Under the pieces are notes generated by a model. It saw only the letters and a list, made by a program, of their open reading frames with translations. It was not told the DNA's origin and did not search any database. The position numbers and the translations under genes were made by a program. Shown here in pieces: positions 1 to 64,000 of a stretch of 64,000 bases of DNA (its first letter is position 1; the number at the start of each line of letters is the position of its first letter). The stretch is from a virus (Duplodnaviria; Heunggongvirae; Uroviricota; Caudoviricetes). Location: positions 114,612 to 178,611 of IMG/VR virus record IMGVR_UViG_3300010234_000001. One strand, written 5' to 3'.

Positions 1-4
1 ATCG

Positions 5-1528
5 GTGCCTGAACTTAGAATAACAAAAATAGATGAAGTTGTAGTCAAAATAGAAGCTGATGAAGAACATATCATCCGTGAAATAAAGTCTTACTTTACA
101 TACAAGAATCCTAATGCCGATTATATAAAAAAACAATTGAAGCTTAAGGATATTGAATGGGATGGTAAAATACAATTATTTGATGGGCGTGGAAACAGGT
201 TCTTCATCGGCATACTACCAAGACTATTGAAATGGGCCAAATCTAAAAAATATACTGTAAAGTCCAACTTCCAGTTACCCAAGACTGATTTTTCGGTTTT
301 GGAATCGTATGACTTCATCCAGAGCTTGAATATTGATAAAGATAAGCGGGACTACCAGATGATTGGCTTTATCAACGCCATTCGGAAACACCGCTGCATC
401 TTAAAGTCCCCCACTGCCAGCGGCAAGTCTCTCATGATATATTACATCATCAGAAAACTCTTGCAATCCGGCATGAAAGGGGTTATAATCGTGCCGACCG
501 TGGCACTTGTGGAACAAATGTTCACGGACTTTGAGGATTATGCTCAAAACGATGACGACTTTGACGTACTGGAAAATTGTCATAGGATTTATTCCGGACA
601 TGATAAATTTCTCCGTAAAAATGTTGTTATTACAACTTGGCAATCCGTTCATGATTTACCCAAAAAGTATTTCAACGATTTCCAATTTGTTATTGGCGAT
701 GAAGCGCATGAATTCACTGCTAAGAGTCTGATCAAGACGATGCGCAAGCTAAGCAACGCTAAATACCGTATCGGCACAACCGGAACGGTACAAAGCGCCG
801 AAGTGCACAAGCTTGTTCTAGAGTCTCTGTTTGGACCGATCATCAGTCTTACCACAACCAAGAAATTAATTGAACGTGACATTTTGTCGCAGTTTGAGAT
901 TGTGGCTATGCGTATCAACCATCCGGAAGTTAATCGGAAGGCTTGCTACCGTGCCGCGTATCCAACCGAAATTAACTACTTGATTGAAAATGATGATCGG
1001 AATCGCATGTTATGCAACCTAGCAAGAACGCTCAAGGGTAACACTTTGATGTTGTTCCGTTTTATCAAGCATGGGAAAGAACTTCTTGACCAGCTTGGTA
1101 AAGTGCTTCCCCCCGAAAGGGAAATATATTACATTTCCGGTGAAACGGATGTGGAAATTAGGGAACAAATTAGAAAAGCTTTGGAAGGCCACAGTAACGC
1201 CGTGCTTGTTGCAAGTTATGGCACCTTCTCTCGCGGTTCCAATGTTCGTAATTTAACGAACCTAATTTTCACTAGTCCTATCAAGTCGGAAATAAAGACG
1301 CTACAGTCAATTGGTAGAGTCTTGAGGAAACACGAGAACAAGACCAAATCATACCTATGGGATATTGGTGATGATCTAAGCTACTCTAGCTGGAACAATC
1401 ATTCACTAAATCACTTCAAAGAGCGAATCAAGATATATTCCAGTGAGCAGTTTAATTTCAACATATATGATTTTAAATTACCACGAGTCAATAACAAGAA
1501 GACATTATCTCGTCTAACAAGTCAATGA
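5..1528 (+). CDS. SF2 DEAD/DEAH-box helicase (UvsW-like); N-terminus probably lies upstream of the window
   Basis: Walker-A-like SPTASGKS, DEAH-like GDEAHE, helicase C-terminal motifs (TGT, QSIGRVLR). ORF abuts the window edge and starts on GTG. Confidence 0.6.
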   Translation: MPELRITKIDEVVVKIEADEEHIIREIKSYFTYKNPNADYIKKQLKLKDIEWDGKIQLFDGRGNRFFIGILPRLLKWAKSKKYTVKSNFQLPKTDFSVLESYDFIQSLNIDKDKRDYQMIGFINAIRKHRCILKSPTASGKSLMIYYIIRKLLQSGMKGVIIVPTVALVEQMFTDFEDYAQNDDDFDVLENCHRIYSGHDKFLRKNVVITTWQSVHDLPKKYFNDFQFVIGDEAHEFTAKSLIKTMRKLSNAKYRIGTTGTVQSAEVHKLVLESLFGPIISLTTTKKLIERDILSQFEIVAMRINHPEVNRKACYRAAYPTEINYLIENDDRNRMLCNLARTLKGNTLMLFRFIKHGKELLDQLGKVLPPEREIYYISGETDVEIREQIRKALEGHSNAVLVASYGTFSRGSNVRNLTNLIFTSPIKSEIKTLQSIGRVLRKHENKTKSYLWDIGDDLSYSSWNNHSLNHFKERIKIYSSEQFNFNIYDFKLPRVNNKKTLSRLTSQ

Positions 1529-1595
1529 TTAAGTAATTAACAAATTAGTAATATACTTATTCGCTGACACTCTATTATAACTAGCGGCGAGCCAT

Positions 1596-2132
1596 TTGTC
1601 AAGTCCAAGTCGGAGACCAGAATTGCAGAAAACTGCCAAAGAGCATTATGTAGACAATAAAAAATTTTACGAATCGATCATGGAGCATCGAAAAAAGGTG
1701 GCGGAAGCCGAAAAAAAAGGCACGGAACCACCCCGCATGTCGGAATACATAGGGGAATGTATACTTAAGATTGCACAAAGGCTGACATACCACCGATACT
1801 ATATTAATTACTCGGAACACTACAAAGAGGAAATGATCAGCGACGGGATTGAGAACTGCATTCAGTATTTTGATCGGTTCAATCCGGAGAAGAGCAAGAA
1901 CCCATTCGCTTATTTTACACAAATAATTTGGTTCGCTTTCAGACGAAGAATCATGAAAGAACAAAAGCTTAGGTACACGATGTACAAGAATGCTGAAAAA
2001 TTTATGACGGAAAATGGGGATGGGGAGTTGATTCAGATGCCAATGTATGATAATATACAGGACTTCATAGCCTCATACGAGGAACGGGAGCAAGAAAAAA
2101 AGGATAAAAAGAAGAATGCAAACAAATCGTGA
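1596..2132 (+). CDS. 55: late-transcription sigma factor, T4 gp55 homologue
   Basis: Recalled alignment to T4 gp55 (PFAYFTQIIWFAFRRRIMKEQK vs [22 protein letters not shown]). Same position relative to genes 47/46 as in T4. TTG start. Confidence 0.7.
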   Translation: MSSPSRRPELQKTAKEHYVDNKKFYESIMEHRKKVAEAEKKGTEPPRMSEYIGECILKIAQRLTYHRYYINYSEHYKEEMISDGIENCIQYFDRFNPEKSKNPFAYFTQIIWFAFRRRIMKEQKLRYTMYKNAEKFMTENGDGELIQMPMYDNIQDFIASYEEREQEKKDKKKNANKS

Positions 2133-2313
2133 GCGAGTCATTCCGGAAGCCGTCAAGTCGATGGTGAAGGACTTGCATAGGAAACAAGACCCGGTACACA
2201 TTCGGGAAAATTATAAGACCAGACTTAAAGACTTGGTTGAATATATCGAAGAAGAAATTCTAAAATTTGACATCGACACTGGTGTCATCAAACCATGGGA
2301 TGTAAAGAAATGA
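2116..2313 (+). CDS. hypothetical protein
   Basis: 65-aa ORF with no recognisable motifs. Confidence 0.3.
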   Translation: MQTNRERVIPEAVKSMVKDLHRKQDPVHIRENYKTRLKDLVEYIEEEILKFDIDTGVIKPWDVKK

Positions 2314-2531
2314 GACCAAAGGTAATTTGCGAATTTTTTCGCACGGTAGATTCAAAGACATACCAGCCAATGATTCAATATCAATTAAAGCTATTGGATG
2401 AGAACGGTCATGTTATTGATCGCGGAGAACCAATGGATGTTTATAGATTGGATGTGCTGGAAACTATTAAGAGTGAGAATGGAAAATCTTTAGCAATGCC
2501 TAACACAATTGAATTGGTTGTGAAACCTTAA
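2295..2531 (+). CDS. hypothetical protein
   Basis: 78-aa ORF whose stop overlaps the gp47 start. Confidence 0.35.
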   Translation: MGCKEMRPKVICEFFRTVDSKTYQPMIQYQLKLLDENGHVIDRGEPMDVYRLDVLETIKSENGKSLAMPNTIELVVKP

Positions 2532-3607
2532 TGAAGATAGCTCTAATAACTGACCAGCATTATGGCGTCAGGGCGGATAGCAAAGCTTTCCTCGATTATT
2601 ACGAAAAGTTTAACAAAGTTATATTTGATAGACTGGCGGAAGGTGACATAGATCATGTGATGCTCTTGGGTGATCTTTTTGACCGTCGCAAGAACATCAA
2701 CTTCTATACGCTGAATCGATGCAAGCGCGATTTTCTTGATCCGCTAGCCAAGACCGGACTTCCCGTTGATATAATAGTGGGAAACCATGATGCGTATTTC
2801 AAGAACACGAATCGCATTAATGCCGTTGAAGAGTTGTTGCATGGGTATGAATTCTCCGTCTGGACCGGTCCCAAGACGGTGAATGTTGGAAACGTGCCCG
2901 TTTTATTGCTTCCATGGATATGCGAGGACAACCGGGAAGCTACACTAAAAGAAATCAAAAAAACATCCGCCAAGGTATGTTTCGGCCACCTTGAACTGCA
3001 AGGTTTTGACATGCACAAGGGGCTGAAGGCGATGGATGGGGATAAGCAGACCCTGTTCGCCAAATTTGACGTGGTAGCTTCCGGTCACTTCCATACGCGA
3101 TCCTCCAAAGGCAATATCGAATATATTGGTGCCGCATACGAGCAGTCATGGTCGGACTATGGCGACCCAAGGGGTTTCTCGATATTCGACACGAAAACCA
3201 ACAAGATGGAGTTTATCGAAAATCCGCACAGTATTTATCGTATGATCAGCTACAACGATGAATTCGAATCGGACTTGACAAGCGACATGAAAAGTGATAT
3301 GTTTGCTCGCTTCAAGGACACGTATGTCAAGGTGTTGGTGTTGAAACGGGAGAATGAAGAACTTTTCGACCGATTTGTGCAGACGCTAACCAAAGCGGAG
3401 CCGCACGACATTACAATCATAGAGTCCGAATTGGCGTATCTGGAAGGGGATGACGACGAAATTGAAAATGTTGAGGATACGATTACCATTCTAAACCAAT
3501 ATATAGAAGGACTGACGACGGATTTGAGTCATCAGAAGATTATGAAATTTATGCAAGAAGTTTACGCAGAATCACTAGAATTGGAGAAGTCATATGCCAA
3601 CGGATGA
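2531..3607 (+). CDS. 47: recombination endonuclease subunit gp47 (Mre11/SbcD-like metallophosphoesterase)
   Basis: N-terminal DQHYG and GNHD phosphoesterase motifs. About 358 aa. Sits next to the Rad50-like gene as in T4. Confidence 0.8.
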   Translation: MKIALITDQHYGVRADSKAFLDYYEKFNKVIFDRLAEGDIDHVMLLGDLFDRRKNINFYTLNRCKRDFLDPLAKTGLPVDIIVGNHDAYFKNTNRINAVEELLHGYEFSVWTGPKTVNVGNVPVLLLPWICEDNREATLKEIKKTSAKVCFGHLELQGFDMHKGLKAMDGDKQTLFAKFDVVASGHFHTRSSKGNIEYIGAAYEQSWSDYGDPRGFSIFDTKTNKMEFIENPHSIYRMISYNDEFESDLTSDMKSDMFARFKDTYVKVLVLKRENEELFDRFVQTLTKAEPHDITIIESELAYLEGDDDEIENVEDTITILNQYIEGLTTDLSHQKIMKFMQEVYAESLELEKSYANG

Positions 3608-3766
3608 AGAAGCTAATATTGAAGGGCAGATACACAAATTGATCAAGCGGGGTTATATACCGCCATTGAGTAGCGCGGATAACATAGACAAGGTTGTCGA
3701 TCACGTTATCAAGAAACGAAAAGATTCTAAAAGAATTCCCGCCAACAACAGGTTAGGATACGAATA

Positions 3767-4036
3767 ATGGTAGAAGAAACAGACCTGAAGATTATATCGC
3801 GCGAACTTGCCAAGGGGTATCTCATGGCGCTCGCATATAAGATCAATAAAGAGGATGGCACCGATTTTAACGTCGAGGAAGAGGCGGAATTATTTCTTTC
3901 GCTTGCCGAAGACGAAGATGTGTTTGCCGTGGATGAAAATGGTGAAGTTTACCTTGGTTCATATGAATTTGAACCGGATGAAGCAGAAGAGGATAATGAA
4001 GAAGATGTGTCGGATAACGAAAAAACCGTGGGGTAA
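3767..4036 (+). CDS. hypothetical acidic protein
   Basis: 89 aa, highly acidic (D/E-rich) C-terminus. Confidence 0.35.
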   Translation: MVEETDLKIISRELAKGYLMALAYKINKEDGTDFNVEEEAELFLSLAEDEDVFAVDENGEVYLGSYEFEPDEAEEDNEEDVSDNEKTVG

Positions 4037-4379
4037 CTATCAGATACTGGACGAGGATGATGGGTATAAAGTAAAGCGATTGGAAATTTGGCCGGGGCAT
4101 AAAACGTCCCTGCAATCCCATAAACACAGGCAAGAATTTTGGACCGTAGTGTCGGGAATACTTACTTACGTGAGCTATAGCGATCATTACTATGCCTCAC
4201 ACGAAGAAAAAGACCTTAGTCTTGGTAACACGGTGTCAATTTATAAAGAATTCAAGCACAGAATAATCAATGATGGAAAAATTCCGCTGGTTATTATAGA
4301 GGTACAAGTGGGAGAATATTGTGGTGAAGATGATATCACAAGATACGAAGACGAATACGGACGACCAACCACCGCATGA
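3996..4379 (+). CDS. cupin-domain protein (mannose-6-phosphate-isomerase type-II-like cupin)
   Basis: Cupin motif PGHKTSLQSHKHRQEFWTVVSG. GAGGA Shine-Dalgarno immediately upstream of the ATG at 3996. The longer 3807-start ORF is an out-of-frame overlap with the acidic gene. Confidence 0.5.
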   Translation: MKKMCRITKKPWGNYQILDEDDGYKVKRLEIWPGHKTSLQSHKHRQEFWTVVSGILTYVSYSDHYYASHEEKDLSLGNTVSIYKEFKHRIINDGKIPLVIIEVQVGEYCGEDDITRYEDEYGRPTTA

Positions 4380-6109
4380 TAACATTTGAAATAATCCGGT
4401 TTAAGAACTTCTTAGGGTCCGGAAACGCATTTACGGAAATAGAATTAAATAAAAATAAGAGCGTGCTCATTCTCGGAAAAAATGGTTCCGGAAAGAGCAC
4501 GTTCATTGATGCTATACACTTCGCCCTATTCGGCACGGCCTTCCGCAAGATCAAGAAGGAAGGCATAATCAACACGGTCAATCAGAAAGCGACGTTGGTT
4601 GAAATAGAGTTTTCGACCAACGGCAAAGCGTATAAGATCGTGCGGGGCATCAAGCCAAACAAGTTTGAGATATGGTGCGAGGGAGTCCAGCTAGACCAGA
4701 AGTCCAATGCGCGGGATTCGCAGACGTTCTTGGAACAACATATTTTGAAGATGAACGCGAAGTCGTTCACGCAGATCGTTATACTCGGCTCCCGGTCCTT
4801 TGTTCCGTTCATGAAACTCACTGCGGGCGACAGACGAATTATCATCGAAGACCTGCTTGACATTCAAATTTTCTCCGTTATGAATAGCGTTGCCAAGCAG
4901 AAGCTAAAACACGTTAAACACGAGCTTGAAATTGAACATCACAACCTAAACGCTCAAAGGGAGATACAAAATCTTGCCAGCGGCACTCTGAAGAGACTCG
5001 AAGCGGACAACAAAGAGAAAATAGCCGAATTGGAAGTGGAGGCAAAAAAACAGCGTTTGCAAGTCATTGATTTTAAAGGGGAAATTTCGCGAATATCGCG
5101 TTTAATTGACGATTTAGAGGGTTTTATAGGGAATGATACCAAACTGCAAGAAAACAGGCAAAAACTTGCCATATTTCACTCCAAGGCGACGGACATTATC
5201 GCCAAATCGGGGGACGAAATCGAGTTTTATGACGGGCATGACGAATGTCCAACATGCCAGCAGCGCATTGACGAAAATTTCAAGCGGAACAAGAAAAATA
5301 CGCTAGAGGCAACCATTGCGGAACACCGTGCCAAGGTGGCGGAAGTCGAATCGGCGCAAAATAAAATCAAGAAAAAACTGGACGAGATTAAAAAAAATCA
5401 ATCGGAGCTTGACAAACACAATCAGGATATGCTAGGGTTCAAACACAATTTGCGAACCGTCACTTCGAAGTTGCAAGAGACGGAAGATGCAATCAAAGCC
5501 CTATCCGTGGAAAAGGATGGCAGCGCTATTGCCGACTCGCGCGAAAAAGCGGGGACGGCCGCAAGCCGGATAAAATCCATCAGCGACACGATTGACAAAC
5601 TGAATGATGACAAGGAGTATCTTGAGGCTATCACCGGCATGCTAAAGGATGATGGGATCAAGAGCCGCATAATAAAGAAGTATTTGCCGATCATCAACAA
5701 GCAGATCAACAAATACCTATCGGATATGAACTTCTTCGTCAACTTCAACATTGATGAAAACTTTGATGAAACTATCAAGGCTCGCCATCTAGATACATTC
5801 AGCTATCATAATTTCTCGGAAGGCGAGAGAATGAGGATTGACTTGTCTCTTCTATTCACATGGCGTGCCATTGCGAAGATGAAGAACAGCGTCAACACCA
5901 ACCTGCTTATCTTGGATGAAATTTTTGATAGCAGCTTGGATACGGATGGCACGGACGAATTCATGAACATCGTGAACGTGCTTAATCAAGAAGCGAAAAC
6001 AAATACGCTTATCATTTCCCATAAAGGGGAGCAACTGGCTGATAAATTTGAAAGAGTCATTCGCTTCAAGAAGGTGAAAGGCTACAGCCAAATGACAGGA
6101 GAAACATAA
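4376..6109 (+). CDS. 46: recombination endonuclease subunit gp46 (Rad50/SbcC-like ATPase)
   Basis: N-terminal Walker A (GKNGSGKST), long coiled-coil centre, C-terminal signature/Walker-B region (LLILDE). ATGA overlap with the upstream gene. Confidence 0.8.
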   Translation: MITFEIIRFKNFLGSGNAFTEIELNKNKSVLILGKNGSGKSTFIDAIHFALFGTAFRKIKKEGIINTVNQKATLVEIEFSTNGKAYKIVRGIKPNKFEIWCEGVQLDQKSNARDSQTFLEQHILKMNAKSFTQIVILGSRSFVPFMKLTAGDRRIIIEDLLDIQIFSVMNSVAKQKLKHVKHELEIEHHNLNAQREIQNLASGTLKRLEADNKEKIAELEVEAKKQRLQVIDFKGEISRISRLIDDLEGFIGNDTKLQENRQKLAIFHSKATDIIAKSGDEIEFYDGHDECPTCQQRIDENFKRNKKNTLEATIAEHRAKVAEVESAQNKIKKKLDEIKKNQSELDKHNQDMLGFKHNLRTVTSKLQETEDAIKALSVEKDGSAIADSREKAGTAASRIKSISDTIDKLNDDKEYLEAITGMLKDDGIKSRIIKKYLPIINKQINKYLSDMNFFVNFNIDENFDETIKARHLDTFSYHNFSEGERMRIDLSLLFTWRAIAKMKNSVNTNLLILDEIFDSSLDTDGTDEFMNIVNVLNQEAKTNTLIISHKGEQLADKFERVIRFKKVKGYSQMTGET

Positions 6110-6624
6110 TGAAATACGTAGCACTAATTACTGGCGGGTTTGATCCAATTCATGAGGGTCATATTGAAATGTTTAAAGTTGCCCATAATTCCGCGAGTCA
6201 TATGGTCAGCGAAAGTTTTGATGAATTTGCCGGAATCATTGTCGGACTAAATTCCGATGAATGGCTTATCAAAAAGAAAGGTTATGTATTCCAGAATTTT
6301 CAGGCCCGCCAAGCAATCATTCGACAACTGAAAGAGGTTATATCGGTTTTTCCATTTCCGGATGATGACGAAGGAACGGCGTCCGGGGCGATTGAAATTG
6401 CGAAGGAATGTTTTCCGGATTGCAGAATTGTGTTCTGCAATGGGGGCGACAGATCAACCGTGGAAGAAAACCCCGAATATGTAAAATACAAGGATGATCA
6501 TAGGCTTCGTTGGGCGTTCGCCGTTGGGGGGGCGGACAAGAAAAATAGTTCCAGCGAAATAGTGGATGACGTGATTCCCATGCTGAAGGAAATGGAAATG
6601 GAACGGGAACAGTACGAAAAATGA
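6109..6624 (+). CDS. cytidylyltransferase-like nucleotidyltransferase (HxGH family)
   Basis: GGFDPIHEGH motif typical of the CTP-transferase-like / adenylyltransferase fold. Confidence 0.5.
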   Translation: MKYVALITGGFDPIHEGHIEMFKVAHNSASHMVSESFDEFAGIIVGLNSDEWLIKKKGYVFQNFQARQAIIRQLKEVISVFPFPDDDEGTASGAIEIAKECFPDCRIVFCNGGDRSTVEENPEYVKYKDDHRLRWAFAVGGADKKNSSSEIVDDVIPMLKEMEMEREQYEK

Positions 6625-7202
6625 TTAATAAATGGGATATGCGCATGCTTGACCTTGCCAAGCTTGTTGCATCATGGTCAAAAGACCCGTCACGGCATGT
6701 GGGGGCTGTCATAGCCAGACCGGATCACTCAATTGTTTCGGTCGGCTATAACGGGTTTGCAAGGGGTGTGGAGGATAAGCCGGAACGGTACAACGAAAAA
6801 GCCGTAAAATACGAACTTGTCGTGCATGCGGAAATGAATGCAATCCTCGCGGCGAAAGAGCCATTGACAAATTGCGTTCTGTATTGTACACTCATGCCAT
6901 GCTCAAGATGTGCGGCCGGAATCATCAACTCCGGAATCAAAAAAGTTGTATGGCGGGAATCAAATTATGAAAAAGACCCGAAGAAAATTGACATTCATAA
7001 TTTTGATCTTACGTTGACCCAATTTGAAGAAGCGGGTATAGATGTTGTAACATATCATAACTCCATATCGGAACCGGATCATGGCACCGGATATGATCGA
7101 ATGCAACTGACTGAAATTGCCAGCATGAAAATCGGAGATTATTATGAACAAAATGGAACAAATTCAGCACCTTCTGCGCCGAAAAACATCCGGAAAATAT
7201 AG
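6621..7202 (+). CDS. cd: dCMP deaminase
   Basis: Zinc-binding HAE ... PCSRC cytidine/dCMP deaminase motifs. Confidence 0.75.
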   Translation: MINKWDMRMLDLAKLVASWSKDPSRHVGAVIARPDHSIVSVGYNGFARGVEDKPERYNEKAVKYELVVHAEMNAILAAKEPLTNCVLYCTLMPCSRCAAGIINSGIKKVVWRESNYEKDPKKIDIHNFDLTLTQFEEAGIDVVTYHNSISEPDHGTGYDRMQLTEIASMKIGDYYEQNGTNSAPSAPKNIRKI

Positions 7203-7546
7203 CGTTATCCGGGAAGTGATTGTCAGTCTGATGGAAATTGGACTGTTGCTTATCGGCGCGATAACGTTAGCGAAGACTTTGATGGGGATGTAATATGTAC
7301 GGTTTACGCGAAGCATTGTATCTGGTCAAAACAATACGGCCATGGTTGTTAGCCATTTTGGTTACGGTGATTTTCACGGCAGTATTCTTAACCTTATTGT
7401 TTATTGAACCGGTTTTTGCAGTATTATTTGTTTTTATAGTTATGGTGTTCGGTTTTGGATTATAAAAAAAATATCTTGAGCGGAGCAAAATAGCCGCGCA
7501 AGTTACATACATAGAAGAGTAACCCATGATTTAGGAGTGATCTTCT

Positions 7547-8359
7547 ATGATAGAAATGAAAGTGAATCTTGATGATTTGCGAAAGAATAAAATCTTTATT
7601 GCGACGCCAATGTATGGCGGTATGGCCCACGGATTATATATCAAATCGATCCTTGATTTAACGGCCAAATTAAATGCCCTAGGGGTGGAGAACAAGTGTA
7701 GTTTCCTGTTCAACGAATCCCTTATTACGCGGGCCAGAAATTACCTTGTTGATGAATTCCTGCGAACGGACTACACCCACCTTCTATTCATCGACTCGGA
7801 TATTCAGTTTGAAGTTGATGATGTTATTGCCCTCATTGCACTTGACAAAGAGATAATCGGGGCACCATATCCAAAAAAATCAATCAATTGGGGTAATGTC
7901 GCCAAAGCGGTTAGACAGGTTCCCGAAGATAAAAAAGATGAATTTAACGCCGGTTCGCTGGAAAGCGTGACGGGCGATTACGTATTCAATCCCGTTCCGG
8001 GAACAAAGAATTTTAGTGTCGCGGAACCGCTTGAGGTTCTGGAAATCGGCACCGGAATGATGCTTGTCCAACGCAAAGTATTTGACAAGTATCGGGATGA
8101 ATATCCACACACAAAGTATAAGCCGGATCATCTAGGTCAGGCGAACTTTGATGGATCGCGCATGATCCATGCGTACTTTGACACGGAAATTGATCCGGAA
8201 AGTCATCGATACCTATCGGAAGACTATTCGTTCTGCCAAAATTGGCGACGAATTGGTGGTTCCGTATGGTTGTGCCCATGGATGAAAACAACCCATATTG
8301 GAACGTATGGTTTCAAAGGGGATATGCCAGCCATTGCGCAGCTTACCGGATCAATTTGA
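7547..8359 (+). CDS. hypothetical protein (possible nucleotide-sugar transferase fold)
   Basis: 270 aa, no confident motif. Weak resemblance to GT-A proteins. Confidence 0.35.
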   Translation: MIEMKVNLDDLRKNKIFIATPMYGGMAHGLYIKSILDLTAKLNALGVENKCSFLFNESLITRARNYLVDEFLRTDYTHLLFIDSDIQFEVDDVIALIALDKEIIGAPYPKKSINWGNVAKAVRQVPEDKKDEFNAGSLESVTGDYVFNPVPGTKNFSVAEPLEVLEIGTGMMLVQRKVFDKYRDEYPHTKYKPDHLGQANFDGSRMIHAYFDTEIDPESHRYLSEDYSFCQNWRRIGGSVWLCPWMKTTHIGTYGFKGDMPAIAQLTGSI

Positions 8360-8425
8360 CATCCGGCAAAGGTTGATGTATAATACCGACCATATTTGAA
8401 ATACCATTTTAGGAGACGATTTAGT

Positions 8426-8929
8426 ATGAGTGAAAAGAATACCGGCCTTCGGTATGATGACGGCAAACTACGTTATGATTTAATGCCACCCGACGCTATC
8501 GAGGAAATTGTGCGCGTGTTTACAGTGGGCGCAAGAAAATATGCGGAGCGTAATTGGGAAAATGGAATGAAGTGGGGCAAATGTGCCGCCGCATTGGAGC
8601 GTCATCTTGCAAAATGGAAGAAAGGCGCTTCGCGGGATGAAGAATATCCCGAACTTTACCACATGGCTATGGTCGCATGGAACGCCATCGCGCTGCTCAC
8701 ATACGAGTTGCGCGATGTTGGCGAGAATGATATTATGGGAATACACCAAAGACCCCCGCCAATGGACAACGGATTCGTGCACGATTTTGTGTATGACGAT
8801 GATGATATTAAACCGGAAGACATAATCGGAAAATATTGGTATTCCGGAAAATATTATGATTCGGTGAATGAAATGGATGGGGAAACTGATGAAGAATTTT
8901 ATGTAGGAACACATTATGAAGCTAAGTAA
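8426..8929 (+). CDS. putative dATP/dGTP pyrophosphohydrolase-like protein (phage family with GKxRxDL / GARKY motifs)
   Basis: DDGKLRYDLMP and GARKYAERNW motifs recalled from the phage dNTP diphosphohydrolase N-terminal domain family. AGGAG Shine-Dalgarno before the ATG at 8426. Confidence 0.4.
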   Translation: MSEKNTGLRYDDGKLRYDLMPPDAIEEIVRVFTVGARKYAERNWENGMKWGKCAAALERHLAKWKKGASRDEEYPELYHMAMVAWNAIALLTYELRDVGENDIMGIHQRPPPMDNGFVHDFVYDDDDIKPEDIIGKYWYSGKYYDSVNEMDGETDEEFYVGTHYEAK

Positions 8930-9590
8930 ACAAACTTATGAAACACTAAGAAACTTTGCTGATATTTCCAGATGGGAAAATTCCTCGTTCGTGCTTCTTA
9001 AACCGGGGCACACGCAAGCAGTCATGAGTCACGAATTTGAAATCATGGCGATTGCCGAATGCGAGGAAGACTTTCCGGTGGAGTTTGCTATTTATGATGT
9101 TGGGCAGCTATTAAGCATCATCAACACAATGGATGATCCGGACTTGACATTCGATGAAGATGTTGTTACTATTACGGATGGTGATCTTGTTTTGAAGTAT
9201 AGGGGCTGCGTAAAAGAGCTTGGTATTGAGCCACCAAAGGTCAAAGTTGATGATCCAACCATAAGTTTTTCGCTTGACAAGCATACAATTAAAAAGTTGC
9301 TGACAATATCCAGCGGTCTTGATTTGGGATACTTTGTTCTCTCAAGCAGGGACAACAAACAGGTGTTGGAAGTGCGGGATATTGAAAGCGCCATTGCTAA
9401 TAGCGCAAAATTTCCCGTTGGCGAAGAAGAATCGGAAGACTTTGTGATGGTTTTTGAAACCCAACACTTTAAGATCATTCCGGACGATTATAAATTTGAA
9501 GTTGTCATTGGAACATTGATAAGACTTACGAATGAAGATACGGCAAGAACGTATTTGATTACGTGCCAAGACACTGATGACGACGATTAA
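8916..9590 (+). CDS. 45: sliding clamp gp45
   Basis: N-terminus MKLSKQTYETLRNFA matches T4 gp45 MKLSKDTTALLKNFA. About 224 aa. Adjacent to the clamp-loader gene. Confidence 0.8.
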   Translation: MKLSKQTYETLRNFADISRWENSSFVLLKPGHTQAVMSHEFEIMAIAECEEDFPVEFAIYDVGQLLSIINTMDDPDLTFDEDVVTITDGDLVLKYRGCVKELGIEPPKVKVDDPTISFSLDKHTIKKLLTISSGLDLGYFVLSSRDNKQVLEVRDIESAIANSAKFPVGEEESEDFVMVFETQHFKIIPDDYKFEVVIGTLIRLTNEDTARTYLITCQDTDDDD

Positions 9591-9607
9591 CATCATGAGG
9601 ATATATT

Positions 9608-10543
9608 ATGAAGAAATTCGCGTTGGTGGAAAAGTACCGACCAAAAACGGTTAAGGACTGCATTCTACCAAAACATTTAACTGATACATTCCAATCTTAT
9701 GTGGATGGCGGGGAGTTTCCCCACCTTCTTCTCGTAGGTCCGCCCGGCACCGGTAAAACTACCGTTGCCAGAGCTATGTGTGAAGAGATTGGGATGAATT
9801 ACCTCTTTCTGAATTCGAGCAAAGAGCGCGGCATTGACACCATGCGAATGAAGGTGTCTAGCTTCGCCGCTGCGAAGGGCCTTGACGGGCGTAGGAAAGC
9901 GGTAATTATGGACGAAGCTGACGGCATTACGCCCGAAGCGCAAGACGCATTGCGCGGCATCATGGAAACTTTCGAGGGTCATTGCGCGTTTATTTTAACG
10001 TGCAACTACGCGTCCAAACTGATTGAGGCGATCCATTCGCGGACCGCTAAAGTGGACTTTACCGTGAAAGAAGATGATAAGCTTACGCTACAACTACATT
10101 TCATTCGTCGTGTTGAGGAAATACTCAAAGCCGAAAAAGTGGAGTATGATAAAAAAGCGTTGGCGTATGTCGTTGCTTCGTTCTTTCCTGACTATCGTAA
10201 AATCTTAAACGAACTTCAGCAAATTTCAAGCAAAGGTCCAATCGATGCGGGTGTGGTTGCAAACCTCTCCGTCGATAAGAGATTTGACGACTTGTATTTT
10301 TACATCAAGAAGAAGAATTTTAACGAAGCCAGACGTTGGGCGGCGACCAATTCTCATATGATTGACGGAACTATCTATGGAAAAATGGAACGCACGCTGA
10401 TGGATGAATCGGATAGTTCCAGCATACCTCAAGTTGTTTATCTGCTTAATCAGCATCAATACCAAGCCGCCTTTGTTGCGGATCAGGAACTTAATTTCAT
10501 GTCGCTGGTTGTGCAGCTTATGTCGGAGGTACAATTTAAATGA
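9608..10543 (+). CDS. 44: clamp loader large subunit gp44 (RFC-like AAA+)
   Basis: KYRP ... LLLVGPPGTGKTT Walker A and DEAD-like MDEADG; T4 gp44-like. Confidence 0.8.
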   Translation: MKKFALVEKYRPKTVKDCILPKHLTDTFQSYVDGGEFPHLLLVGPPGTGKTTVARAMCEEIGMNYLFLNSSKERGIDTMRMKVSSFAAAKGLDGRRKAVIMDEADGITPEAQDALRGIMETFEGHCAFILTCNYASKLIEAIHSRTAKVDFTVKEDDKLTLQLHFIRRVEEILKAEKVEYDKKALAYVVASFFPDYRKILNELQQISSKGPIDAGVVANLSVDKRFDDLYFYIKKKNFNEARRWAATNSHMIDGTIYGKMERTLMDESDSSSIPQVVYLLNQHQYQAAFVADQELNFMSLVVQLMSEVQFK

Positions 10544-10612
10544 TGTGGAAGATTAAATGGAAAAAAATCCAAATATGGACCGGTTAATAACAGATCGTTC
10601 CTTATAGAACTT

Positions 10613-10813
10613 GTGGTTACAGGAAAGACGTATAAAGATATTGCCATTCTGACTCATGGAAAAAATGTCTATATGATCACGGATTATGTTCTATGGATCG
10701 AGGATGGAACCGGTGTGAAGTATATTATATATTCGCAAGGTAATACCGTGAAATCCCTTGATAAAGCAAAGAAACTTGTATTGGAGGAATATCAGAAGAA
10801 TCATGAAGTTTGA
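10613..10813 (+). CDS. hypothetical protein
   Basis: 66-aa ORF. Confidence 0.3.
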   Translation: MVTGKTYKDIAILTHGKNVYMITDYVLWIEDGTGVKYIIYSQGNTVKSLDKAKKLVLEEYQKNHEV

Positions 10814-11042
10814 CTGGAAAAAATATACTATTGGGATATTTATGTATCATTACCTATATGTTGGACCAAAACCATGTTACTTAGTAACTGATTGCAGAGA
10901 TAGAAATGTTCGATATTTGTTTAAGGTTGATAGTGAAAATGACATTAATGCAAAACAGGTAAAACTGTGTAAACAAACAATCACTGAAATGAAAATATTA
11001 GCGGAGAAGCTTCATGCATTGGATTCTACAGACGGGGTTTGA
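10758..11042 (+). CDS. hypothetical protein
   Basis: 94-aa ORF. Confidence 0.3.
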   Translation: MIKQRNLYWRNIRRIMKFDWKKYTIGIFMYHYLYVGPKPCYLVTDCRDRNVRYLFKVDSENDINAKQVKLCKQTITEMKILAEKLHALDSTDGV

Positions 11043-11859
11043 GTTTGAGAATGGTTGGGAGACCATGCTTGAAACACTAGAGAATCATGATATCCCATAC
11101 TCAATTCATAAAGTAGTTCCATTTGAGGGGACGCTTATTCCGGAACCAAAACTGGATACCAAGAATGTGATGTGCATTGGATCGTATTCCATGCGCCACA
11201 TGGCGAAAGCTAATGGCTGGTATCCGGGCGTATTTGACATGGAGTCCGTCACTCACGACGTGCTTATGCAATCCCCTTGGGGTAACGGGAATAGGGCTGG
11301 AAGAAGAGCTTTCAATAAGCTTCTCAATGCGGACGGAAGGGTTGTGCCATTCAAGCATGCTAAGTTTGATGAACCAATGTTTGTTCGACCGGCTAATGAT
11401 TCGAAGGTCATCAACGGAAAAGTATATGATCCGGATGAATGGTGTCTCTGGCAAGATCATGTCATGAAAGCCATTGATGATGGATTTGAATACTTGGGGC
11501 TTGATGAAAATACTCCGCTGGTGATTGCAAAACCGAAATCCATCAAGGCGGAATATCGATTTTGGATACACGATAATGAAATTATAACATCATCGTTATA
11601 CAAGGTTGGGAATAGGGTAATGTATCGGCGGGATATGGTTGATGACCGAATTAAGACATTCGTTTACAGTCTAATTAATCCAATTAGTGTTGATTATTGG
11701 AAGCCGCCAGTCGATGCTTATGTGCTGGACGTATGCGAAATGGAAGATGAAAAACTAAAGATTGTGGAAGTCAATACATTAAATTCGACCGGTTTCTATG
11801 ATGCTGATGTAAATCGACTTATTATAACTTTGAACGATTGGTTTACTTATAATGCCTGA
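11014..11859 (+). CDS. ATP-grasp-fold protein (R2K-like phage family)
   Basis: Size and weak ATP-grasp-like pattern. Confidence 0.4.
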   Translation: MHWILQTGFEFENGWETMLETLENHDIPYSIHKVVPFEGTLIPEPKLDTKNVMCIGSYSMRHMAKANGWYPGVFDMESVTHDVLMQSPWGNGNRAGRRAFNKLLNADGRVVPFKHAKFDEPMFVRPANDSKVINGKVYDPDEWCLWQDHVMKAIDDGFEYLGLDENTPLVIAKPKSIKAEYRFWIHDNEIITSSLYKVGNRVMYRRDMVDDRIKTFVYSLINPISVDYWKPPVDAYVLDVCEMEDEKLKIVEVNTLNSTGFYDADVNRLIITLNDWFTYNA

Positions 11860-12286
11860 TTTATTTAAGGATTACATTAAGTCTATTATGGAAACGGGGA
11901 AGAACCATATGGAAACAAAGGAAGATGAAAAAACCTATGTTCCATTTGTGGTTAATCGTGCAATGTCTTTTTATCCGGATACTGTTCTTTTGGCTAATGA
12001 AATGAATATGTTACCAAATACGTCCAAACGGTCCCAATATGCCTTTCTGATAAATACTGTCAGGAAAACTAAAAGACCATACAGACAATGGGTGAAGTAT
12101 TCCAGACCTGAAGATTTGGACGTTGTTATGGAGTATTATGAATGCTCCGTGCAAAAAGCGAAGGATATACTTTCTTTGCTTACGTCAGAACAGGTTGATG
12201 AAATAAAAAGACTCCAACAAACAGGTGGAATAGAAAATGATAAACTTAGACGACCTAGTATGGGTCAGATTCAAGGAAGACGATGA
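11852..12286 (+). CDS. 62: clamp loader small subunit gp62
   Basis: N-terminus LFKDYI matches T4 gp62 LFKDDI, and a KTKRPYRQWVKY block matches T4 PRGKRYGKWAKL. Position after gene 44 is right. Confidence 0.6.
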   Translation: MPDLFKDYIKSIMETGKNHMETKEDEKTYVPFVVNRAMSFYPDTVLLANEMNMLPNTSKRSQYAFLINTVRKTKRPYRQWVKYSRPEDLDVVMEYYECSVQKAKDILSLLTSEQVDEIKRLQQTGGIENDKLRRPSMGQIQGRR

Positions 12287-12632
12287 CTTCCTAAAAATTA
12301 AAGAAACGCTTACAAGAATTGGAATTGCGTCCAAGAAAGAAAACACGTTGTATCAGTCATGCCACATCTTGCATAAGCAAGGGCGATATGCTATCGTGCA
12401 CTTCAAAGAGTTGTTCTTGCTTGACGGCAAGCCTTCGAATTTCTCGGAAGAGGATAAAGCCAGAAGAAATACCATAGCCAATCTATTGGAAGAATGGGAA
12501 CTTCTGGAAGTAATTGATCCAAGCCAGACTGACGAGCCGGTGGCACCAGTTTCGTTGATCAAGATTCTTCCTTATCGGGAAAAAGAAAACTGGACTTTGG
12601 TTCCAAAGTATCAGATTGGAAAAAAACAATAA
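12237..12632 (+). CDS. regA: translational repressor RegA
   Basis: Strong match to T4 RegA: FLKIKETLTRIGIA, LYQSCHILHKQGRYAIVHFKEL, WTLVPKYQIG. Confidence 0.8.
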   Translation: MINLDDLVWVRFKEDDDFLKIKETLTRIGIASKKENTLYQSCHILHKQGRYAIVHFKELFLLDGKPSNFSEEDKARRNTIANLLEEWELLEVIDPSQTDEPVAPVSLIKILPYREKENWTLVPKYQIGKKQ

Positions 12633-12641
12633 GGATATATA

Positions 12642-12971
12642 ATGGCGAATAGATTTATATGGAAAAGATCAAGCAAAGATACAGTCGAGGAAGATGGTCA
12701 AAAAATTATTCATGAAGTATGGCGCTGCATGATGGTTGACACCAATGTGACTGCAAAGCTTGATAAATTTGAATGGGTTGCAAATGATCATATTGAATAT
12801 GCCGGGGAAATATACGATGGCGGTGACCGCTCCAACGTTGTCGTATATCCTTCCAACATTCCAATGGAAGACGCTAAAGAATTAACGGAAAATATCATGA
12901 AGGAAATTCACCGGGAATCAAACCCGGACGCGTATGCGGGCGGAACCTTCGTAATTAGTGAGGATGAATAG
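12642..12971 (+). CDS. hypothetical protein
   Basis: 109-aa ORF. Confidence 0.35.
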   Translation: MANRFIWKRSSKDTVEEDGQKIIHEVWRCMMVDTNVTAKLDKFEWVANDHIEYAGEIYDGGDRSNVVVYPSNIPMEDAKELTENIMKEIHRESNPDAYAGGTFVISEDE

Positions 12972-13226
12972 ATGACAGAAAAATATAGTTGGAAAAAAGA
13001 GAAGGTTCGTTGGTATGATAATTTCAGCAAAAAGGTTGATTTGAGTATATCAACCGTAGCGTATCTATTATATAACAATGAACGCAAAATGAATGTTGCA
13101 ATAATTATAGTGAATCCGAATACGGGAGAATTTAAATTTGATGACAAATATTATAAAACACTTGATAAAGCAAAAAAGGCATTATATAAAGAATTAGAAA
13201 ATTATGAAGGATTAAAATATGACTGA
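12972..13226 (+). CDS. hypothetical protein
   Basis: 84-aa ORF. Confidence 0.35.
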   Translation: MTEKYSWKKEKVRWYDNFSKKVDLSISTVAYLLYNNERKMNVAIIIVNPNTGEFKFDDKYYKTLDKAKKALYKELENYEGLKYD

Positions 13227-13713
13227 AGTGCTTAAATTTTACAAGATATACGATGAAGTTGAAATCCCAAAATTTGCTACGGAAGGATCGGCTTGTTTTG
13301 ACGTGCGGGCATTTGTTCCGATAGCGGATACCGCATTATTTTCAAAAGTTCCGGAACATATGATACCAAAGCATGTGCTTATTCAACCGGGGGAAAGAAA
13401 GCTGTTGTCAACCGGATTGATTATGGATATTCCGGTGGGATATCACGTCAAGTTATACGCCCGTTCCGGATATTCGTTCCGCGAGGGGTTGATTATGACA
13501 AACTCCGTTGGTATTATCGATTCCGACTATACGGACGAACTGAAAATCTCCGTGACTAACATAAGCGACAAAAACGTGCATGTGAATAATGGTGATCGTG
13601 TGGCGCAGGGAATGATGGTCAAGAACGAGAGCTATATTATCGCTCGCACGACCGAACCGCCCCAACAAAAAACCGACCGGGTTGGCGGTTTTGGTTCAAC
13701 CGGGACAAAATAA
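13219..13713 (+). CDS. dut: dUTPase (dUTP diphosphatase / dCTP-deaminase-fold)
   Basis: dUTPase motifs ARSGYS and GIIDSDYTDE. Confidence 0.65.
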   Translation: MTEVLKFYKIYDEVEIPKFATEGSACFDVRAFVPIADTALFSKVPEHMIPKHVLIQPGERKLLSTGLIMDIPVGYHVKLYARSGYSFREGLIMTNSVGIIDSDYTDELKISVTNISDKNVHVNNGDRVAQGMMVKNESYIIARTTEPPQQKTDRVGGFGSTGTK

Positions 13714-13715
13714 CG

Positions 13716-13723
13716 TATAAATA
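13716..13723 (+). promoter_or_regulatory. T4-type late promoter TATAAATA
   Basis: Exact TATAAATA, 11 nt upstream of a sigma70-like promoter and the tRNA-Leu gene. Confidence 0.4.
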
Positions 13724-13726
13724 GGG

Positions 13727-13755
13727 TTGACACCATCCGCTATCCATGGTATGGT
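13727..13755 (+). promoter_or_regulatory. sigma70-like early promoter (TTGACA-17-TATGGT)
   Basis: TTGACA, 17-nt spacer, TATGGT. Lies inside the inverted repeat ttgacaccat/atggtgtcaa. Confidence 0.5.
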
Positions 13756-13771
13756 GTCAACCAGAATCAAC

Positions 13772-13851
13772 GCTCTTGTGGGCAAATAGGTAAAGTCGGC
13801 AGTTTCAAAAACTGCGTCATTTTGTCGGTTCGATTCCGATCAAGAGCACCA
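13772..13851 (+). tRNA. tRNA-Leu (anticodon CAA)
   Basis: Hand-folded cloverleaf: acceptor gctcttg/caagagc, anticodon stem gcagt/actgc, loop ttCAAaa, T-loop ttcgatt, CCA encoded. Confidence 0.6.
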
Positions 13852-14097
13852 ACACAAGGAGAATCCCCATGAAATGCCTATGGGATTATGGCGGTTAGCT
13901 TAGGGTGGTTAATATCCACCCGAAAAAAGGAGTATATTATGCAAGATGTGAGAGTAAGTGGAGTAAGTGAATCCAGTTGGATAGTATTAATTGTTGTATG
14001 CTTCATTTTGGGAGGAATAGCGGACACGCTATACGAAATGTAATGTTTGCAATGGCCGGATTCATGTCTTATAGAAGAAACATCGGAATAATAAAAT

Positions 14098-14175
14098 ACC
14101 CTCATAGCTTCAACTGGACAGAGCGCTAGACTACGAATCTGGAGGTTAGGGGTTCGAATCCTCTTGGGGGTACCA
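14098..14175 (+). tRNA. tRNA-Arg (anticodon ACG)
   Basis: Acceptor accctca/tgggggt, D-arm GCTT..GAGC, anticodon loop ctACGaa, T-loop ttcgaat, CCA encoded. Confidence 0.7.
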
Positions 14176-14239
14176 TCAAAAACCTTGCCATACAAAAAAA
14201 ATGCTGTATGGCAAAATAGGGAAAAGTGAATATTTAATA

Positions 14240-15052
14240 ATGTCTACAAACATTAAAATAGTTCCATCAGTAGCGGTAATAACGCCAACTATTGCTAAAT
14301 CAACGGTAGTTGAAGCCATTGAGAGTGTGGCTCTTCAAACATATCCGAGTGAAATGATCACGCATGTGTTAGTCAAGGATGGTCCGCAATACAATTTAAC
14401 TCAAACCATTATAAATGAGTCATCAAAGTGGGATAAAGAACGACTAAATCGACTAGACCGGTATATAAACAATGCGATCATTGATCTTCCCTTTAACACT
14501 GGCGGTAACAGTTTTTACGGACATCGCATCTATGCTGCTATTCCGCATTTACTTAACCATGACTATATTGCTTTTTTGGATGAGGATAATTGGTATGAGC
14601 CTAATCACATCGAGACGATGGTTGACAAGATCATGGAGACTGATTCGGATTTTGTATATTCGTTCCGTCGTATCTGCGACAAATCGGGAAATTACCTACT
14701 GGACGACAACTGCGAAAGTCTAGGCAAATGGCCCGTATGGCCGGTCCTTGGCGTTCCGCCAAGCGATTACAATCCGGCATTCGGTCATCTAATAGACACA
14801 TCGTCTTTTCTTTTCGAAAGAAATTTCATTCAGAGAAACTGTCACCATTGGCATAGCCAGTGGGGGGGTGATCGCAATTTCTTGCACACGGTGTCCGATT
14901 ATTTCGGTATACAGTATGAGCCAACAGGACTTCATACACTAAATTATAGATTGGATGGAAATCCGAATTCCGTGACAAAGGATTTCTTTGAAGCGGGCAA
15001 CAAAAAAACATTACATTATTATGGGGGTAAATTGCCATGGAAAAAGCAGTAA
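14240..15052 (+). CDS. glycosyltransferase family 2 (GT-A)
   Basis: N-terminal VAVITPT GT2 signature and DED acidic motif (FLDEDNWY). Confidence 0.6.
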   Translation: MSTNIKIVPSVAVITPTIAKSTVVEAIESVALQTYPSEMITHVLVKDGPQYNLTQTIINESSKWDKERLNRLDRYINNAIIDLPFNTGGNSFYGHRIYAAIPHLLNHDYIAFLDEDNWYEPNHIETMVDKIMETDSDFVYSFRRICDKSGNYLLDDNCESLGKWPVWPVLGVPPSDYNPAFGHLIDTSSFLFERNFIQRNCHHWHSQWGGDRNFLHTVSDYFGIQYEPTGLHTLNYRLDGNPNSVTKDFFEAGNKKTLHYYGGKLPWKKQ

Positions 15053-15516
15053 ATTATGTATTGGGTGTGGCACAAATACCAATGTGGAATAAATTCGTTC
15101 TCTTGAAAAAGAACCGTCCCCCACAACTGGCGGGAATATGGAACTTCGTTGGTGGCAAGGTTGAACCCACGGATGAAACAATATATGACGCGATGGTCCG
15201 AGAGTTCTATGAGGAAACGGGCGTTATGACTTCGCAAGGCAAGGTATGGAATTATATCGGAAACTTCCGTCGCGACAATCGATTCAATGTGTATGTTTTT
15301 CATGCCGTGGATGCAAGTTTTTGGAATGTCGTGACGGCAACGGATGAAGAAGTTCGTATTGTTGACATTTTTGATGATAACAATATGATAGATTATGATG
15401 GGGGATTCGCCCCTAACGTGGAATGGATTACGCAATTTGTAATGTCCCCGGACCATAAAGAATTTGACACCAAGTTTGACGTGGTGTATAATGGTTGGTA
15501 TGAAGGAGTAAATTGA
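15037..15516 (+). CDS. Nudix hydrolase
   Basis: Nudix box GGKVEPTDETIYDAMVREFYEETGV. Confidence 0.65.
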   Translation: MEKAVNYVLGVAQIPMWNKFVLLKKNRPPQLAGIWNFVGGKVEPTDETIYDAMVREFYEETGVMTSQGKVWNYIGNFRRDNRFNVYVFHAVDASFWNVVTATDEEVRIVDIFDDNNMIDYDGGFAPNVEWITQFVMSPDHKEFDTKFDVVYNGWYEGVN

Positions 15517-16298
15517 TGGGTTTTATTGGACCGCAGGAACTGACAAGTATGTTATACTCATTCAAAGATACGGATGATGGTGCGTTGCGAGATAACGATT
15601 TTCTCCATTTTGTTGGCTTTTGCATGAGCAACTTGGCAGTAACAAATTCGCAGTGTTTCCAAGACGTATGGGTGCTATATGAAATGCTTAAATACAGTTC
15701 GCCCAACGAACATCCATTTTTTGTGGAGTTTGGTGCGGATAACGGTCTTCTTGATAGCAATACTCTCCTATTACAAAATCTAGGCTGGCACGGAATTCTA
15801 TCCGAGCCAAACCCGGAGAGGGTGAAAGAATGCAAATCAAATCGTGAGTCGCATCATGTTTCGGTCTACGATTATGCCGTGTGGAATATAAAGAACGGAG
15901 TTATTCCGTTTATGGTGAGCGGTGAACCAAATCTGTCCACTTTGCCGCAATACGCGAAATCCGACTATAATGCGAAAAAACGCACGGAAAATACGCATAT
16001 CATTGACGTGGAAACAATCGGATTGTATGATTTGCTTCGGGAAGATAAAGCACCAAAATATATTGATTATATAAGTGTTGATACCGAAGGCTCCGAGTAT
16101 GAGGTATTGCATCATTTCTTTGAATGGTATTCACTGGATTCTTCTAACAGGCATGAACCACCATACTTGATGACGATTGAGCATAATTATCAGTCGGAAC
16201 AGAAACAGAAAATTGAAACATTAATGACCAATTGGGAATACGAGCAGAGATTTCCCGATATTTCCCGTTGGGACAGCTTTTGGAGAAAGAAAACTTGA
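15513..16298 (+). CDS. FkbM-family methyltransferase-like protein
   Basis: VEFGADNG motif resembling FkbM DxGANxG. Confidence 0.4.
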   Translation: MMGFIGPQELTSMLYSFKDTDDGALRDNDFLHFVGFCMSNLAVTNSQCFQDVWVLYEMLKYSSPNEHPFFVEFGADNGLLDSNTLLLQNLGWHGILSEPNPERVKECKSNRESHHVSVYDYAVWNIKNGVIPFMVSGEPNLSTLPQYAKSDYNAKKRTENTHIIDVETIGLYDLLREDKAPKYIDYISVDTEGSEYEVLHHFFEWYSLDSSNRHEPPYLMTIEHNYQSEQKQKIETLMTNWEYEQRFPDISRWDSFWRKKT

Positions 16299-17233
16299 CT
16301 GATACAGTAGTGGGCGTCTTTAACAACTACGGTTGGGATGACGTAAAATATTGGGCCAATTCACTAGTAGCTTCCGGCTTTGAAGGACGAAAGGTTGCCA
16401 TCGCATATCAGGTGATGGATGAAGTCGTGCTTAAGCTACAGCGGATTGGTTTCGAAGTGCATCGTAAAGATATATTCGATGTGGGTGATAGATTCAATAT
16501 CGTGGTGCGCCGTTTCTATGATTTATGGGACGTTTGCAGTCAGATGGAGCATGAGCCGGGTGATCGCCTTATTACAACCGATGTGGGTGATGTGGTATTT
16601 CAACGCAATCCGAGCGAGTATCTGGAAATGTGCACGTCGCCCGATTTTTTGCTTGCATCCGGCGAAGGAATACGGTATAAGGATGAACCTTGGTCGCACC
16701 GCAACATGATTCGATCCTTTGGCGAGGAAGAATTTGATAAAATGGCGCACTATGAAATCTGTTGCGCGGGCGTGATTGTCGGGGCGCATGATACGGTTGT
16801 TCGACTGGCGCAAGACGTTTACATGCTATGCCAAGACAGACCCCAATTCGTTGAAGGGGGTGGCGGACCGGATCAAGCGGCTTACAATATCCTTATTCGC
16901 GGGAAATATCGTAATAAGATGATTTTCGCAAATCATGGTGATTGGTGGGCCGCACAGATGGGCACAACCCTTCACGCGGTCAAAGCGGGAATGGGTGATA
17001 TTGGATGGAGTTACGCTCAAGCGGAAGACAAAGAAGCCCGCTTGGCCGAAATAGAAAAATTGATGCTTTACCGTCAACCAATAATTCATGAGACTGGTGT
17101 AGTGTATAATGCGGACAATAGCGATCCATATTGTATTGTTCATCAATATAACAGAGTTCCGCATTTACGCATGAAAATTAGAAATGAAACCATAGCGAGT
17201 GATATGGATCATCTATATATCAAGATAGGATAA
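16232..17233 (+). CDS. hypothetical protein (start uncertain)
   Basis: 333-aa ORF overlapping the upstream gene; no confident motif. Confidence 0.35.
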   Translation: MGIRAEISRYFPLGQLLEKENLTDTVVGVFNNYGWDDVKYWANSLVASGFEGRKVAIAYQVMDEVVLKLQRIGFEVHRKDIFDVGDRFNIVVRRFYDLWDVCSQMEHEPGDRLITTDVGDVVFQRNPSEYLEMCTSPDFLLASGEGIRYKDEPWSHRNMIRSFGEEEFDKMAHYEICCAGVIVGAHDTVVRLAQDVYMLCQDRPQFVEGGGGPDQAAYNILIRGKYRNKMIFANHGDWWAAQMGTTLHAVKAGMGDIGWSYAQAEDKEARLAEIEKLMLYRQPIIHETGVVYNADNSDPYCIVHQYNRVPHLRMKIRNETIASDMDHLYIKIG

Positions 17234-17237
17234 AATT

Positions 17238-17882
17238 ATGGCATACCCTGATGCACCAAAATTGGTGATCGAACAAGATGGAGAGGGAAGCACTATGGGC
17301 TTGCATGACTTCTCCACAATCGAAGAATTGAAAGAGTCTCGAATTTGGCCGCACGCATATAATGCGGCGTTCGGTATTCTTCCGTATATTCGTCGGTTGG
17401 GGGATAACACACAAGGCGTAGAGATTGGAACGGAGCGTGGCGAGAGCGCGTATCTGATCCTTGACGAGTGCCCGAATGTTACCACCCTATGGACGGTTGA
17501 TCCTTATGTCGAGTATGAAAACTGGAATGGTCCGGTTGAACAGGAAAAGCTTGACAAATATAAGGGAATTGCGGAAACCAATTTGGAAGTATTTAACGGA
17601 AGAGCTTCCCCGTTAATCATGACTTCGGATGAAGCTGTTGACTGGTTGGCCCATATTGAAAAGGTTGATTTCGTGTTCATTGACGGCAGCGTTGATGAAG
17701 AACAGTATTATCAGGACATGAAGAACTGGTATACCAAAATTCGACCGGGCGGACTGTTTGCCGCGCATAACTACCAGCTAGAGTCGGTGCGTAATGCCCT
17801 TAAGAGATTCCGTGAAGAAGATAAAATTCGAATTCCAATTCAGCGCACGGAGAACATGACATTTTTCTGGACCAAGCGATGA
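17238..17882 (+). CDS. class I SAM-dependent methyltransferase (Methyltransf_24 / O-MTase-like)
   Basis: FVFIDGS ... IRPGGLFAAHNY motif pattern. Confidence 0.55.
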   Translation: MAYPDAPKLVIEQDGEGSTMGLHDFSTIEELKESRIWPHAYNAAFGILPYIRRLGDNTQGVEIGTERGESAYLILDECPNVTTLWTVDPYVEYENWNGPVEQEKLDKYKGIAETNLEVFNGRASPLIMTSDEAVDWLAHIEKVDFVFIDGSVDEEQYYQDMKNWYTKIRPGGLFAAHNYQLESVRNALKRFREEDKIRIPIQRTENMTFFWTKR

Positions 17883-18005
17883 AATATCGAAATGTAGCGT
17901 TCATACTATACGGAACACTATTATTATTCATGGCTTCCGCGTCGGTTGATTTTATATTAATGCTGACTGGATTACTAGCCATTAGTTTAGGATTGTTAGT
18001 TTATA

Positions 18006-18917
18006 ATGAATAAACCTAGATTAAAACTCGGATTTCGTAACACGTTTGAAAACGCCCAACTCTTCTTTATGTGGGCGCTTAAAAAGCGGTTCGATGTTAT
18101 TTGTGATCACGAAAATCCGGATTATCTGATTTACGGTGATTCCAATTTCGGACAATTTGATCCGAATATTCTTCCGAATGCCAAGAAGATTTTCTATACC
18201 GGCGAGCCGGTTGGAAGAGAGTTTGCGGAAGTTGTTGATGACTCATATGCGATCACGTTTGATCATGTCAATTCTCCAAGTCATTATCGACTTCCGCTTT
18301 ATGTTGTTGATATGTGGGCGGCTGTTCATGACGACAAGTTCACAGATGATTTTTTATATTTGTGTCATAGAGACATACCGGACCCACTTATCAACTTCTT
18401 TGGAAAACAGACAAATCATCGTTTGTTTTCCTATGTGCAGACCAACCCGAATCAACATATTCGAACGGGATTTGTAAAAAAGTTAATCGAGCGAGAAATG
18501 GTTGACTGCGGTGGTCCGCACTTGAATAATGTTGGCTTTGTTGTTCCCCGCGAAGGCGGGCATACTGCCAAGATTGAATTCCTGAAGAGACGCAAGTTTA
18601 ATGTGGCGTTTGAGAATGGATCAAGACTTGGTTATGTAACTGAAAAGTTAATCAACGCGTATTATGCCAACACTATCCCCGTGTATTGGGGAAGCATGAG
18701 TGTTGAGAGGGAGTTCAATCCGGAGTCCTTCATCAATGCTAATAATTGTGGGTCCGCTGAAGAAGTTATCGACAAAGTTATGTCGCTTAACGCGGACCCA
18801 CAAAAATACAAGGCGATGTTGACAGCACCGCCATTCCGTGATAATATACCCCCATCGTGCACGAACATTGATTTGTTCTTGGACTGGTTTGAAACTTTTG
18901 TTTATGAAGGAGAATGA
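18006..18917 (+). CDS. glycosyltransferase family 10 (alpha-1,3-fucosyltransferase-like)
   Basis: FNVAFENGSRLGYVTEKL matches the GT10 signature FxLxFENS ... YVTEK. Confidence 0.6.
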   Translation: MNKPRLKLGFRNTFENAQLFFMWALKKRFDVICDHENPDYLIYGDSNFGQFDPNILPNAKKIFYTGEPVGREFAEVVDDSYAITFDHVNSPSHYRLPLYVVDMWAAVHDDKFTDDFLYLCHRDIPDPLINFFGKQTNHRLFSYVQTNPNQHIRTGFVKKLIEREMVDCGGPHLNNVGFVVPREGGHTAKIEFLKRRKFNVAFENGSRLGYVTEKLINAYYANTIPVYWGSMSVEREFNPESFINANNCGSAEEVIDKVMSLNADPQKYKAMLTAPPFRDNIPPSCTNIDLFLDWFETFVYEGE

Positions 18918-19041
18918 AAATGCAAGTCGCTGAAGGCACTTCAATGGAACCGGCAAGCTTTATGTATGTTGCCAAAATGTTGATTCTGATTATTGGCGGA
19001 ATGACTACCGTTGGTATTTTGTTTGCTATGGGAGTTGGACT

Positions 19042-20019
19042 TTGAGTAAAGGAAAACTCCTTTTCGTAGTACATCGGGCTTACCCATTTCCGGGTGGGTC
19101 CGAATACTACGTTCAAGACATGGCTAAAGAAATGCTTGGCCGTGGCTATGACGTAACTATTCTTGCGCATGAGCATCAAGGATATCACGGAATTCCCGTA
19201 ACGAATGACTATGAAATCCTCAATCATGAATGGGATTTGATTATCGTGCATGGCGCGGATGTGATTAGCCAAAATATCGCGCTAGTTAATGCGCATCAGA
19301 TAAAAAGTCCTATTCTGTATATGATTATCAAGCCGTCAGACAGCTTGACCGCAATTAATGGAATGAAGGATTGTGCATACATAGGATATTCCACATACAA
19401 CGACGTGTATCATATACAGAGACATAATCACCAAGACAAAGCCAGACGGGTTCGTCATGGCATAGTTGTTGATGACTGGAACGATCACGAATTTGTTTAT
19501 ACGCCAAAGAAGATGGTTGATCCGGAAATGATCAGCGTTGTTTCGGTTGGCGGGTTCTCCCCGCATAAGGGGATGAACGAACTTGCCGATACATTTAACA
19601 AACATCGTATTCCCGGAATGAGACTATATCTATCCGGCTATATGGATCAACGCTTAGCCCCGCAGGAAAGTGATTACGTTAGAGTTTTTAAATATTTGAC
19701 CCGTTCCGAAGCCAGAGACCTTATCAACCAAGCCGACGTTTATGTGATGAATTCATACGAGGAAGGATTTGGACTTGTTTTGCTTGAAGCTATGCTGGCA
19801 AAGGTACCATGGATTGCCCGTTCCGGAGTCGGAGCGGTAAATGATTTGGGTAGATACGGCACTGTAGTAAACAACGCGGAAGGAATCATGTACGCACTGG
19901 AACAGTTTAAAAATACTCGTGTTTTTTCGGATGTTGATGAAGCAAGGGAATATGTTCTTCAGAATCATATGATTCGGCATACATGCGATGATATCGAAGA
20001 TATTCTTTGGAATGGATGA
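19042..20019 (+). CDS. glycosyltransferase family 4 (GT-B)
   Basis: EGFGLVLLEAMLAKVP motif of GT4/GT1. TTG start. Confidence 0.6.
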   Translation: MSKGKLLFVVHRAYPFPGGSEYYVQDMAKEMLGRGYDVTILAHEHQGYHGIPVTNDYEILNHEWDLIIVHGADVISQNIALVNAHQIKSPILYMIIKPSDSLTAINGMKDCAYIGYSTYNDVYHIQRHNHQDKARRVRHGIVVDDWNDHEFVYTPKKMVDPEMISVVSVGGFSPHKGMNELADTFNKHRIPGMRLYLSGYMDQRLAPQESDYVRVFKYLTRSEARDLINQADVYVMNSYEEGFGLVLLEAMLAKVPWIARSGVGAVNDLGRYGTVVNNAEGIMYALEQFKNTRVFSDVDEAREYVLQNHMIRHTCDDIEDILWNG

Positions 20020-20816
20020 CGGGAGTAAAATACAGCATGGAAAATGGAGTAACATTCGGAATCTGCGTAGGGGATAATCCTACGTATCTTACCAAAGTTG
20101 TTGAAAGCATCGAAAACATTCGGGATTTAACGGCAAACAACTATGAAATTATATTCATGGGCGAAGAGGGTGTTGAGTGGTATAGCCACAATTTCGATGC
20201 GGTAAAAGCCGTATGTAAATGGTCCAGTGTTGACTTGGGACTTTGCGCTAAGAAAAACTGGATAGCCAAAGCGGCCAAGTTTGACAACGTATGCATAATT
20301 CATGATTATTATCAGTTTCAACCAAACTGGTATGAGGCAATGCGGAATTATCCAAATCCGGCATGGGAGCTTATGCTATGCCCAGTCAAGACGCTAGAGG
20401 GGCACCGGAGCGCCGATTGGCTGGTGTCACCCATGATCATGGATGATATGTTGGAGAAGCGTCCGGATATGGCCGCTAATCTCATGGCTATCGCCCCGCA
20501 TGAAAACGGTCCTAAATACGTTAGTGGACTCCCGTATGATGTGACTAATATGTCACACATTCAATACGTGTCTGGCGGCTATGTGCTTGCGAAGAAAAAA
20601 GTGTTCATGGAAGTTCCTATGAACAATAAATTGGATTGGGGTGACGCGGAAGACGTTGAATGGAGCAACAGACTAAATCATAACGGTGTAGTGTTTAGCA
20701 TGAATACCGAAACCGAAATGAAAATATTAAAACCAAACAAATGGCATTGCTATCAAATGTCGGATGAATTTTTAGAGGTACTGAAACAAGAATATGGAAT
20801 CTGGAAACAACTATAA
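20007..20816 (+). CDS. hypothetical protein, possible GT-A-fold transferase
   Basis: 269 aa, sits inside the glycosylation cluster. Confidence 0.3.
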   Translation: MEWMTGVKYSMENGVTFGICVGDNPTYLTKVVESIENIRDLTANNYEIIFMGEEGVEWYSHNFDAVKAVCKWSSVDLGLCAKKNWIAKAAKFDNVCIIHDYYQFQPNWYEAMRNYPNPAWELMLCPVKTLEGHRSADWLVSPMIMDDMLEKRPDMAANLMAIAPHENGPKYVSGLPYDVTNMSHIQYVSGGYVLAKKKVFMEVPMNNKLDWGDAEDVEWSNRLNHNGVVFSMNTETEMKILKPNKWHCYQMSDEFLEVLKQEYGIWKQL

Positions 20817-22209
20817 AAAACTAATCATTTTTGATCTTGACGGTGTATTAATTGACAGTCGGGAATATCATTTCGAAGCTTTAAACCGGGCGCTTCAACA
20901 AGTTGATCCGCAATACGTGATCAGCAAGGATGAACATCTTTCAACATACGACGGTTTATCAACCACTAAAAAATTGGAACTTCTTACTAAAAATAAGGGG
21001 CTTCCAAAAGAATCATATCAGCGTATATGGGAACTAAAACAAGAATACACCATAATTCTTTACGAAGAGAAAATAAAAACCAGTGCAAAGCTAATTGAAA
21101 TATTTCGAGAATTGCGTAATAGCAAGCGCGATTATTACATAGGCGTTGCTTCCAACAGTATCAAAAAGACAATGGACATAGCCCTTAAAGCCCTTGGTGT
21201 GAGAGCTATGATTGATTGTGTGGTCTCCAACGAAGATGTTGAAAAAACTAAACCATATCCGGCCATGTATTGGAAAATAATGAATGCTACACATGCAATT
21301 CCAAGCACAACGATCATAATTGAAGACAGTCATATCGGTCGTCAAGCGGCAATCGATAGTGGAGCTACGCTGCTCCCCGTGGAGAATCCGGACGATTTAA
21401 CACTTGACAAAGTGCTAGCGATGTGTGATAATCTGGAAAATAAAATGAATTCCGGAAAAAACATCCCTTGGCGGGACTCGAAGCTTAACGTTCTTATCCC
21501 TATGGCGGGTGCCGGTTCAAGGTTTCAGCAAGCCGGATATAGCTTCCCTAAACCGTTAATTGACGTGCGGGGTAAGCCTATGATCCAAGTGGTTGTTGAA
21601 AATTTGAATATCGAAGCTAACTTTATTTACATTGTTCAAAAAGAACACTATGACGAATATCACTTAAAGTACCTCCTAAACCTAATTACTCCGGGGTGTA
21701 CTATTGTGCAATTGGATGAAATTACGGAAGGTGCGGCTGAAACGGTGTTGACAGCCAAAGATCATATCAATAATGAAAATCCATTACTGATTGTAAATTC
21801 CGACCAATTCATCGAATGGAATTCAAACGAGGTCATGTACGCATTTAGCGCGGACCAAATTGATGGTGGTATTCTCACATTCAAAAGCACGCATCCGAAA
21901 TGGAGTTACGTCAAACTGGATGATCGGGGTTTTGTGAGCGAGCTTGCGGAAAAGAAAGTTATCAGCGATATTGCGACGGTGGGTATTTACTACTGGCGTT
22001 TCGGTGAAGACTTTGTTTGGAATGCGGAAGAAATGATGAACCACGACGATAAACGTATTAATGGTGAATGGTATGTCGCACCAGTCTTCCAAGAAGCTAT
22101 TGAAGATAGTGATGCGAAAATTCGAGTTAAACATATTGATAAGATGTGGGGACTTGGAACGCCGGAAGATTTACAATACTTCTTGAATAATTATAAAGGG
22201 AAAATTTAA
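20794..22209 (+). CDS. bifunctional HAD-family phosphatase / sugar-phosphate nucleotidyltransferase fusion
   Basis: N-terminal HAD motif I IIFDLDGVLIDS. C-terminal NTP-transferase motif LIPMAGAGSRF ... PKPLI. Confidence 0.55.
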   Translation: MESGNNYKKLIIFDLDGVLIDSREYHFEALNRALQQVDPQYVISKDEHLSTYDGLSTTKKLELLTKNKGLPKESYQRIWELKQEYTIILYEEKIKTSAKLIEIFRELRNSKRDYYIGVASNSIKKTMDIALKALGVRAMIDCVVSNEDVEKTKPYPAMYWKIMNATHAIPSTTIIIEDSHIGRQAAIDSGATLLPVENPDDLTLDKVLAMCDNLENKMNSGKNIPWRDSKLNVLIPMAGAGSRFQQAGYSFPKPLIDVRGKPMIQVVVENLNIEANFIYIVQKEHYDEYHLKYLLNLITPGCTIVQLDEITEGAAETVLTAKDHINNENPLLIVNSDQFIEWNSNEVMYAFSADQIDGGILTFKSTHPKWSYVKLDDRGFVSELAEKKVISDIATVGIYYWRFGEDFVWNAEEMMNHDDKRINGEWYVAPVFQEAIEDSDAKIRVKHIDKMWGLGTPEDLQYFLNNYKGKI

Positions 22210-22784
22210 TGAGAATAGTTTTATTTGATAGAAATTGGGATATGGTTGATAAATGGAATAGGCATGTTGAAACATATAACAATTCTTTTCCGCTTCCATA
22301 TTTTTCTCAAGATGATATATCAACAAGACTTTGCCTAGTATCACAGGTTGATACTGATGCTATTGTATCACCCGCAAATTCATTCGGTGCTATGGATGGG
22401 GGTATTGATCTTGCGTATCTGAATGAATATGGCAAGGGACTGGCGGACAAGCTTCAGCAGAAAATAAAAGATGAATGCGAGTTTGAACAACTCCCGGTCG
22501 GAACCGCAGTATCGGTTGAAATTGATGGGTCCGCAGCATATCAGCCGCGATATTTGATTGCGGCACCAACAATGATAACCCCCCGCGCGATATCCGATGC
22601 GGACGTTATATGGCAAGCCACTGCCGCAGCATTGTTTGAAGCATGGAGACTAGGTGTGGGCAGTGTAGCCATTCCGGGCATGGGAACAGGCACGGGCGGC
22701 ATATCCAAGACTGTTGCCGCAAACCGCATGATTAACGCAATTGCTTACTGGAAGAGGAAGACTGATGCCCAGTGGAACGGATGA
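22209..22784 (+). CDS. macro-domain protein (ADP-ribose-binding / processing)
   Basis: TDAIVSPANSFGAMDGGIDLA resembles the macro-domain core. Confidence 0.5.
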   Translation: MRIVLFDRNWDMVDKWNRHVETYNNSFPLPYFSQDDISTRLCLVSQVDTDAIVSPANSFGAMDGGIDLAYLNEYGKGLADKLQQKIKDECEFEQLPVGTAVSVEIDGSAAYQPRYLIAAPTMITPRAISDADVIWQATAAALFEAWRLGVGSVAIPGMGTGTGGISKTVAANRMINAIAYWKRKTDAQWNG

Positions 22785-23097
22785 AAAAATAAACACAATC
22801 GGCATTGTTCGCGATCTGAAAAAGCGCGATCATGCATTGTTTAATACAAGTCCGGATATTGTTGCCGACACCAAGCGTTTTGGTGAAGAATTACGAGAAT
22901 TAGGGTTTGAGGTATTTTATATGCTATACCCAACGGGCGTGCATAAGAAAAAATCCATTGCGGCGGAAACGATCCGTATATTAGTTGACGAAAATGATAT
23001 GACGGATGCGGAATTTATGCGGCAAGTAGTGGACAAAGATAAAATCTATTTGTATGTGTATTCTAAAAAACTTAGAAAGGTGAGGTTTGCAACATGA
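22741..23097 (+). CDS. hypothetical protein
   Basis: 118-aa ORF. Confidence 0.3.
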   Translation: MLTGRGRLMPSGTDEKINTIGIVRDLKKRDHALFNTSPDIVADTKRFGEELRELGFEVFYMLYPTGVHKKKSIAAETIRILVDENDMTDAEFMRQVVDKDKIYLYVYSKKLRKVRFAT

Positions 23098-23279
23098 GAA
23101 CGGATATTAATTGGGCGAATTTGGGATTTTTGACGGTGGTAGCTATAGCTGTCGGCATACTTTCCGTTGCCTTGTTTCCCACACCGATAAACATATTGTT
23201 TTCCGGTGCTGTTAGCGGAATCATTGGTTTCACAATGGCTAAATTAGGATATTATATATTTGAATCTAGGAATCATTAA
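23094..23279 (+). CDS. small membrane protein
   Basis: 61 aa with two hydrophobic segments. Confidence 0.3.
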   Translation: MRTDINWANLGFLTVVAIAVGILSVALFPTPINILFSGAVSGIIGFTMAKLGYYIFESRNH

Positions 23280-24110
23280 ATGAAAAATTTTGAAAAGAAA
23301 GAGCGAGTTGAGATTGCCCCTAATGGGGTATTCCAACTGTACGGCGATCCGCTGGAAAAAGAAACCGAAGACCAGATGGTTGCCTATGCGCAAATGGCAA
23401 AGAGCTTTATGAACAAGCCATTCCGTTCGCCGCTGGATATTGTTGGCAACATCGAATGGCATGAAGAATTTCCATACGAAGGATATTTGTTTGGTGAACT
23501 AGGCACATTAAAGCGGTCGAATCGAATCATTGACTTCGGATGCGGTCCGGGGCGCATGATCAAGCGGGTCAATAAGTTATTTGATTGGGTTGACGGAATC
23601 GATATTTCCGATTATGCTATTGAATGGTCAAAACAACAGCCGGAATTTGAGGGTAATGATTTCTATATTTCGTCCGGGTTGGATGTTGGCCGCGCACCGG
23701 AAAACAACTACAATATTGTTTTCTCAACAATTTCGATGCAGCACATTCCATCCAGACTTATTCGTCGCAACATCATGCGGGGCATGTTTAACCTTTTGGT
23801 TAAAGACGGCTGGATTACGTTGCAGATGGCATATCATCCGGACTATGAAGCGGGTAAATGGAGTCACGACACGGAGCACGCGACATACGAAGCGGATTTC
23901 CTAGGGGCGGCGGCCACAAATGGTCATGCGGATGTTGTTATCAACGAACCAGATTTACCATTGCTAAAACAGGATATCGAAGATATTGGTTTTTCGAACG
24001 TAGAGTTTACGCATGTCAACGTGGAAGAGCTATACGCAAATCTTAATGGTCAGAGCCATGCACCTTATTGGGCGCGGGATTGGCTCTTTATTCGCGGACA
24101 GAAAAAATAA
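23280..24110 (+). CDS. class I SAM-dependent methyltransferase
   Basis: Motif I IIDFGCGPGRM. Confidence 0.55.
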   Translation: MKNFEKKERVEIAPNGVFQLYGDPLEKETEDQMVAYAQMAKSFMNKPFRSPLDIVGNIEWHEEFPYEGYLFGELGTLKRSNRIIDFGCGPGRMIKRVNKLFDWVDGIDISDYAIEWSKQQPEFEGNDFYISSGLDVGRAPENNYNIVFSTISMQHIPSRLIRRNIMRGMFNLLVKDGWITLQMAYHPDYEAGKWSHDTEHATYEADFLGAAATNGHADVVINEPDLPLLKQDIEDIGFSNVEFTHVNVEELYANLNGQSHAPYWARDWLFIRGQKK

Positions 24111-24119
24111 TAGGAGAAT

Positions 24120-24356
24120 ATGATGGATATTTTTACAATAGTAATTGTTGGACTTACAGTGTATCTTTTTCTTGACATGTTTAATAATGCGCGGAATAAA
24201 GTAAAAGAACCGGAAGTCAGAAAAGAACGAGTAGAAGAGCTATGGGAAACTATATGCGAACATACAACCGTAGTAAATGACAAACTGCGCGATATGCAGG
24301 AAGAAATTATTGCCTTGCGCAAAGAACTTGAAAAGAATGCCGATGAAAAAGTTTAG
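24120..24356 (+). CDS. hypothetical protein (N-terminal TM, coiled coil)
   Basis: 78-aa ORF. Confidence 0.3.
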   Translation: MMDIFTIVIVGLTVYLFLDMFNNARNKVKEPEVRKERVEELWETICEHTTVVNDKLRDMQEEIIALRKELEKNADEKV

Positions 24357-24696
24357 TATGAAAGATTTTAATGGTGGGTGGATTATCGGAGACTTTAGTC
24401 GATCCGTCCATCGCACAAAGGATTTTGAAGTCGGTCATAAGGCATTCAAGAAAGGTGAATATCATGCCCCGCACTATCATGCTATAGCGACGGAATATAA
24501 TATAGTCACTAAAGGAAAGGTGAAGGTCAATGGAAAGAAAATCAAGAAGAGTGAAATGTTTATAATGTCACCCGGCGATGTTTTACATATCGATTTTCTG
24601 AAAGATACGGAAATCACTGTTGTTAAAATTCCGTCATTGCCATTCGACAAGTTCATGATAAAAGAAGATGATTATATTGGGGCGGAACATGAGTGA
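24337..24696 (+). CDS. cupin-domain protein (possible sugar isomerase/epimerase)
   Basis: Cupin motif YHAPHYH ... E ... GK. Confidence 0.45.
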   Translation: MPMKKFSMKDFNGGWIIGDFSRSVHRTKDFEVGHKAFKKGEYHAPHYHAIATEYNIVTKGKVKVNGKKIKKSEMFIMSPGDVLHIDFLKDTEITVVKIPSLPFDKFMIKEDDYIGAEHE

Positions 24697-24772
24697 CGAA
24701 GAACTTAGAACATGGCTGGTTATTCTTGTGGCTATAATCGTCGTCTTAATTGTTTTTATATAGGAGAATGAA

Positions 24773-24958
24773 ATGAACCCACGCGATGAAGCAGCCCTTA
24801 TTATAATATTATTCATAATATTTTGTATATTCTTTTTGTTTGCAATCTTCTCCGGACCATTAGCGGTATTTGGAGTTTGCTTGTTAGGAATTGTATTATT
24901 AATATTGGGATTCCCGGAACCGCTTATGAAAATTATACATGGAGACAAGAGAGATTAA
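24773..24958 (+). CDS. small membrane protein
   Basis: 61 aa, hydrophobic. Confidence 0.3.
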   Translation: MNPRDEAALIIILFIIFCIFFLFAIFSGPLAVFGVCLLGIVLLILGFPEPLMKIIHGDKRD

Positions 24959-25196
24959 CATGAAAAAAGTGACGTATATTGACTGTGACAATTATGGTGC
25001 AGTATTTGTGAATGACGATATTTTTTATTATGACGATGAATATAATCTTGATTTTGAATGGGTATCAAAATTTATGATGGACCAAAAACCGGATGAAGTT
25101 ATCTATAAGAATGTTGATCTTAACTGGCTTGAAAGTCTTTGGGATAATGGTAAAGATATTCATAATCTAAAACTATCGGAATGGAAATTTAAATAA
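24939..25196 (+). CDS. hypothetical protein
   Basis: 85-aa ORF. Confidence 0.3.
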   Translation: METREINMKKVTYIDCDNYGAVFVNDDIFYYDDEYNLDFEWVSKFMMDQKPDEVIYKNVDLNWLESLWDNGKDIHNLKLSEWKFK

Positions 25197-26035
25197 TGAT
25201 AAATTTTACTAATGAAAAGACTATTAAGAGCGTAGTGCCGGAATGTGAGGTATGGATTTTAACATTCAACAGACCGGACGCATTGAATAGGCTTGTCGAA
25301 AATTTCGGCAAACAAGGAATGACGGTTAACATATTCAGCAATTATCCGGAACTAAATTTGCGTCCGGATTTACGCGAGCAATACGTCAACCAGCTTATTT
25401 TCAATACGCTAAATTCGAAGGAAAGCAGTTCTTGGTGCGCCAGATCATGGAATACAATCATGATGAAAGCGTTTGAAAACCCGAATGTGACTGAAGCAAT
25501 TCTAATTCAAGATGATACGAATATTGGTCCCGACTTTGTTAGCTGGTTTAAGCTACAGAGAAGACATTATAGTTTTATTTGGGGACCGGCCGGTGACCAA
25601 TTTCATTTTTTAAGAAAAAACATACTACAACAAACAGGATGGTGGGATGAGAGATATATTGGGTGTTATTGTGGAGACGCTGATTATGTTAAGCGTGTGT
25701 ATTTTACTAGCAATACTAGCTATATTAGTGTTACCGATAGTCATAATTGGGGTTTCAATATTAATGACTGTGGACTTGCTAACCACGTCATCACCGAATA
25801 CCAATCGAAGCTCATTGGGGGAAACTATGAAAATCAACATTGGCAATTCGAATCAATCGACAAAGAAAACCCAACCATACGCGCCAGCCAGCAACACTTC
25901 CGTGAAAAATGGGGAGTCGAACTGGACAATAATGAGCCAGTAATTAATTCATACGAACGAAAATTGAATGAAATTGATTGGTACCCATGGTTTAGCAAGA
26001 AACACGAAATAGAGACGCATAATGGAATCAAATAA
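25196..26035 (+). CDS. putative GT-A-fold glycosyltransferase
   Basis: ILTFNRPDAL N-terminal pattern and ILIQDDTNIGPDF acidic motif. Confidence 0.4.
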   Translation: MINFTNEKTIKSVVPECEVWILTFNRPDALNRLVENFGKQGMTVNIFSNYPELNLRPDLREQYVNQLIFNTLNSKESSSWCARSWNTIMMKAFENPNVTEAILIQDDTNIGPDFVSWFKLQRRHYSFIWGPAGDQFHFLRKNILQQTGWWDERYIGCYCGDADYVKRVYFTSNTSYISVTDSHNWGFNINDCGLANHVITEYQSKLIGGNYENQHWQFESIDKENPTIRASQQHFREKWGVELDNNEPVINSYERKLNEIDWYPWFSKKHEIETHNGIK

Positions 26036-27338
26036 CTTTATGGATACATGGATGGATGAAGATAGAATATCCACGGCAAACTTGTTTGTTCGGCAAACAG
26101 TAACAATAGTTGGCGGGGCGGGACATATAGGTTTGCCCCTTAGCACTCTTATTGCCGATTCCGGACATATAGCAAACGTGTGGGATACCGACGACATAAA
26201 GATTCGTAAAATGTTTAAGAATGGATATCCATACAAAGAAAATGATGGCGGGGAAGTCGTAAATAAGTTCCATGAATTGTTACACCTACGACTTCTTTTC
26301 AATTCGGAAGATGCTTTTAGGAAGAGTAGTACAATTGTCGTTACTTTAGGAACACCAATTGATAGTGAATTGGATGTACCCGATACAAGTCAGCTAGAAA
26401 GTTTCATTGAACAAAATTTCTATACGCTATTGAACATAAAAATCAAACCGTTAATTATTTTGCGATCAACCCTATATCCGGGCGCAACTGAAATAATTGC
26501 AAAGATATTAGAGAGAAAATTGAAGTGGACCGAAGGTCGTCACTACAATCTTGTTTTTGCACCGGAGCGTATTGCCCAAAACAATGGCTTCAGGGAAATC
26601 AAAGAACTTCCCCAAATAGTTGGTTCGTTTAACGAAGAAGGGGCGAATCTTGCACGAACATTCTTCCACTCTATTGGAGTGGGGACTGTTCTAGATACGG
26701 GAGTGAGGGAAGCGGAATACGCTAAGCTGATGACAAACATGTATCGGTATGTCACGTTCGGACTGGCTAACGAGTTCTATAAGATGGGATTCGAGGATAG
26801 GGTTGATGTGCACAAGGCAATAGAAATAGCGAATTTTGACTATCCCCGAATGAATCTCCCAAAACCGGGAAGTAATGTTGGCGGTCCATGCCTATTTAAA
26901 GATGGTAAGTTCTTTTTATCCAACGATAACGGGGGAAGCATAATTAATTCCGCCCATTGGGTTAATCAGAGCATGCCAAACTGGATAATAAGTAAAATCG
27001 AATGGATGAATGAATTCATTCACAAACCCAATAATGTTTTAATTTTAGGTGAAGCGTTCAAAGCGGAATCGGATGATACTAGACATTCATTAACTCATAA
27101 GATGAAGCGTCTATGCGAACTTAAAGGATGGGGGGTTGATATTTACGATCCTTATACGAAGAATAATAAAGAACTATATTGGAAAACGTATAACGTAGTT
27201 ATTGTCATGACTCCGCATGAGTTGTTCAATACGGATCAATATTGGAATAGTTTTAGTGATAATATACTTATTATCGATCCGTGGAAACATCTGGAAATAT
27301 CAAAAGAGGATAATTACGGGATTTACATGTATAAATGA
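26022..27338 (+). CDS. UDP-glucose/GDP-mannose dehydrogenase family (nucleotide-sugar dehydrogenase)
   Basis: N-terminal Rossmann VTIVGGAGHIGLP. Catalytic-Cys motif GGPCLFKD, similar to UDPGDH GGSCFPKD. Confidence 0.65.
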   Translation: MESNNFMDTWMDEDRISTANLFVRQTVTIVGGAGHIGLPLSTLIADSGHIANVWDTDDIKIRKMFKNGYPYKENDGGEVVNKFHELLHLRLLFNSEDAFRKSSTIVVTLGTPIDSELDVPDTSQLESFIEQNFYTLLNIKIKPLIILRSTLYPGATEIIAKILERKLKWTEGRHYNLVFAPERIAQNNGFREIKELPQIVGSFNEEGANLARTFFHSIGVGTVLDTGVREAEYAKLMTNMYRYVTFGLANEFYKMGFEDRVDVHKAIEIANFDYPRMNLPKPGSNVGGPCLFKDGKFFLSNDNGGSIINSAHWVNQSMPNWIISKIEWMNEFIHKPNNVLILGEAFKAESDDTRHSLTHKMKRLCELKGWGVDIYDPYTKNNKELYWKTYNVVIVMTPHELFNTDQYWNSFSDNILIIDPWKHLEISKEDNYGIYMYK

Positions 27339-28372
27339 GTAAAGAAACAATATTAATAACAGGATCGGAAGGATCGCTAATGCAAGCGGTTCTTCCAAAA
27401 TTAACAAATAAATATAATGTGGTCGGGGTTGATATGAAACTCGGATCAATGAAAAATAACGATGACAAGATGAAATATCTTAGCGGTATTGGGGATGGTT
27501 ATCTATTCAAGAAGGGCGATTTAGCGAATGAAGACTTTGTGGCAGAGATTATTGCCGAGACCAGACCTAGGTATATTATACAGGCTGCTGCTAGGATTTA
27601 CGGAGTTGGCGGTTTTAATGCTAATTGTGCTGATATCCTTGGCGATGATATTACGCTTCATCGTAACGTTCTGAAGTATGCTAAGGAATTTGGAACGGAA
27701 CGGGTTGTATATATTAGTTCGTCCATGGTGTATGAGGGACTTGGGGATAATGATGGATGGCCCGTTAGGGAAGAACAGGTTGTCAACGACGGCAAACATT
27801 TTGTACCAAAAACAGATTATGGACTAAGCAAGCTTGTGGGGGAAAGACTGTCCAGAGCGTATTTCATGCAATACGGATTAAATTTCACGATCTGGCGACC
27901 ATTCAATATCATAACCCCATTTGAATATGCGAGCAAAGAAGAGGTTGGAATCAGTCACGTATTCGCCGACTTCATTCGAATGATCGTGGAGAACGAAATG
28001 AATCCCATGCCTATTCTTGGGGATGGTAACCAAATCCGATGCTTTACATGGATAGACGACGTGGCGCAAGCCATCGCGGACCACTCTTTCCTTGACACAA
28101 CGGAGAATAGCATGTATAATTTGGGTCGTCGCGAACCGGTGACGATGCGGGAGCTAGCAACGAAAATTCATAATCGGTACCAAAGAAAAATGGGTCTCAA
28201 GAAAACAACCCTTGACTTTCTCCCCGGAACGGGTTATGATAATGATGTGCTGGTGAGAGTTCCGAATGTTGACTTGGCGGAACACCTACTCGGATGGAGA
28301 GCGTCCGTCAGCGTAGACGAAGCAATTAATCGTTGTGTGGATCACTACATAATGAAAACAATTAAATGGTAA
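27335..28372 (+). CDS. NAD-dependent epimerase/dehydratase (SDR family)
   Basis: ILITGSEGSL Rossmann segment and YGLSK (YxxxK) catalytic motif. Confidence 0.7.
   Translation: MSKETILITGSEGSLMQAVLPKLTNKYNVVGVDMKLGSMKNNDDKMKYLSGIGDGYLFKKGDLANEDFVAEIIAETRPRYIIQAAARIYGVGGFNANCADILGDDITLHRNVLKYAKEFGTERVVYISSSMVYEGLGDNDGWPVREEQVVNDGKHFVPKTDYGLSKLVGERLSRAYFMQYGLNFTIWRPFNIITPFEYASKEEVGISHVFADFIRMIVENEMNPMPILGDGNQIRCFTWIDDVAQAIADHSFLDTTENSMYNLGRREPVTMRELATKIHNRYQRKMGLKKTTLDFLPGTGYDNDVLVRVPNVDLAEHLLGWRASVSVDEAINRCVDHYIMKTIKW
28092..28120 (+). promoter_or_regulatory. sigma70-like promoter inside the epimerase gene, ~250 nt upstream of pstS (TTGACA-17-TATAAT)
   Basis: Perfect TTGACA and TATAAT with a 17-nt spacer. 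Confidence 0.45.
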
Positions 28373-28373
28373 A

Positions 28374-29438
28374 ATGGAGATAATCTTGATGAAATTGACT
28401 ACATTAATCTTTGGCGGAATTTTGGCGGCTGCGGTCGCTGTTGCGCCAGTTCAAGCGAGGGAGCAAATTTCGATTGTTGGTTCCTCAACCGTATTCCCGT
28501 ATACGCAAGCCGTTGCGGAAGAGTTCGTAAATCTGTATGGGTTTTCCGCTCCGGTCGTGGAAGCGACCGGAACGGGCGGTGGAATGAAGTTATTCTGCGC
28601 TGGCGTGGGTGAAAACACCCCGGATTTGACGGGCGCATCGCGGGCAATCAAAGACAGCGAGGCGGAACTTTGCGCTAAGAATGGCGTCGAGTATGCGGAA
28701 GTTCTTGTTGGATATGATGGAATTGTTATAGCGCAGTCTCTTAGTGGAGAGCCGATTGAATTATCCGTCACATCATTATTTGCTGCTCTTGCCTCCGATA
28801 TTCCATCATTTCCCGATGGAAGCGAGATTGTGACAAATCCAACACAAAAATGGAATGATGTGTGGGATAAATATCCGGATACGAGAATTATTGTATACGG
28901 TCCTCCCCCAACATCAGGAACGCGGGATGCATTCGTGGAGTTGGCACTTGAAGTTGGATGTAATCGGTCCCTAGACTATCTTGGATATAGCATCGATGAT
29001 GTTACTAACATTGCATCGCGAGTGTTGGATGAAGATGCGCATGAACAAATTTGTAAGCGCATGCGCACGGACGGTCCTTTTATTGAAGCCGGTGAAAACG
29101 ATAATATTATCGTGCAGCGTTTGAATTCCGATCCGGAAGCTCTTGGTATCTTCGGTTACTCATTTCTGTTTGAGAATACGGATACGCTGCGCGGACTTAA
29201 CGTGAATGGTGTAGCACCATCCCGCGAAACAATCGCGGATGGCTCTTATCCACTATCAAGACCGCTATATTTTTATGTGAAACTTAATCACATGGAAGCA
29301 ATTCCCGGTCTTGCCGACTTTGTTGCCGAGTATGTATCCGAAGAAGCATTCGGTGATGATGGATACCTTACCGAACGTGGTCTTGTCCCGCTTCCAATTA
29401 TCGAGCGTGACGATATCAGAGAAGAACTTGGATTATAA
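28374..29438 (+). CDS. pstS: phosphate-binding protein PstS (periplasmic ABC substrate-binding protein, auxiliary metabolic gene)
   Basis: Signal peptide followed by the PstS signatures SIVGSSTVFPY and ATGTGGG ... DLTGASRAIKDSE. Confidence 0.7.
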   Translation: MEIILMKLTTLIFGGILAAAVAVAPVQAREQISIVGSSTVFPYTQAVAEEFVNLYGFSAPVVEATGTGGGMKLFCAGVGENTPDLTGASRAIKDSEAELCAKNGVEYAEVLVGYDGIVIAQSLSGEPIELSVTSLFAALASDIPSFPDGSEIVTNPTQKWNDVWDKYPDTRIIVYGPPPTSGTRDAFVELALEVGCNRSLDYLGYSIDDVTNIASRVLDEDAHEQICKRMRTDGPFIEAGENDNIIVQRLNSDPEALGIFGYSFLFENTDTLRGLNVNGVAPSRETIADGSYPLSRPLYFYVKLNHMEAIPGLADFVAEYVSEEAFGDDGYLTERGLVPLPIIERDDIREELGL

Positions 29439-29439
29439 G

Positions 29440-29643
29440 ATGAAAGAACATTTTTACGAAGGTCAAAAAAACGATTCAGTGGAGAGTTCCCCAACCGGCG
29501 CTCTTCGTTTCGTGGAAAATGCTGAAGGACGAAAAATCCTCCAGCAAGAATTCCGTTTAGTCAGAAAACGACATACGGAAAATAACACTACTTTCTTTGA
29601 CACAATAACAGAATGGGTGGAAGTTCCGCTTGTGAGTGAATAA
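29440..29643 (+). CDS. hypothetical protein
   Basis: ATG directly after the pstS stop. The longer alternative start overlaps pstS. Confidence 0.3.
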   Translation: MKEHFYEGQKNDSVESSPTGALRFVENAEGRKILQQEFRLVRKRHTENNTTFFDTITEWVEVPLVSE

Positions 29644-29669
29644 GACATATATAGTATATAGAGTAACAT

Positions 29670-29744
29670 GCGTGCGTAGTGCTAGTGGTAACACGTCTGG
29701 CTTCCAACCAGAAATTGCAGGTTCGATTCCTGTCGCCCGCACCA
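29670..29744 (+). tRNA. tRNA-Gly (anticodon TCC)
   Basis: Acceptor gcgtgcg/cgcccgc with one U-C mismatch. Anticodon stem tctgg/ccaga, loop ctTCCaa, T-loop ttcgatt, CCA encoded. Confidence 0.6.
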
Positions 29745-29760
29745 CTTTTTTAGGACTTTA

Positions 29761-30120
29761 ATGGATAATTTTTATCGATACAGAGCCATTGTGACGAACG
29801 TATATGATGGCGACACAATAACCGTAAACATAGACCTTGGTTTTAGCATATGGATGTTTGATCAGAAGCTAAGATTATTCGGCATCGACACTCCGGAATT
29901 GCGCGGAGAAGAGAGGGAAGAAGGATTAGTAGTTCGGGACTATGTTCGCGAGAAAATACCGGTTGGCAGTGATATTATTATTGAAACTGTCAAGGATAAG
30001 ACCGGCAAATACGGCAGATATTTGGCTACCGTATTCTACTACAATGCGTTATATGATGGATCAATTAATTTAAACGAAGAATTGCTAAAAAATAAAATGG
30101 CAAAGGTTTATGGGGATTAG
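29761..30120 (+). CDS. SNase-like (staphylococcal/thermonuclease-fold) nuclease
   Basis: YDGDTI ... LRLFGIDTPE motif. Confidence 0.6.
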   Translation: MDNFYRYRAIVTNVYDGDTITVNIDLGFSIWMFDQKLRLFGIDTPELRGEEREEGLVVRDYVREKIPVGSDIIIETVKDKTGKYGRYLATVFYYNALYDGSINLNEELLKNKMAKVYGD

Positions 30121-30185
30121 TCTAATTGGAAAAACGGCGGACTCTGACTCCGCAATTCAGGGTTCGAGTCCCTGATCCCCATCCA
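30111..30185 (+). tRNA. tRNA-Gln (anticodon CTG)
   Basis: Acceptor tggggat/atcccca, anticodon stem gcgga/tccgc, loop ctCTGac, T-arm caggg-ttcgagt-ccctg, CCA. Its 5' end overlaps the nuclease stop codon. D-stem is imperfect. Confidence 0.55.
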
Positions 30186-30208
30186 ATTTTTATACGAAAG
30201 AGACATTT

Positions 30209-31399
30209 ATGACAAATGAAGAAAAGTTAACAGAAGGTTATCGTTTATGGAATAGTGGTGAAGTTGAAAGCAAACAGGCGGCGGCTGATAAAGTTGATGT
30301 ACCCGTGAGCACGCTTAAGGATTACATTCATCGTAATTCGACAAAAGAAGAAGCATTAAAAGAAGCGGCGGATACTGCCGGTTTTGAAATAGATGATGTA
30401 TCCTGTTATTGGTACAGGGGCGAAGATGTATCAGTTCTTGTTAAGAAACAAAATGGTGGCGAATCATATAAAGATATTCGCGATCAAACAATTGAAGAAA
30501 TGAAATCATATGCTCCAACTTATACTAGACAACCGAATAGACCGGAAATTCATGATGGTTTGCTTGTGCTTAATCTTGCCGACATACATGTGGGTAAATT
30601 CGCCAACATGGACGAAGTGGGCTTCGACTATGATGTGGAGACCGCAGTCGAACAAACACGTATAGGAGTTGATACGCTTCTGGATAAAGCTAAGCTATTC
30701 GGCGTCGGACAGATCGAACTTGTCGTTGGCAACGATATTCTCCATTACGACACTCCCACAAAGACTACCACCAAGGGTACAAACTTGGCGATGCATAGCA
30801 CGGGAACTAATTTTTCAATTTATCAAGCGGCAAAGCGGATGCTTATTGCCACTGTAGAACAACTGGCGCTTGTTGCTGATACTCACTTCACGTTTGTGGC
30901 GAGTAATCACGACTGGTTGTCCGGATACTATCTTGCCGACACGTTGGGTAGCTGGTTCCATAATCACCCTCACGTAACGGCCGGTGACTTGACACCCCGG
31001 CATAGAAAGTATATTGTGTATGGTAACAACCTGATAGGTCTAACCCATGGGGACGGCGCAAAAGAAAAGGACTTGCACTGGCTCATGGCGCACGAAGCCA
31101 AACAGGGTTGGGCCGCAACGGATTATCGGTATTGGTACCTTGGGCATCTTCACCACAAGATTCGTAAACTTCAGGGTGAAGGATCAAAACTGATAGAAAA
31201 GGATCGCATTGGCGTAACGGAAATAGTAACCGGTTACCCAATGGATATGGGGAAGAATGTACAAATTGAGTATCTTCGTTCCCCTTCACCGCCAGACGAT
31301 TATCATTACAAACATGGTTTCGTCAATACGATGGGAATGGAAGCTTTTATCCATCATCCCGAACAGGGACAAACCGCTAGGTTCTCCCACCTATTTTAA
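30209..31399 (+). CDS. calcineurin-like metallophosphoesterase with N-terminal HTH-like region
   Basis: DIHVG, GNDILH, SNHDW, GHLHH phosphoesterase motifs. Confidence 0.5.
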   Translation: MTNEEKLTEGYRLWNSGEVESKQAAADKVDVPVSTLKDYIHRNSTKEEALKEAADTAGFEIDDVSCYWYRGEDVSVLVKKQNGGESYKDIRDQTIEEMKSYAPTYTRQPNRPEIHDGLLVLNLADIHVGKFANMDEVGFDYDVETAVEQTRIGVDTLLDKAKLFGVGQIELVVGNDILHYDTPTKTTTKGTNLAMHSTGTNFSIYQAAKRMLIATVEQLALVADTHFTFVASNHDWLSGYYLADTLGSWFHNHPHVTAGDLTPRHRKYIVYGNNLIGLTHGDGAKEKDLHWLMAHEAKQGWAATDYRYWYLGHLHHKIRKLQGEGSKLIEKDRIGVTEIVTGYPMDMGKNVQIEYLRSPSPPDDYHYKHGFVNTMGMEAFIHHPEQGQTARFSHLF

Positions 31400-31408
31400 G
31401 GATATATA

Positions 31409-31654
31409 ATGACAGTAGCTAAAGACCAACTGCGTTCTTATGTGGAGCGAATCGAGAGACTTGACGAAGAGCGTCAGTCTTATGTTGACGACATTAAAGA
31501 AGTGTATGACGAAGCAAAATCAACCGGTTTCGATCCGAAGATTCTCCGTCAGGTTATTCGCCTGCGGAAGATTGATAAGGCCGAACGGGAAGAAAATGAA
31601 ATGTTGCTTGATACATATCTTGTGGCACTAGGAATGGCACCGGAAACGGAATAA
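31409..31654 (+). CDS. GapR-like nucleoid-associated protein (DUF2312)
   Basis: 81 aa. [15 protein letters not shown] ... [26 protein letters not shown] ... [11 protein letters not shown] closely resembles Caulobacter GapR / DUF2312. Confidence 0.6.
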
Positions 31655-32082
31655 TGAAAGTTTTATTTCTTGATGTTGATGGCGTGCTTAACACGTTTAA
31701 CAACATATCAATTTATGCGTTATCAAACCCGCTCGTAAGCAATCTGGATAAGGTTGTTAAAGAAACGGGATGCGAAATCGTGTTGTCATCAACATGGAGA
31801 AAATTCGAAGATCATTTGTTCACGTTAAACCGCAAGTTGGGATATTATGGAATTACTATTTTTAGTCATACAAATCAGCTTGGCGGAAAGCGGGGGGAAG
31901 AGATTCAAGAATGGCTGGATCACCATCCGGAAGTGATGCAATACGCTATCGTGGATGACGATTCGGACATGCTGGATCACCAGCTTCCGAATTTTTTTCA
32001 GACTGATCCGCATTACGGGTTGACAGAGACAATAAAATATCGTATAATACACCATCTTAATAAAGGAGACGCGAGTGAGTGA
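31654..32082 (+). CDS. HAD-superfamily phosphatase
   Basis: Motif I FLDVDGVLN. Confidence 0.5.
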   Translation: MKVLFLDVDGVLNTFNNISIYALSNPLVSNLDKVVKETGCEIVLSSTWRKFEDHLFTLNRKLGYYGITIFSHTNQLGGKRGEEIQEWLDHHPEVMQYAIVDDDSDMLDHQLPNFFQTDPHYGLTETIKYRIIHHLNKGDASE

Positions 32083-32266
32083 GAGTGAGTTTTTACGCGA
32101 GGAATGGAAGCAGCGCGCGTATGATGGAAAATGGATGCGGCTGGTCCAAGTTAAGGACCATGATAGCGCATACACGTATAAGAAAGGCGAGTCTACCGAA
32201 ACTATTACTCCGCGTATGTGGGTTATAGCTGGCGTTTATGATTACCTTATAACAATGGAAGCATAA
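32075..32266 (+). CDS. hypothetical protein
   Basis: 63-aa ORF. Confidence 0.25.
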   Translation: MSESEFLREEWKQRAYDGKWMRLVQVKDHDSAYTYKKGESTETITPRMWVIAGVYDYLITMEA

Positions 32267-32269
32267 CCA

Positions 32270-32563
32270 ATGGAAATAATTATAATCATATCAATCGCGG
32301 CAATCCTTATTGTCCTTATATTTGGGGCATATAAAGGTTGGAAAAGGATGACGGAAGAAGCTCCACCGGAGTTTCCGGATCATCGTTTTCAGGTAGAGCA
32401 AGATTCGGTGTCGGAACTTGCCCCAACGCAAGAAGAAATTGATGAAGTGGTGAATGACCACGCAAACACATATTACGAAGTAGTATCTGATAAGGGCGAA
32501 ATAGTCACCTTTATCGTTAGAGAGGAAGAGAATGAAAATAACGAAGCTAACCAACGAAGTTAA
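32270..32563 (+). CDS. hypothetical membrane-anchored acidic protein
   Basis: N-terminal TM segment, acidic C-terminus. Confidence 0.3.
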   Translation: MEIIIIISIAAILIVLIFGAYKGWKRMTEEAPPEFPDHRFQVEQDSVSELAPTQEEIDEVVNDHANTYYEVVSDKGEIVTFIVREEENENNEANQRS

Positions 32564-32936
32564 ACTAATGCGCCTGAATATGGGCGAAGAATTTTTATCA
32601 AGAGTAACTACATACGAAGAAGATGGTGAGACATATTTAAAGCTTACTAAGCCAATGAAATTCGCATTGGTACCAACCCAAAACAAGGATGGATCAAAGG
32701 GCGAACCCCAATTGACGCTTGTTCCGTGGCTACTGCACGCGGATGGAACGGATTTTGAGCTTAACGCAAATAGATTTGTATTTTGCGTAAATCCCCAAAA
32801 GGAATTGGTCCAAGATTATAATAGATCAACAGCCCATTATTACAGCGGCATCACAATGCCACCATCAAATCAAAATGCACCAATGAGCGCTATTAAACAG
32901 CCATCAATTGAAACCCCAAAACTAACCATTCAATAA
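32532..32936 (+). CDS. hypothetical protein
   Basis: 134-aa ORF. Confidence 0.3.
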   Translation: MKITKLTNEVKLMRLNMGEEFLSRVTTYEEDGETYLKLTKPMKFALVPTQNKDGSKGEPQLTLVPWLLHADGTDFELNANRFVFCVNPQKELVQDYNRSTAHYYSGITMPPSNQNAPMSAIKQPSIETPKLTIQ

Positions 32937-32948
32937 AAAGGATTTTAA

Positions 32949-35483
32949 ATGGAATATTACACTAACGTTCAAGTGTATGGTTCCAGAATTCTCTATCGTG
33001 GTATAAAAAACGGGAAACGCTTCAGAAGACGGGTTACCTACAATCCTTCATTATTCATGCCATCCAAGGATGGGGAATATCAGGATATCCATGGTAACCC
33101 GCTTCGCATTGTGAAGAAGGGCAGTCCAAAGGATTGCCGTAAGTTTGCCGACGAAGTTAAAAATACTCAAGGTTCTAATCTATTCGGAATGTCCCGATAT
33201 GAATATCAGTTCATCGGGGATCATAGCGAAGATCATATTGATTGGAACATTGACGATATCTCAATCATGTACATCGATATCGAGGTTGCATCCGAAGGCG
33301 GTTTTGCATCCCCGGAAAAACCTACTCAGGAAATTGTTACAATTTCTCTGAAGGTGGATAGTCATGTTCTTGTGTTGGGAATGAAAGACTTCGAGACTGA
33401 TAGGGATGATGTAACATACATAAAATGCACTAACGAAGCCGAACTTCTTAGCATATTCATGCGTGTATGGACGACGGAGTATCCGGATGTTGTGACGGGC
33501 TGGTATATCAAGCAGTTCGACATGCCGTACCTTATCCGTCGCATCGCCAGAGTTTTGGGTGACGACATATCACAACAGATATCACCATGGAAGCGCATCT
33601 ATGAGCGCGAATGGATGGAAATGGGTCAAAGACAGACGGCGTTCGTAATCCAAGGCGTAGCGCAGCTAGACTATATTGATCTATACAAAAAGTTTACGCT
33701 GCAAGGAAAATCACAGGAGAATTATAGACTTGATAATATCGCCAACGTCGAACTTGGCGAAAGAAAGATTGATTACACGGAATACAAGAGCCTTGACGGG
33801 TTATATAACAACAACTATCAACTGTTCGTGGAATATAACATTCACGACGTTGAACTTGTTGAAATGTTTGAGGACAAGCTTAAGTTAATTGAGCTTGCCT
33901 TAACACTAGCGTATGACGCAAAGGTTAATTATGAAGATGTTTTCATGCAGGTGCGCATGTGGACGGTTCTAGTATATAACAAGTTAATGGAACGCAATAT
34001 TGTTATTCCATACGAGGTTCATAATAACAAAATCCCGTATATCGGGGCATACGTTAAAGAACCAGTGGCTGGAATGTATGATTGGGTTGCAAGCTTTGAT
34101 TTGACTAGTCTATATCCGCATCTTATCATGCAGTACAACATATCCCCCGATACTTTCATCGAACCGAGAGACTATCCGGATGAACTAGCGGAAGCATTGG
34201 GTAAAAGTAGAGTTTCCATCGAATCACTTCTTCGCGAAGAACCTAAGTTAACACCCCTTCTGAAGAAATATAATGTAACAATGACCCCGAACAAGCAGCT
34301 ATTCCGAACGGATATCAGAGGCTTCTTGGCTGAAATGATGGAAGAAATGTTTGCCGACAGAAAACGTTATAAAGGATTGATGCTTGATGCGGCAAAGAAA
34401 TTGCAAACGGAAACTGATCCGGAAGAAAAGAAGAAACTTGAAAAACTGAAGGCAAGGTATAACAACCTACAGTCTTCCAAGAAGGTTTGCCTCAACTCCG
34501 CATATGGAGCTTTGGGTAACGAGTTCTTCATCTACTTTGATGTGCGACAGGCGGAAGGTATTACGAGTGCCGGTCAGCTATCAATTCGTTGGATTGGTGA
34601 CCGCATAAATATCTTCATGAACAAGCTATGCAAGACCGAAAGTGAAGATTACATAATCGCTTCGGATACGGATAGCATATATCTTCGCATGGATAAGTTA
34701 ATTGAAATGCGCGGCATGGAAACGAGTATTGAAGATAATATTCGCGTCATGGATGACATGTGTGAGAAAATCTTGCAGCCGTTCATCGAGAGAACTTATC
34801 AAAAGCTTGCGGATTACATGAATGCGTATGATCAGAAGATGTTCATGAAAAGGGAAGTTCTTGCCAACCGTGGTTTGTGGACCAGAAAGAAGAGATACAT
34901 TCTTAACGTCTATAACTCGGAAGGTGTCCAATATAAAGAACCGGAAATAAAAATCTCCGGTCTTGAAGCGGTCCGTTCAAGTACGCCAACTGTATGTAGA
35001 ACGAAGATTAAAGAAGCGATCAAGATCATCATGCAAGAAGATGAACGGTCCCTTCAAAGGTTCATTAAGAAATTCAGAAATGAATATGAGAATGTGCCGC
35101 TTGAAGATATTGCTTCCCCCCGTTCCGTAAACAACATTTATGCGGTTCGTCCTCCCGGTGTTGGGTTGCCGATCCAAGTTAGTGGGGCAAAGGCTTATAA
35201 TAAAATTCTGGAAAAGGAAAAACTTGAGAAGAAATATGAGCCAATTAGGGACGGGGAAAAGATTAAATTTGTATACTTAAAGAAACCAAATCCGTATTAC
35301 TCGCATGTTATGGCTTTTCCAAATTTTCTTCCGGAAGAGATAGAAGATGTTAAAGATTGGGTGGATTATAAGTATCAGTTTAGAAAAACATTCCTAACGC
35401 CACTCCAAAGCATAACAAACGTGATAGGATGGCACATCAAGAAAAAGAAAACTTTGAAAGGTATTATTGATAATGCATCGTAG
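32949..35483 (+). CDS. 43: family-B DNA polymerase gp43
   Basis: Exo I YIDIEV, SLYP, motif A NSAYGALG, motif C IASDTDSIY. The N-terminus resembles T4 gp43. Confidence 0.9.
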   Translation: MEYYTNVQVYGSRILYRGIKNGKRFRRRVTYNPSLFMPSKDGEYQDIHGNPLRIVKKGSPKDCRKFADEVKNTQGSNLFGMSRYEYQFIGDHSEDHIDWNIDDISIMYIDIEVASEGGFASPEKPTQEIVTISLKVDSHVLVLGMKDFETDRDDVTYIKCTNEAELLSIFMRVWTTEYPDVVTGWYIKQFDMPYLIRRIARVLGDDISQQISPWKRIYEREWMEMGQRQTAFVIQGVAQLDYIDLYKKFTLQGKSQENYRLDNIANVELGERKIDYTEYKSLDGLYNNNYQLFVEYNIHDVELVEMFEDKLKLIELALTLAYDAKVNYEDVFMQVRMWTVLVYNKLMERNIVIPYEVHNNKIPYIGAYVKEPVAGMYDWVASFDLTSLYPHLIMQYNISPDTFIEPRDYPDELAEALGKSRVSIESLLREEPKLTPLLKKYNVTMTPNKQLFRTDIRGFLAEMMEEMFADRKRYKGLMLDAAKKLQTETDPEEKKKLEKLKARYNNLQSSKKVCLNSAYGALGNEFFIYFDVRQAEGITSAGQLSIRWIGDRINIFMNKLCKTESEDYIIASDTDSIYLRMDKLIEMRGMETSIEDNIRVMDDMCEKILQPFIERTYQKLADYMNAYDQKMFMKREVLANRGLWTRKKRYILNVYNSEGVQYKEPEIKISGLEAVRSSTPTVCRTKIKEAIKIIMQEDERSLQRFIKKFRNEYENVPLEDIASPRSVNNIYAVRPPGVGLPIQVSGAKAYNKILEKEKLEKKYEPIRDGEKIKFVYLKKPNPYYSHVMAFPNFLPEEIEDVKDWVDYKYQFRKTFLTPLQSITNVIGWHIKKKKTLKGIIDNAS

Positions 35484-35748
35484 CACAAGAAAAGAAGTAT
35501 ACCAAGTCATAGATACCGAACGGGAGTATCAAAACGTGACTTGGGAAAATAATGGAGTCCCCAACGAGCTAAGTCTCGGGGACTTCATCCTCTTGCTGGA
35601 AATCTATGTTCAAAAGACTAGAGAACAGTGGGCAAAGGAAGGCGAACCGAGAATTAACACGCTTGAAGTTTTAAGAAAGGTCGCCGGAATATCAGTACAT
35701 GCCATGGAACAGCATGGCGCAATCGAACGACAACAATTTTTTCAATAA
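35467..35748 (+). CDS. hypothetical protein
   Basis: 93-aa ORF. Confidence 0.3.
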   Translation: MIMHRSTRKEVYQVIDTEREYQNVTWENNGVPNELSLGDFILLLEIYVQKTREQWAKEGEPRINTLEVLRKVAGISVHAMEQHGAIERQQFFQ

Positions 35749-35996
35749 GGAGAATAAAAATGATGAAGAATTTCTTCTCACGACATACCCAACCGCAAAA
35801 CACATACGAACAAGGCTATAATGACGGACGGTACGGTGGATGGATGAATCCGCCAGTCTCGTTCTTTGGATTGGTGGACGATCAATACATGAAAGGTTTC
35901 TATCGTGGGAAAAACCGAAGATACCACACTGGAATATAAGAAAATCTTGCTTTCCAAGTTAGAGGAAATTAAAAAGGGTCTTAATATAAATTGTAA

Positions 35997-36212
35997 ATGT
36001 CAAAAATAACAATTGCCGATGGATATGATTGGATGGGTATCTATGTTGATGATAAGCTGATTGCGGAAGATCATTCGTTTAATTTAATCACGGGATTGGA
36101 AATATGTCATCAATATAAAGTCGATGATTTCGAGGTAAAATCAATTGATGAAGATTGGCTTATGAACGCGCAAACATATCCAAATAATATTTCGGAAGTG
36201 AAGTGGAAATAG
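35997..36212 (+). CDS. hypothetical protein
   Basis: 71-aa ORF. Confidence 0.25.
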   Translation: MSKITIADGYDWMGIYVDDKLIAEDHSFNLITGLEICHQYKVDDFEVKSIDEDWLMNAQTYPNNISEVKWK

Positions 36213-36215
36213 ATT

Positions 36216-36452
36216 ATGCCAAGATTTGGACCGAAAAAAAGAGAATGCCAGTCATGCAGAAACTGGAATATAGATGAGCGGAGAGGGGAAGGGGCGGAGT
36301 GTCGGGCATTCCCCCCTTTCTTGACTGAATATTCTGATATTGGGATATGGCCTATAACACATAAAATAATTGGTGTGGAAGATTTACGGAGCATGAACCA
36401 TGGCCGGGATAACACAAGTGGGACGCCTTATTGGGGCACATCAAAAAGGTAG
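36216..36452 (+). CDS. hypothetical protein
   Basis: 78-aa ORF. Confidence 0.25.
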   Translation: MPRFGPKKRECQSCRNWNIDERRGEGAECRAFPPFLTEYSDIGIWPITHKIIGVEDLRSMNHGRDNTSGTPYWGTSKR

Positions 36453-36499
36453 GGTGGATAAGGATTTCTACCCTACCCCCGCATACGTAACAGAAGCCC

Positions 36500-36925
36500 T
36501 TGATGGAACGGGAGAAATTTATCGGTAAGATATGGGAACCGGCGTGCGGTGCCGGAAATATTAGCGAAATTCTTAAAAGTCGTGGCTATGAAGTCAGATC
36601 AACGGATTTGTATGATCATGGCTACGGTGAGACCGGAATCGATTTTATGGAAGCGTATCAGGGAATAAATACCTTGACAGAGGAGACCGACTATGCTAAT
36701 ATAGTCACAAATCCGCCATTCAGCTTCAATGACAAGAAGAAAGTTGAAGATTTTGTAGAGCACGCACTTGAGGTTGCGAGCCGCAAAGTGGCAATATTCG
36801 CTAAACTAGCATTTTTGGAAGGTAAGGCCAGAAGGGAACGATTATTCAATAGAAAAATGCTTAAAAATATTTACGTATTCTCCAACCGGGTGACCTTTAA
36901 TGGAAAGTCGGGGGGGGGGGAATGA
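36500..36925 (+). CDS. DNA N6-adenine methyltransferase (small phage Dam-like); 3' end runs into a G11 homopolymer
   Basis: Motif I EPACGAGN and motif IV NPPF. The ORF stops 2 codons after a run of 11 G at 36910-36920. Confidence 0.55.
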   Translation: MMEREKFIGKIWEPACGAGNISEILKSRGYEVRSTDLYDHGYGETGIDFMEAYQGINTLTEETDYANIVTNPPFSFNDKKKVEDFVEHALEVASRKVAIFAKLAFLEGKARRERLFNRKMLKNIYVFSNRVTFNGKSGGGE

Positions 36926-37070
36926 TGGCATTCGATTGGTTTGTCCTTAATAAGGCCCACCATGGGGATGCTACTTTACAATGGATTTGATGACAACTTT
37001 GTGATGTTTTCTAAAAACAACAGACCAAGATGCAGAGCACACGGTCAACAAAACAGGAAAACAAAAACAA

Positions 37071-38129
37071 ATGGACTTATTTAAAACACTAATAGACGAA
37101 ACTAAAAATGATTTTGCTACACTTATGTCGGAAGGTGAAGAAACAAATGTCAATCGATATATCGATACTGGAAGCTATTCGTTCAACGCGTTATTATCGG
37201 GTAGTCTCTTCGGAGGATTGGCAGGAAATAGAGTCACTGCGCTTGCCGGTGAAGAGTCTACGGGAAAAACATTCTATGCCCTAGGCATATGCGATAGTTT
37301 CTTGGAAACTCATCCGACCGGAATGATATTTTTCTTTGAGTCGGAACATGCGGTGGACAAAGACTTGTTGGAAGCAAGGGGGGTTGATACTGATAGATTT
37401 GTGCTTGTCCCCATCGAAACAATTCAGCAATTCAGAACGCAAGCACTAAACGTCATAGACAAATATCTTGAACAACCCAAAGAAGTGCGGGATGCGAATC
37501 CTATCTTGTTTGTGTTGGATTCGCTTGGGGGTCTATCAACCAACAAGGAAATCGAAGATATTAAGAAAGGCGAAGATAAGCGGGATATGACTCGCGCCCA
37601 ACTAATTCGGGGTTGCTTCAGGGCAATCACATTACGACTTGGACGGGCCGGAATACCGCTGATTATGACCAATCACGTATACAACGTCATAGGATCATAC
37701 GTGCCTATGAAAGAAATGGGTGGTGGTGCGGGACTGAAATACGCCGCGTCAACGATTATTTTCCTCTCCAAGAAGAAAGAAAAGGTTGACAACGACGTGG
37801 TTGGTGTTATAATTACTGCCAACCTCAACAAGAGCCGTCTCACTATCGAGAATAAAAAGGTTGAAACCCTTCTTAATTACAAGTCCGGATTAAACCGATA
37901 TTACGGATTGGTTGAGTTGGCACTTAAATTCGGTGTATGGGAAAAAATGTCTACCCGAATTGTGTTAAAAGATGGAACTAAGGTATACGAAAAAACCATC
38001 AACGCAAATCCCGAAAAGTATTTCACCGAAGTTATACTTAACGAAATTGATAAAGCCTGCAAACAGGAATTCCTTTACGGGGAAACCAATTTTGCGGATA
38101 TTGAACTTCCAGTGAAGGAGAAGAAATAA
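37071..38129 (+). CDS. uvsX: RecA-like recombinase UvsX
   Basis: Walker A GEESTGKT and overall similarity to T4 UvsX (IDSLGGL, NH Walker B region). Confidence 0.8.
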   Translation: MDLFKTLIDETKNDFATLMSEGEETNVNRYIDTGSYSFNALLSGSLFGGLAGNRVTALAGEESTGKTFYALGICDSFLETHPTGMIFFFESEHAVDKDLLEARGVDTDRFVLVPIETIQQFRTQALNVIDKYLEQPKEVRDANPILFVLDSLGGLSTNKEIEDIKKGEDKRDMTRAQLIRGCFRAITLRLGRAGIPLIMTNHVYNVIGSYVPMKEMGGGAGLKYAASTIIFLSKKKEKVDNDVVGVIITANLNKSRLTIENKKVETLLNYKSGLNRYYGLVELALKFGVWEKMSTRIVLKDGTKVYEKTINANPEKYFTEVILNEIDKACKQEFLYGETNFADIELPVKEKK

Positions 38130-38335
38130 TGGAAGAAGAAGAGACGAATACAACTTTCTTCGGAAGAAGAAAAACTGATGAAGAATATAATAAAGAAGAA
38201 GCCGAGTTTAAGCGTATGGCTATCTTCCGCGAACGATTTGATATATTTCACGATTTAGTGAAGTACCGATCACCCATTCTTCCGACTGAATGTGCCGAAT
38301 TAGCAGTTCAGATTTGGAACAAGCTGAATGAGTAG
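38129..38335 (+). CDS. hypothetical protein
   Basis: 68-aa ORF between uvsX and the gene 41 homologue. Confidence 0.3.
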   Translation: MEEEETNTTFFGRRKTDEEYNKEEAEFKRMAIFRERFDIFHDLVKYRSPILPTECAELAVQIWNKLNE

Positions 38336-38663
38336 AATCTTTGTCGAAGACGAAGATTATTCCATCATGGAAGCGGAGGGGGGTCTACCCTCTCCGTTTC
38401 GTCTTCTGACCGGAAATTATGCCGGTACAATTTTTATGTTTGGTCGCGTTCAAATTATTGAACAAGCCCCGCCCGAACCACCAATCCTTAAATTTTCTTA
38501 TCAAGTCTTAGAGTCGCCGGATAATATCTCGAAAGAGAGACTTGATTCCGATGCTAATTTTAAGAATTATATTGGAGATTTGTTAGCCCATATTATAGAA
38601 GAGGCATATTTAAAGCATGAGACTAGAGAATCTGATTCTACGCAATCTGATAAACAACAATGA
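38328..38663 (+). CDS. hypothetical protein (occupies the gp40 position)
   Basis: 111-aa ORF in the position of T4 gene 40. Confidence 0.3.
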   Translation: MSRIFVEDEDYSIMEAEGGLPSPFRLLTGNYAGTIFMFGRVQIIEQAPPEPPILKFSYQVLESPDNISKERLDSDANFKNYIGDLLAHIIEEAYLKHETRESDSTQSDKQQ

Positions 38664-39990
38664 ATTTTGTAAACGCGCTTTACCTTTTATAAAAGAAGAT
38701 TATTTTTCAGTCAGGGAAGATCAATTAATTTTCACGCTGATTCGAAAATTTATTGCCAAATACCGAATACTCCCGACAATTGATTCGCTATTAGTAGAGG
38801 CGAATGCAGCGTCCGGTCTCAAAGAGGCGGAATTGAAGCGGATTAACGAGGATTTGGAGAGCTACCGGGAGAAATTCGAAGAGGATCAAAAAAATCTCGA
38901 TTGGATGCTTGACACGACGGAGGAATGGTGTCAGGATAAGGCCATATTCAACGCGATGACCGAATCAATCGAGATTGCCAACGGGGAAGATAGCAAAAAA
39001 GACAAAGGGGCAATTCCGAAGCTGTTATCCGATGCGCTGGCAGTGTCATTTGACAATACGGTCGGACACGACTATCTGATGGACGGCGAAGCCAGATATG
39101 ATTTTATGCATCGCGTCGAAGAGAAGATGGAGTTCGATTTAACTTACTTCAACTACATCACTCGTAACGGTGTATCGAGAAAGACACTAAACGTTATTCT
39201 TGCCGGTACTGGCATCGGTAAGACATTGATGAAATGCCATCTTGCGGCAATGTATCTTCTGCAAGGGCTTAATGTTCTCTACATTACGCTTGAAATGTCG
39301 GAAGAAAAGATTGCCGAAAGAATTGACGCAAATCTAATGGATTTGGAGATTAACGATGTTAATAGCCTACCGAAAGATTTGTATGTCAACAAAGTACAAC
39401 GACTAAAGAGTAAAACTAGCGGACAGCTTATAGTCAAAGAGTATCCGACTTCGCAAGCAAACGTGATGCACTTCCAATCATTGCTTAATGATTTGCGAAT
39501 CAAGAAAAACTTCGTACCGGATGTGATCTTTATCGACTATATCAACATCTGCTCATCAGCAAGGTTTAAACCCGGTATGGCAAATTCATATGAACTAGTA
39601 AAAGCAATAGCGGAAGAGCTTCGAGGTCTTGCGGTTGAAGGCAATGTAGTAATGTGGACTTCAACACAAACTAATCGGGCCGGATTCACTTCATCCGATG
39701 TTGGACTTGCGGATACGGCGGAATCCTTCGGATTACCGGCAACGGCCGACTTCATGTTTACGGTTATGTCAAACGAGAATTTGGAGCGGGAAGGAATATA
39801 TTTGATAAAGCAACTCAAGAATAGATATTCGGAAATAACCGAAAGAAACAGAAGATTCTATATTGGAGTTAATAAGGCAAAGATGAAACTGTATGATGCG
39901 GAGAAAGAAGCATTTGATGATCTACCAACAACGGCAATTCCGCAAATGGCGGAAGATGCTATTAAACGATTTGCCAGAATGAAATCATGA
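38617..39990 (+). CDS. 41: replicative DNA helicase gp41 (DnaB-like)
   Basis: Walker A LAGTGIGKT; DnaB-family C-terminal domain. Confidence 0.8.
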   Translation: MRLENLILRNLINNNEFCKRALPFIKEDYFSVREDQLIFTLIRKFIAKYRILPTIDSLLVEANAASGLKEAELKRINEDLESYREKFEEDQKNLDWMLDTTEEWCQDKAIFNAMTESIEIANGEDSKKDKGAIPKLLSDALAVSFDNTVGHDYLMDGEARYDFMHRVEEKMEFDLTYFNYITRNGVSRKTLNVILAGTGIGKTLMKCHLAAMYLLQGLNVLYITLEMSEEKIAERIDANLMDLEINDVNSLPKDLYVNKVQRLKSKTSGQLIVKEYPTSQANVMHFQSLLNDLRIKKNFVPDVIFIDYINICSSARFKPGMANSYELVKAIAEELRGLAVEGNVVMWTSTQTNRAGFTSSDVGLADTAESFGLPATADFMFTVMSNENLEREGIYLIKQLKNRYSEITERNRRFYIGVNKAKMKLYDAEKEAFDDLPTTAIPQMAEDAIKRFARMKS

Positions 39991-40172
39991 TGTACAAATT
40001 CAACCAGAATGGGAAAGATATCTTCGAAATATTCGAAACCGCGACGGAACAAATTATTTTGTCCGGTGGAAAAGAAGTTCGGGAAATTTATCGGGGATTA
40101 AAGAACAATGCTAATGGTTTCCGTGGATGGACACCCGCATTTTTTGTAGCTTCAATCAAGAAAGGAAAATGA
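39987..40172 (+). CDS. hypothetical protein
   Basis: 61-aa ORF. Confidence 0.3.
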   Translation: MMYKFNQNGKDIFEIFETATEQIILSGGKEVREIYRGLKNNANGFRGWTPAFFVASIKKGK

Positions 40173-40260
40173 TCATGGACCCGGAATATGAAGACGCAAC
40201 GCATATCGCAAATCATGTTATCATAGCATTAATGAGCATGTTCGCCGGAATAGGATTGAA

Positions 40261-40512
40261 TTGCCTGTTTATGACATTGCATGGATAAGGGGGGTTGACA
40301 TCATGAGCAATTACGACTATAGTGCATTCTATGAAAGCGAACACTGCGATCAACTGGCATGGAGCCAAGGACGGCTTGCATTCTTTGATTCGGCCATCCT
40401 TGGGCGGAACGACGTAAAACGTAATCCATATCTTCCAAGGGATCAATGGTTTTCGTATGTTTCTTGGGTTCGCGGATATGAGTTTTCGGAGTTGATTGCT
40501 ACAAATAAATGA
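40261..40512 (+). CDS. hypothetical protein
   Basis: 83-aa ORF. Confidence 0.3.
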   Translation: MPVYDIAWIRGVDIMSNYDYSAFYESEHCDQLAWSQGRLAFFDSAILGRNDVKRNPYLPRDQWFSYVSWVRGYEFSELIATNK

Positions 40513-40888
40513 AATAGAAAAGATGGATAAGAAAACTGGAGACTTTATTTTTAAGACTGTTAGTGAAATTCTGGAATTGTTGATACAGACAATTCTTGAA
40601 GACAAGAGACAAAATGCTAGACTGACGGATATTGAGCAGCGTCTGTTGAAACTGGAATCAAAACCGCAGCCATATCATCGAGGCTCGCATGACGAGTGGA
40701 CAAATAACGGTCTGTGGGAAGCAGCAAAAGATGAACGCGAGAAAAGAGAAGCTGAAATGGAAACAAACAAAAGTTATGGGGAAAATGAATTGGGAATCGA
40801 TCCACCCAGAGGGTATTTTGGGACAAACAAAAGTTACGGGGAAAGTGATTCGGCCAAAAGGTATTGGGCACGCAAACGAACCTGTTGA
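40496..40888 (+). CDS. hypothetical protein with internal TNKSYGE repeat
   Basis: 130 aa with a duplicated TNKSYGE(N/S) motif. Confidence 0.3.
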   Translation: MLQINEIEKMDKKTGDFIFKTVSEILELLIQTILEDKRQNARLTDIEQRLLKLESKPQPYHRGSHDEWTNNGLWEAAKDEREKREAEMETNKSYGENELGIDPPRGYFGTNKSYGESDSAKRYWARKRTC

Positions 40889-40944
40889 TCATGACGGTAA
40901 TGATGGATAGGGGAAGTTTTTTTGTCCCCACGGCAATTTTGGGC

Positions 40945-40973
40945 TTGACAAGCGTATAGATATAGGTTATGAT
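40945..40973 (+). promoter_or_regulatory. sigma70-like promoter (TTGACA-17-TATGAT)
   Basis: Consensus -35 and a near-consensus -10, followed by ~200 nt of non-coding leader before tRNA-Gln. Confidence 0.45.
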
Positions 40974-41190
40974 GCGTAACAGTTGATCGAAATCGCTTCC
41001 TGCGGGGGTCAAAGTAGACAACTCCTGTTCAATGACTTACCCTTTAGCCTCCTTTCCGGTAAGCGTGAATAGAGCGGATGGAAATATAATTATTTCGCGA
41101 TCCGCATATAATTACCTTTACGTTACAAAAAAACAATCGGATGATAACATTTAGATTATTGAGTGACATATATAGTAGAGCATTAACTAG

Positions 41191-41267
41191 TGTCCCTTCG
41201 CCAAGTGGACTAAGGCATCGGTCTTTGAAACCGACATTCATGAGTTCGAATCTCATAGGGACTACCA
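41191..41267 (+). tRNA. tRNA-Gln (anticodon TTG)
   Basis: D-arm gcc..ggc, anticodon stem tcggt/accga, loop ctTTGaa, T-arm atgag-ttcgaat-ctcat, CCA. U-U mismatch at 1:72. Confidence 0.55.
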
Positions 41268-41285
41268 ACCATTAAGGAACGTTGG

Positions 41286-41558
41286 ATGTTTACAACTCTA
41301 CTAATAGGAGCAGTTCTTGGTGCATGTGGACAAGGACTTAGAGTTTTGGTAGGATTGAAGAAGTCTCTTGAGAGACGCGATCCAATTCGATGGACATTAA
41401 TTTTTGTCAGTCTTTTGATTGGCGCAGCGGCGGGTGCAATTGCAGCAGTAACATTAGGCGTAACGGCCTTGACAGCAACCGCAATAACTGCTATAGTCAC
41501 TGCCGGATATGCGGGAACCGACTTTATCGAAGGTTTCGCTAAAAAGTCTACAAAGTAA
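41286..41558 (+). CDS. small membrane protein (holin-like topology)
   Basis: 90 aa with two or three TM helices. Confidence 0.35.
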   Translation: MFTTLLIGAVLGACGQGLRVLVGLKKSLERRDPIRWTLIFVSLLIGAAAGAIAAVTLGVTALTATAITAIVTAGYAGTDFIEGFAKKSTK

Positions 41559-41607
41559 ATCTGGCCTAGCAAGATATCATATTAGGGTAGATTTGGTTGG
41601 GGAAATT

Positions 41608-41680
41608 GCAAACGTAGCTCAATGGATAGAGCGTCAGGTTTCTAGCCTGAAGGTTGCCGGTTCGATTCCGGTCGTTTGGG
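41608..41680 (+). tRNA. tRNA-Arg (anticodon TCT)
   Basis: D-arm TAGCTCAATGGATAGAGC, anticodon stem tcagg/cctga, loop ttTCTag, T-arm gccgg-ttcgatt-ccggt. 1:72 G-G mismatch, no CCA. Confidence 0.55.
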
Positions 41681-41708
41681 GATATCCTTTTCTCCAACTT
41701 TAATTCAA

Positions 41709-41786
41709 CGGGGTATAGCTCAGTCTGGTCAGAGCGCACGGTTTGGGACCGTGAAGCCGAAGGTTCGAATCCTTCTCCCCCGACCA
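41709..41786 (+). tRNA. tRNA-Pro (anticodon TGG)
   Basis: D-arm gctc..gagc, anticodon stem cacgg/ccgtg, loop ttTGGga, T-arm gaagg-ttcgaat-ccttc, CCA encoded. Confidence 0.6.
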
Positions 41787-41793
41787 TTCAATG

Positions 41794-41881
41794 GGTGGTG
41801 CAAGTAAGGGCAATCTGGTGAAGCCGCGCGGCTGTAAACCGCGTCCCTATGTGGCATGAGGTTCGATTCCGTCCACCACCC
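41794..41881 (+). tRNA. tRNA-Tyr-like (anticodon GTA), type II; degenerate T-stem
   Basis: Perfect acceptor ggtggtg/caccacc. Strong anticodon hairpin cgcgg-ctGTAaa-ccgcg. T-loop ttcgatt is present but the T-stem pairs poorly. Confidence 0.35.
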
Positions 41882-41887
41882 ACATTG

Positions 41888-41942
41888 AAATCTCCGGATG
41901 TCTAAATAGTAGTAGAGATACCTAATTTAGCTCCGGAGATTT
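41888..41942 (+). promoter_or_regulatory. HEG leader cassette, copy 1: 11-bp hairpin enclosing late-promoter-like TCTAAATA, 3' arm carries GGAG
   Basis: aaatctccgga ... tccggagattt inverted repeat, 33-nt loop with tctaaatag, GGAG 11 nt before the TTG start of the GIY-YIG ORF. Confidence 0.55.
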
Positions 41943-41948
41943 CCTAAC

Positions 41949-42575
41949 TTGTTCTACACTGTCTATAAAATAACTAACAACATTAATGGCAAATATTATA
42001 TTGGTAAACATCAAACCAAAGACCTTGATGATGGATACATGGGATCAGGTAAACTAGTTCGTTATGCCATAGATAAATATGGTATCGAAAATTTCACCAA
42101 AGAAATCCTTTATATATTTAACACAGAAGAAGAAATGAATACCAAAGAAGCCGAATTAGTTGTTGTTTCGGAAGAAACATACAATTTATGCGAAGGTGGA
42201 AAAGGTGGATTTGGGTATATAAACACATTGGAGAGAAATGGTATATGGATTGCTAAGAGACCAGAACCAGCAAATAAATCTCTTTGGAAATCAAATATAT
42301 CCAAAACAAAAAAAATAGAATATGAAAAAGGTGATAATCCATTACAAAAATTAACATACATGCAGAATATGAAAAGAATTAGAAATTCTGCAAAGGGACA
42401 TGTCGGCAATAAACGATCTGAATTAACTAAAATAAGAATGAGTGAATCCAATAAAGGTTCAAAAAATTCACAATTTGGAACTTGTTGGATAACAAATGGA
42501 AATGAAGTCAAGAAAATTCCCCTAGAGGCACTTGACAGCCACCTAGAAATGGGTTATCGTAGGGGACGAAAATAA
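41949..42575 (+). CDS. GIY-YIG homing endonuclease (Seg-like), copy 1
   Basis: N-terminal YTVYKITNNINGKYYIGKH GIY-YIG motif. Conserved C-terminus NSQFGTCWITNGNEVKKIPLEALDSHLEMGY. TTG start; in-frame TAG 6 codons upstream. Confidence 0.75.
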   Translation: MFYTVYKITNNINGKYYIGKHQTKDLDDGYMGSGKLVRYAIDKYGIENFTKEILYIFNTEEEMNTKEAELVVVSEETYNLCEGGKGGFGYINTLERNGIWIAKRPEPANKSLWKSNISKTKKIEYEKGDNPLQKLTYMQNMKRIRNSAKGHVGNKRSELTKIRMSESNKGSKNSQFGTCWITNGNEVKKIPLEALDSHLEMGYRRGRK

Positions 42576-42717
42576 GAGCTTCGAGTTGCATACTGATACG
42601 ATGGTATGCATGTTAAGGTGAAAAGCACTAGGTTTCGCGTCACCCTTCCAGCATGTTGTTGCGAGCCTATAATTGATGGGGACTGATCGTCCATCCTCGA
42701 ATAGAAAGATTGGAAAT

Positions 42718-43341
42718 ATGCATAAAACGATTAACATAGAAGTCGGTGCGAACAGTGGTTCACACACAAAAAATCTCGCAGGTGAAAATGTTGATATGTT
42801 GTATGCATTTGAACCAAATCCAGAATTATACTTTAATCTAACTCAAGCATACAAAGGTAATGATAAGATTTGTATTCTGCCGTTCGCGGTAAGCGATAAA
42901 GATTCAATGGATTGGTTTAACATATCGAGGGTTGGCGACAAAGGAACAAGTTCACTATATAATTACCACGAAAATCTTGGTAATACGCCGGCCGGTAATC
43001 ATGAAGTATTTACCACACCGTGGGATTATAGAATATTGGTTCCCGTGATAAGAATTGAAACTTTCTTAAATACTTTTGCAAATACCGATTACGTAAAGAT
43101 AAACTATATACATATTGATGCGCAAGGATCGGATTTGAATGTATTAAAGGGAATTGGAAAATATTGGGATGTTCTTAAAGAAGGTGTATGCGAGGCAACG
43201 TTGGATATTCCCCTTTACCAAGACGCGAATAATCAACAGGATGATATTCTAGAATTTCTTGGTAATAAAAATGTTAAGACCGAACTACTAAGACCGCACC
43301 AGAATAGAACGGAAATAGATATTCGATTTTGGATAGATTAA
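42718..43341 (+). CDS. FkbM-family methyltransferase
   Basis: INIEVGANSG (DxGANxG-like) and the FkbM domain pattern. Confidence 0.45.
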   Translation: MHKTINIEVGANSGSHTKNLAGENVDMLYAFEPNPELYFNLTQAYKGNDKICILPFAVSDKDSMDWFNISRVGDKGTSSLYNYHENLGNTPAGNHEVFTTPWDYRILVPVIRIETFLNTFANTDYVKINYIHIDAQGSDLNVLKGIGKYWDVLKEGVCEATLDIPLYQDANNQQDDILEFLGNKNVKTELLRPHQNRTEIDIRFWID

Positions 43342-43488
43342 GATGAATATATATAAAACTATTGATGATGTTCCGATAGTGACATATGCGGTAGTTGCTC
43401 ACAATCATCCCGATATTGATCTTATACTAAAAGCTTATAAGATTAAGGGGCATGGAATTGGAGTTGATTATCAAATGGATTTTTATAA

Positions 43489-43565
43489 GGCTACGTAATT
43501 CAACTGGACAGAAATTCAGCCTTCGAAGCTGAAAGTTGAGGGTTCGAATCCTTCCGTAGTCACCA
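43489..43565 (+). tRNA. tRNA-Arg (anticodon TCG)
   Basis: Acceptor ggctacg/cgtagtc, anticodon stem tcagc/gctga, loop ctTCGaa, T-arm gaggg-ttcgaat-ccttc, CCA. Confidence 0.65.
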
Positions 43566-43582
43566 AAATTTAAGGAGTTATT

Positions 43583-43921
43583 ATGGACTATAAGTGTGTA
43601 AATGGGCATGATGCCTGTGATCAAATGTATCCGGGACCGGAGTGTCCCTATTGCGAAAAAAAGGATTTAATGTTGTTTAAACTTGGTAAAATTTACGTAG
43701 ACGGTCAATATGTTGCATTTGTGGATGTTAATGGCTATAATTGTGCACTTCGGCGTGACGAAGTTGCTCATATAGTCTGGCGTCCCGGTCTAAAAACGTC
43801 ATTGTATGTTGACGGTGATAAAGAGAAAGATATCATTGAAGTGCATACAAAACAAAATAAGTTTCTGTTAACCGAAGCGGATGGCGATGAGTTCGTTTCT
43901 TTAGTGGAACGTATTAGATAA
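43583..43921 (+). CDS. hypothetical zinc-ribbon protein
   Basis: CxxC ... CPYC motifs. Confidence 0.3.
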   Translation: MDYKCVNGHDACDQMYPGPECPYCEKKDLMLFKLGKIYVDGQYVAFVDVNGYNCALRRDEVAHIVWRPGLKTSLYVDGDKEKDIIEVHTKQNKFLLTEADGDEFVSLVERIR

Positions 43922-43941
43922 TTTATTAGTTGAAACAAAAT

Positions 43942-44016
43942 GGGCGACTAGTGCTAACGGGAACACGCCGCGCTTGCAACGCGGAGTTCGGGGTTCGATT
44001 CCCCGGTTGTCCACCA
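43942..44016 (+). tRNA. tRNA-Ala (anticodon TGC)
   Basis: Acceptor gggcgac/gttgtcc (two G-U), anticodon stem ccgcg/cgcgg, loop ctTGCaa, T-arm cgggg-ttcgatt-ccccg, CCA. Confidence 0.65.
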
Positions 44017-44036
44017 AACTTTTGAGGATAAAGACA

Positions 44037-44276
44037 ATGAATAAAATTGAAAAGCTTGAAGATAAGATTTGGGAATTTGAAGAAAAAATATGTGACGCCG
44101 AAGGTGTCGTTTTTGAATATGGCGATCTTAAAGATGCCCATCATAAACAATGGGTAATAGATCAAATGATTCGGAAAATGATTCCCGATTATGAAGATTT
44201 TTTACGTCGATATAATACGTATGGACATGTATGGGATGCGGGAATTGAGCCACCAAACATAAACTTAGAGGATTGA
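44037..44276 (+). CDS. hypothetical protein (paralogue of the next ORF)
   Basis: Shares an HHKQWVIDQ(M/L) ... GIEPP/GIAP block with 44273-44488. The upstream in-frame extension overlaps tRNA-Ala. Confidence 0.35.
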   Translation: MNKIEKLEDKIWEFEEKICDAEGVVFEYGDLKDAHHKQWVIDQMIRKMIPDYEDFLRRYNTYGHVWDAGIEPPNINLED

Positions 44277-44488
44277 TTATGGAAGATAAAGAAAAAGTCT
44301 CAAAAGCTTTGGACTTGATATGGCAATCCGGTGGTACTGATGGCGGTCATCACAAGCAATGGGTTATTGATCAACTAGTTAGAATTTTATCGGATGATTA
44401 TGATCAATGGGTGAAAGATTATCAGGGTGAATATGATGAAGAAGACGAATGCTATGAATACGAGTGGGAAACGGGAATTGCGCCATGA
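44273..44488 (+). CDS. hypothetical protein (tandem paralogue)
   Basis: HHKQWVIDQLVRIL block shared with the preceding ORF. Confidence 0.35.
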   Translation: MIMEDKEKVSKALDLIWQSGGTDGGHHKQWVIDQLVRILSDDYDQWVKDYQGEYDEEDECYEYEWETGIAP

Positions 44489-44790
44489 CAATTATTGCTA
44501 ACGATAGACCCGAAGCGTTTACGATGACAAGGGGAAACGATGAATCCGGCGTAAGCGGAACGGGGGCAGTCCTCGAAGGCGTTATTTTCAGCGATGGTAC
44601 TGTAGCGGCGCGATGGCTGACGGAGACGGCTTCATCAACTTTTTACGATTCGATACCTGACTTCATCAAAATTCACATATATAGTCACCCTAGCAATAAA
44701 ACGCGACTGATTTTTCAGTCAAAATCGTGGGACCAAGACTATATGCATAAATTGGTTGACAAACATGCGCCGATAAAGCATAAAGGGTGA
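44464..44790 (+). CDS. hypothetical protein
   Basis: 108-aa ORF. Confidence 0.3.
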   Translation: MGNGNCAMTIIANDRPEAFTMTRGNDESGVSGTGAVLEGVIFSDGTVAARWLTETASSTFYDSIPDFIKIHIYSHPSNKTRLIFQSKSWDQDYMHKLVDKHAPIKHKG

Positions 44791-44862
44791 TGCACGCGAC
44801 TCGTAATCGCGGGAACGGGATTCAAGCTCTCGTATCGGCACCAATATAAAGGATGAAATATA

Positions 44863-45153
44863 ATGAAACTTTTTCAACGTGGAACAATACAGTCACTCAA
44901 TTCGTCTCTTGCTTTTGTAGACGCTTATGGATATAAGTGTGTGATTCGGGAAGATCAAATAAAAGGCTTAAGATTTATTCCGGAAAGCCGAACCAATCAT
45001 ATGGATACGGAACTAAAGGGAAGAAATTTAGTCGAATTATCTACCGAAGTTGGAATATTTTGGATTCCAATGTTTGAAGATGAATTTCTTTCCGTGTGTG
45101 CATACGGAAGTGATTTCGAAAAGGAATATGGGAAACCATTTGGACAACGCTAA
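44863..45153 (+). CDS. hypothetical protein
   Basis: 96-aa ORF. Confidence 0.3.
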   Translation: MKLFQRGTIQSLNSSLAFVDAYGYKCVIREDQIKGLRFIPESRTNHMDTELKGRNLVELSTEVGIFWIPMFEDEFLSVCAYGSDFEKEYGKPFGQR

Positions 45154-45175
45154 ACGATGACTTAATAGAATAAAT

Positions 45176-45253
45176 GCCGCGTTAGCTCAGTCAGGCCAGA
45201 GCATCTGTTTTGTAATCAGAGGGTCGGGGGTTCAAATCCTCTACGCGGCTCCA
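45176..45253 (+). tRNA. tRNA-Thr (anticodon TGT)
   Basis: Acceptor gccgcgt/acgcggc, D-arm gctc..gagc, loop ttTGTaa, T-arm ggggg-ttcaaat-cctct, CCA. Confidence 0.65.
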
Positions 45254-45271
45254 AATTGTATAGGATAATAT

Positions 45272-45460
45272 ATGACACAACAACATCCATTATTAAATAG
45301 AACTAGTCCAAAAGGTGAAGATTTTATTGGAACATGCGCTGCATGTGGAAAGACAGGACTGCGGATTTTCAATATGAATGAGGAATGTGATAATCAGAGA
45401 GAAATGAATTTTGAACAAGCTTTAATTGAAGCCATTGAAATTAAAGCCGACGAAGCATAA
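45272..45460 (+). CDS. hypothetical protein
   Basis: 62-aa ORF with a CxxC motif. Its 3' end overlaps tRNA-Thr(GGT). Confidence 0.3.
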   Translation: MTQQHPLLNRTSPKGEDFIGTCAACGKTGLRIFNMNEECDNQREMNFEQALIEAIEIKADEA

Positions 45461-45521
45461 GTGGCTGATGCGGTCGCTTGGTAGGCGACAGAAAATGGTT
45501 CAATTCCATTCGTTGGCTCCA
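45446..45521 (+). tRNA. tRNA-Thr (anticodon GGT)
   Basis: Acceptor gccgacg/cgttggc, D-arm gcat..atgc, anticodon stem gtcgc/gcgac, loop ttGGTag, T-arm aatgg-ttcaatt-ccatt, CCA. Confidence 0.65.
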
Positions 45522-45672
45522 AAGGAGTAATAAATGTTAAACCAATTAAAAATTGTCGTTATTGGAGCGATAACAGTTTTAGCACTGGCATTTATTACTG
45601 GATTAATTAATTCAGCTTTGCCGGAAATTGTTGATGTTGGAATGGCAACTGGAGAATTTTTAAGGAATATTT

Positions 45673-45855
45673 TTGGATTTTGATATGAAAAATAAAAATA
45701 TGGTTGACGGCGAGGTTATCTTGCGCTATATAGAGATTGTGAAGACGACAGGAACATTGCTTCCGACTGATGTTGCGCTTGAAGAGATAACTCACAAGAT
45801 CAGGGAAGAAATAGGGTTTAACGAATTCCCCGAACGGCAACACCGGGTCAGGTAA
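45673..45855 (+). CDS. hypothetical protein
   Basis: 60-aa ORF. Confidence 0.25.
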   Translation: MDFDMKNKNMVDGEVILRYIEIVKTTGTLLPTDVALEEITHKIREEIGFNEFPERQHRVR

Positions 45856-45945
45856 TTGATCATCCCTCCGGTCCCGTTCCTTTGAAACTAGACTATTCTA
45901 GACACCAGTCTAGGGCATTGTAAAATATGGGGAATACTAATTAAT

Positions 45946-46016
45946 GGTGTGGTGTCAGAGCGGCTATGTGGTGGACTGCAACTCCACCTACGGGGGTTCG
46001 AATCCTCTCCACACCT
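45946..46016 (+). tRNA. tRNA-Cys (anticodon GCA)
   Basis: Perfect acceptor ggtgtgg/ccacacc, anticodon stem gtgga/tccac, loop ctGCAac, T-arm ggggg-ttcgaat-cctct. D-arm is atypical. Confidence 0.55.
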
Positions 46017-46021
46017 CCCTT

Positions 46022-46073
46022 GAGAGTCCTGTTTGTATAAATAGTTCTATATGGACTAACAAACGGGACTCTC
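46022..46073 (+). promoter_or_regulatory. HEG leader cassette (type B): 14-bp hairpin with TATAAATA in the loop
   Basis: gagagtcctgtttg ... caaacgggactctc, with TATAAATA at 46036-46043. Confidence 0.55.
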
Positions 46074-46076
46074 CTA

Positions 46077-46730
46077 ATGAGACAAAAATACTATGCAGTT
46101 TACAAAACCACCAATTCACTTAATGATAAGATATACATAGGTATTCATGAAACCTATGACTTGGATGATGACTATCTTGGTTCTGGAAAACACCTAAAGA
46201 ATGCAGTCAATAAATATGGACCTGAAAATTTCAAGAGAGAATGGTTATACATTTTCGACAACAAAGACGATCAATTAGCTAAAGAAAAAGAATTGGTTAC
46301 AGAAGAATTCTGTGATAGAAAAGATACATATAACATATGTGAAGGTGGATTCGGTGGTGGATGGCATTATATAAATCGAACTAGGAGCGATAATGAAAAA
46401 TCTAGAATTGGAAAATTAGGTGCTATTGCTCTCAATGAATTGTTTAATAATGGTATGTTAAAAAAACATGCTTCAATGCAAGGCAAAAAACATTCAGATA
46501 AAACAATCTCAAAATTACGAGAGAAACAATCCGGATCAAATAATGGAATGTATGGAAAAAATCATTCAAAAATATCAAAACAGAAAATGAGTGAATCCAA
46601 TAAAGGTTCTAAAAATTCCCAATTTGGTACTTGCTGGATAACAAACGGAAATGAAATCAAAAAAATTCCCCTAGAGGCTCTTGACAGCCACCTAGAAATG
46701 GGCTATATAAGGGGACGAAAATTGAATTAA
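46077..46730 (+). CDS. GIY-YIG homing endonuclease, second subfamily (YAVYKTTN type)
   Basis: YAVYKTTNSLNDKIYIGIH motif. C-terminus SKNSQFGTCWITNGNEIKKIPLEALDSHLEMGY shared with the other copies. Confidence 0.7.
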   Translation: MRQKYYAVYKTTNSLNDKIYIGIHETYDLDDDYLGSGKHLKNAVNKYGPENFKREWLYIFDNKDDQLAKEKELVTEEFCDRKDTYNICEGGFGGGWHYINRTRSDNEKSRIGKLGAIALNELFNNGMLKKHASMQGKKHSDKTISKLREKQSGSNNGMYGKNHSKISKQKMSESNKGSKNSQFGTCWITNGNEIKKIPLEALDSHLEMGYIRGRKLN

Positions 46731-47068
46731 AATTTGCGTAGTATGGCATAGTGCCGTGAAGGGACTGATATTCTCCGATCCAAAGTGATGCAAATTCACT
46801 ACTACGCACCAGAATGAGATATAATGCCCGAATCCCCGTGCTGGTCAAGACATTATATCAATAGTCCGGTGGACCTTGCCTGTAAGGGCGCGGCTTTCAT
46901 CCGCTTAATAGTTAGACGACTGAACGGTGTCGACAAACCCGGAAGGGGGGGGTGGAATTCCCCTCACTAAATTATTAAAGCCTCCGTGGGCAAATGGTAA
47001 AGTCACTAGTTTTTATTATGTTGAAATCTCCATTTCACTAAATAATATTGCGTTTACAGGAGATTTAA

Positions 47069-47530
47069 ATGAAACGATACACTAACGAAGATTTGGAAAT
47101 AGCCGTAAAACAATCAAAATCAATTTCTAATGTTTTACGATTGTTGGGAATTAAATTGGCGGGTGGTAGTCACACCCATATTAAAAATAGAATATTAGAT
47201 GCTGGAATAGATATGTCGCATTTTACTGGACAGGGATATTTGAAAGATAAACCATCTTCTCGTCGTAAAAAACCCGAAGAAATTCTAATTAAACACGAGA
47301 AAAAACAATATAGAACTAAAGCAATTCAATTAAAGAGAGCTTTATTAGAAGTTGGTGTAAATTATAAATGTGTTAAGTGTGGATGCGGTGAAACATGGAA
47401 TGGTGCGGATATAACACTTCATGTTGATCATATTGATGGCAATTCATTAAATGAAGAACAAGAAAATTTAAGATTTCTTTGCCCTAATTGTCATTCACAA
47501 ACTTCTAATTTCGGAAGAAAGCGTCGGTAG
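47069..47530 (+). CDS. HNH homing endonuclease
   Basis: HVDHIDGNSLNEEQENLRFLCPNCH HNH motif. Confidence 0.7.
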   Translation: MKRYTNEDLEIAVKQSKSISNVLRLLGIKLAGGSHTHIKNRILDAGIDMSHFTGQGYLKDKPSSRRKKPEEILIKHEKKQYRTKAIQLKRALLEVGVNYKCVKCGCGETWNGADITLHVDHIDGNSLNEEQENLRFLCPNCHSQTSNFGRKRR

Positions 47531-47598
47531 TCCAATCGGTAGGAGACATCAGTTTTAGGAACTGAACAGTGTGGGTTCGAATCCCTCCCGACGCACCA
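47521..47598 (+). tRNA. tRNA with anticodon TAG (Leu-decoding) but class-I architecture; atypical
   Basis: Perfect acceptor gcgtcgg/ccgacgc, anticodon stem tcagt/actga, loop ttTAGga, T-loop ttcgaat, CCA. 5-nt variable loop and a long D-loop. Overlaps the HNH stop codon. Confidence 0.4.
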
Positions 47599-47620
47599 AA
47601 AAAAACGGAACTAGGTTTTT

Positions 47621-47648
47621 GTAGGTTCGAATCCTACCGGGGGCACCA
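47621..47648 (+). pseudogene. tRNA 3'-half fragment (T-arm plus acceptor 3' strand plus CCA) with no matching 5' half
   Basis: gtagg-ttcgaat-cctac, cgggggc, a, cca. Only 22 nt separate it from the preceding tRNA. Confidence 0.4.
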
Positions 47649-47667
47649 ACACTTAAAGGATGATATA

Positions 47668-47907
47668 ATGTATACTACCGCTGATATAAAAGAATTGGTT
47701 AAAGATAGAAAAGTTTTCTTCGATTTTTATCGGGACCACGAACTTTGGTATCGAGTGGAAGGCACTAACTTCAAGTTTCCGGTATCTATTGAAGAGGCGG
47801 AAGGTGGAAATTTTAATGGTATAGACAAGGCAATTCTGTATATGAGATATATCAGAAAACACCTTAAATCGATTGAGGAAGGATTTAATGATGGCAATCA
47901 AGGTTGA
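47668..47907 (+). CDS. hypothetical protein
   Basis: ATG preceded by AAGGA. The longer track ORF starts inside the tRNA. Confidence 0.3.
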   Translation: MYTTADIKELVKDRKVFFDFYRDHELWYRVEGTNFKFPVSIEEAEGGNFNGIDKAILYMRYIRKHLKSIEEGFNDGNQG

Positions 47908-48289
47908 TAGAAACCGTCAACAATTTTATAAGTTTGGCGAATTAAATCATTATGAATTCGAATCAATTCGAATTGAAGACGCTATTGAAAAGTTGCAAGA
48001 AGTTCAAGATGATGCAAATAAAAATGGCGCTCTTCCGGATACGATTACGTTAAACATTGAAACCGATTATCTTGACGCTTATAATGAAAGTCCTACCATA
48101 AAAATGACTTATTACTATAAACGGATGGAAACGGATGAAGAATTGGATAGTCGTATAAAATATGAAGAGAGTATAGTTCAAAAAGAAAAGGACAAAAAGG
48201 CTCTTCGAAGAAAAGAAAAGAAGGAAAAAGAGATTGCCGAATTGAATAGATTGTTCAATAAGTATGGGCATAAGGTAATCGAAGATTAA
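47873..48289 (+). CDS. hypothetical protein
   Basis: 138-aa ORF with a K/E-rich C-terminus. Confidence 0.35.
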   Translation: MRKDLMMAIKVDRNRQQFYKFGELNHYEFESIRIEDAIEKLQEVQDDANKNGALPDTITLNIETDYLDAYNESPTIKMTYYYKRMETDEELDSRIKYEESIVQKEKDKKALRRKEKKEKEIAELNRLFNKYGHKVIED

Positions 48290-48290
48290 T

Positions 48291-48362
48291 GCCAGTGTAG
48301 TTCAACGGTCAGAACGCCGGTTTGTGGAACCGGATATATAGGTTCGATTCCTTTCACTGGTA
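48291..48362 (+). tRNA. tRNA-His (anticodon GTG)
   Basis: Acceptor gccagtg/cactggt, D-arm gttc..gaac, anticodon stem ccggt/accgg, loop ttGTGga, T-loop ttcgatt. No CCA. Confidence 0.6.
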
Positions 48363-48367
48363 CATTG

Positions 48368-48422
48368 AAATCTCCGGATGTCTAAATAGTAGTAGAGATA
48401 CCTAATTTAGCTCCGGAGATTT
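48368..48422 (+). promoter_or_regulatory. HEG leader cassette, copy identical to the one at 41888
   Basis: Lies inside a 99-bp exact repeat (48362-48460 equals 41882-41980). Confidence 0.55.
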
Positions 48423-48428
48423 CCTAAC

Positions 48429-49058
48429 TTGTTCTACACTGTCTATAAAATAACTAACAATGTCAACGACAAATATTACATAGGTAAGCATCAGACCAAA
48501 GACCTTGATGATGGATACATGGGTTCCGGTAAACTGATTCAAAGAGCTATCCAGAAATATGGTATCGAAAATTTTACCAAAGAGATACTTCATGTATTTG
48601 ATACAGAAGAAGAAATGAATTTGAAAGAAGCTGAATTAGTTATTGTATCGGAAGAAACATACAATTTATGTGAAGGTGGTAAAGGGGGTTTTAGTTATAT
48701 TAACAATAATAGTCTTAATGCTGGAAGACATGTTATACATAAATTTCGTCATATGGGATCAAAATCATTAAAAGGAAAAACATATGATGAAATCTATGGA
48801 ATTAAAAAATCTAACGAGTATCGCAAATTATTAGCCGTAAGATGTAGAGAGAGACAATCTAATATAATACCTAGTAAAGTATGGACCGGTCAAAAACATA
48901 CTAATAAAACTAAAACAAGAATGAGTGAATCCCATAAAGGTTCTAAAAATTCCCAATTTGGTACTTGCTGGATAACAAACGGAAACGAAGTCAAGAAAAT
49001 TCCCCTAGAGGCACTTGACAGCCACCTAGAAATGGGTTATCATAAGGGACGAAAATAA
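48429..49058 (+). CDS. GIY-YIG homing endonuclease, copy 3
   Basis: Same N- and C-terminal blocks as copy 1; central region diverged. Confidence 0.75.
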   Translation: MFYTVYKITNNVNDKYYIGKHQTKDLDDGYMGSGKLIQRAIQKYGIENFTKEILHVFDTEEEMNLKEAELVIVSEETYNLCEGGKGGFSYINNNSLNAGRHVIHKFRHMGSKSLKGKTYDEIYGIKKSNEYRKLLAVRCRERQSNIIPSKVWTGQKHTNKTKTRMSESHKGSKNSQFGTCWITNGNEVKKIPLEALDSHLEMGYHKGRK

Positions 49059-49063
49059 TAAAT

Positions 49064-49387
49064 GTGCAGAGAGGATATATAATGAGAGATTTCAATTTGG
49101 ATGTTACACCATGTCTTCATTGCGAAAAAGGGTGGAGACATGTTATAGGCAATTGTGTTTTATGCGGTGATGGACCTTCCCCCGCAGCTATTGAGCATCC
49201 ACCTAAAACGTTAAAGGGTAAATACCTAGCCCTTAGATCATTGTTCAATGGGGAGTTTGAACCATTTACCGATTGGGATAAAGCGGTGGAACAGTTAAGC
49301 GCATCCGCTTCTAAGGAAGATAACAACGAAGCTCTTTCGGAGTTTCATACCTATCAACGACTTAAACTAAAATATGGAGAAAGATAA
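49064..49387 (+). CDS. hypothetical Cys-rich protein
   Basis: CLHCEKGW ... GNCVLCGD motif. Confidence 0.3.
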   Translation: MQRGYIMRDFNLDVTPCLHCEKGWRHVIGNCVLCGDGPSPAAIEHPPKTLKGKYLALRSLFNGEFEPFTDWDKAVEQLSASASKEDNNEALSEFHTYQRLKLKYGER

Positions 49388-49792
49388 ATGAACATCATTG
49401 CGGCATGTGTAGTTGCGGGCGTACTGACGGCTAATGCTCCGGTATGCGGAACGAATGAAGTCCTTCGCGTTGACGTGTTGGACAGATGCTGGTGCGAGGT
49501 TGTATCAGTGCAAGAAGATTCTAGTCCAAGAGGATTTACTCCGGGCAAACCGCCAGTAGTGGTTGATCCTAACGATCCGCCAGTTGATCCAAATGATCCT
49601 CCGGTCGATCCTAACGATCCGCCCGGAAATGGAAACGGTGGAAACGGCAATCGTGGTCTAGGAAACTATGGTGAATCGGATGATCCATCCCCGGACTACG
49701 AATCCAATAATCCATCCGGTCAAACCGAACCGCCCGGTCAGAGCGGGGATTCTCCGGGTAAGTCCGGTGATGCGCCGGGGCATAACAAGTAA
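49388..49792 (+). CDS. secreted proline-rich repeat protein
   Basis: N-terminal signal-like segment. (DPNDPPV)x3, encoded by a 21-bp tandem repeat at about 49555-49620. Confidence 0.4.
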   Translation: MNIIAACVVAGVLTANAPVCGTNEVLRVDVLDRCWCEVVSVQEDSSPRGFTPGKPPVVVDPNDPPVDPNDPPVDPNDPPGNGNGGNGNRGLGNYGESDDPSPDYESNNPSGQTEPPGQSGDSPGKSGDAPGHNK

Positions 49793-50074
49793 TGTTTACA
49801 GTATTTTTGGTATTATTCCTGACTAGCACCTTTATTGTTTCAGTAATAGGCGCAGTATATATTGGGGAATATACTGCATGGGGTAAATATTTTCTTGTTG
49901 GATTAGGGGTTGCCATCTGGATATTCTTGGGCATTGCTACAATTATATTTTGGCCATAAGATGAAATATTTGGATGAATTATTTTGGAATGTGGTCAATA
50001 TGGCAATGACAATCCTTTCGATTCCGGCTATATTGGGGGTATTGTTGCTGCTTTCCAGCATGTATCCAAATTAA

Positions 50075-50151
50075 TGGCAGTAACTCAACTGGTGTGGAGG
50101 TCGCTCTGATAAGGCGATAGAGGTCGGGTTCAATTCCCACACTGCCAACCA
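50075..50151 (+). tRNA. tRNA-Ile (anticodon GAT)
   Basis: Perfect acceptor tggcagt/actgcca, anticodon stem tcgct/ggcga, loop ctGATaa, CCA. T-stem is only partly paired. Confidence 0.55.
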
Positions 50152-50170
50152 ACCCGATGGAGATTTAATA

Positions 50171-50371
50171 ATGAAACCGGAAACTCGAAAACTTGATAAG
50201 GTTTATAATGAAGGTTTTGTGGCTTATTTCAGTGGTAGTGTTATGTCGGACAATCCATATCTTAGTTTCTCTCCAATGAATGAGTCATGGAAGTCCGGTT
50301 ATTACGACGCGGAAGAATCAGATAGGGATAATCATGATTACTCGGGTGGATTTGGAGACGATTTCTCGTAG
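50171..50371 (+). CDS. hypothetical protein
   Basis: 66-aa ORF. Confidence 0.25.
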   Translation: MKPETRKLDKVYNEGFVAYFSGSVMSDNPYLSFSPMNESWKSGYYDAEESDRDNHDYSGGFGDDFS

Positions 50372-50747
50372 TGCAATAGCTGCGGAAATGTTTAACATAT
50401 GGGAAGAGGAAGGCCATGACTACCATTCTATGGTTGATCGGTTTCTCGCGGGTTACGAAGAGCTTCTGGACGGGATTGGACAGATTGATGATGGGGCAGA
50501 AGCCCTGCAATACGAATTGTACGAAATCGGCAAGAGACACTTCGGAACGGAAAAGAAGGACTTGAATCTCTGGTTCAAGACACTTTACATGATGGGATTC
50601 CACAAGACTAGCGGTGCTAGACTTGGCCTATCAATTGAATTATTCGGTCGCGAAGAATTTATGAATAAGCTAGCGGATAGAATCCAAAATCCGCTAGGTT
50701 TACCGAAAAGCTATTGGTTGGCGCGTAGAGAGAGTTCACGCCAGTAA
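50280..50747 (+). CDS. hypothetical protein
   Basis: 155-aa ORF. Confidence 0.3.
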   Translation: MSHGSPVITTRKNQIGIIMITRVDLETISRSAIAAEMFNIWEEEGHDYHSMVDRFLAGYEELLDGIGQIDDGAEALQYELYEIGKRHFGTEKKDLNLWFKTLYMMGFHKTSGARLGLSIELFGREEFMNKLADRIQNPLGLPKSYWLARRESSRQ

Positions 50748-50799
50748 GTCCATGTAGAATCGCAATCTTGGGCAACTTACGCGCCAACCAATTTTTTTT
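50713..50799 (+). terminator. large hairpin (15-bp stem) followed by T8: intrinsic-terminator-like
   Basis: attggttggcgcgtag ... cttacgcgccaaccaat, followed by tttttttt. Confidence 0.4.
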
Positions 50800-50810
50800 A
50801 AAAAAAAAGC

Positions 50811-50839
50811 TTGACATCCACATCAAATGATGATATATA
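50811..50839 (+). promoter_or_regulatory. sigma70-like promoter (TTGACA-17-TATATA)
   Basis: Sits directly after the T8A9 tract. AGGAG and the ATG of ORF 50847 follow. Confidence 0.5.
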
Positions 50840-50846
50840 AGGAGAC

Positions 50847-51161
50847 ATGATAATGAATGAAGATAAAAAAGAACGCGATGCGGCCTTGAGCAAGGTTGAT
50901 ATAAATTCTGGTACATTCATGGATGATGGAATGAATGTTATTATGGATTTATGTAGAACACAATCGGGAACTAAGGTTACTGGTGAAGATATCAGACTAA
51001 TAATTGAAACTGAAGGAATAACACCGCACCACCATAACGCATGGGGCGCACTAATTAAAAAGGCTGAAAAACAAGGGTTCATCCACCATACTAATGAGTG
51101 GAGACATATGAAAACGAAAAAGTCTCATGCGAGAAGAACATCGGTATATATGTTAGATTAA
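50847..51161 (+). CDS. hypothetical protein
   Basis: 104-aa ORF with a good Shine-Dalgarno. Confidence 0.35.
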   Translation: MIMNEDKKERDAALSKVDINSGTFMDDGMNVIMDLCRTQSGTKVTGEDIRLIIETEGITPHHHNAWGALIKKAEKQGFIHHTNEWRHMKTKKSHARRTSVYMLD

Positions 51162-51182
51162 TATCTACCATAAAAAAAATAT

Positions 51183-51260
51183 GCTACGGTCGTCTAATTG
51201 GCTTAGGACACTAGACTTTCAATCTAGGAAATGCGAGTTCGAATCTCGTCCGTAGTACCA
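51183..51260 (+). tRNA. tRNA-Glu (anticodon TTC)
   Basis: Acceptor gctacgg/ccgtagt, anticodon stem ctaga/tctag, loop ctTTCaa, T-arm gcgag-ttcgaat-ctcgt, CCA. Confidence 0.65.
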
Positions 51261-51396
51261 ATAACATATGTCTGTGATTATATTTGATGGGAAGGAACGC
51301 CCAAAGGATATAATGAAGTGGAATTTCCTTTCGGGAAATAGAGTCGCCCGGTCGGCTCCGCAGGCAGATCAAATTTAACTTAGAGGATGATTAATT

Positions 51397-51801
51397 ATGT
51401 CGTATAATGAAATGAACCGAGTGTTATTCATCAAGACGGAAGGTGTTCCGAAAATGCCGGAAACTCCCGAATTTGAGAAATATCACGCATATGTTAACAG
51501 ATGGCACGGGGACTGGACGGAATACTTCTACGACCAAGATTTGCAAATAAACATCGGTGAAGACTATGTTGCTTTTCAACTCAAGATCGGTGACGACTAT
51601 GAAGGAATGGCCGGATTATTCTTTGATGTGAAGAGTCTAATGCCAAGCATAACCGACCTGCGAAAATTGGAGAAGGCCGGTTTCAAGCTTGACATGACAC
51701 ATACGATTTCCGCACTGATGATACACCATAATGGTACGGATGATTATCTGATCGATTTAATGAATTGGGATGATATTAAAGAGTTGATGAATTCCCAATA
51801 A
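51397..51801 (+). CDS. hypothetical protein
   Basis: 134-aa ORF. Confidence 0.35.
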   Translation: MSYNEMNRVLFIKTEGVPKMPETPEFEKYHAYVNRWHGDWTEYFYDQDLQINIGEDYVAFQLKIGDDYEGMAGLFFDVKSLMPSITDLRKLEKAGFKLDMTHTISALMIHHNGTDDYLIDLMNWDDIKELMNSQ

Positions 51802-51806
51802 ACTAT

Positions 51807-51882
51807 GCTCCATTCGACTAGTGGTCTAGGTCGTCGCCCTCTCAAGGCGGAAACAGGGATTCGAATTCCCTATGGAGTACCA
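51807..51882 (+). tRNA. tRNA-Glu (anticodon CTC)
   Basis: Acceptor gctccat/atggagt, anticodon stem tcgcc/ggcgg, loop ctCTCaa, T-arm aggga-ttcgaat-tccct, CCA. Confidence 0.65.
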
Positions 51883-51911
51883 ACCAACTCACACAATGAA
51901 GGATAAGAACA

Positions 51912-52583
51912 GTGAAGAAACCAGTAACGCACGTTAGTATTTTACTTGATGGTTCCGGCTCGATGCTCGGAAAATTACATGATACAATTGAGGGTATAAA
52001 CTCTTACTTGGATGGTCTTGCAGATGAAAAGGGTGTTGATTTCCGCACCACAATGGCGGTTTTTGATAGCACTCGATTTGATATTATATCGAATAATGAT
52101 TCGATGAAGAACACACCAAAACTTAACACCGAAAATTACCGGTGTAGTGGAATGACGCCGCTGTTTGATTCGATTTCCCGTATTGTCGGTATGGCCGATA
52201 ATGTTAAAGCGGATCGTAAAGTCGTCGTAATCATGACGGACGGTTATGAGAACGATTCGCGTGAAATTGATCGCAAAGGCGTATCCGATATAGTGAAATC
52301 ACGCGAGGGTAATGATTGGAGTTTCGTATTCCTTGGTGCATCATTCGATAACTATGGTGAAGCCGGATCATTGGGAATTGGCAGGGTTCAAACCATGTCA
52401 TACAATGCGAACGACAGAGGTTCAACTCAAGCCGCTTATCGTGGACTGGTAGAAACTTCGGCGGCATACGCATCGGGTGCTACGCAATCGATGGAATTCT
52501 CCGACGTGGTAAAAGCAAGTGCTGGCGATGAATTTTATGAAAAAATTGCCCGCATTGCGGACGACAAGGAAGAAGAAGACTAA
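51912..52583 (+). CDS. von Willebrand factor A (vWA) domain protein
   Basis: MIDAS motif LLDGSGSM and downstream VIMTDG. Confidence 0.55.
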   Translation: MKKPVTHVSILLDGSGSMLGKLHDTIEGINSYLDGLADEKGVDFRTTMAVFDSTRFDIISNNDSMKNTPKLNTENYRCSGMTPLFDSISRIVGMADNVKADRKVVVIMTDGYENDSREIDRKGVSDIVKSREGNDWSFVFLGASFDNYGEAGSLGIGRVQTMSYNANDRGSTQAAYRGLVETSAAYASGATQSMEFSDVVKASAGDEFYEKIARIADDKEEED

Positions 52584-52654
52584 CAACTAGAACTTCGAAG
52601 GCTGCACAGTTTGTGTAGTGTGGGTGGCGGAAACGCGCGATCCGACAATTTTAA

Positions 52655-52728
52655 GGCTACGTAATTCAACTGGATAGAAACTTGAGCTTCTAACTCAAGA
52701 GTTGAGGGTTCGAATCCTTCCGTAGTCA
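52655..52728 (+). tRNA. tRNA-Arg (anticodon TCT), paralogue of the tRNA at 43489 with a different anticodon arm
   Basis: Acceptor, D-arm and T-arm are near-identical to 43489-43565. Anticodon stem ttgag/ctcaa, loop ctTCTaa. Confidence 0.6.
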
Positions 52729-52733
52729 CATTG

Positions 52734-52783
52734 AAGTCTCCGGATGTATAAATGGTCTATAATAGGCTAACATCCGGAGATTT
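52734..52783 (+). promoter_or_regulatory. HEG leader cassette (TATAAATg in the loop) followed by a truncated HEG
   Basis: tctccggatg ... catccggaga stem. Confidence 0.5.
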
Positions 52784-52790
52784 CCTAACT

Positions 52791-52841
52791 TTGTTTTACA
52801 CTATCTACAAAATAACTAACAATATTAAAGGAGTTATATGA
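52791..52841 (+). pseudogene. truncated GIY-YIG homing-endonuclease remnant (16 codons, LFYTIYKITNNIKGVI, then stop)
   Basis: TTG-initiated N-terminus identical in pattern to the intact copies, then TGA. Followed by an unrelated ORF. Confidence 0.55.
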
Positions 52842-53065
52842 TGAGAATATTGACTGAAGAAGATATGGAAATAGGGGATTTCTTTACAATCGAAGAATGG
52901 AAATCCGATGTCAAATGTGGTGGTTTTATCCCGGATGATGGGCATGGATATCTTATATATCCTAACGGCATGATCGAAGATCGTGATTACGGTGGCGATA
53001 GGGAAATTTGGGATATCGAAGGAATTCCCGTGGGTGTCCTTGGCGTTTTGTGGTACAACCGCTAA
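52838..53065 (+). CDS. hypothetical protein (replaces the body of the endonuclease)
   Basis: 75-aa ORF using the AAGGAG Shine-Dalgarno that lies within the HEG remnant. Confidence 0.35.
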   Translation: MMRILTEEDMEIGDFFTIEEWKSDVKCGGFIPDDGHGYLIYPNGMIEDRDYGGDREIWDIEGIPVGVLGVLWYNR

Positions 53066-53073
53066 AAAAGTGC

Positions 53074-53102
53074 TTGACAAAGTGATTGGGATAGTGTAGT
53101 AT
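53074..53102 (+). promoter_or_regulatory. sigma70-like promoter (TTGACA-17-TAGTAT) upstream of tRNA-Lys
   Basis: Consensus -35, 17-nt spacer. Confidence 0.45.
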
Positions 53103-53111
53103 ACGAATAAT

Positions 53112-53187
53112 GGGCCGGTAATTCAGTGGTCAGAAGAGCAGACTCTTAATCTGTACGTCGTGGGTTCGAATCCCACCCGGCCCTCCA
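53112..53187 (+). tRNA. tRNA-Lys (anticodon CTT)
   Basis: Perfect acceptor gggccgg/ccggccc, anticodon stem gcaga/tctgt, loop ctCTTaa, T-arm gtggg-ttcgaat-cccac, CCA. Confidence 0.7.
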
Positions 53188-53217
53188 TTATTTACCACTT
53201 GACAAAGGAACTTCGAT

Positions 53218-53520
53218 ATGGCATACTCCCCGATATGGTTTGAATGGAAGTTCAACGACAAGAACTTTGATAAGCCAAAAAAAGGTGAAGAATTGAAAGG
53301 GGTGTGGAACCTCTACCTGATGAAAGAGGCATATACGCCTAATCTGAATGATAGAATCTTCATCGGTTCAATTACTTCAACGATGCATGGTTGGGTTGTC
53401 CAGCTTGAGGGTACATCACATTCGGATGAGAGAAATCTCGGTACGCGGGCAACCGCAAAGTCGGCGCAAAAATTTCTCTTGGCATCAGTCATGCACTTGC
53501 TATATACTAATGCAATATAA
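53218..53520 (+). CDS. hypothetical protein
   Basis: 100-aa ORF. The overlapping 53348-53656 ORF is in another frame. Confidence 0.3.
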   Translation: MAYSPIWFEWKFNDKNFDKPKKGEELKGVWNLYLMKEAYTPNLNDRIFIGSITSTMHGWVVQLEGTSHSDERNLGTRATAKSAQKFLLASVMHLLYTNAI

Positions 53521-53657
53521 AAATCCTAGCATTCAGTTGTCTAGGTCATTGGATTTCGGAACTAAGAATTGGACCATTAGTTCAGGGGTCATAGAAAAGA
53601 ACATTGGTCGGATAAATCTTAACATTTGGTTGTTAAGTCATGGTTTAGATGAGTAAC

Positions 53658-53734
53658 GGACCGGTAGCTCAACTAGGCAGAGCAGGAGCCTTTTAAGCTC
53701 TAGGTTGGGGGTTCAATTCCCTCCCGGTTCACCA
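53658..53734 (+). tRNA. tRNA-Lys (anticodon TTT)
   Basis: Acceptor ggaccgg/ccggttc, D-arm gctc..gagc, anticodon stem ggagc/gctct, loop ctTTTaa, T-loop ttcaatt, CCA. Confidence 0.65.
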
Positions 53735-53926
53735 ATATTGTGCCGTGATAATAGCAAGAAAGTCACTGTGGTTACGACCGCAAGATTCGCTTCCCGAAAG
53801 GGATGTTAAATAATCTCCGGATTTTTGACAGGGTGTAATAACCTGCCGACTGGTACAAACAATGGGGGAAGCCGCTGCAACTAGGCTTGACGCATCGGAG
53901 AGACGATGACTAAATAAGGATATTAA

Positions 53927-54298
53927 ATGCTTGGAATATTAGGTAGTATTGGTACTTTTTTTGTTAAGATGGGCGTTGGAACAATAGTTCAAAAACTAAT
54001 CCAAGCAAATGTCGATAAGAAAAATGCCGAAACTGAAGAACAAAGAATTGCCGCTGATATCAAGATAGCGCAGCTTGAAGCAAGAGCGGCCGTCTTAGCG
54101 CAAGACCCGGTAGCACCATGGATACGTCTAGGGTTTGCATTGCCGGTAGTTTGGATTAATGCCAAGCTTTTCATTTGGGATAAGATTCTCGGATGGGGAG
54201 TGACCGATGCTTTAAGTCAAGAAATGAATTGGGTTATGATAACCATAATCGGATTTTACTTCTTATCCGAAACAACGGCAAGAATTTTTAAGAAATAG
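53927..54298 (+). CDS. membrane protein (N-terminal TM, amphipathic middle, C-terminal TMs)
   Basis: 123-aa ORF. Confidence 0.35.
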   Translation: MLGILGSIGTFFVKMGVGTIVQKLIQANVDKKNAETEEQRIAADIKIAQLEARAAVLAQDPVAPWIRLGFALPVVWINAKLFIWDKILGWGVTDALSQEMNWVMITIIGFYFLSETTARIFKK

Positions 54299-54385
54299 GG
54301 TGATTGCTATCCCTATGCAAAAGCGTGCTTAATATAGCAAGGAGTTTTAGCGGTTTCTCTAAAAAACCGGTACGAACATAGAGTT

Positions 54386-54458
54386 TGCGGGGTGGAGCAG
54401 TGGTCAGCTTGTCTGCCTCATAAGCAGAAGGTCGTAGGTTCGAATCCTACTCCCGCAA
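54386..54458 (+). tRNA. tRNA-Met (anticodon CAT)
   Basis: Acceptor tgcgggg/tcccgca, D-arm gagc..gctt, anticodon stem tctgc/gcaga, loop ctCATaa, T-arm gtagg-ttcgaat-cctac. Confidence 0.6.
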
Positions 54459-54462
54459 CTTT

Positions 54463-54514
54463 GGGATTCCCATTTGTATAACTAGTCTGTAATGGACTAA
54501 CAAATGGGAATCCC
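54463..54514 (+). promoter_or_regulatory. orphan HEG leader cassette (14-bp perfect hairpin, TATAACTA in the loop) with no ORF; lies between tRNA-Met and tRNA-Asp
   Basis: gggattcccatttg ... caaatgggaatccc. Confidence 0.5.
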
Positions 54515-54527
54515 CCTTTTAACAAAT

Positions 54528-54600
54528 GCGGGCGTAGCATAGCGGCTAATGCACCTGTCTGTCTAACAGGTTATCGTGGGTTCGAGTCCCATCGTTCGCG
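54528..54600 (+). tRNA. tRNA-Asp (anticodon GTC)
   Basis: Acceptor gcgggcg/cgttcgc (two G-U), D-arm gcat..atgc, anticodon stem cctgt/acagg, loop ctGTCta, T-loop ttcgagt. Confidence 0.65.
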
Positions 54601-54605
54601 CCCTT

Positions 54606-54657
54606 GAGAGTCCCATTTGTATAAATAGTTCTATATGGACTAACAAATGGGACTCTC
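54606..54657 (+). promoter_or_regulatory. HEG leader cassette (type B, perfect 14-bp stem, TATAAATA)
   Basis: gagagtcccatttg ... caaatgggactctc, with TATAAATA at 54620-54627. Confidence 0.55.
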
Positions 54658-54661
54658 CTTA

Positions 54662-55288
54662 ATGCATCGACATAAATACTTTACGGTTTATAAAACAACA
54701 AATTTACTAAATGATAAGACTTATATTGGAATTCATGAAACCTATGATCTTAATGATGATTATCTCGGATCGGGTAAGTACTTGAAAAGTGCGGTTAATA
54801 AATATGGACCGGAAAATTTTAAACGAGAGTGGTTATTCATTTTCGATAATAAAGAAGACCAATTGAACAAAGAAAAGGAATTGGTCACTGAAGAATTTTG
54901 CAGTCGTGATGATACATATAATATTTGTGTTGGTGGATTTGGTGGCGGATTTCATTATATAAATTCTTTAGGGAGAAACAACTCTAATAAAGATTGGTCC
55001 GCTATTTCGGAAAAGATTAAAAATTCTGATGGATATAAAAATAGAAAAATTCCTTTTGATGTATTAGAAAAGGGAAGACGGATAAGTCATAAGAACGGTT
55101 TCTTAGGGAGAAAACACACTTTAGAAACTAAGAAAAAAATCGGACTGGCTAATAAACAGTTTCAACATGGTTCTAATAATTCTCAGTTCGGTACCTGCTG
55201 GATAACAAATGGATTAGAAACGAAAAAAATTCCTCTAACAAACCTTGACAAATGGATTGAGAATGGTTATGTAAGAGGACGAAAATAA
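54662..55288 (+). CDS. GIY-YIG homing endonuclease, second subfamily, copy 2
   Basis: YFTVYKTTNLLNDKTYIGIH motif. C-terminus NNSQFGTCWITNG. Confidence 0.7.
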   Translation: MHRHKYFTVYKTTNLLNDKTYIGIHETYDLNDDYLGSGKYLKSAVNKYGPENFKREWLFIFDNKEDQLNKEKELVTEEFCSRDDTYNICVGGFGGGFHYINSLGRNNSNKDWSAISEKIKNSDGYKNRKIPFDVLEKGRRISHKNGFLGRKHTLETKKKIGLANKQFQHGSNNSQFGTCWITNGLETKKIPLTNLDKWIENGYVRGRK

Positions 55289-55291
55289 AGA

Positions 55292-55382
55292 GGTTGAGTG
55301 GCAGAGTGGCTTAATGCGCTGGTTTCGAAAATCAGTGAACCTCTAAAGGGTTCCGTGGGTTCAAATCCTACCTCAACCGCCA
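55292..55382 (+). tRNA. tRNA-Ser (anticodon CGA)
   Basis: Perfect acceptor ggttgag/ctcaacc, loop ttCGAaa, long variable arm, T-loop ttcaaat, CCA. Confidence 0.65.
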
Positions 55383-55387
55383 AACAA

Positions 55388-55477
55388 GGAAGGGTGGCAG
55401 AGCGGACGATAGCGGTTGCCTTGAAAGCAATTGAGCCTGAAAGGGTTCCGGGGGTTCGAATCCCTCCCCTTCCGCCA
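55388..55477 (+). tRNA. tRNA-Ser (anticodon TGA)
   Basis: Perfect acceptor ggaaggg/cccttcc, loop ctTGAaa, long variable arm, CCA. Confidence 0.65.
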
Positions 55478-55579
55478 TTTAGGGGTTGACAAAGTATGCG
55501 AGGTATGGCATGATGCTGTTAATGGGGTTGATCGCCCGGAGACGAATGTGGGTTGGAACCACGCCTTGCGTCAATTATA

Positions 55580-55669
55580 GGTTGGGTGACAGAGTGGCCG
55601 ATAGTGCTCGCTTGGAAAGCGGGTGAACGTGAAAGCGTTCCGGGGGTTCGAATCCCTCTCCAACCGCCA
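55580..55669 (+). tRNA. tRNA-Ser (anticodon GGA)
   Basis: Acceptor ggttggg/tccaacc, loop ttGGAaa, long variable arm, CCA. Confidence 0.65.
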
Positions 55670-55687
55670 ACATGTAAGGATTTATTA

Positions 55688-55876
55688 ATGGCTAGACAAT
55701 ACATAATTACTGAAGAAGAAATGCTATCACTGATAGAATCTTTGGAAATTGTAAAATTACGTGAAGCGAATTTTATGCGGGATTATTCGATAGAAATGGA
55801 TGATATGCATCGCCGGTTTCATATGGTTGTAGTTCGGTGGGCACAAAATATGGGGTTTGATGGATATAGAAAATGA
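55688..55876 (+). CDS. hypothetical protein
   Basis: 62-aa ORF. The longer in-frame extension lies over tRNA-Ser. Confidence 0.3.
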   Translation: MARQYIITEEEMLSLIESLEIVKLREANFMRDYSIEMDDMHRRFHMVVVRWAQNMGFDGYRK

Positions 55877-56060
55877 GTTATATTATAAGGATTATAATAT
55901 GAAAAGAAATAGAGCAGAAGAAAAAAAAGCATACGAAGAAGGTTATAAAGCATTTTTCGAAGGAAAACAACTATATATAGACAATCCACATCATCTTAAA
56001 GGCACTGAAACAGAACAGCAATGGGATGATGGTTGGTGGGATGCAATGGGGAAAAAATAA
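55857..56060 (+). CDS. hypothetical protein
   Basis: 67-aa ORF. Confidence 0.3.
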   Translation: MMDIENELYYKDYNMKRNRAEEKKAYEEGYKAFFEGKQLYIDNPHHLKGTETEQQWDDGWWDAMGKK

Positions 56061-56233
56061 TATCTATTATTTCCACGTTTTGACAAAAATGTGGGGGCTT
56101 TGTTATTTGTGCTCAAAACAAGTATCTGGTACAGTGGGAGCCTGTGTATGCTAGGCTTATCGATAAAAGCATACTGGTTGCAATACCCCGCGAGTGTCAC
56201 CGAAGACACTTTAATAAAATCGGACTATTTTAT

Positions 56234-56315
56234 TCCGGGATGGCTGAATGGTAAAGCACGCGGCTGTTAACCGTAAGTCTCGAATAGAGTAAAGGTTCGA
56301 ATCCTTTTCCCGGAG
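56234..56315 (+). tRNA. tRNA with anticodon GTT (Asn) and an unusually long (~15-nt) variable region
   Basis: Perfect acceptor tccggga/tcccgga. Perfect T-arm aaagg-ttcgaat-ccttt. Anticodon hairpin gcgg-ctGTTaa-ccgt. No CCA. Confidence 0.4.
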
Positions 56316-56320
56316 CATTG

Positions 56321-56370
56321 AAATCCCCGATTGTATAAATAGTCTGTGAAGGACTAACAATCGGGGATTT
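56321..56370 (+). promoter_or_regulatory. HEG leader cassette (13-bp stem aaatccccgattg/caatcggggattt, TATAAATA)
   Basis: TATAAATA at 56334-56341; GGGGA in the 3' arm upstream of the TTG start. Confidence 0.55.
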
Positions 56371-56376
56371 CCTAAC

Positions 56377-56979
56377 TTGTTTTATACTGTTTATAAAATA
56401 ACCAACAATATTAATGGTAAATACTACATCGGCAAACACCAAACCAAAGACCTTGATGATGGTTATATGGGTTCCGGTAAACTGATTCGAAGAGCCATAG
56501 GTAAATATGGTTCTGGTAACTTTACCAAAAAGATTCTCCATGTATTTGATAATGAGGAAGAAATGAATGCCAAAGAAGCCGAATTAGTTATTGTTTCCGA
56601 AGAGACATATAATTTATGTGAAGGTGGTCAGGGCGGTTTTGGTTATATCAATAAAAATTGTCACAATAATATTGGAAATCGTCGTAGAATTGGTAATTAT
56701 GGTTGGAAAAATATTGATCGATCTTGCTCTAAACATATTGAAAAGATAAAAAAAGGTATTAAAAATTCTAGTTATGTTTTTGGTTCACATTGGATAGGAA
56801 AGAAACATAAAGAAGAATCGAAACAAAAAATTAGTAAAGCCAATGCCAAGGCTCAGGCTGGTAAACGAAATTCCCAATATGGAACTTGTTGGATAACAAA
56901 TGGAAATGAAGTCAAGAAAATTCCTCTAGAGGCTCTTGACAATCACCTGAAAATGGGTTATATAAGGGGACGAAAATAA
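56377..56979 (+). CDS. GIY-YIG homing endonuclease, copy 4
   Basis: LFYTVYKITNNINGKYYIGKH motif and conserved C-terminus. Confidence 0.75.
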   Translation: MFYTVYKITNNINGKYYIGKHQTKDLDDGYMGSGKLIRRAIGKYGSGNFTKKILHVFDNEEEMNAKEAELVIVSEETYNLCEGGQGGFGYINKNCHNNIGNRRRIGNYGWKNIDRSCSKHIEKIKKGIKNSSYVFGSHWIGKKHKEESKQKISKANAKAQAGKRNSQYGTCWITNGNEVKKIPLEALDNHLKMGYIRGRK

Positions 56980-56984
56980 TAAAT

Positions 56985-64000: not shown

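Follow-up and report, generated by a model that had tools for sequence, protein, structure and literature searches.

A conserved cassette of sugar-activation, glycosyltransferase and methyltransferase genes between regA and gp43 of a T4-like phage

Gene clusters labelled 'LPS' or 'cell-wall synthesis and modification' in cyanomyoviruses and pelagimyophages have been assigned a function by annotation only, with either a change of the host surface or protection of DNA being proposed, and their glycosyltransferases (GT2, GT4, GT8, GT10, GT11 and GT25) lie in variable regions (PMC12801897, PMC7029224). The locus described here belongs with these clusters, which are already annotated and functionally uncharacterised: like those of P-SSM2, S-SCSM1, S-SCSM2R and the pelagimyophages, it combines glycosyltransferases with NDP-sugar epimerases/dehydrogenases on the backbone of a T4-like aquatic myovirus. 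Unlike them, it lies not in a tail-fibre or hypervariable region but in the replication module, and its gene order is conserved through a deep clade. The Synechococcus phages S-CAM9, B3/B23, S-PRM1, S-8S55 and DSL-LC03 have the same gene for a HAD-nucleotidyltransferase fusion (58-61% identity), likewise flanked by transferases and an epimerase, whereas the partner genes differ (GT11, GT25 and GDPD-like there; GT10, a dehydrogenase and an SDR here) and those cassettes are near hli/petE genes.

The cytosine arabinosylation clusters of the T4-like phages RB69 and DLP3 resemble the island in having a HAD phosphatase, an NDP-sugar pyrophosphorylase and GT4-like transferases; they also have a ThyA-homologue 5-hydroxy-dCMP synthase, a dCTPase and nucleotide kinases, of which the island has no linked counterpart. 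Table 1 of the paper describing them lists no methyltransferases, and at most three sugars are added (PMC13326640). Serotype conversion by GtrABC/Oac of temperate phages is a phage-encoded change of the host surface glycan, the outcome proposed below for the island, but it uses integral membrane proteins and a bactoprenol-linked sugar, whereas no membrane or hydrophobic span was found by hydropathy in any island enzyme. Chloroviruses, mimiviruses and some mycobacteriophages glycosylate their own structural proteins. The autonomous clusters of chloroviruses and mimiviruses encode donor synthesis and several soluble transferases and methyltransferases, with no membrane machinery, and the island has the same make-up. 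In mycobacteriophages, capsid and tail are reportedly glycosylated (Freeman et al. 2023), and the transferase genes adjoin structural genes, unlike the island, which belongs to a T4-like phage and not to a eukaryotic giant virus or an actinophage. We know of no glycosylated protein in the phage group of the island.

The window analysed here is a 64-kb stretch of a 178.6-kb genome (about 114 kb lie outside it), from a phage far from all cultured ones: its gp43 reaches no more than 47.5% identity with any entry of the phage collection. Carbohydrate genes occupy positions 14201-28372 of the window as an unbroken, closely packed run, all on the + strand, with a GC content of 0.37-0.45, like that of the remainder of the window. 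Upstream are regA (12237-12632, 146 bits), dUTPase (13219-13713, 67.7 bits) and, at the boundary, tRNA-Leu(caa) and tRNA-Arg(acg) found by ARAGORN (13772..14175, +), the latter equally placed in the related contigs L081 and L082. Downstream, PstS, SNase, exonuclease, GapR and HAD_SAK_2 genes separate the island from gp43 (32949-35483), which starts 4.6 kb past the island end, and the boundary is marked by tRNA-Gly(tcc) (29670..29744, +), also present 3′ of the SDR gene in L081/82, L110 and L094. An earlier note had described a sugar-gene island between regA-dUTPase and gene 43, leaving its target open between DNA, the virion and the host surface; Pfam domains, gene order and synteny in relatives confirm the island. 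The regA-gp43 interval spans 20.3 kb here, that of other aquatic T4-like phages 0.3-9 kb. Counting Pfam matches above the curated cut-offs as confirmed, 11 of the 13 domain calls of that note were borne out, among them a GT2, a GT4, a GT10 fucosyltransferase-like enzyme, a Nudix hydrolase, two SAM methyltransferases, a HAD-phosphatase/sugar-1-P nucleotidyltransferase fusion, a sugar-nucleotide dehydrogenase and an NAD-dependent epimerase/dehydratase; a second FkbM gene and a cupin were not.

The first gene encodes the GT2-family glycosyltransferase (14201..15052; PF00535, 35.9 bits). Its translation probably starts at 14240, which corresponds to Met14 of the ORF and fits the orthologues of 267-268 aa; these occur in 23 of 80 IMG/VR loci, with identities of 58% in L081 and 38% in L090. 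The GT10 alpha-1,3/4-fucosyltransferase-like enzyme (18006..18917; FucT_N 47.2 bits, GT10 C-terminal domain 60.7 bits) contains AFENGSRLGYVTEK and is 29% identical to the 'alpha-1,4 fucosyltransferase' of S-SKS1. Such an enzyme had been called unusual in phages; it is indeed uncommon, yet has precedents in S-SKS1, S-SSM7 and S-SSM6a in the phage collection and in the cyanophage S-SCSM2R (PMC12801897). The retaining GT-B enzyme of family GT4 (19042..20019; PF13692 56 bits, PF00534 52.4 bits) is found in 36 of the 80 loci.

Three ORFs absent from the earlier list are also glycosyltransferases, of GT-A type, and therefore the island has at least six transferases. One, a GT-A-like protein of an unnamed family (16298..17233), directly follows the FkbM gene; it has a DxD-like motif with D95 and D98 invariant in the alignment and no match among PDB sequences, and members of its family match Nucleotid_trans (8/29) and GT_PLOD (5/29) weakly. 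It is the island gene that most often adjoins the HAD-nucleotidyltransferase gene in other phages (50 of the 80 loci). The second (20007..20816) has no Pfam or PHROG match; its AF2 model (pLDDT 89.7) is GT2-like, with K4CP (7.7e-11) followed by AvpGT, WrtF and RmlT in a Foldseek search against PDB, and residues H99, D100, Y101, E215 and D216 are invariant or nearly so. The third (25196..26035; AF2 pLDDT 90.9) represents a phage family without a Pfam model, having 162 homologues, all unnamed, and an invariant Q105-D106-D107; its Foldseek matches are all GT-A (GnT-I, POMGnT1, glycogenin and K4CP), together with viral GT2-like proteins.

The anchor gene of the cassette encodes the fusion of a beta-phosphoglucomutase-like HAD domain with a sugar-phosphate nucleotidyltransferase (20794..22209; HAD_2 97.5 bits, NTP_transferase 53.6 bits; in PDB, beta-PGM and 4evw, 60 bits each), whose catalytic motifs are invariant in 24 sequences. 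Hundreds of T4-like viral contigs have a homologue, as do cultured Synechococcus phages, and compact cassettes surround the same gene in T4-like lineages other than this one and in phages B3 and S-CAM9. It is better conserved than DNA polymerase, being 58-68% identical among phages whose polymerases are only 47-50% identical. The NDP-sugar 6-dehydrogenase (26022..27338) has all three UDPG_MGDP_dh domains and matches TIGR03026 of NCBIfam at 215.7 bits (cut-off 189.8); UDP-ManNAc dehydrogenase 4r16 (155.6 bits), Cap5O and CalS8 are its nearest PDB entries. The adjoining extended SDR (27335..28372; PF01370, 131.5 bits), which carries SSSMVYE and YGLSK, probably acts on an NDP-sugar as an epimerase; its neighbours in NCBIfam and PDB are weak and mixed (ArnA/UXS, GDP-fucose synthase, GalE). 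The small cupin (24277..24696) scores 20.3 bits for Cupin_2, below the cut-off of 27.2, but is a member of the phage family phrog_24762 (107.9 bits), and adjoins HAD-nucleotidyltransferase or nucleotidyltransferase genes also in L001/L002 and seven genome loci.

The Nudix hydrolase (15037..15516; PF00293, 44.5 bits) is kept in L081/82 and has moved to after the SDR gene in L090. The methyltransferases comprise an FkbM-family enzyme (15513..16298; PF05050 47.8 bits, TIGR01444 46.3 bits), a TylF/Methyltransf_24-type O-methyltransferase (17238..17882; PF13578 51.4 bits, PF05711 32.1 bits) and a class I SAM methyltransferase of the Methyltransf_23/25/11 type (23280..24110; 38.4 bits), 66% identical in L081 and 58% in L090. 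The island has no second FkbM gene; one lies outside it, at 42673-43341. A sulfotransferase-like ORF, also outside the island (58044-58868), passes its cut-off of 22 bits with a score of 26.

Is the island an assembly of unconnected genes? The same gene order in the same slot was found in at least nine related contigs (L081/82, L090/91, L094, L158, L117, L110, L122 and L175) at 42-68% protein identity, and because this synteny is conserved, chance grouping is excluded. The earlier note had called the island inserted, implying a recent event, but it is syntenic in these divergent genomes and has diverged as much as the flanking core genes; it is not a recent insertion and appears to be a vertically inherited phage cassette. 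Independent auxiliary genes that share no glycoconjugate might still tune the nucleotide-sugar pools of the host or produce a soluble glycoside, and the size of the regA-gp43 interval does differ among phages and unrelated cargo is present. The macro-domain gene (22209..22784; PF01661, 44.6 bits), previously placed in the sugar pathway, has the predicted domain but no homologue in the islands of relatives, where its slot holds NADAR (L090/91), a 128-aa ORF (L082) or nothing (L081), so that it is swappable cargo outside the conserved sugar set. PstS (28374..29438, +; PBP_like_2, 146.9 bits) is variable cargo at the island end, also outside the sugar set, absent from this place in L081/82 and located 5′ of GT2 in L110. 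Two small ORFs (22741..23279; 118 aa, and 61 aa with one hydrophobic segment) have no Pfam or PHROG match and no tblastn match in relatives, and two more (24773..25196; a hydrophobic one of 61 aa, and one of 85 aa) are not conserved; relatives have Gad2, Tad2-like, NADAR, Trypsin-PDZ and homing endonuclease genes as cargo, the Gad2 and Tad2-like ones at other places in the island than the macro-domain slot. This variation is, however, confined to non-sugar genes: the 12 sugar genes other than Nudix keep their relative order in the window, L081/82 and L094, as do ten of them in L090, GT10, dehydrogenase and SDR co-occur in one same subset of loci, and in other lineages, too, the fusion gene is surrounded by a shared part of the set. 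A collection of genes with no single product is accordingly improbable.

Glycosylation of a hydroxylated base, as in T4, RB69/DLP3 or TET-linked clusters, would protect the phage DNA against restriction and CRISPR, and the setting is suggestive: the island lies amid replication and nucleotide genes, with dUTPase directly 5′ and genes for dCMP deaminase and a dATP/dGTP diphosphohydrolase-like protein in the neighbourhood, it shares the enzyme pairing of the arabinosylation clusters, and anti-defence-type genes occur within the islands of relatives. However, a search with a validated ThyA query detected no ThyA-family homologue at E≤1 in the 64-kb window and 85 related phage loci, and TET/JBP domains, C5-methyltransferases and T4-type DNA glucosyltransferase domains are all missing from the scanned window ORFs. 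The analogy with T4 glucosylation drawn earlier and T4-style DNA glycosylation thus lack support, since neither a thymidylate-synthase-like nor a TET-like enzyme that could hydroxylate a base is linked to the island. With six transferases and three or four methyltransferases, the island also exceeds what any DNA glycan known to us, of one to three sugars, would need. Genes for base hydroxylation usually stand in one cluster with those for the transferases (bioRxiv 10.1101/2023.12.21.572611). Judged from the 64 kb of the genome and the related loci covered, DNA hypermodification is very improbable. The genes, which do make up a cluster for sugar activation, transfer and methylation as had been claimed, very probably constitute one glycan-assembly pathway with an acceptor other than DNA.

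Could the acceptor be the virion? Donors made by the cassette would then yield a methylated oligosaccharide on structural proteins such as capsid decoration proteins, fibres or whiskers. The likeness to the autonomous viral clusters fits this possibility, as do the giant-virus and uncultured-phage GT2-like proteins that rank first among the viral fold matches of the 25196..26035 enzyme, the weak matches to the collagen-glycosylating PLOD domain in the 16298..17233 family, and a long vertical inheritance with conservation exceeding that of DNA polymerase, as expected if the product serves the particle of the phage itself. Against it, the island is away from the structural genes, has no conserved late-promoter motif 5′ of it and is linked to no candidate acceptor protein, and no glycosylated virion of a cyanomyovirus was reported in the literature searched. 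We consider virion glycosylation rather unlikely.

The island is most likely a cytoplasmic pathway building an O-methylated oligosaccharide. Its enzyme families and folds, its gene order with the conservation of that order and the lack of membrane spans are observed; its substrates, order of steps and acceptor are inferred. The fusion would make a nucleotide-activated donor from a phosphorylated sugar (or polyol), possibly supplied by the small cupin. The dehydrogenase and SDR would convert an NDP-hexose or NDP-N-acetylhexosamine to an NDP-uronic acid, which is probably then epimerised. The six soluble transferases would build the oligosaccharide sugar by sugar, and the FkbM, TylF-like and class I enzymes would O-methylate it. 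As acceptor we tentatively favour a lipid-linked precursor of the host envelope, either the LPS/LOS core or a carrier-bound O-unit, which host machinery would export.

An envelope acceptor is consistent with the existence of cellular fusion orthologues. In Legionella/Tatlockia the gene is directly 3′ of a LicD-family gene, LicD enzymes being those that put phospho-substituents on surface glycans; in Pelagibacter it adjoins thyX, and two FkbM genes and genes for a polysaccharide deacetylase and a formyltransferase are close by; and a Prochlorococcus contig has it between putative housekeeping genes (pseudouridine-synthase-like and SRAP/YedK-like ORFs, judged by eye). Related phage cassettes contain HtrL_YibB and GT25, otherwise known from LPS-core loci. 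On the other hand, the island has no initiating phosphoglycosyltransferase, flippase, polymerase or ligase and would rely fully on the host, and the ~150-aa GDPD-like protein that usually partners the fusion is missing from the 64-kb window. Gad2, Tad2-like and NADAR genes in relatives' islands could hint at counter-defence. The phage is lytic, and membrane Gtr/Oac proteins, through which alone, to our knowledge, surface remodelling by sugar transfer has been established, in temperate phages, are absent here. Transferases of the LPS type have come to act on other acceptors, DNA included, and family resemblance is therefore weak evidence for the target (bioRxiv 10.1101/2023.12.21.572611). The complete reading, a vertically inherited cytoplasmic pathway acting on a host envelope precursor that the host exports, this last step being its weakest, is put forward tentatively; it would give the infected cell an altered surface, which might, for example, block superinfection or keep progeny from being lost on debris.

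The sugar island occupies positions 14201-28372 within the replication module of a T4-like myovirus. It is preceded, in this order, by uvsW, a gp55-like sigma factor gene, gp47, gp46, gp45, gp44, gp62, regA (12237-12632, + strand), two small ORFs and a trimeric dUTPase gene (13219-13713, + strand), and followed by genes for PstS, an SNase, an exonuclease, GapR and HAD_SAK_2 and then by gp43 (32949-35483, + strand), uvsX and gp41; uvsW, gp47, gp46, gp45, gp44, gp62, regA, gp43, uvsX and gp41 represent the T4-like core. The island genes are tightly packed between dUTPase and PstS and, like every other gene of this region, lie on the + strand; the neighbours are replication and nucleotide-metabolism genes and tRNAs. 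The module has other features of its own. An R2K-clade ATP-grasp gene (11014-11859) is located between the clamp-loader genes gp44 and gp62, and a gene for a GapR-like DNA-binding protein (31409-31654, 109.7 bits) just upstream of gp43; the former has the same place, and the latter is kept, in the related loci L081 and L082. Further downstream, 29 of the 33 tRNA genes in the entire window are spread over 22 kb (41191-63324), among which are five GIY-YIG/NUMOD3 seg-like homing-endonuclease ORFs (at 41949, 46077, 48429, 54647 and 56377), an HNH ORF (at 47069) and a "tRNA-Stop" with the anticodon tta (59308-59380, ARAGORN), a possible ochre suppressor. A patch at 59324-62438 that codes for proteins of the DUF7788/DUF2828 (537 aa) and SPFH/Band_7 (474 aa) types has a GC content of 0.48-0.53 against about 0.41 elsewhere, and a separate VWA-domain ORF (51912-52583) lies upstream of it.

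Most of the gene assignments in the earlier note were borne out by domain searches. The GT2, Nudix, GT4, macro and class I SAM methyltransferase genes score above curated cut-offs (Pfam/NCBIfam), as do both domains of GT10 (FucT_N and the catalytic domain), both halves of the HAD_2-NTP_transferase fusion (20794-22209), the extended short-chain dehydrogenase/reductase (SDR; 27335-28372), which had been called an NAD-dependent epimerase/dehydratase (Pfam), and the UDP-sugar dehydrogenase (26022-27338), an NDP-sugar dehydrogenase with 215.7 bits for TIGR03026 against a cut-off of 189.8 (NCBIfam). A TylF/Methyltransf_24 methyltransferase is also above its curated cut-off (Pfam). Two FkbM-like methyltransferases had been placed in the island: one is there, also above its curated cut-off, and the nearest other one lies outside at 42673-43341. 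The proposed cupin stays below threshold (20.3 bits vs 27.2), its ORF belonging to phrog_24762. Carbohydrate-type genes outside the island (3807-4379, 6109-6624, 7547-8359, 42673-43341 and 58044-58868) comprise a ManC-type mannose-6-phosphate isomerase cupin gene between gp47 and gp46, a cytidylyltransferase-like gene and genes for a GT8/Anp1-like protein (phrog_1574), the second FkbM methyltransferase and a Sulfotransfer_2 protein; the last, noted earlier as sulfotransferase-like, passes its cut-off narrowly.

Three further ORFs, for which a PHROGs search gave no function, prove to be GT-A-like. ORF 25196-26035 has no Pfam domain and 162 homologues, all unnamed, with an invariant Q-D-D in their alignment; its AlphaFold model (pLDDT 90.9) matches GT-A glycosyltransferases only, both in the PDB and among viral models. 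The model of ORF 20007-20816 (pLDDT 89.7) matches GT2-type GT-A enzymes, with chondroitin polymerase at the top (7.7e-11). The family of ORF 16298-17233 has two invariant aspartates three residues apart and weak matches to Nucleotid_trans (8/29 members) and the PLOD glycosyltransferase domain (5/29), and a PDB sequence search with the protein and with its family profile gave no match. With these GT-A assignments, the island has at least six transferases, so that six transferases, the dehydrogenase, the SDR and the nucleotidyltransferase stand together within 14 kb. No membrane-span-like segment (19-residue windows, mean Kyte-Doolittle > 1.6) was found in the island enzymes; such segments occur only in three small non-conserved ORFs and in PstS.

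The earlier note described the island as inserted. If a recent event is meant, conserved synteny in divergent relatives and an unremarkable GC content, the same as that of the surroundings, speak against it. The island is syntenic in the related loci L081/L082, L090/L091, L094, L158, L117, L110 and L122 and in the mis-binned MAG contig L175, and in every one of them it sits between regA/dUTPase and gp43. Its genes are 43-68% identical to those of L081, while regA is 81%, gp62 54% and dUTPase 46% identical. The distance from regA to gp43 is 20.3 kb in the window vs 0.3-9 kb in other T4-like aquatic phages. Recent horizontal insertion is rejected on composition and synteny, and from these data, with the identity levels and the range of slot sizes, it follows that the island has long occupied its variable slot and defines the lineage. 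The lineage itself is remote from known phages: island DNA has no match by megablast among 50,697 phage records, and the identity of gp43 does not exceed 47.5% to the records of the phage collection or 49% to IMG/VR contigs, the top matches (45-49%) being cyanomyoviruses and marine viral contigs. A tRNA-Gly(tcc) gene lies 3' of the SDR in five of the syntenic genomes; it is the only tRNA gene widely kept at the downstream edge, too little for tRNA genes to be taken as integration scars.

Conservation does not extend to everything in the slot. Right after the fusion gene, the window has Macro, L090/L091 have NADAR, L082 has a 128-aa ORF and L081 has nothing; the macro gene has no counterpart in relatives, and PstS is variable too. 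Other gene boundaries in relatives hold Gad2, Tad2-like, Trypsin-PDZ, homing-endonuclease and N6/N4 DNA methyltransferase genes; cargo sites with Gad2, Tad2-like, Trypsin-PDZ, NADAR and the methyltransferase are found at L081 7281-8273 and 14945-15196, L090 5727-6800 and 8206-8625, and L092 7747-8985. The cassette serves as an insertion site for cargo of the anti-defence type, and macro, PstS and the other inserted genes should not be read as sugar-synthesis steps.

What donors could the remaining enzymes make? In PDB comparisons the HAD half of the fusion is nearest to beta-phosphoglucomutase (60 bits) and the C-terminal half to NDP-sugar pyrophosphorylase, and the catalytic motifs of both halves are invariant in 24 homologues. 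The dehydrogenase is nearest to UDP-ManNAc dehydrogenases (4r16, 155.6 bits; Cap5O) and CalS8 rather than Ugd, and belongs to the UDP-glucose/GDP-mannose dehydrogenase family, as in pairs of a dehydrogenase with a uronate-modifying SDR. The SDR has mixed neighbours (ArnA/UXS, GDP-fucose synthase and GalE; NCBIfam/PDB), with all equivalog scores far under the cut-offs. The island shares its dehydrogenase with pairs of the TviB/TviC, Ugd/UXS and ArnA types, but its SDR lacks the Thr-Ser/Asp-Glu acid-base motif of decarboxylases and dehydratases, for which reason UDP-xylose synthase or an ArnA-type decarboxylase, suggested by the top neighbours, was set aside. The SDR looks like an epimerase from its SSSMVYE and YGLSK sequences, a pattern that we take to be epimerase-like among extended SDRs. 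GT10 retains FEN-x-x-x-GYVTEK, the motif of alpha-1,3/4-fucosyltransferases, and no GDP-fucose synthesis genes were found in the 64-kb window. Exact-sequence look-ups of GT10 and of the protein P0001 gave no match.

The fusion has a far wider distribution than the island. At least 8000 candidate homologues were found, the best 120 all being at least 62% identical and many of these lying on 130-190 kb contigs. An IMG/VR scan with the single protein gave no match, and an alignment query gave at least 576 relatives. Among cultured Synechococcus phages, B3/B23, S-PRM1, S-CAM9, S-8S55 and DSL-LC03 have the fusion (58-61%) in transferase/epimerase clusters, and GT10 is 29% identical to an S-SKS1 protein. 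Within 10 kb of the fusion in 80 IMG/VR loci, 16298-type ORFs occur in 50, 20007-type in 37, GT4 in 36 and GT2 in 23. GT10, dehydrogenase and SDR co-occur only in the extended, island-like form of this cassette; compact forms are located after uvsX/gp41. On the same contigs, identity is 60-68% for the fusion and 47-50% for gp43, which makes the fusion the better conserved of the two.

A search of cellular genomes, one per species, revealed orthologues of 47-55% identity. In Legionella and Tatlockia the orthologue directly follows a LicD-family gene in clearly housekeeping surroundings, forming a two-gene unit on the chromosome (L188 8142-10411; L187 9168-11341). As LicD proteins are phospho-substituent transferases, this pairing hints that the substrate activated by the fusion enzyme may be a phospho-alcohol and not a sugar. 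In Pelagibacter the orthologue adjoins thyX, and two FkbM genes and the genes for a deacetylase and a formyltransferase are close by. In a Prochlorococcus contig it lies, as judged by eye, between pseudouridine-synthase-like and SRAP/YedK-like ORFs; two Prochlorococcus-labelled contigs had no megablast match to phages, and one of them, L182, looks cellular by eye. A frequent partner is a protein of about 150 aa that resembles glycerophosphodiester phosphodiesterases (GDPD; PDB 7e0v, E = 1.9e-4) and has their signature HRG..EN..EID..GHD. It is encoded within ±10 kb of the fusion in 68/80 viral and 26/37 genome loci (L083 12704-13183 and equivalents; L086 13371-13823; L087 11697-12152), often directly adjoining it, and also in phages B3 and S-CAM9; none is present in the window or L081/L082. 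In view of the cellular neighbours and this GDPD-like partner, the donor made by the fusion could be either an NDP-sugar or a phospho-alcohol in nucleotide-activated form.

Annotations of sugar-gene clusters in marine T4-like phages go back to the first cyanomyovirus genomes, and we know of no product or target demonstrated for them. Clusters of transferases and NDP-sugar enzymes, including GT10 and UDP-glucose dehydrogenase, have been described in T4-like cyanophages and pelagimyophages, always by annotation; according to these papers, no experiment on any member has demonstrated that the LPS or cell wall of the host is what they act on (PMC12801897, PMC7029224). The island has the sequence-level features of these "LPS / cell-wall modification" clusters: a T4-like core, clustered transferases and NDP-sugar enzymes, and homologues in cultured members. 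The kind of cluster is already known by annotation, and what is added here is a defined conserved core with cultured carriers. Evidence on envelope versus virion is indirect: the envelope-type relatives and the cellular contexts (LicD, HtrL_YibB, GT25 and FkbM neighbours) lean toward the host surface, and we tentatively favour the host envelope as the target. The route would differ from Gtr/Oac serotype conversion, which uses a membrane flippase, a bactoprenol glucosyltransferase and a serotype-specific transferase or acyltransferase, as the island enzymes are soluble and a Pfam scan of the island ORFs gave neither a Gtr nor an acyltransferase domain. The self-contained, membrane-free gene set and its strong vertical conservation would also fit decoration of the virion as in giant viruses, which we regard as somewhat doubtful; in the mycobacteriophage type of virion glycosylation the transferase genes lie beside those of their capsid or tail acceptors, whereas the island flanks are not capsid or tail genes.

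Known pathways of phage DNA glycosylation require a ThyA homologue, or a methyltransferase and a TET-like dioxygenase, and base-hydroxylating genes usually cluster with the transferases (PMC13326640; bioRxiv 10.1101/2023.12.21.572611). No ThyA homologue was detected in the window, 85 phage loci or 37 genome loci (tblastn, E<=1, with an E. coli ThyA query validated at 96% identity to Salmonella thyA), and no TET/JBP or C5-methyltransferase domain in any scanned ORF. Unlike T4 with its glucosyl-hmC, RB69/DLP3 with arabinosyl-5hoC and the TET-linked clusters, the island has no linked base-hydroxylating enzyme among the genes scanned, and six transferases with three to four methyltransferases exceed known DNA glycans. 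As most of the genome, about 114 kb, lies outside the 64-kb window, DNA is retained as an acceptor, at a very low probability. With regard to nucleotide metabolism, the window encodes the trimeric dUTPase and a protein with a dATP/dGTP diphosphohydrolase N-terminal domain (8396-8929, PF18909, 102.8 bits), and no gp56-type dCTPase was recognised; the diphosphohydrolase family is known from phages in which 2-aminoadenine replaces adenine, and no PurZ-like gene was found in the window. An argument from expression timing was dropped for want of a usable promoter signal, because a sigma-70-like scan was barely above shuffles and TATAAATA, a single copy of which lies at 13716, is not kept in relatives and occurs six times in 64 kb, about the base-composition expectation by a rough estimate.

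The conserved core is now defined as the HAD-nucleotidyltransferase fusion, the three unnamed GT-A families, GT4 and methyltransferases, and it is present in hundreds of viral contigs and in cultivable Synechococcus phages. Macro, PstS and the anti-defence-type genes form a variable cargo that can be told apart from the pathway itself. The question of marine phage sugar clusters has thereby been given a concrete handle: a core, cultured carriers, separable cargo and a DNA reading without its linked enzyme. It is possible, if rather unlikely, that aquatic T4-like phages of a deep and widely distributed group produce their own nucleotide-activated donors and coat their particles or, with less likelihood, their DNA with an O-methylated glycan of several sugars; such a pathway would be built around a fusion enzyme common to Pelagibacter, Prochlorococcus and Legionellales, and would amount to giant-virus-style autonomous glycosylation in T4-like phages. 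A glycan on virions would alter the view of phage-particle surfaces in the sea, and one on the host surface would matter for superinfection and for the dynamics of receptors in hosts that are abundant in the ocean.
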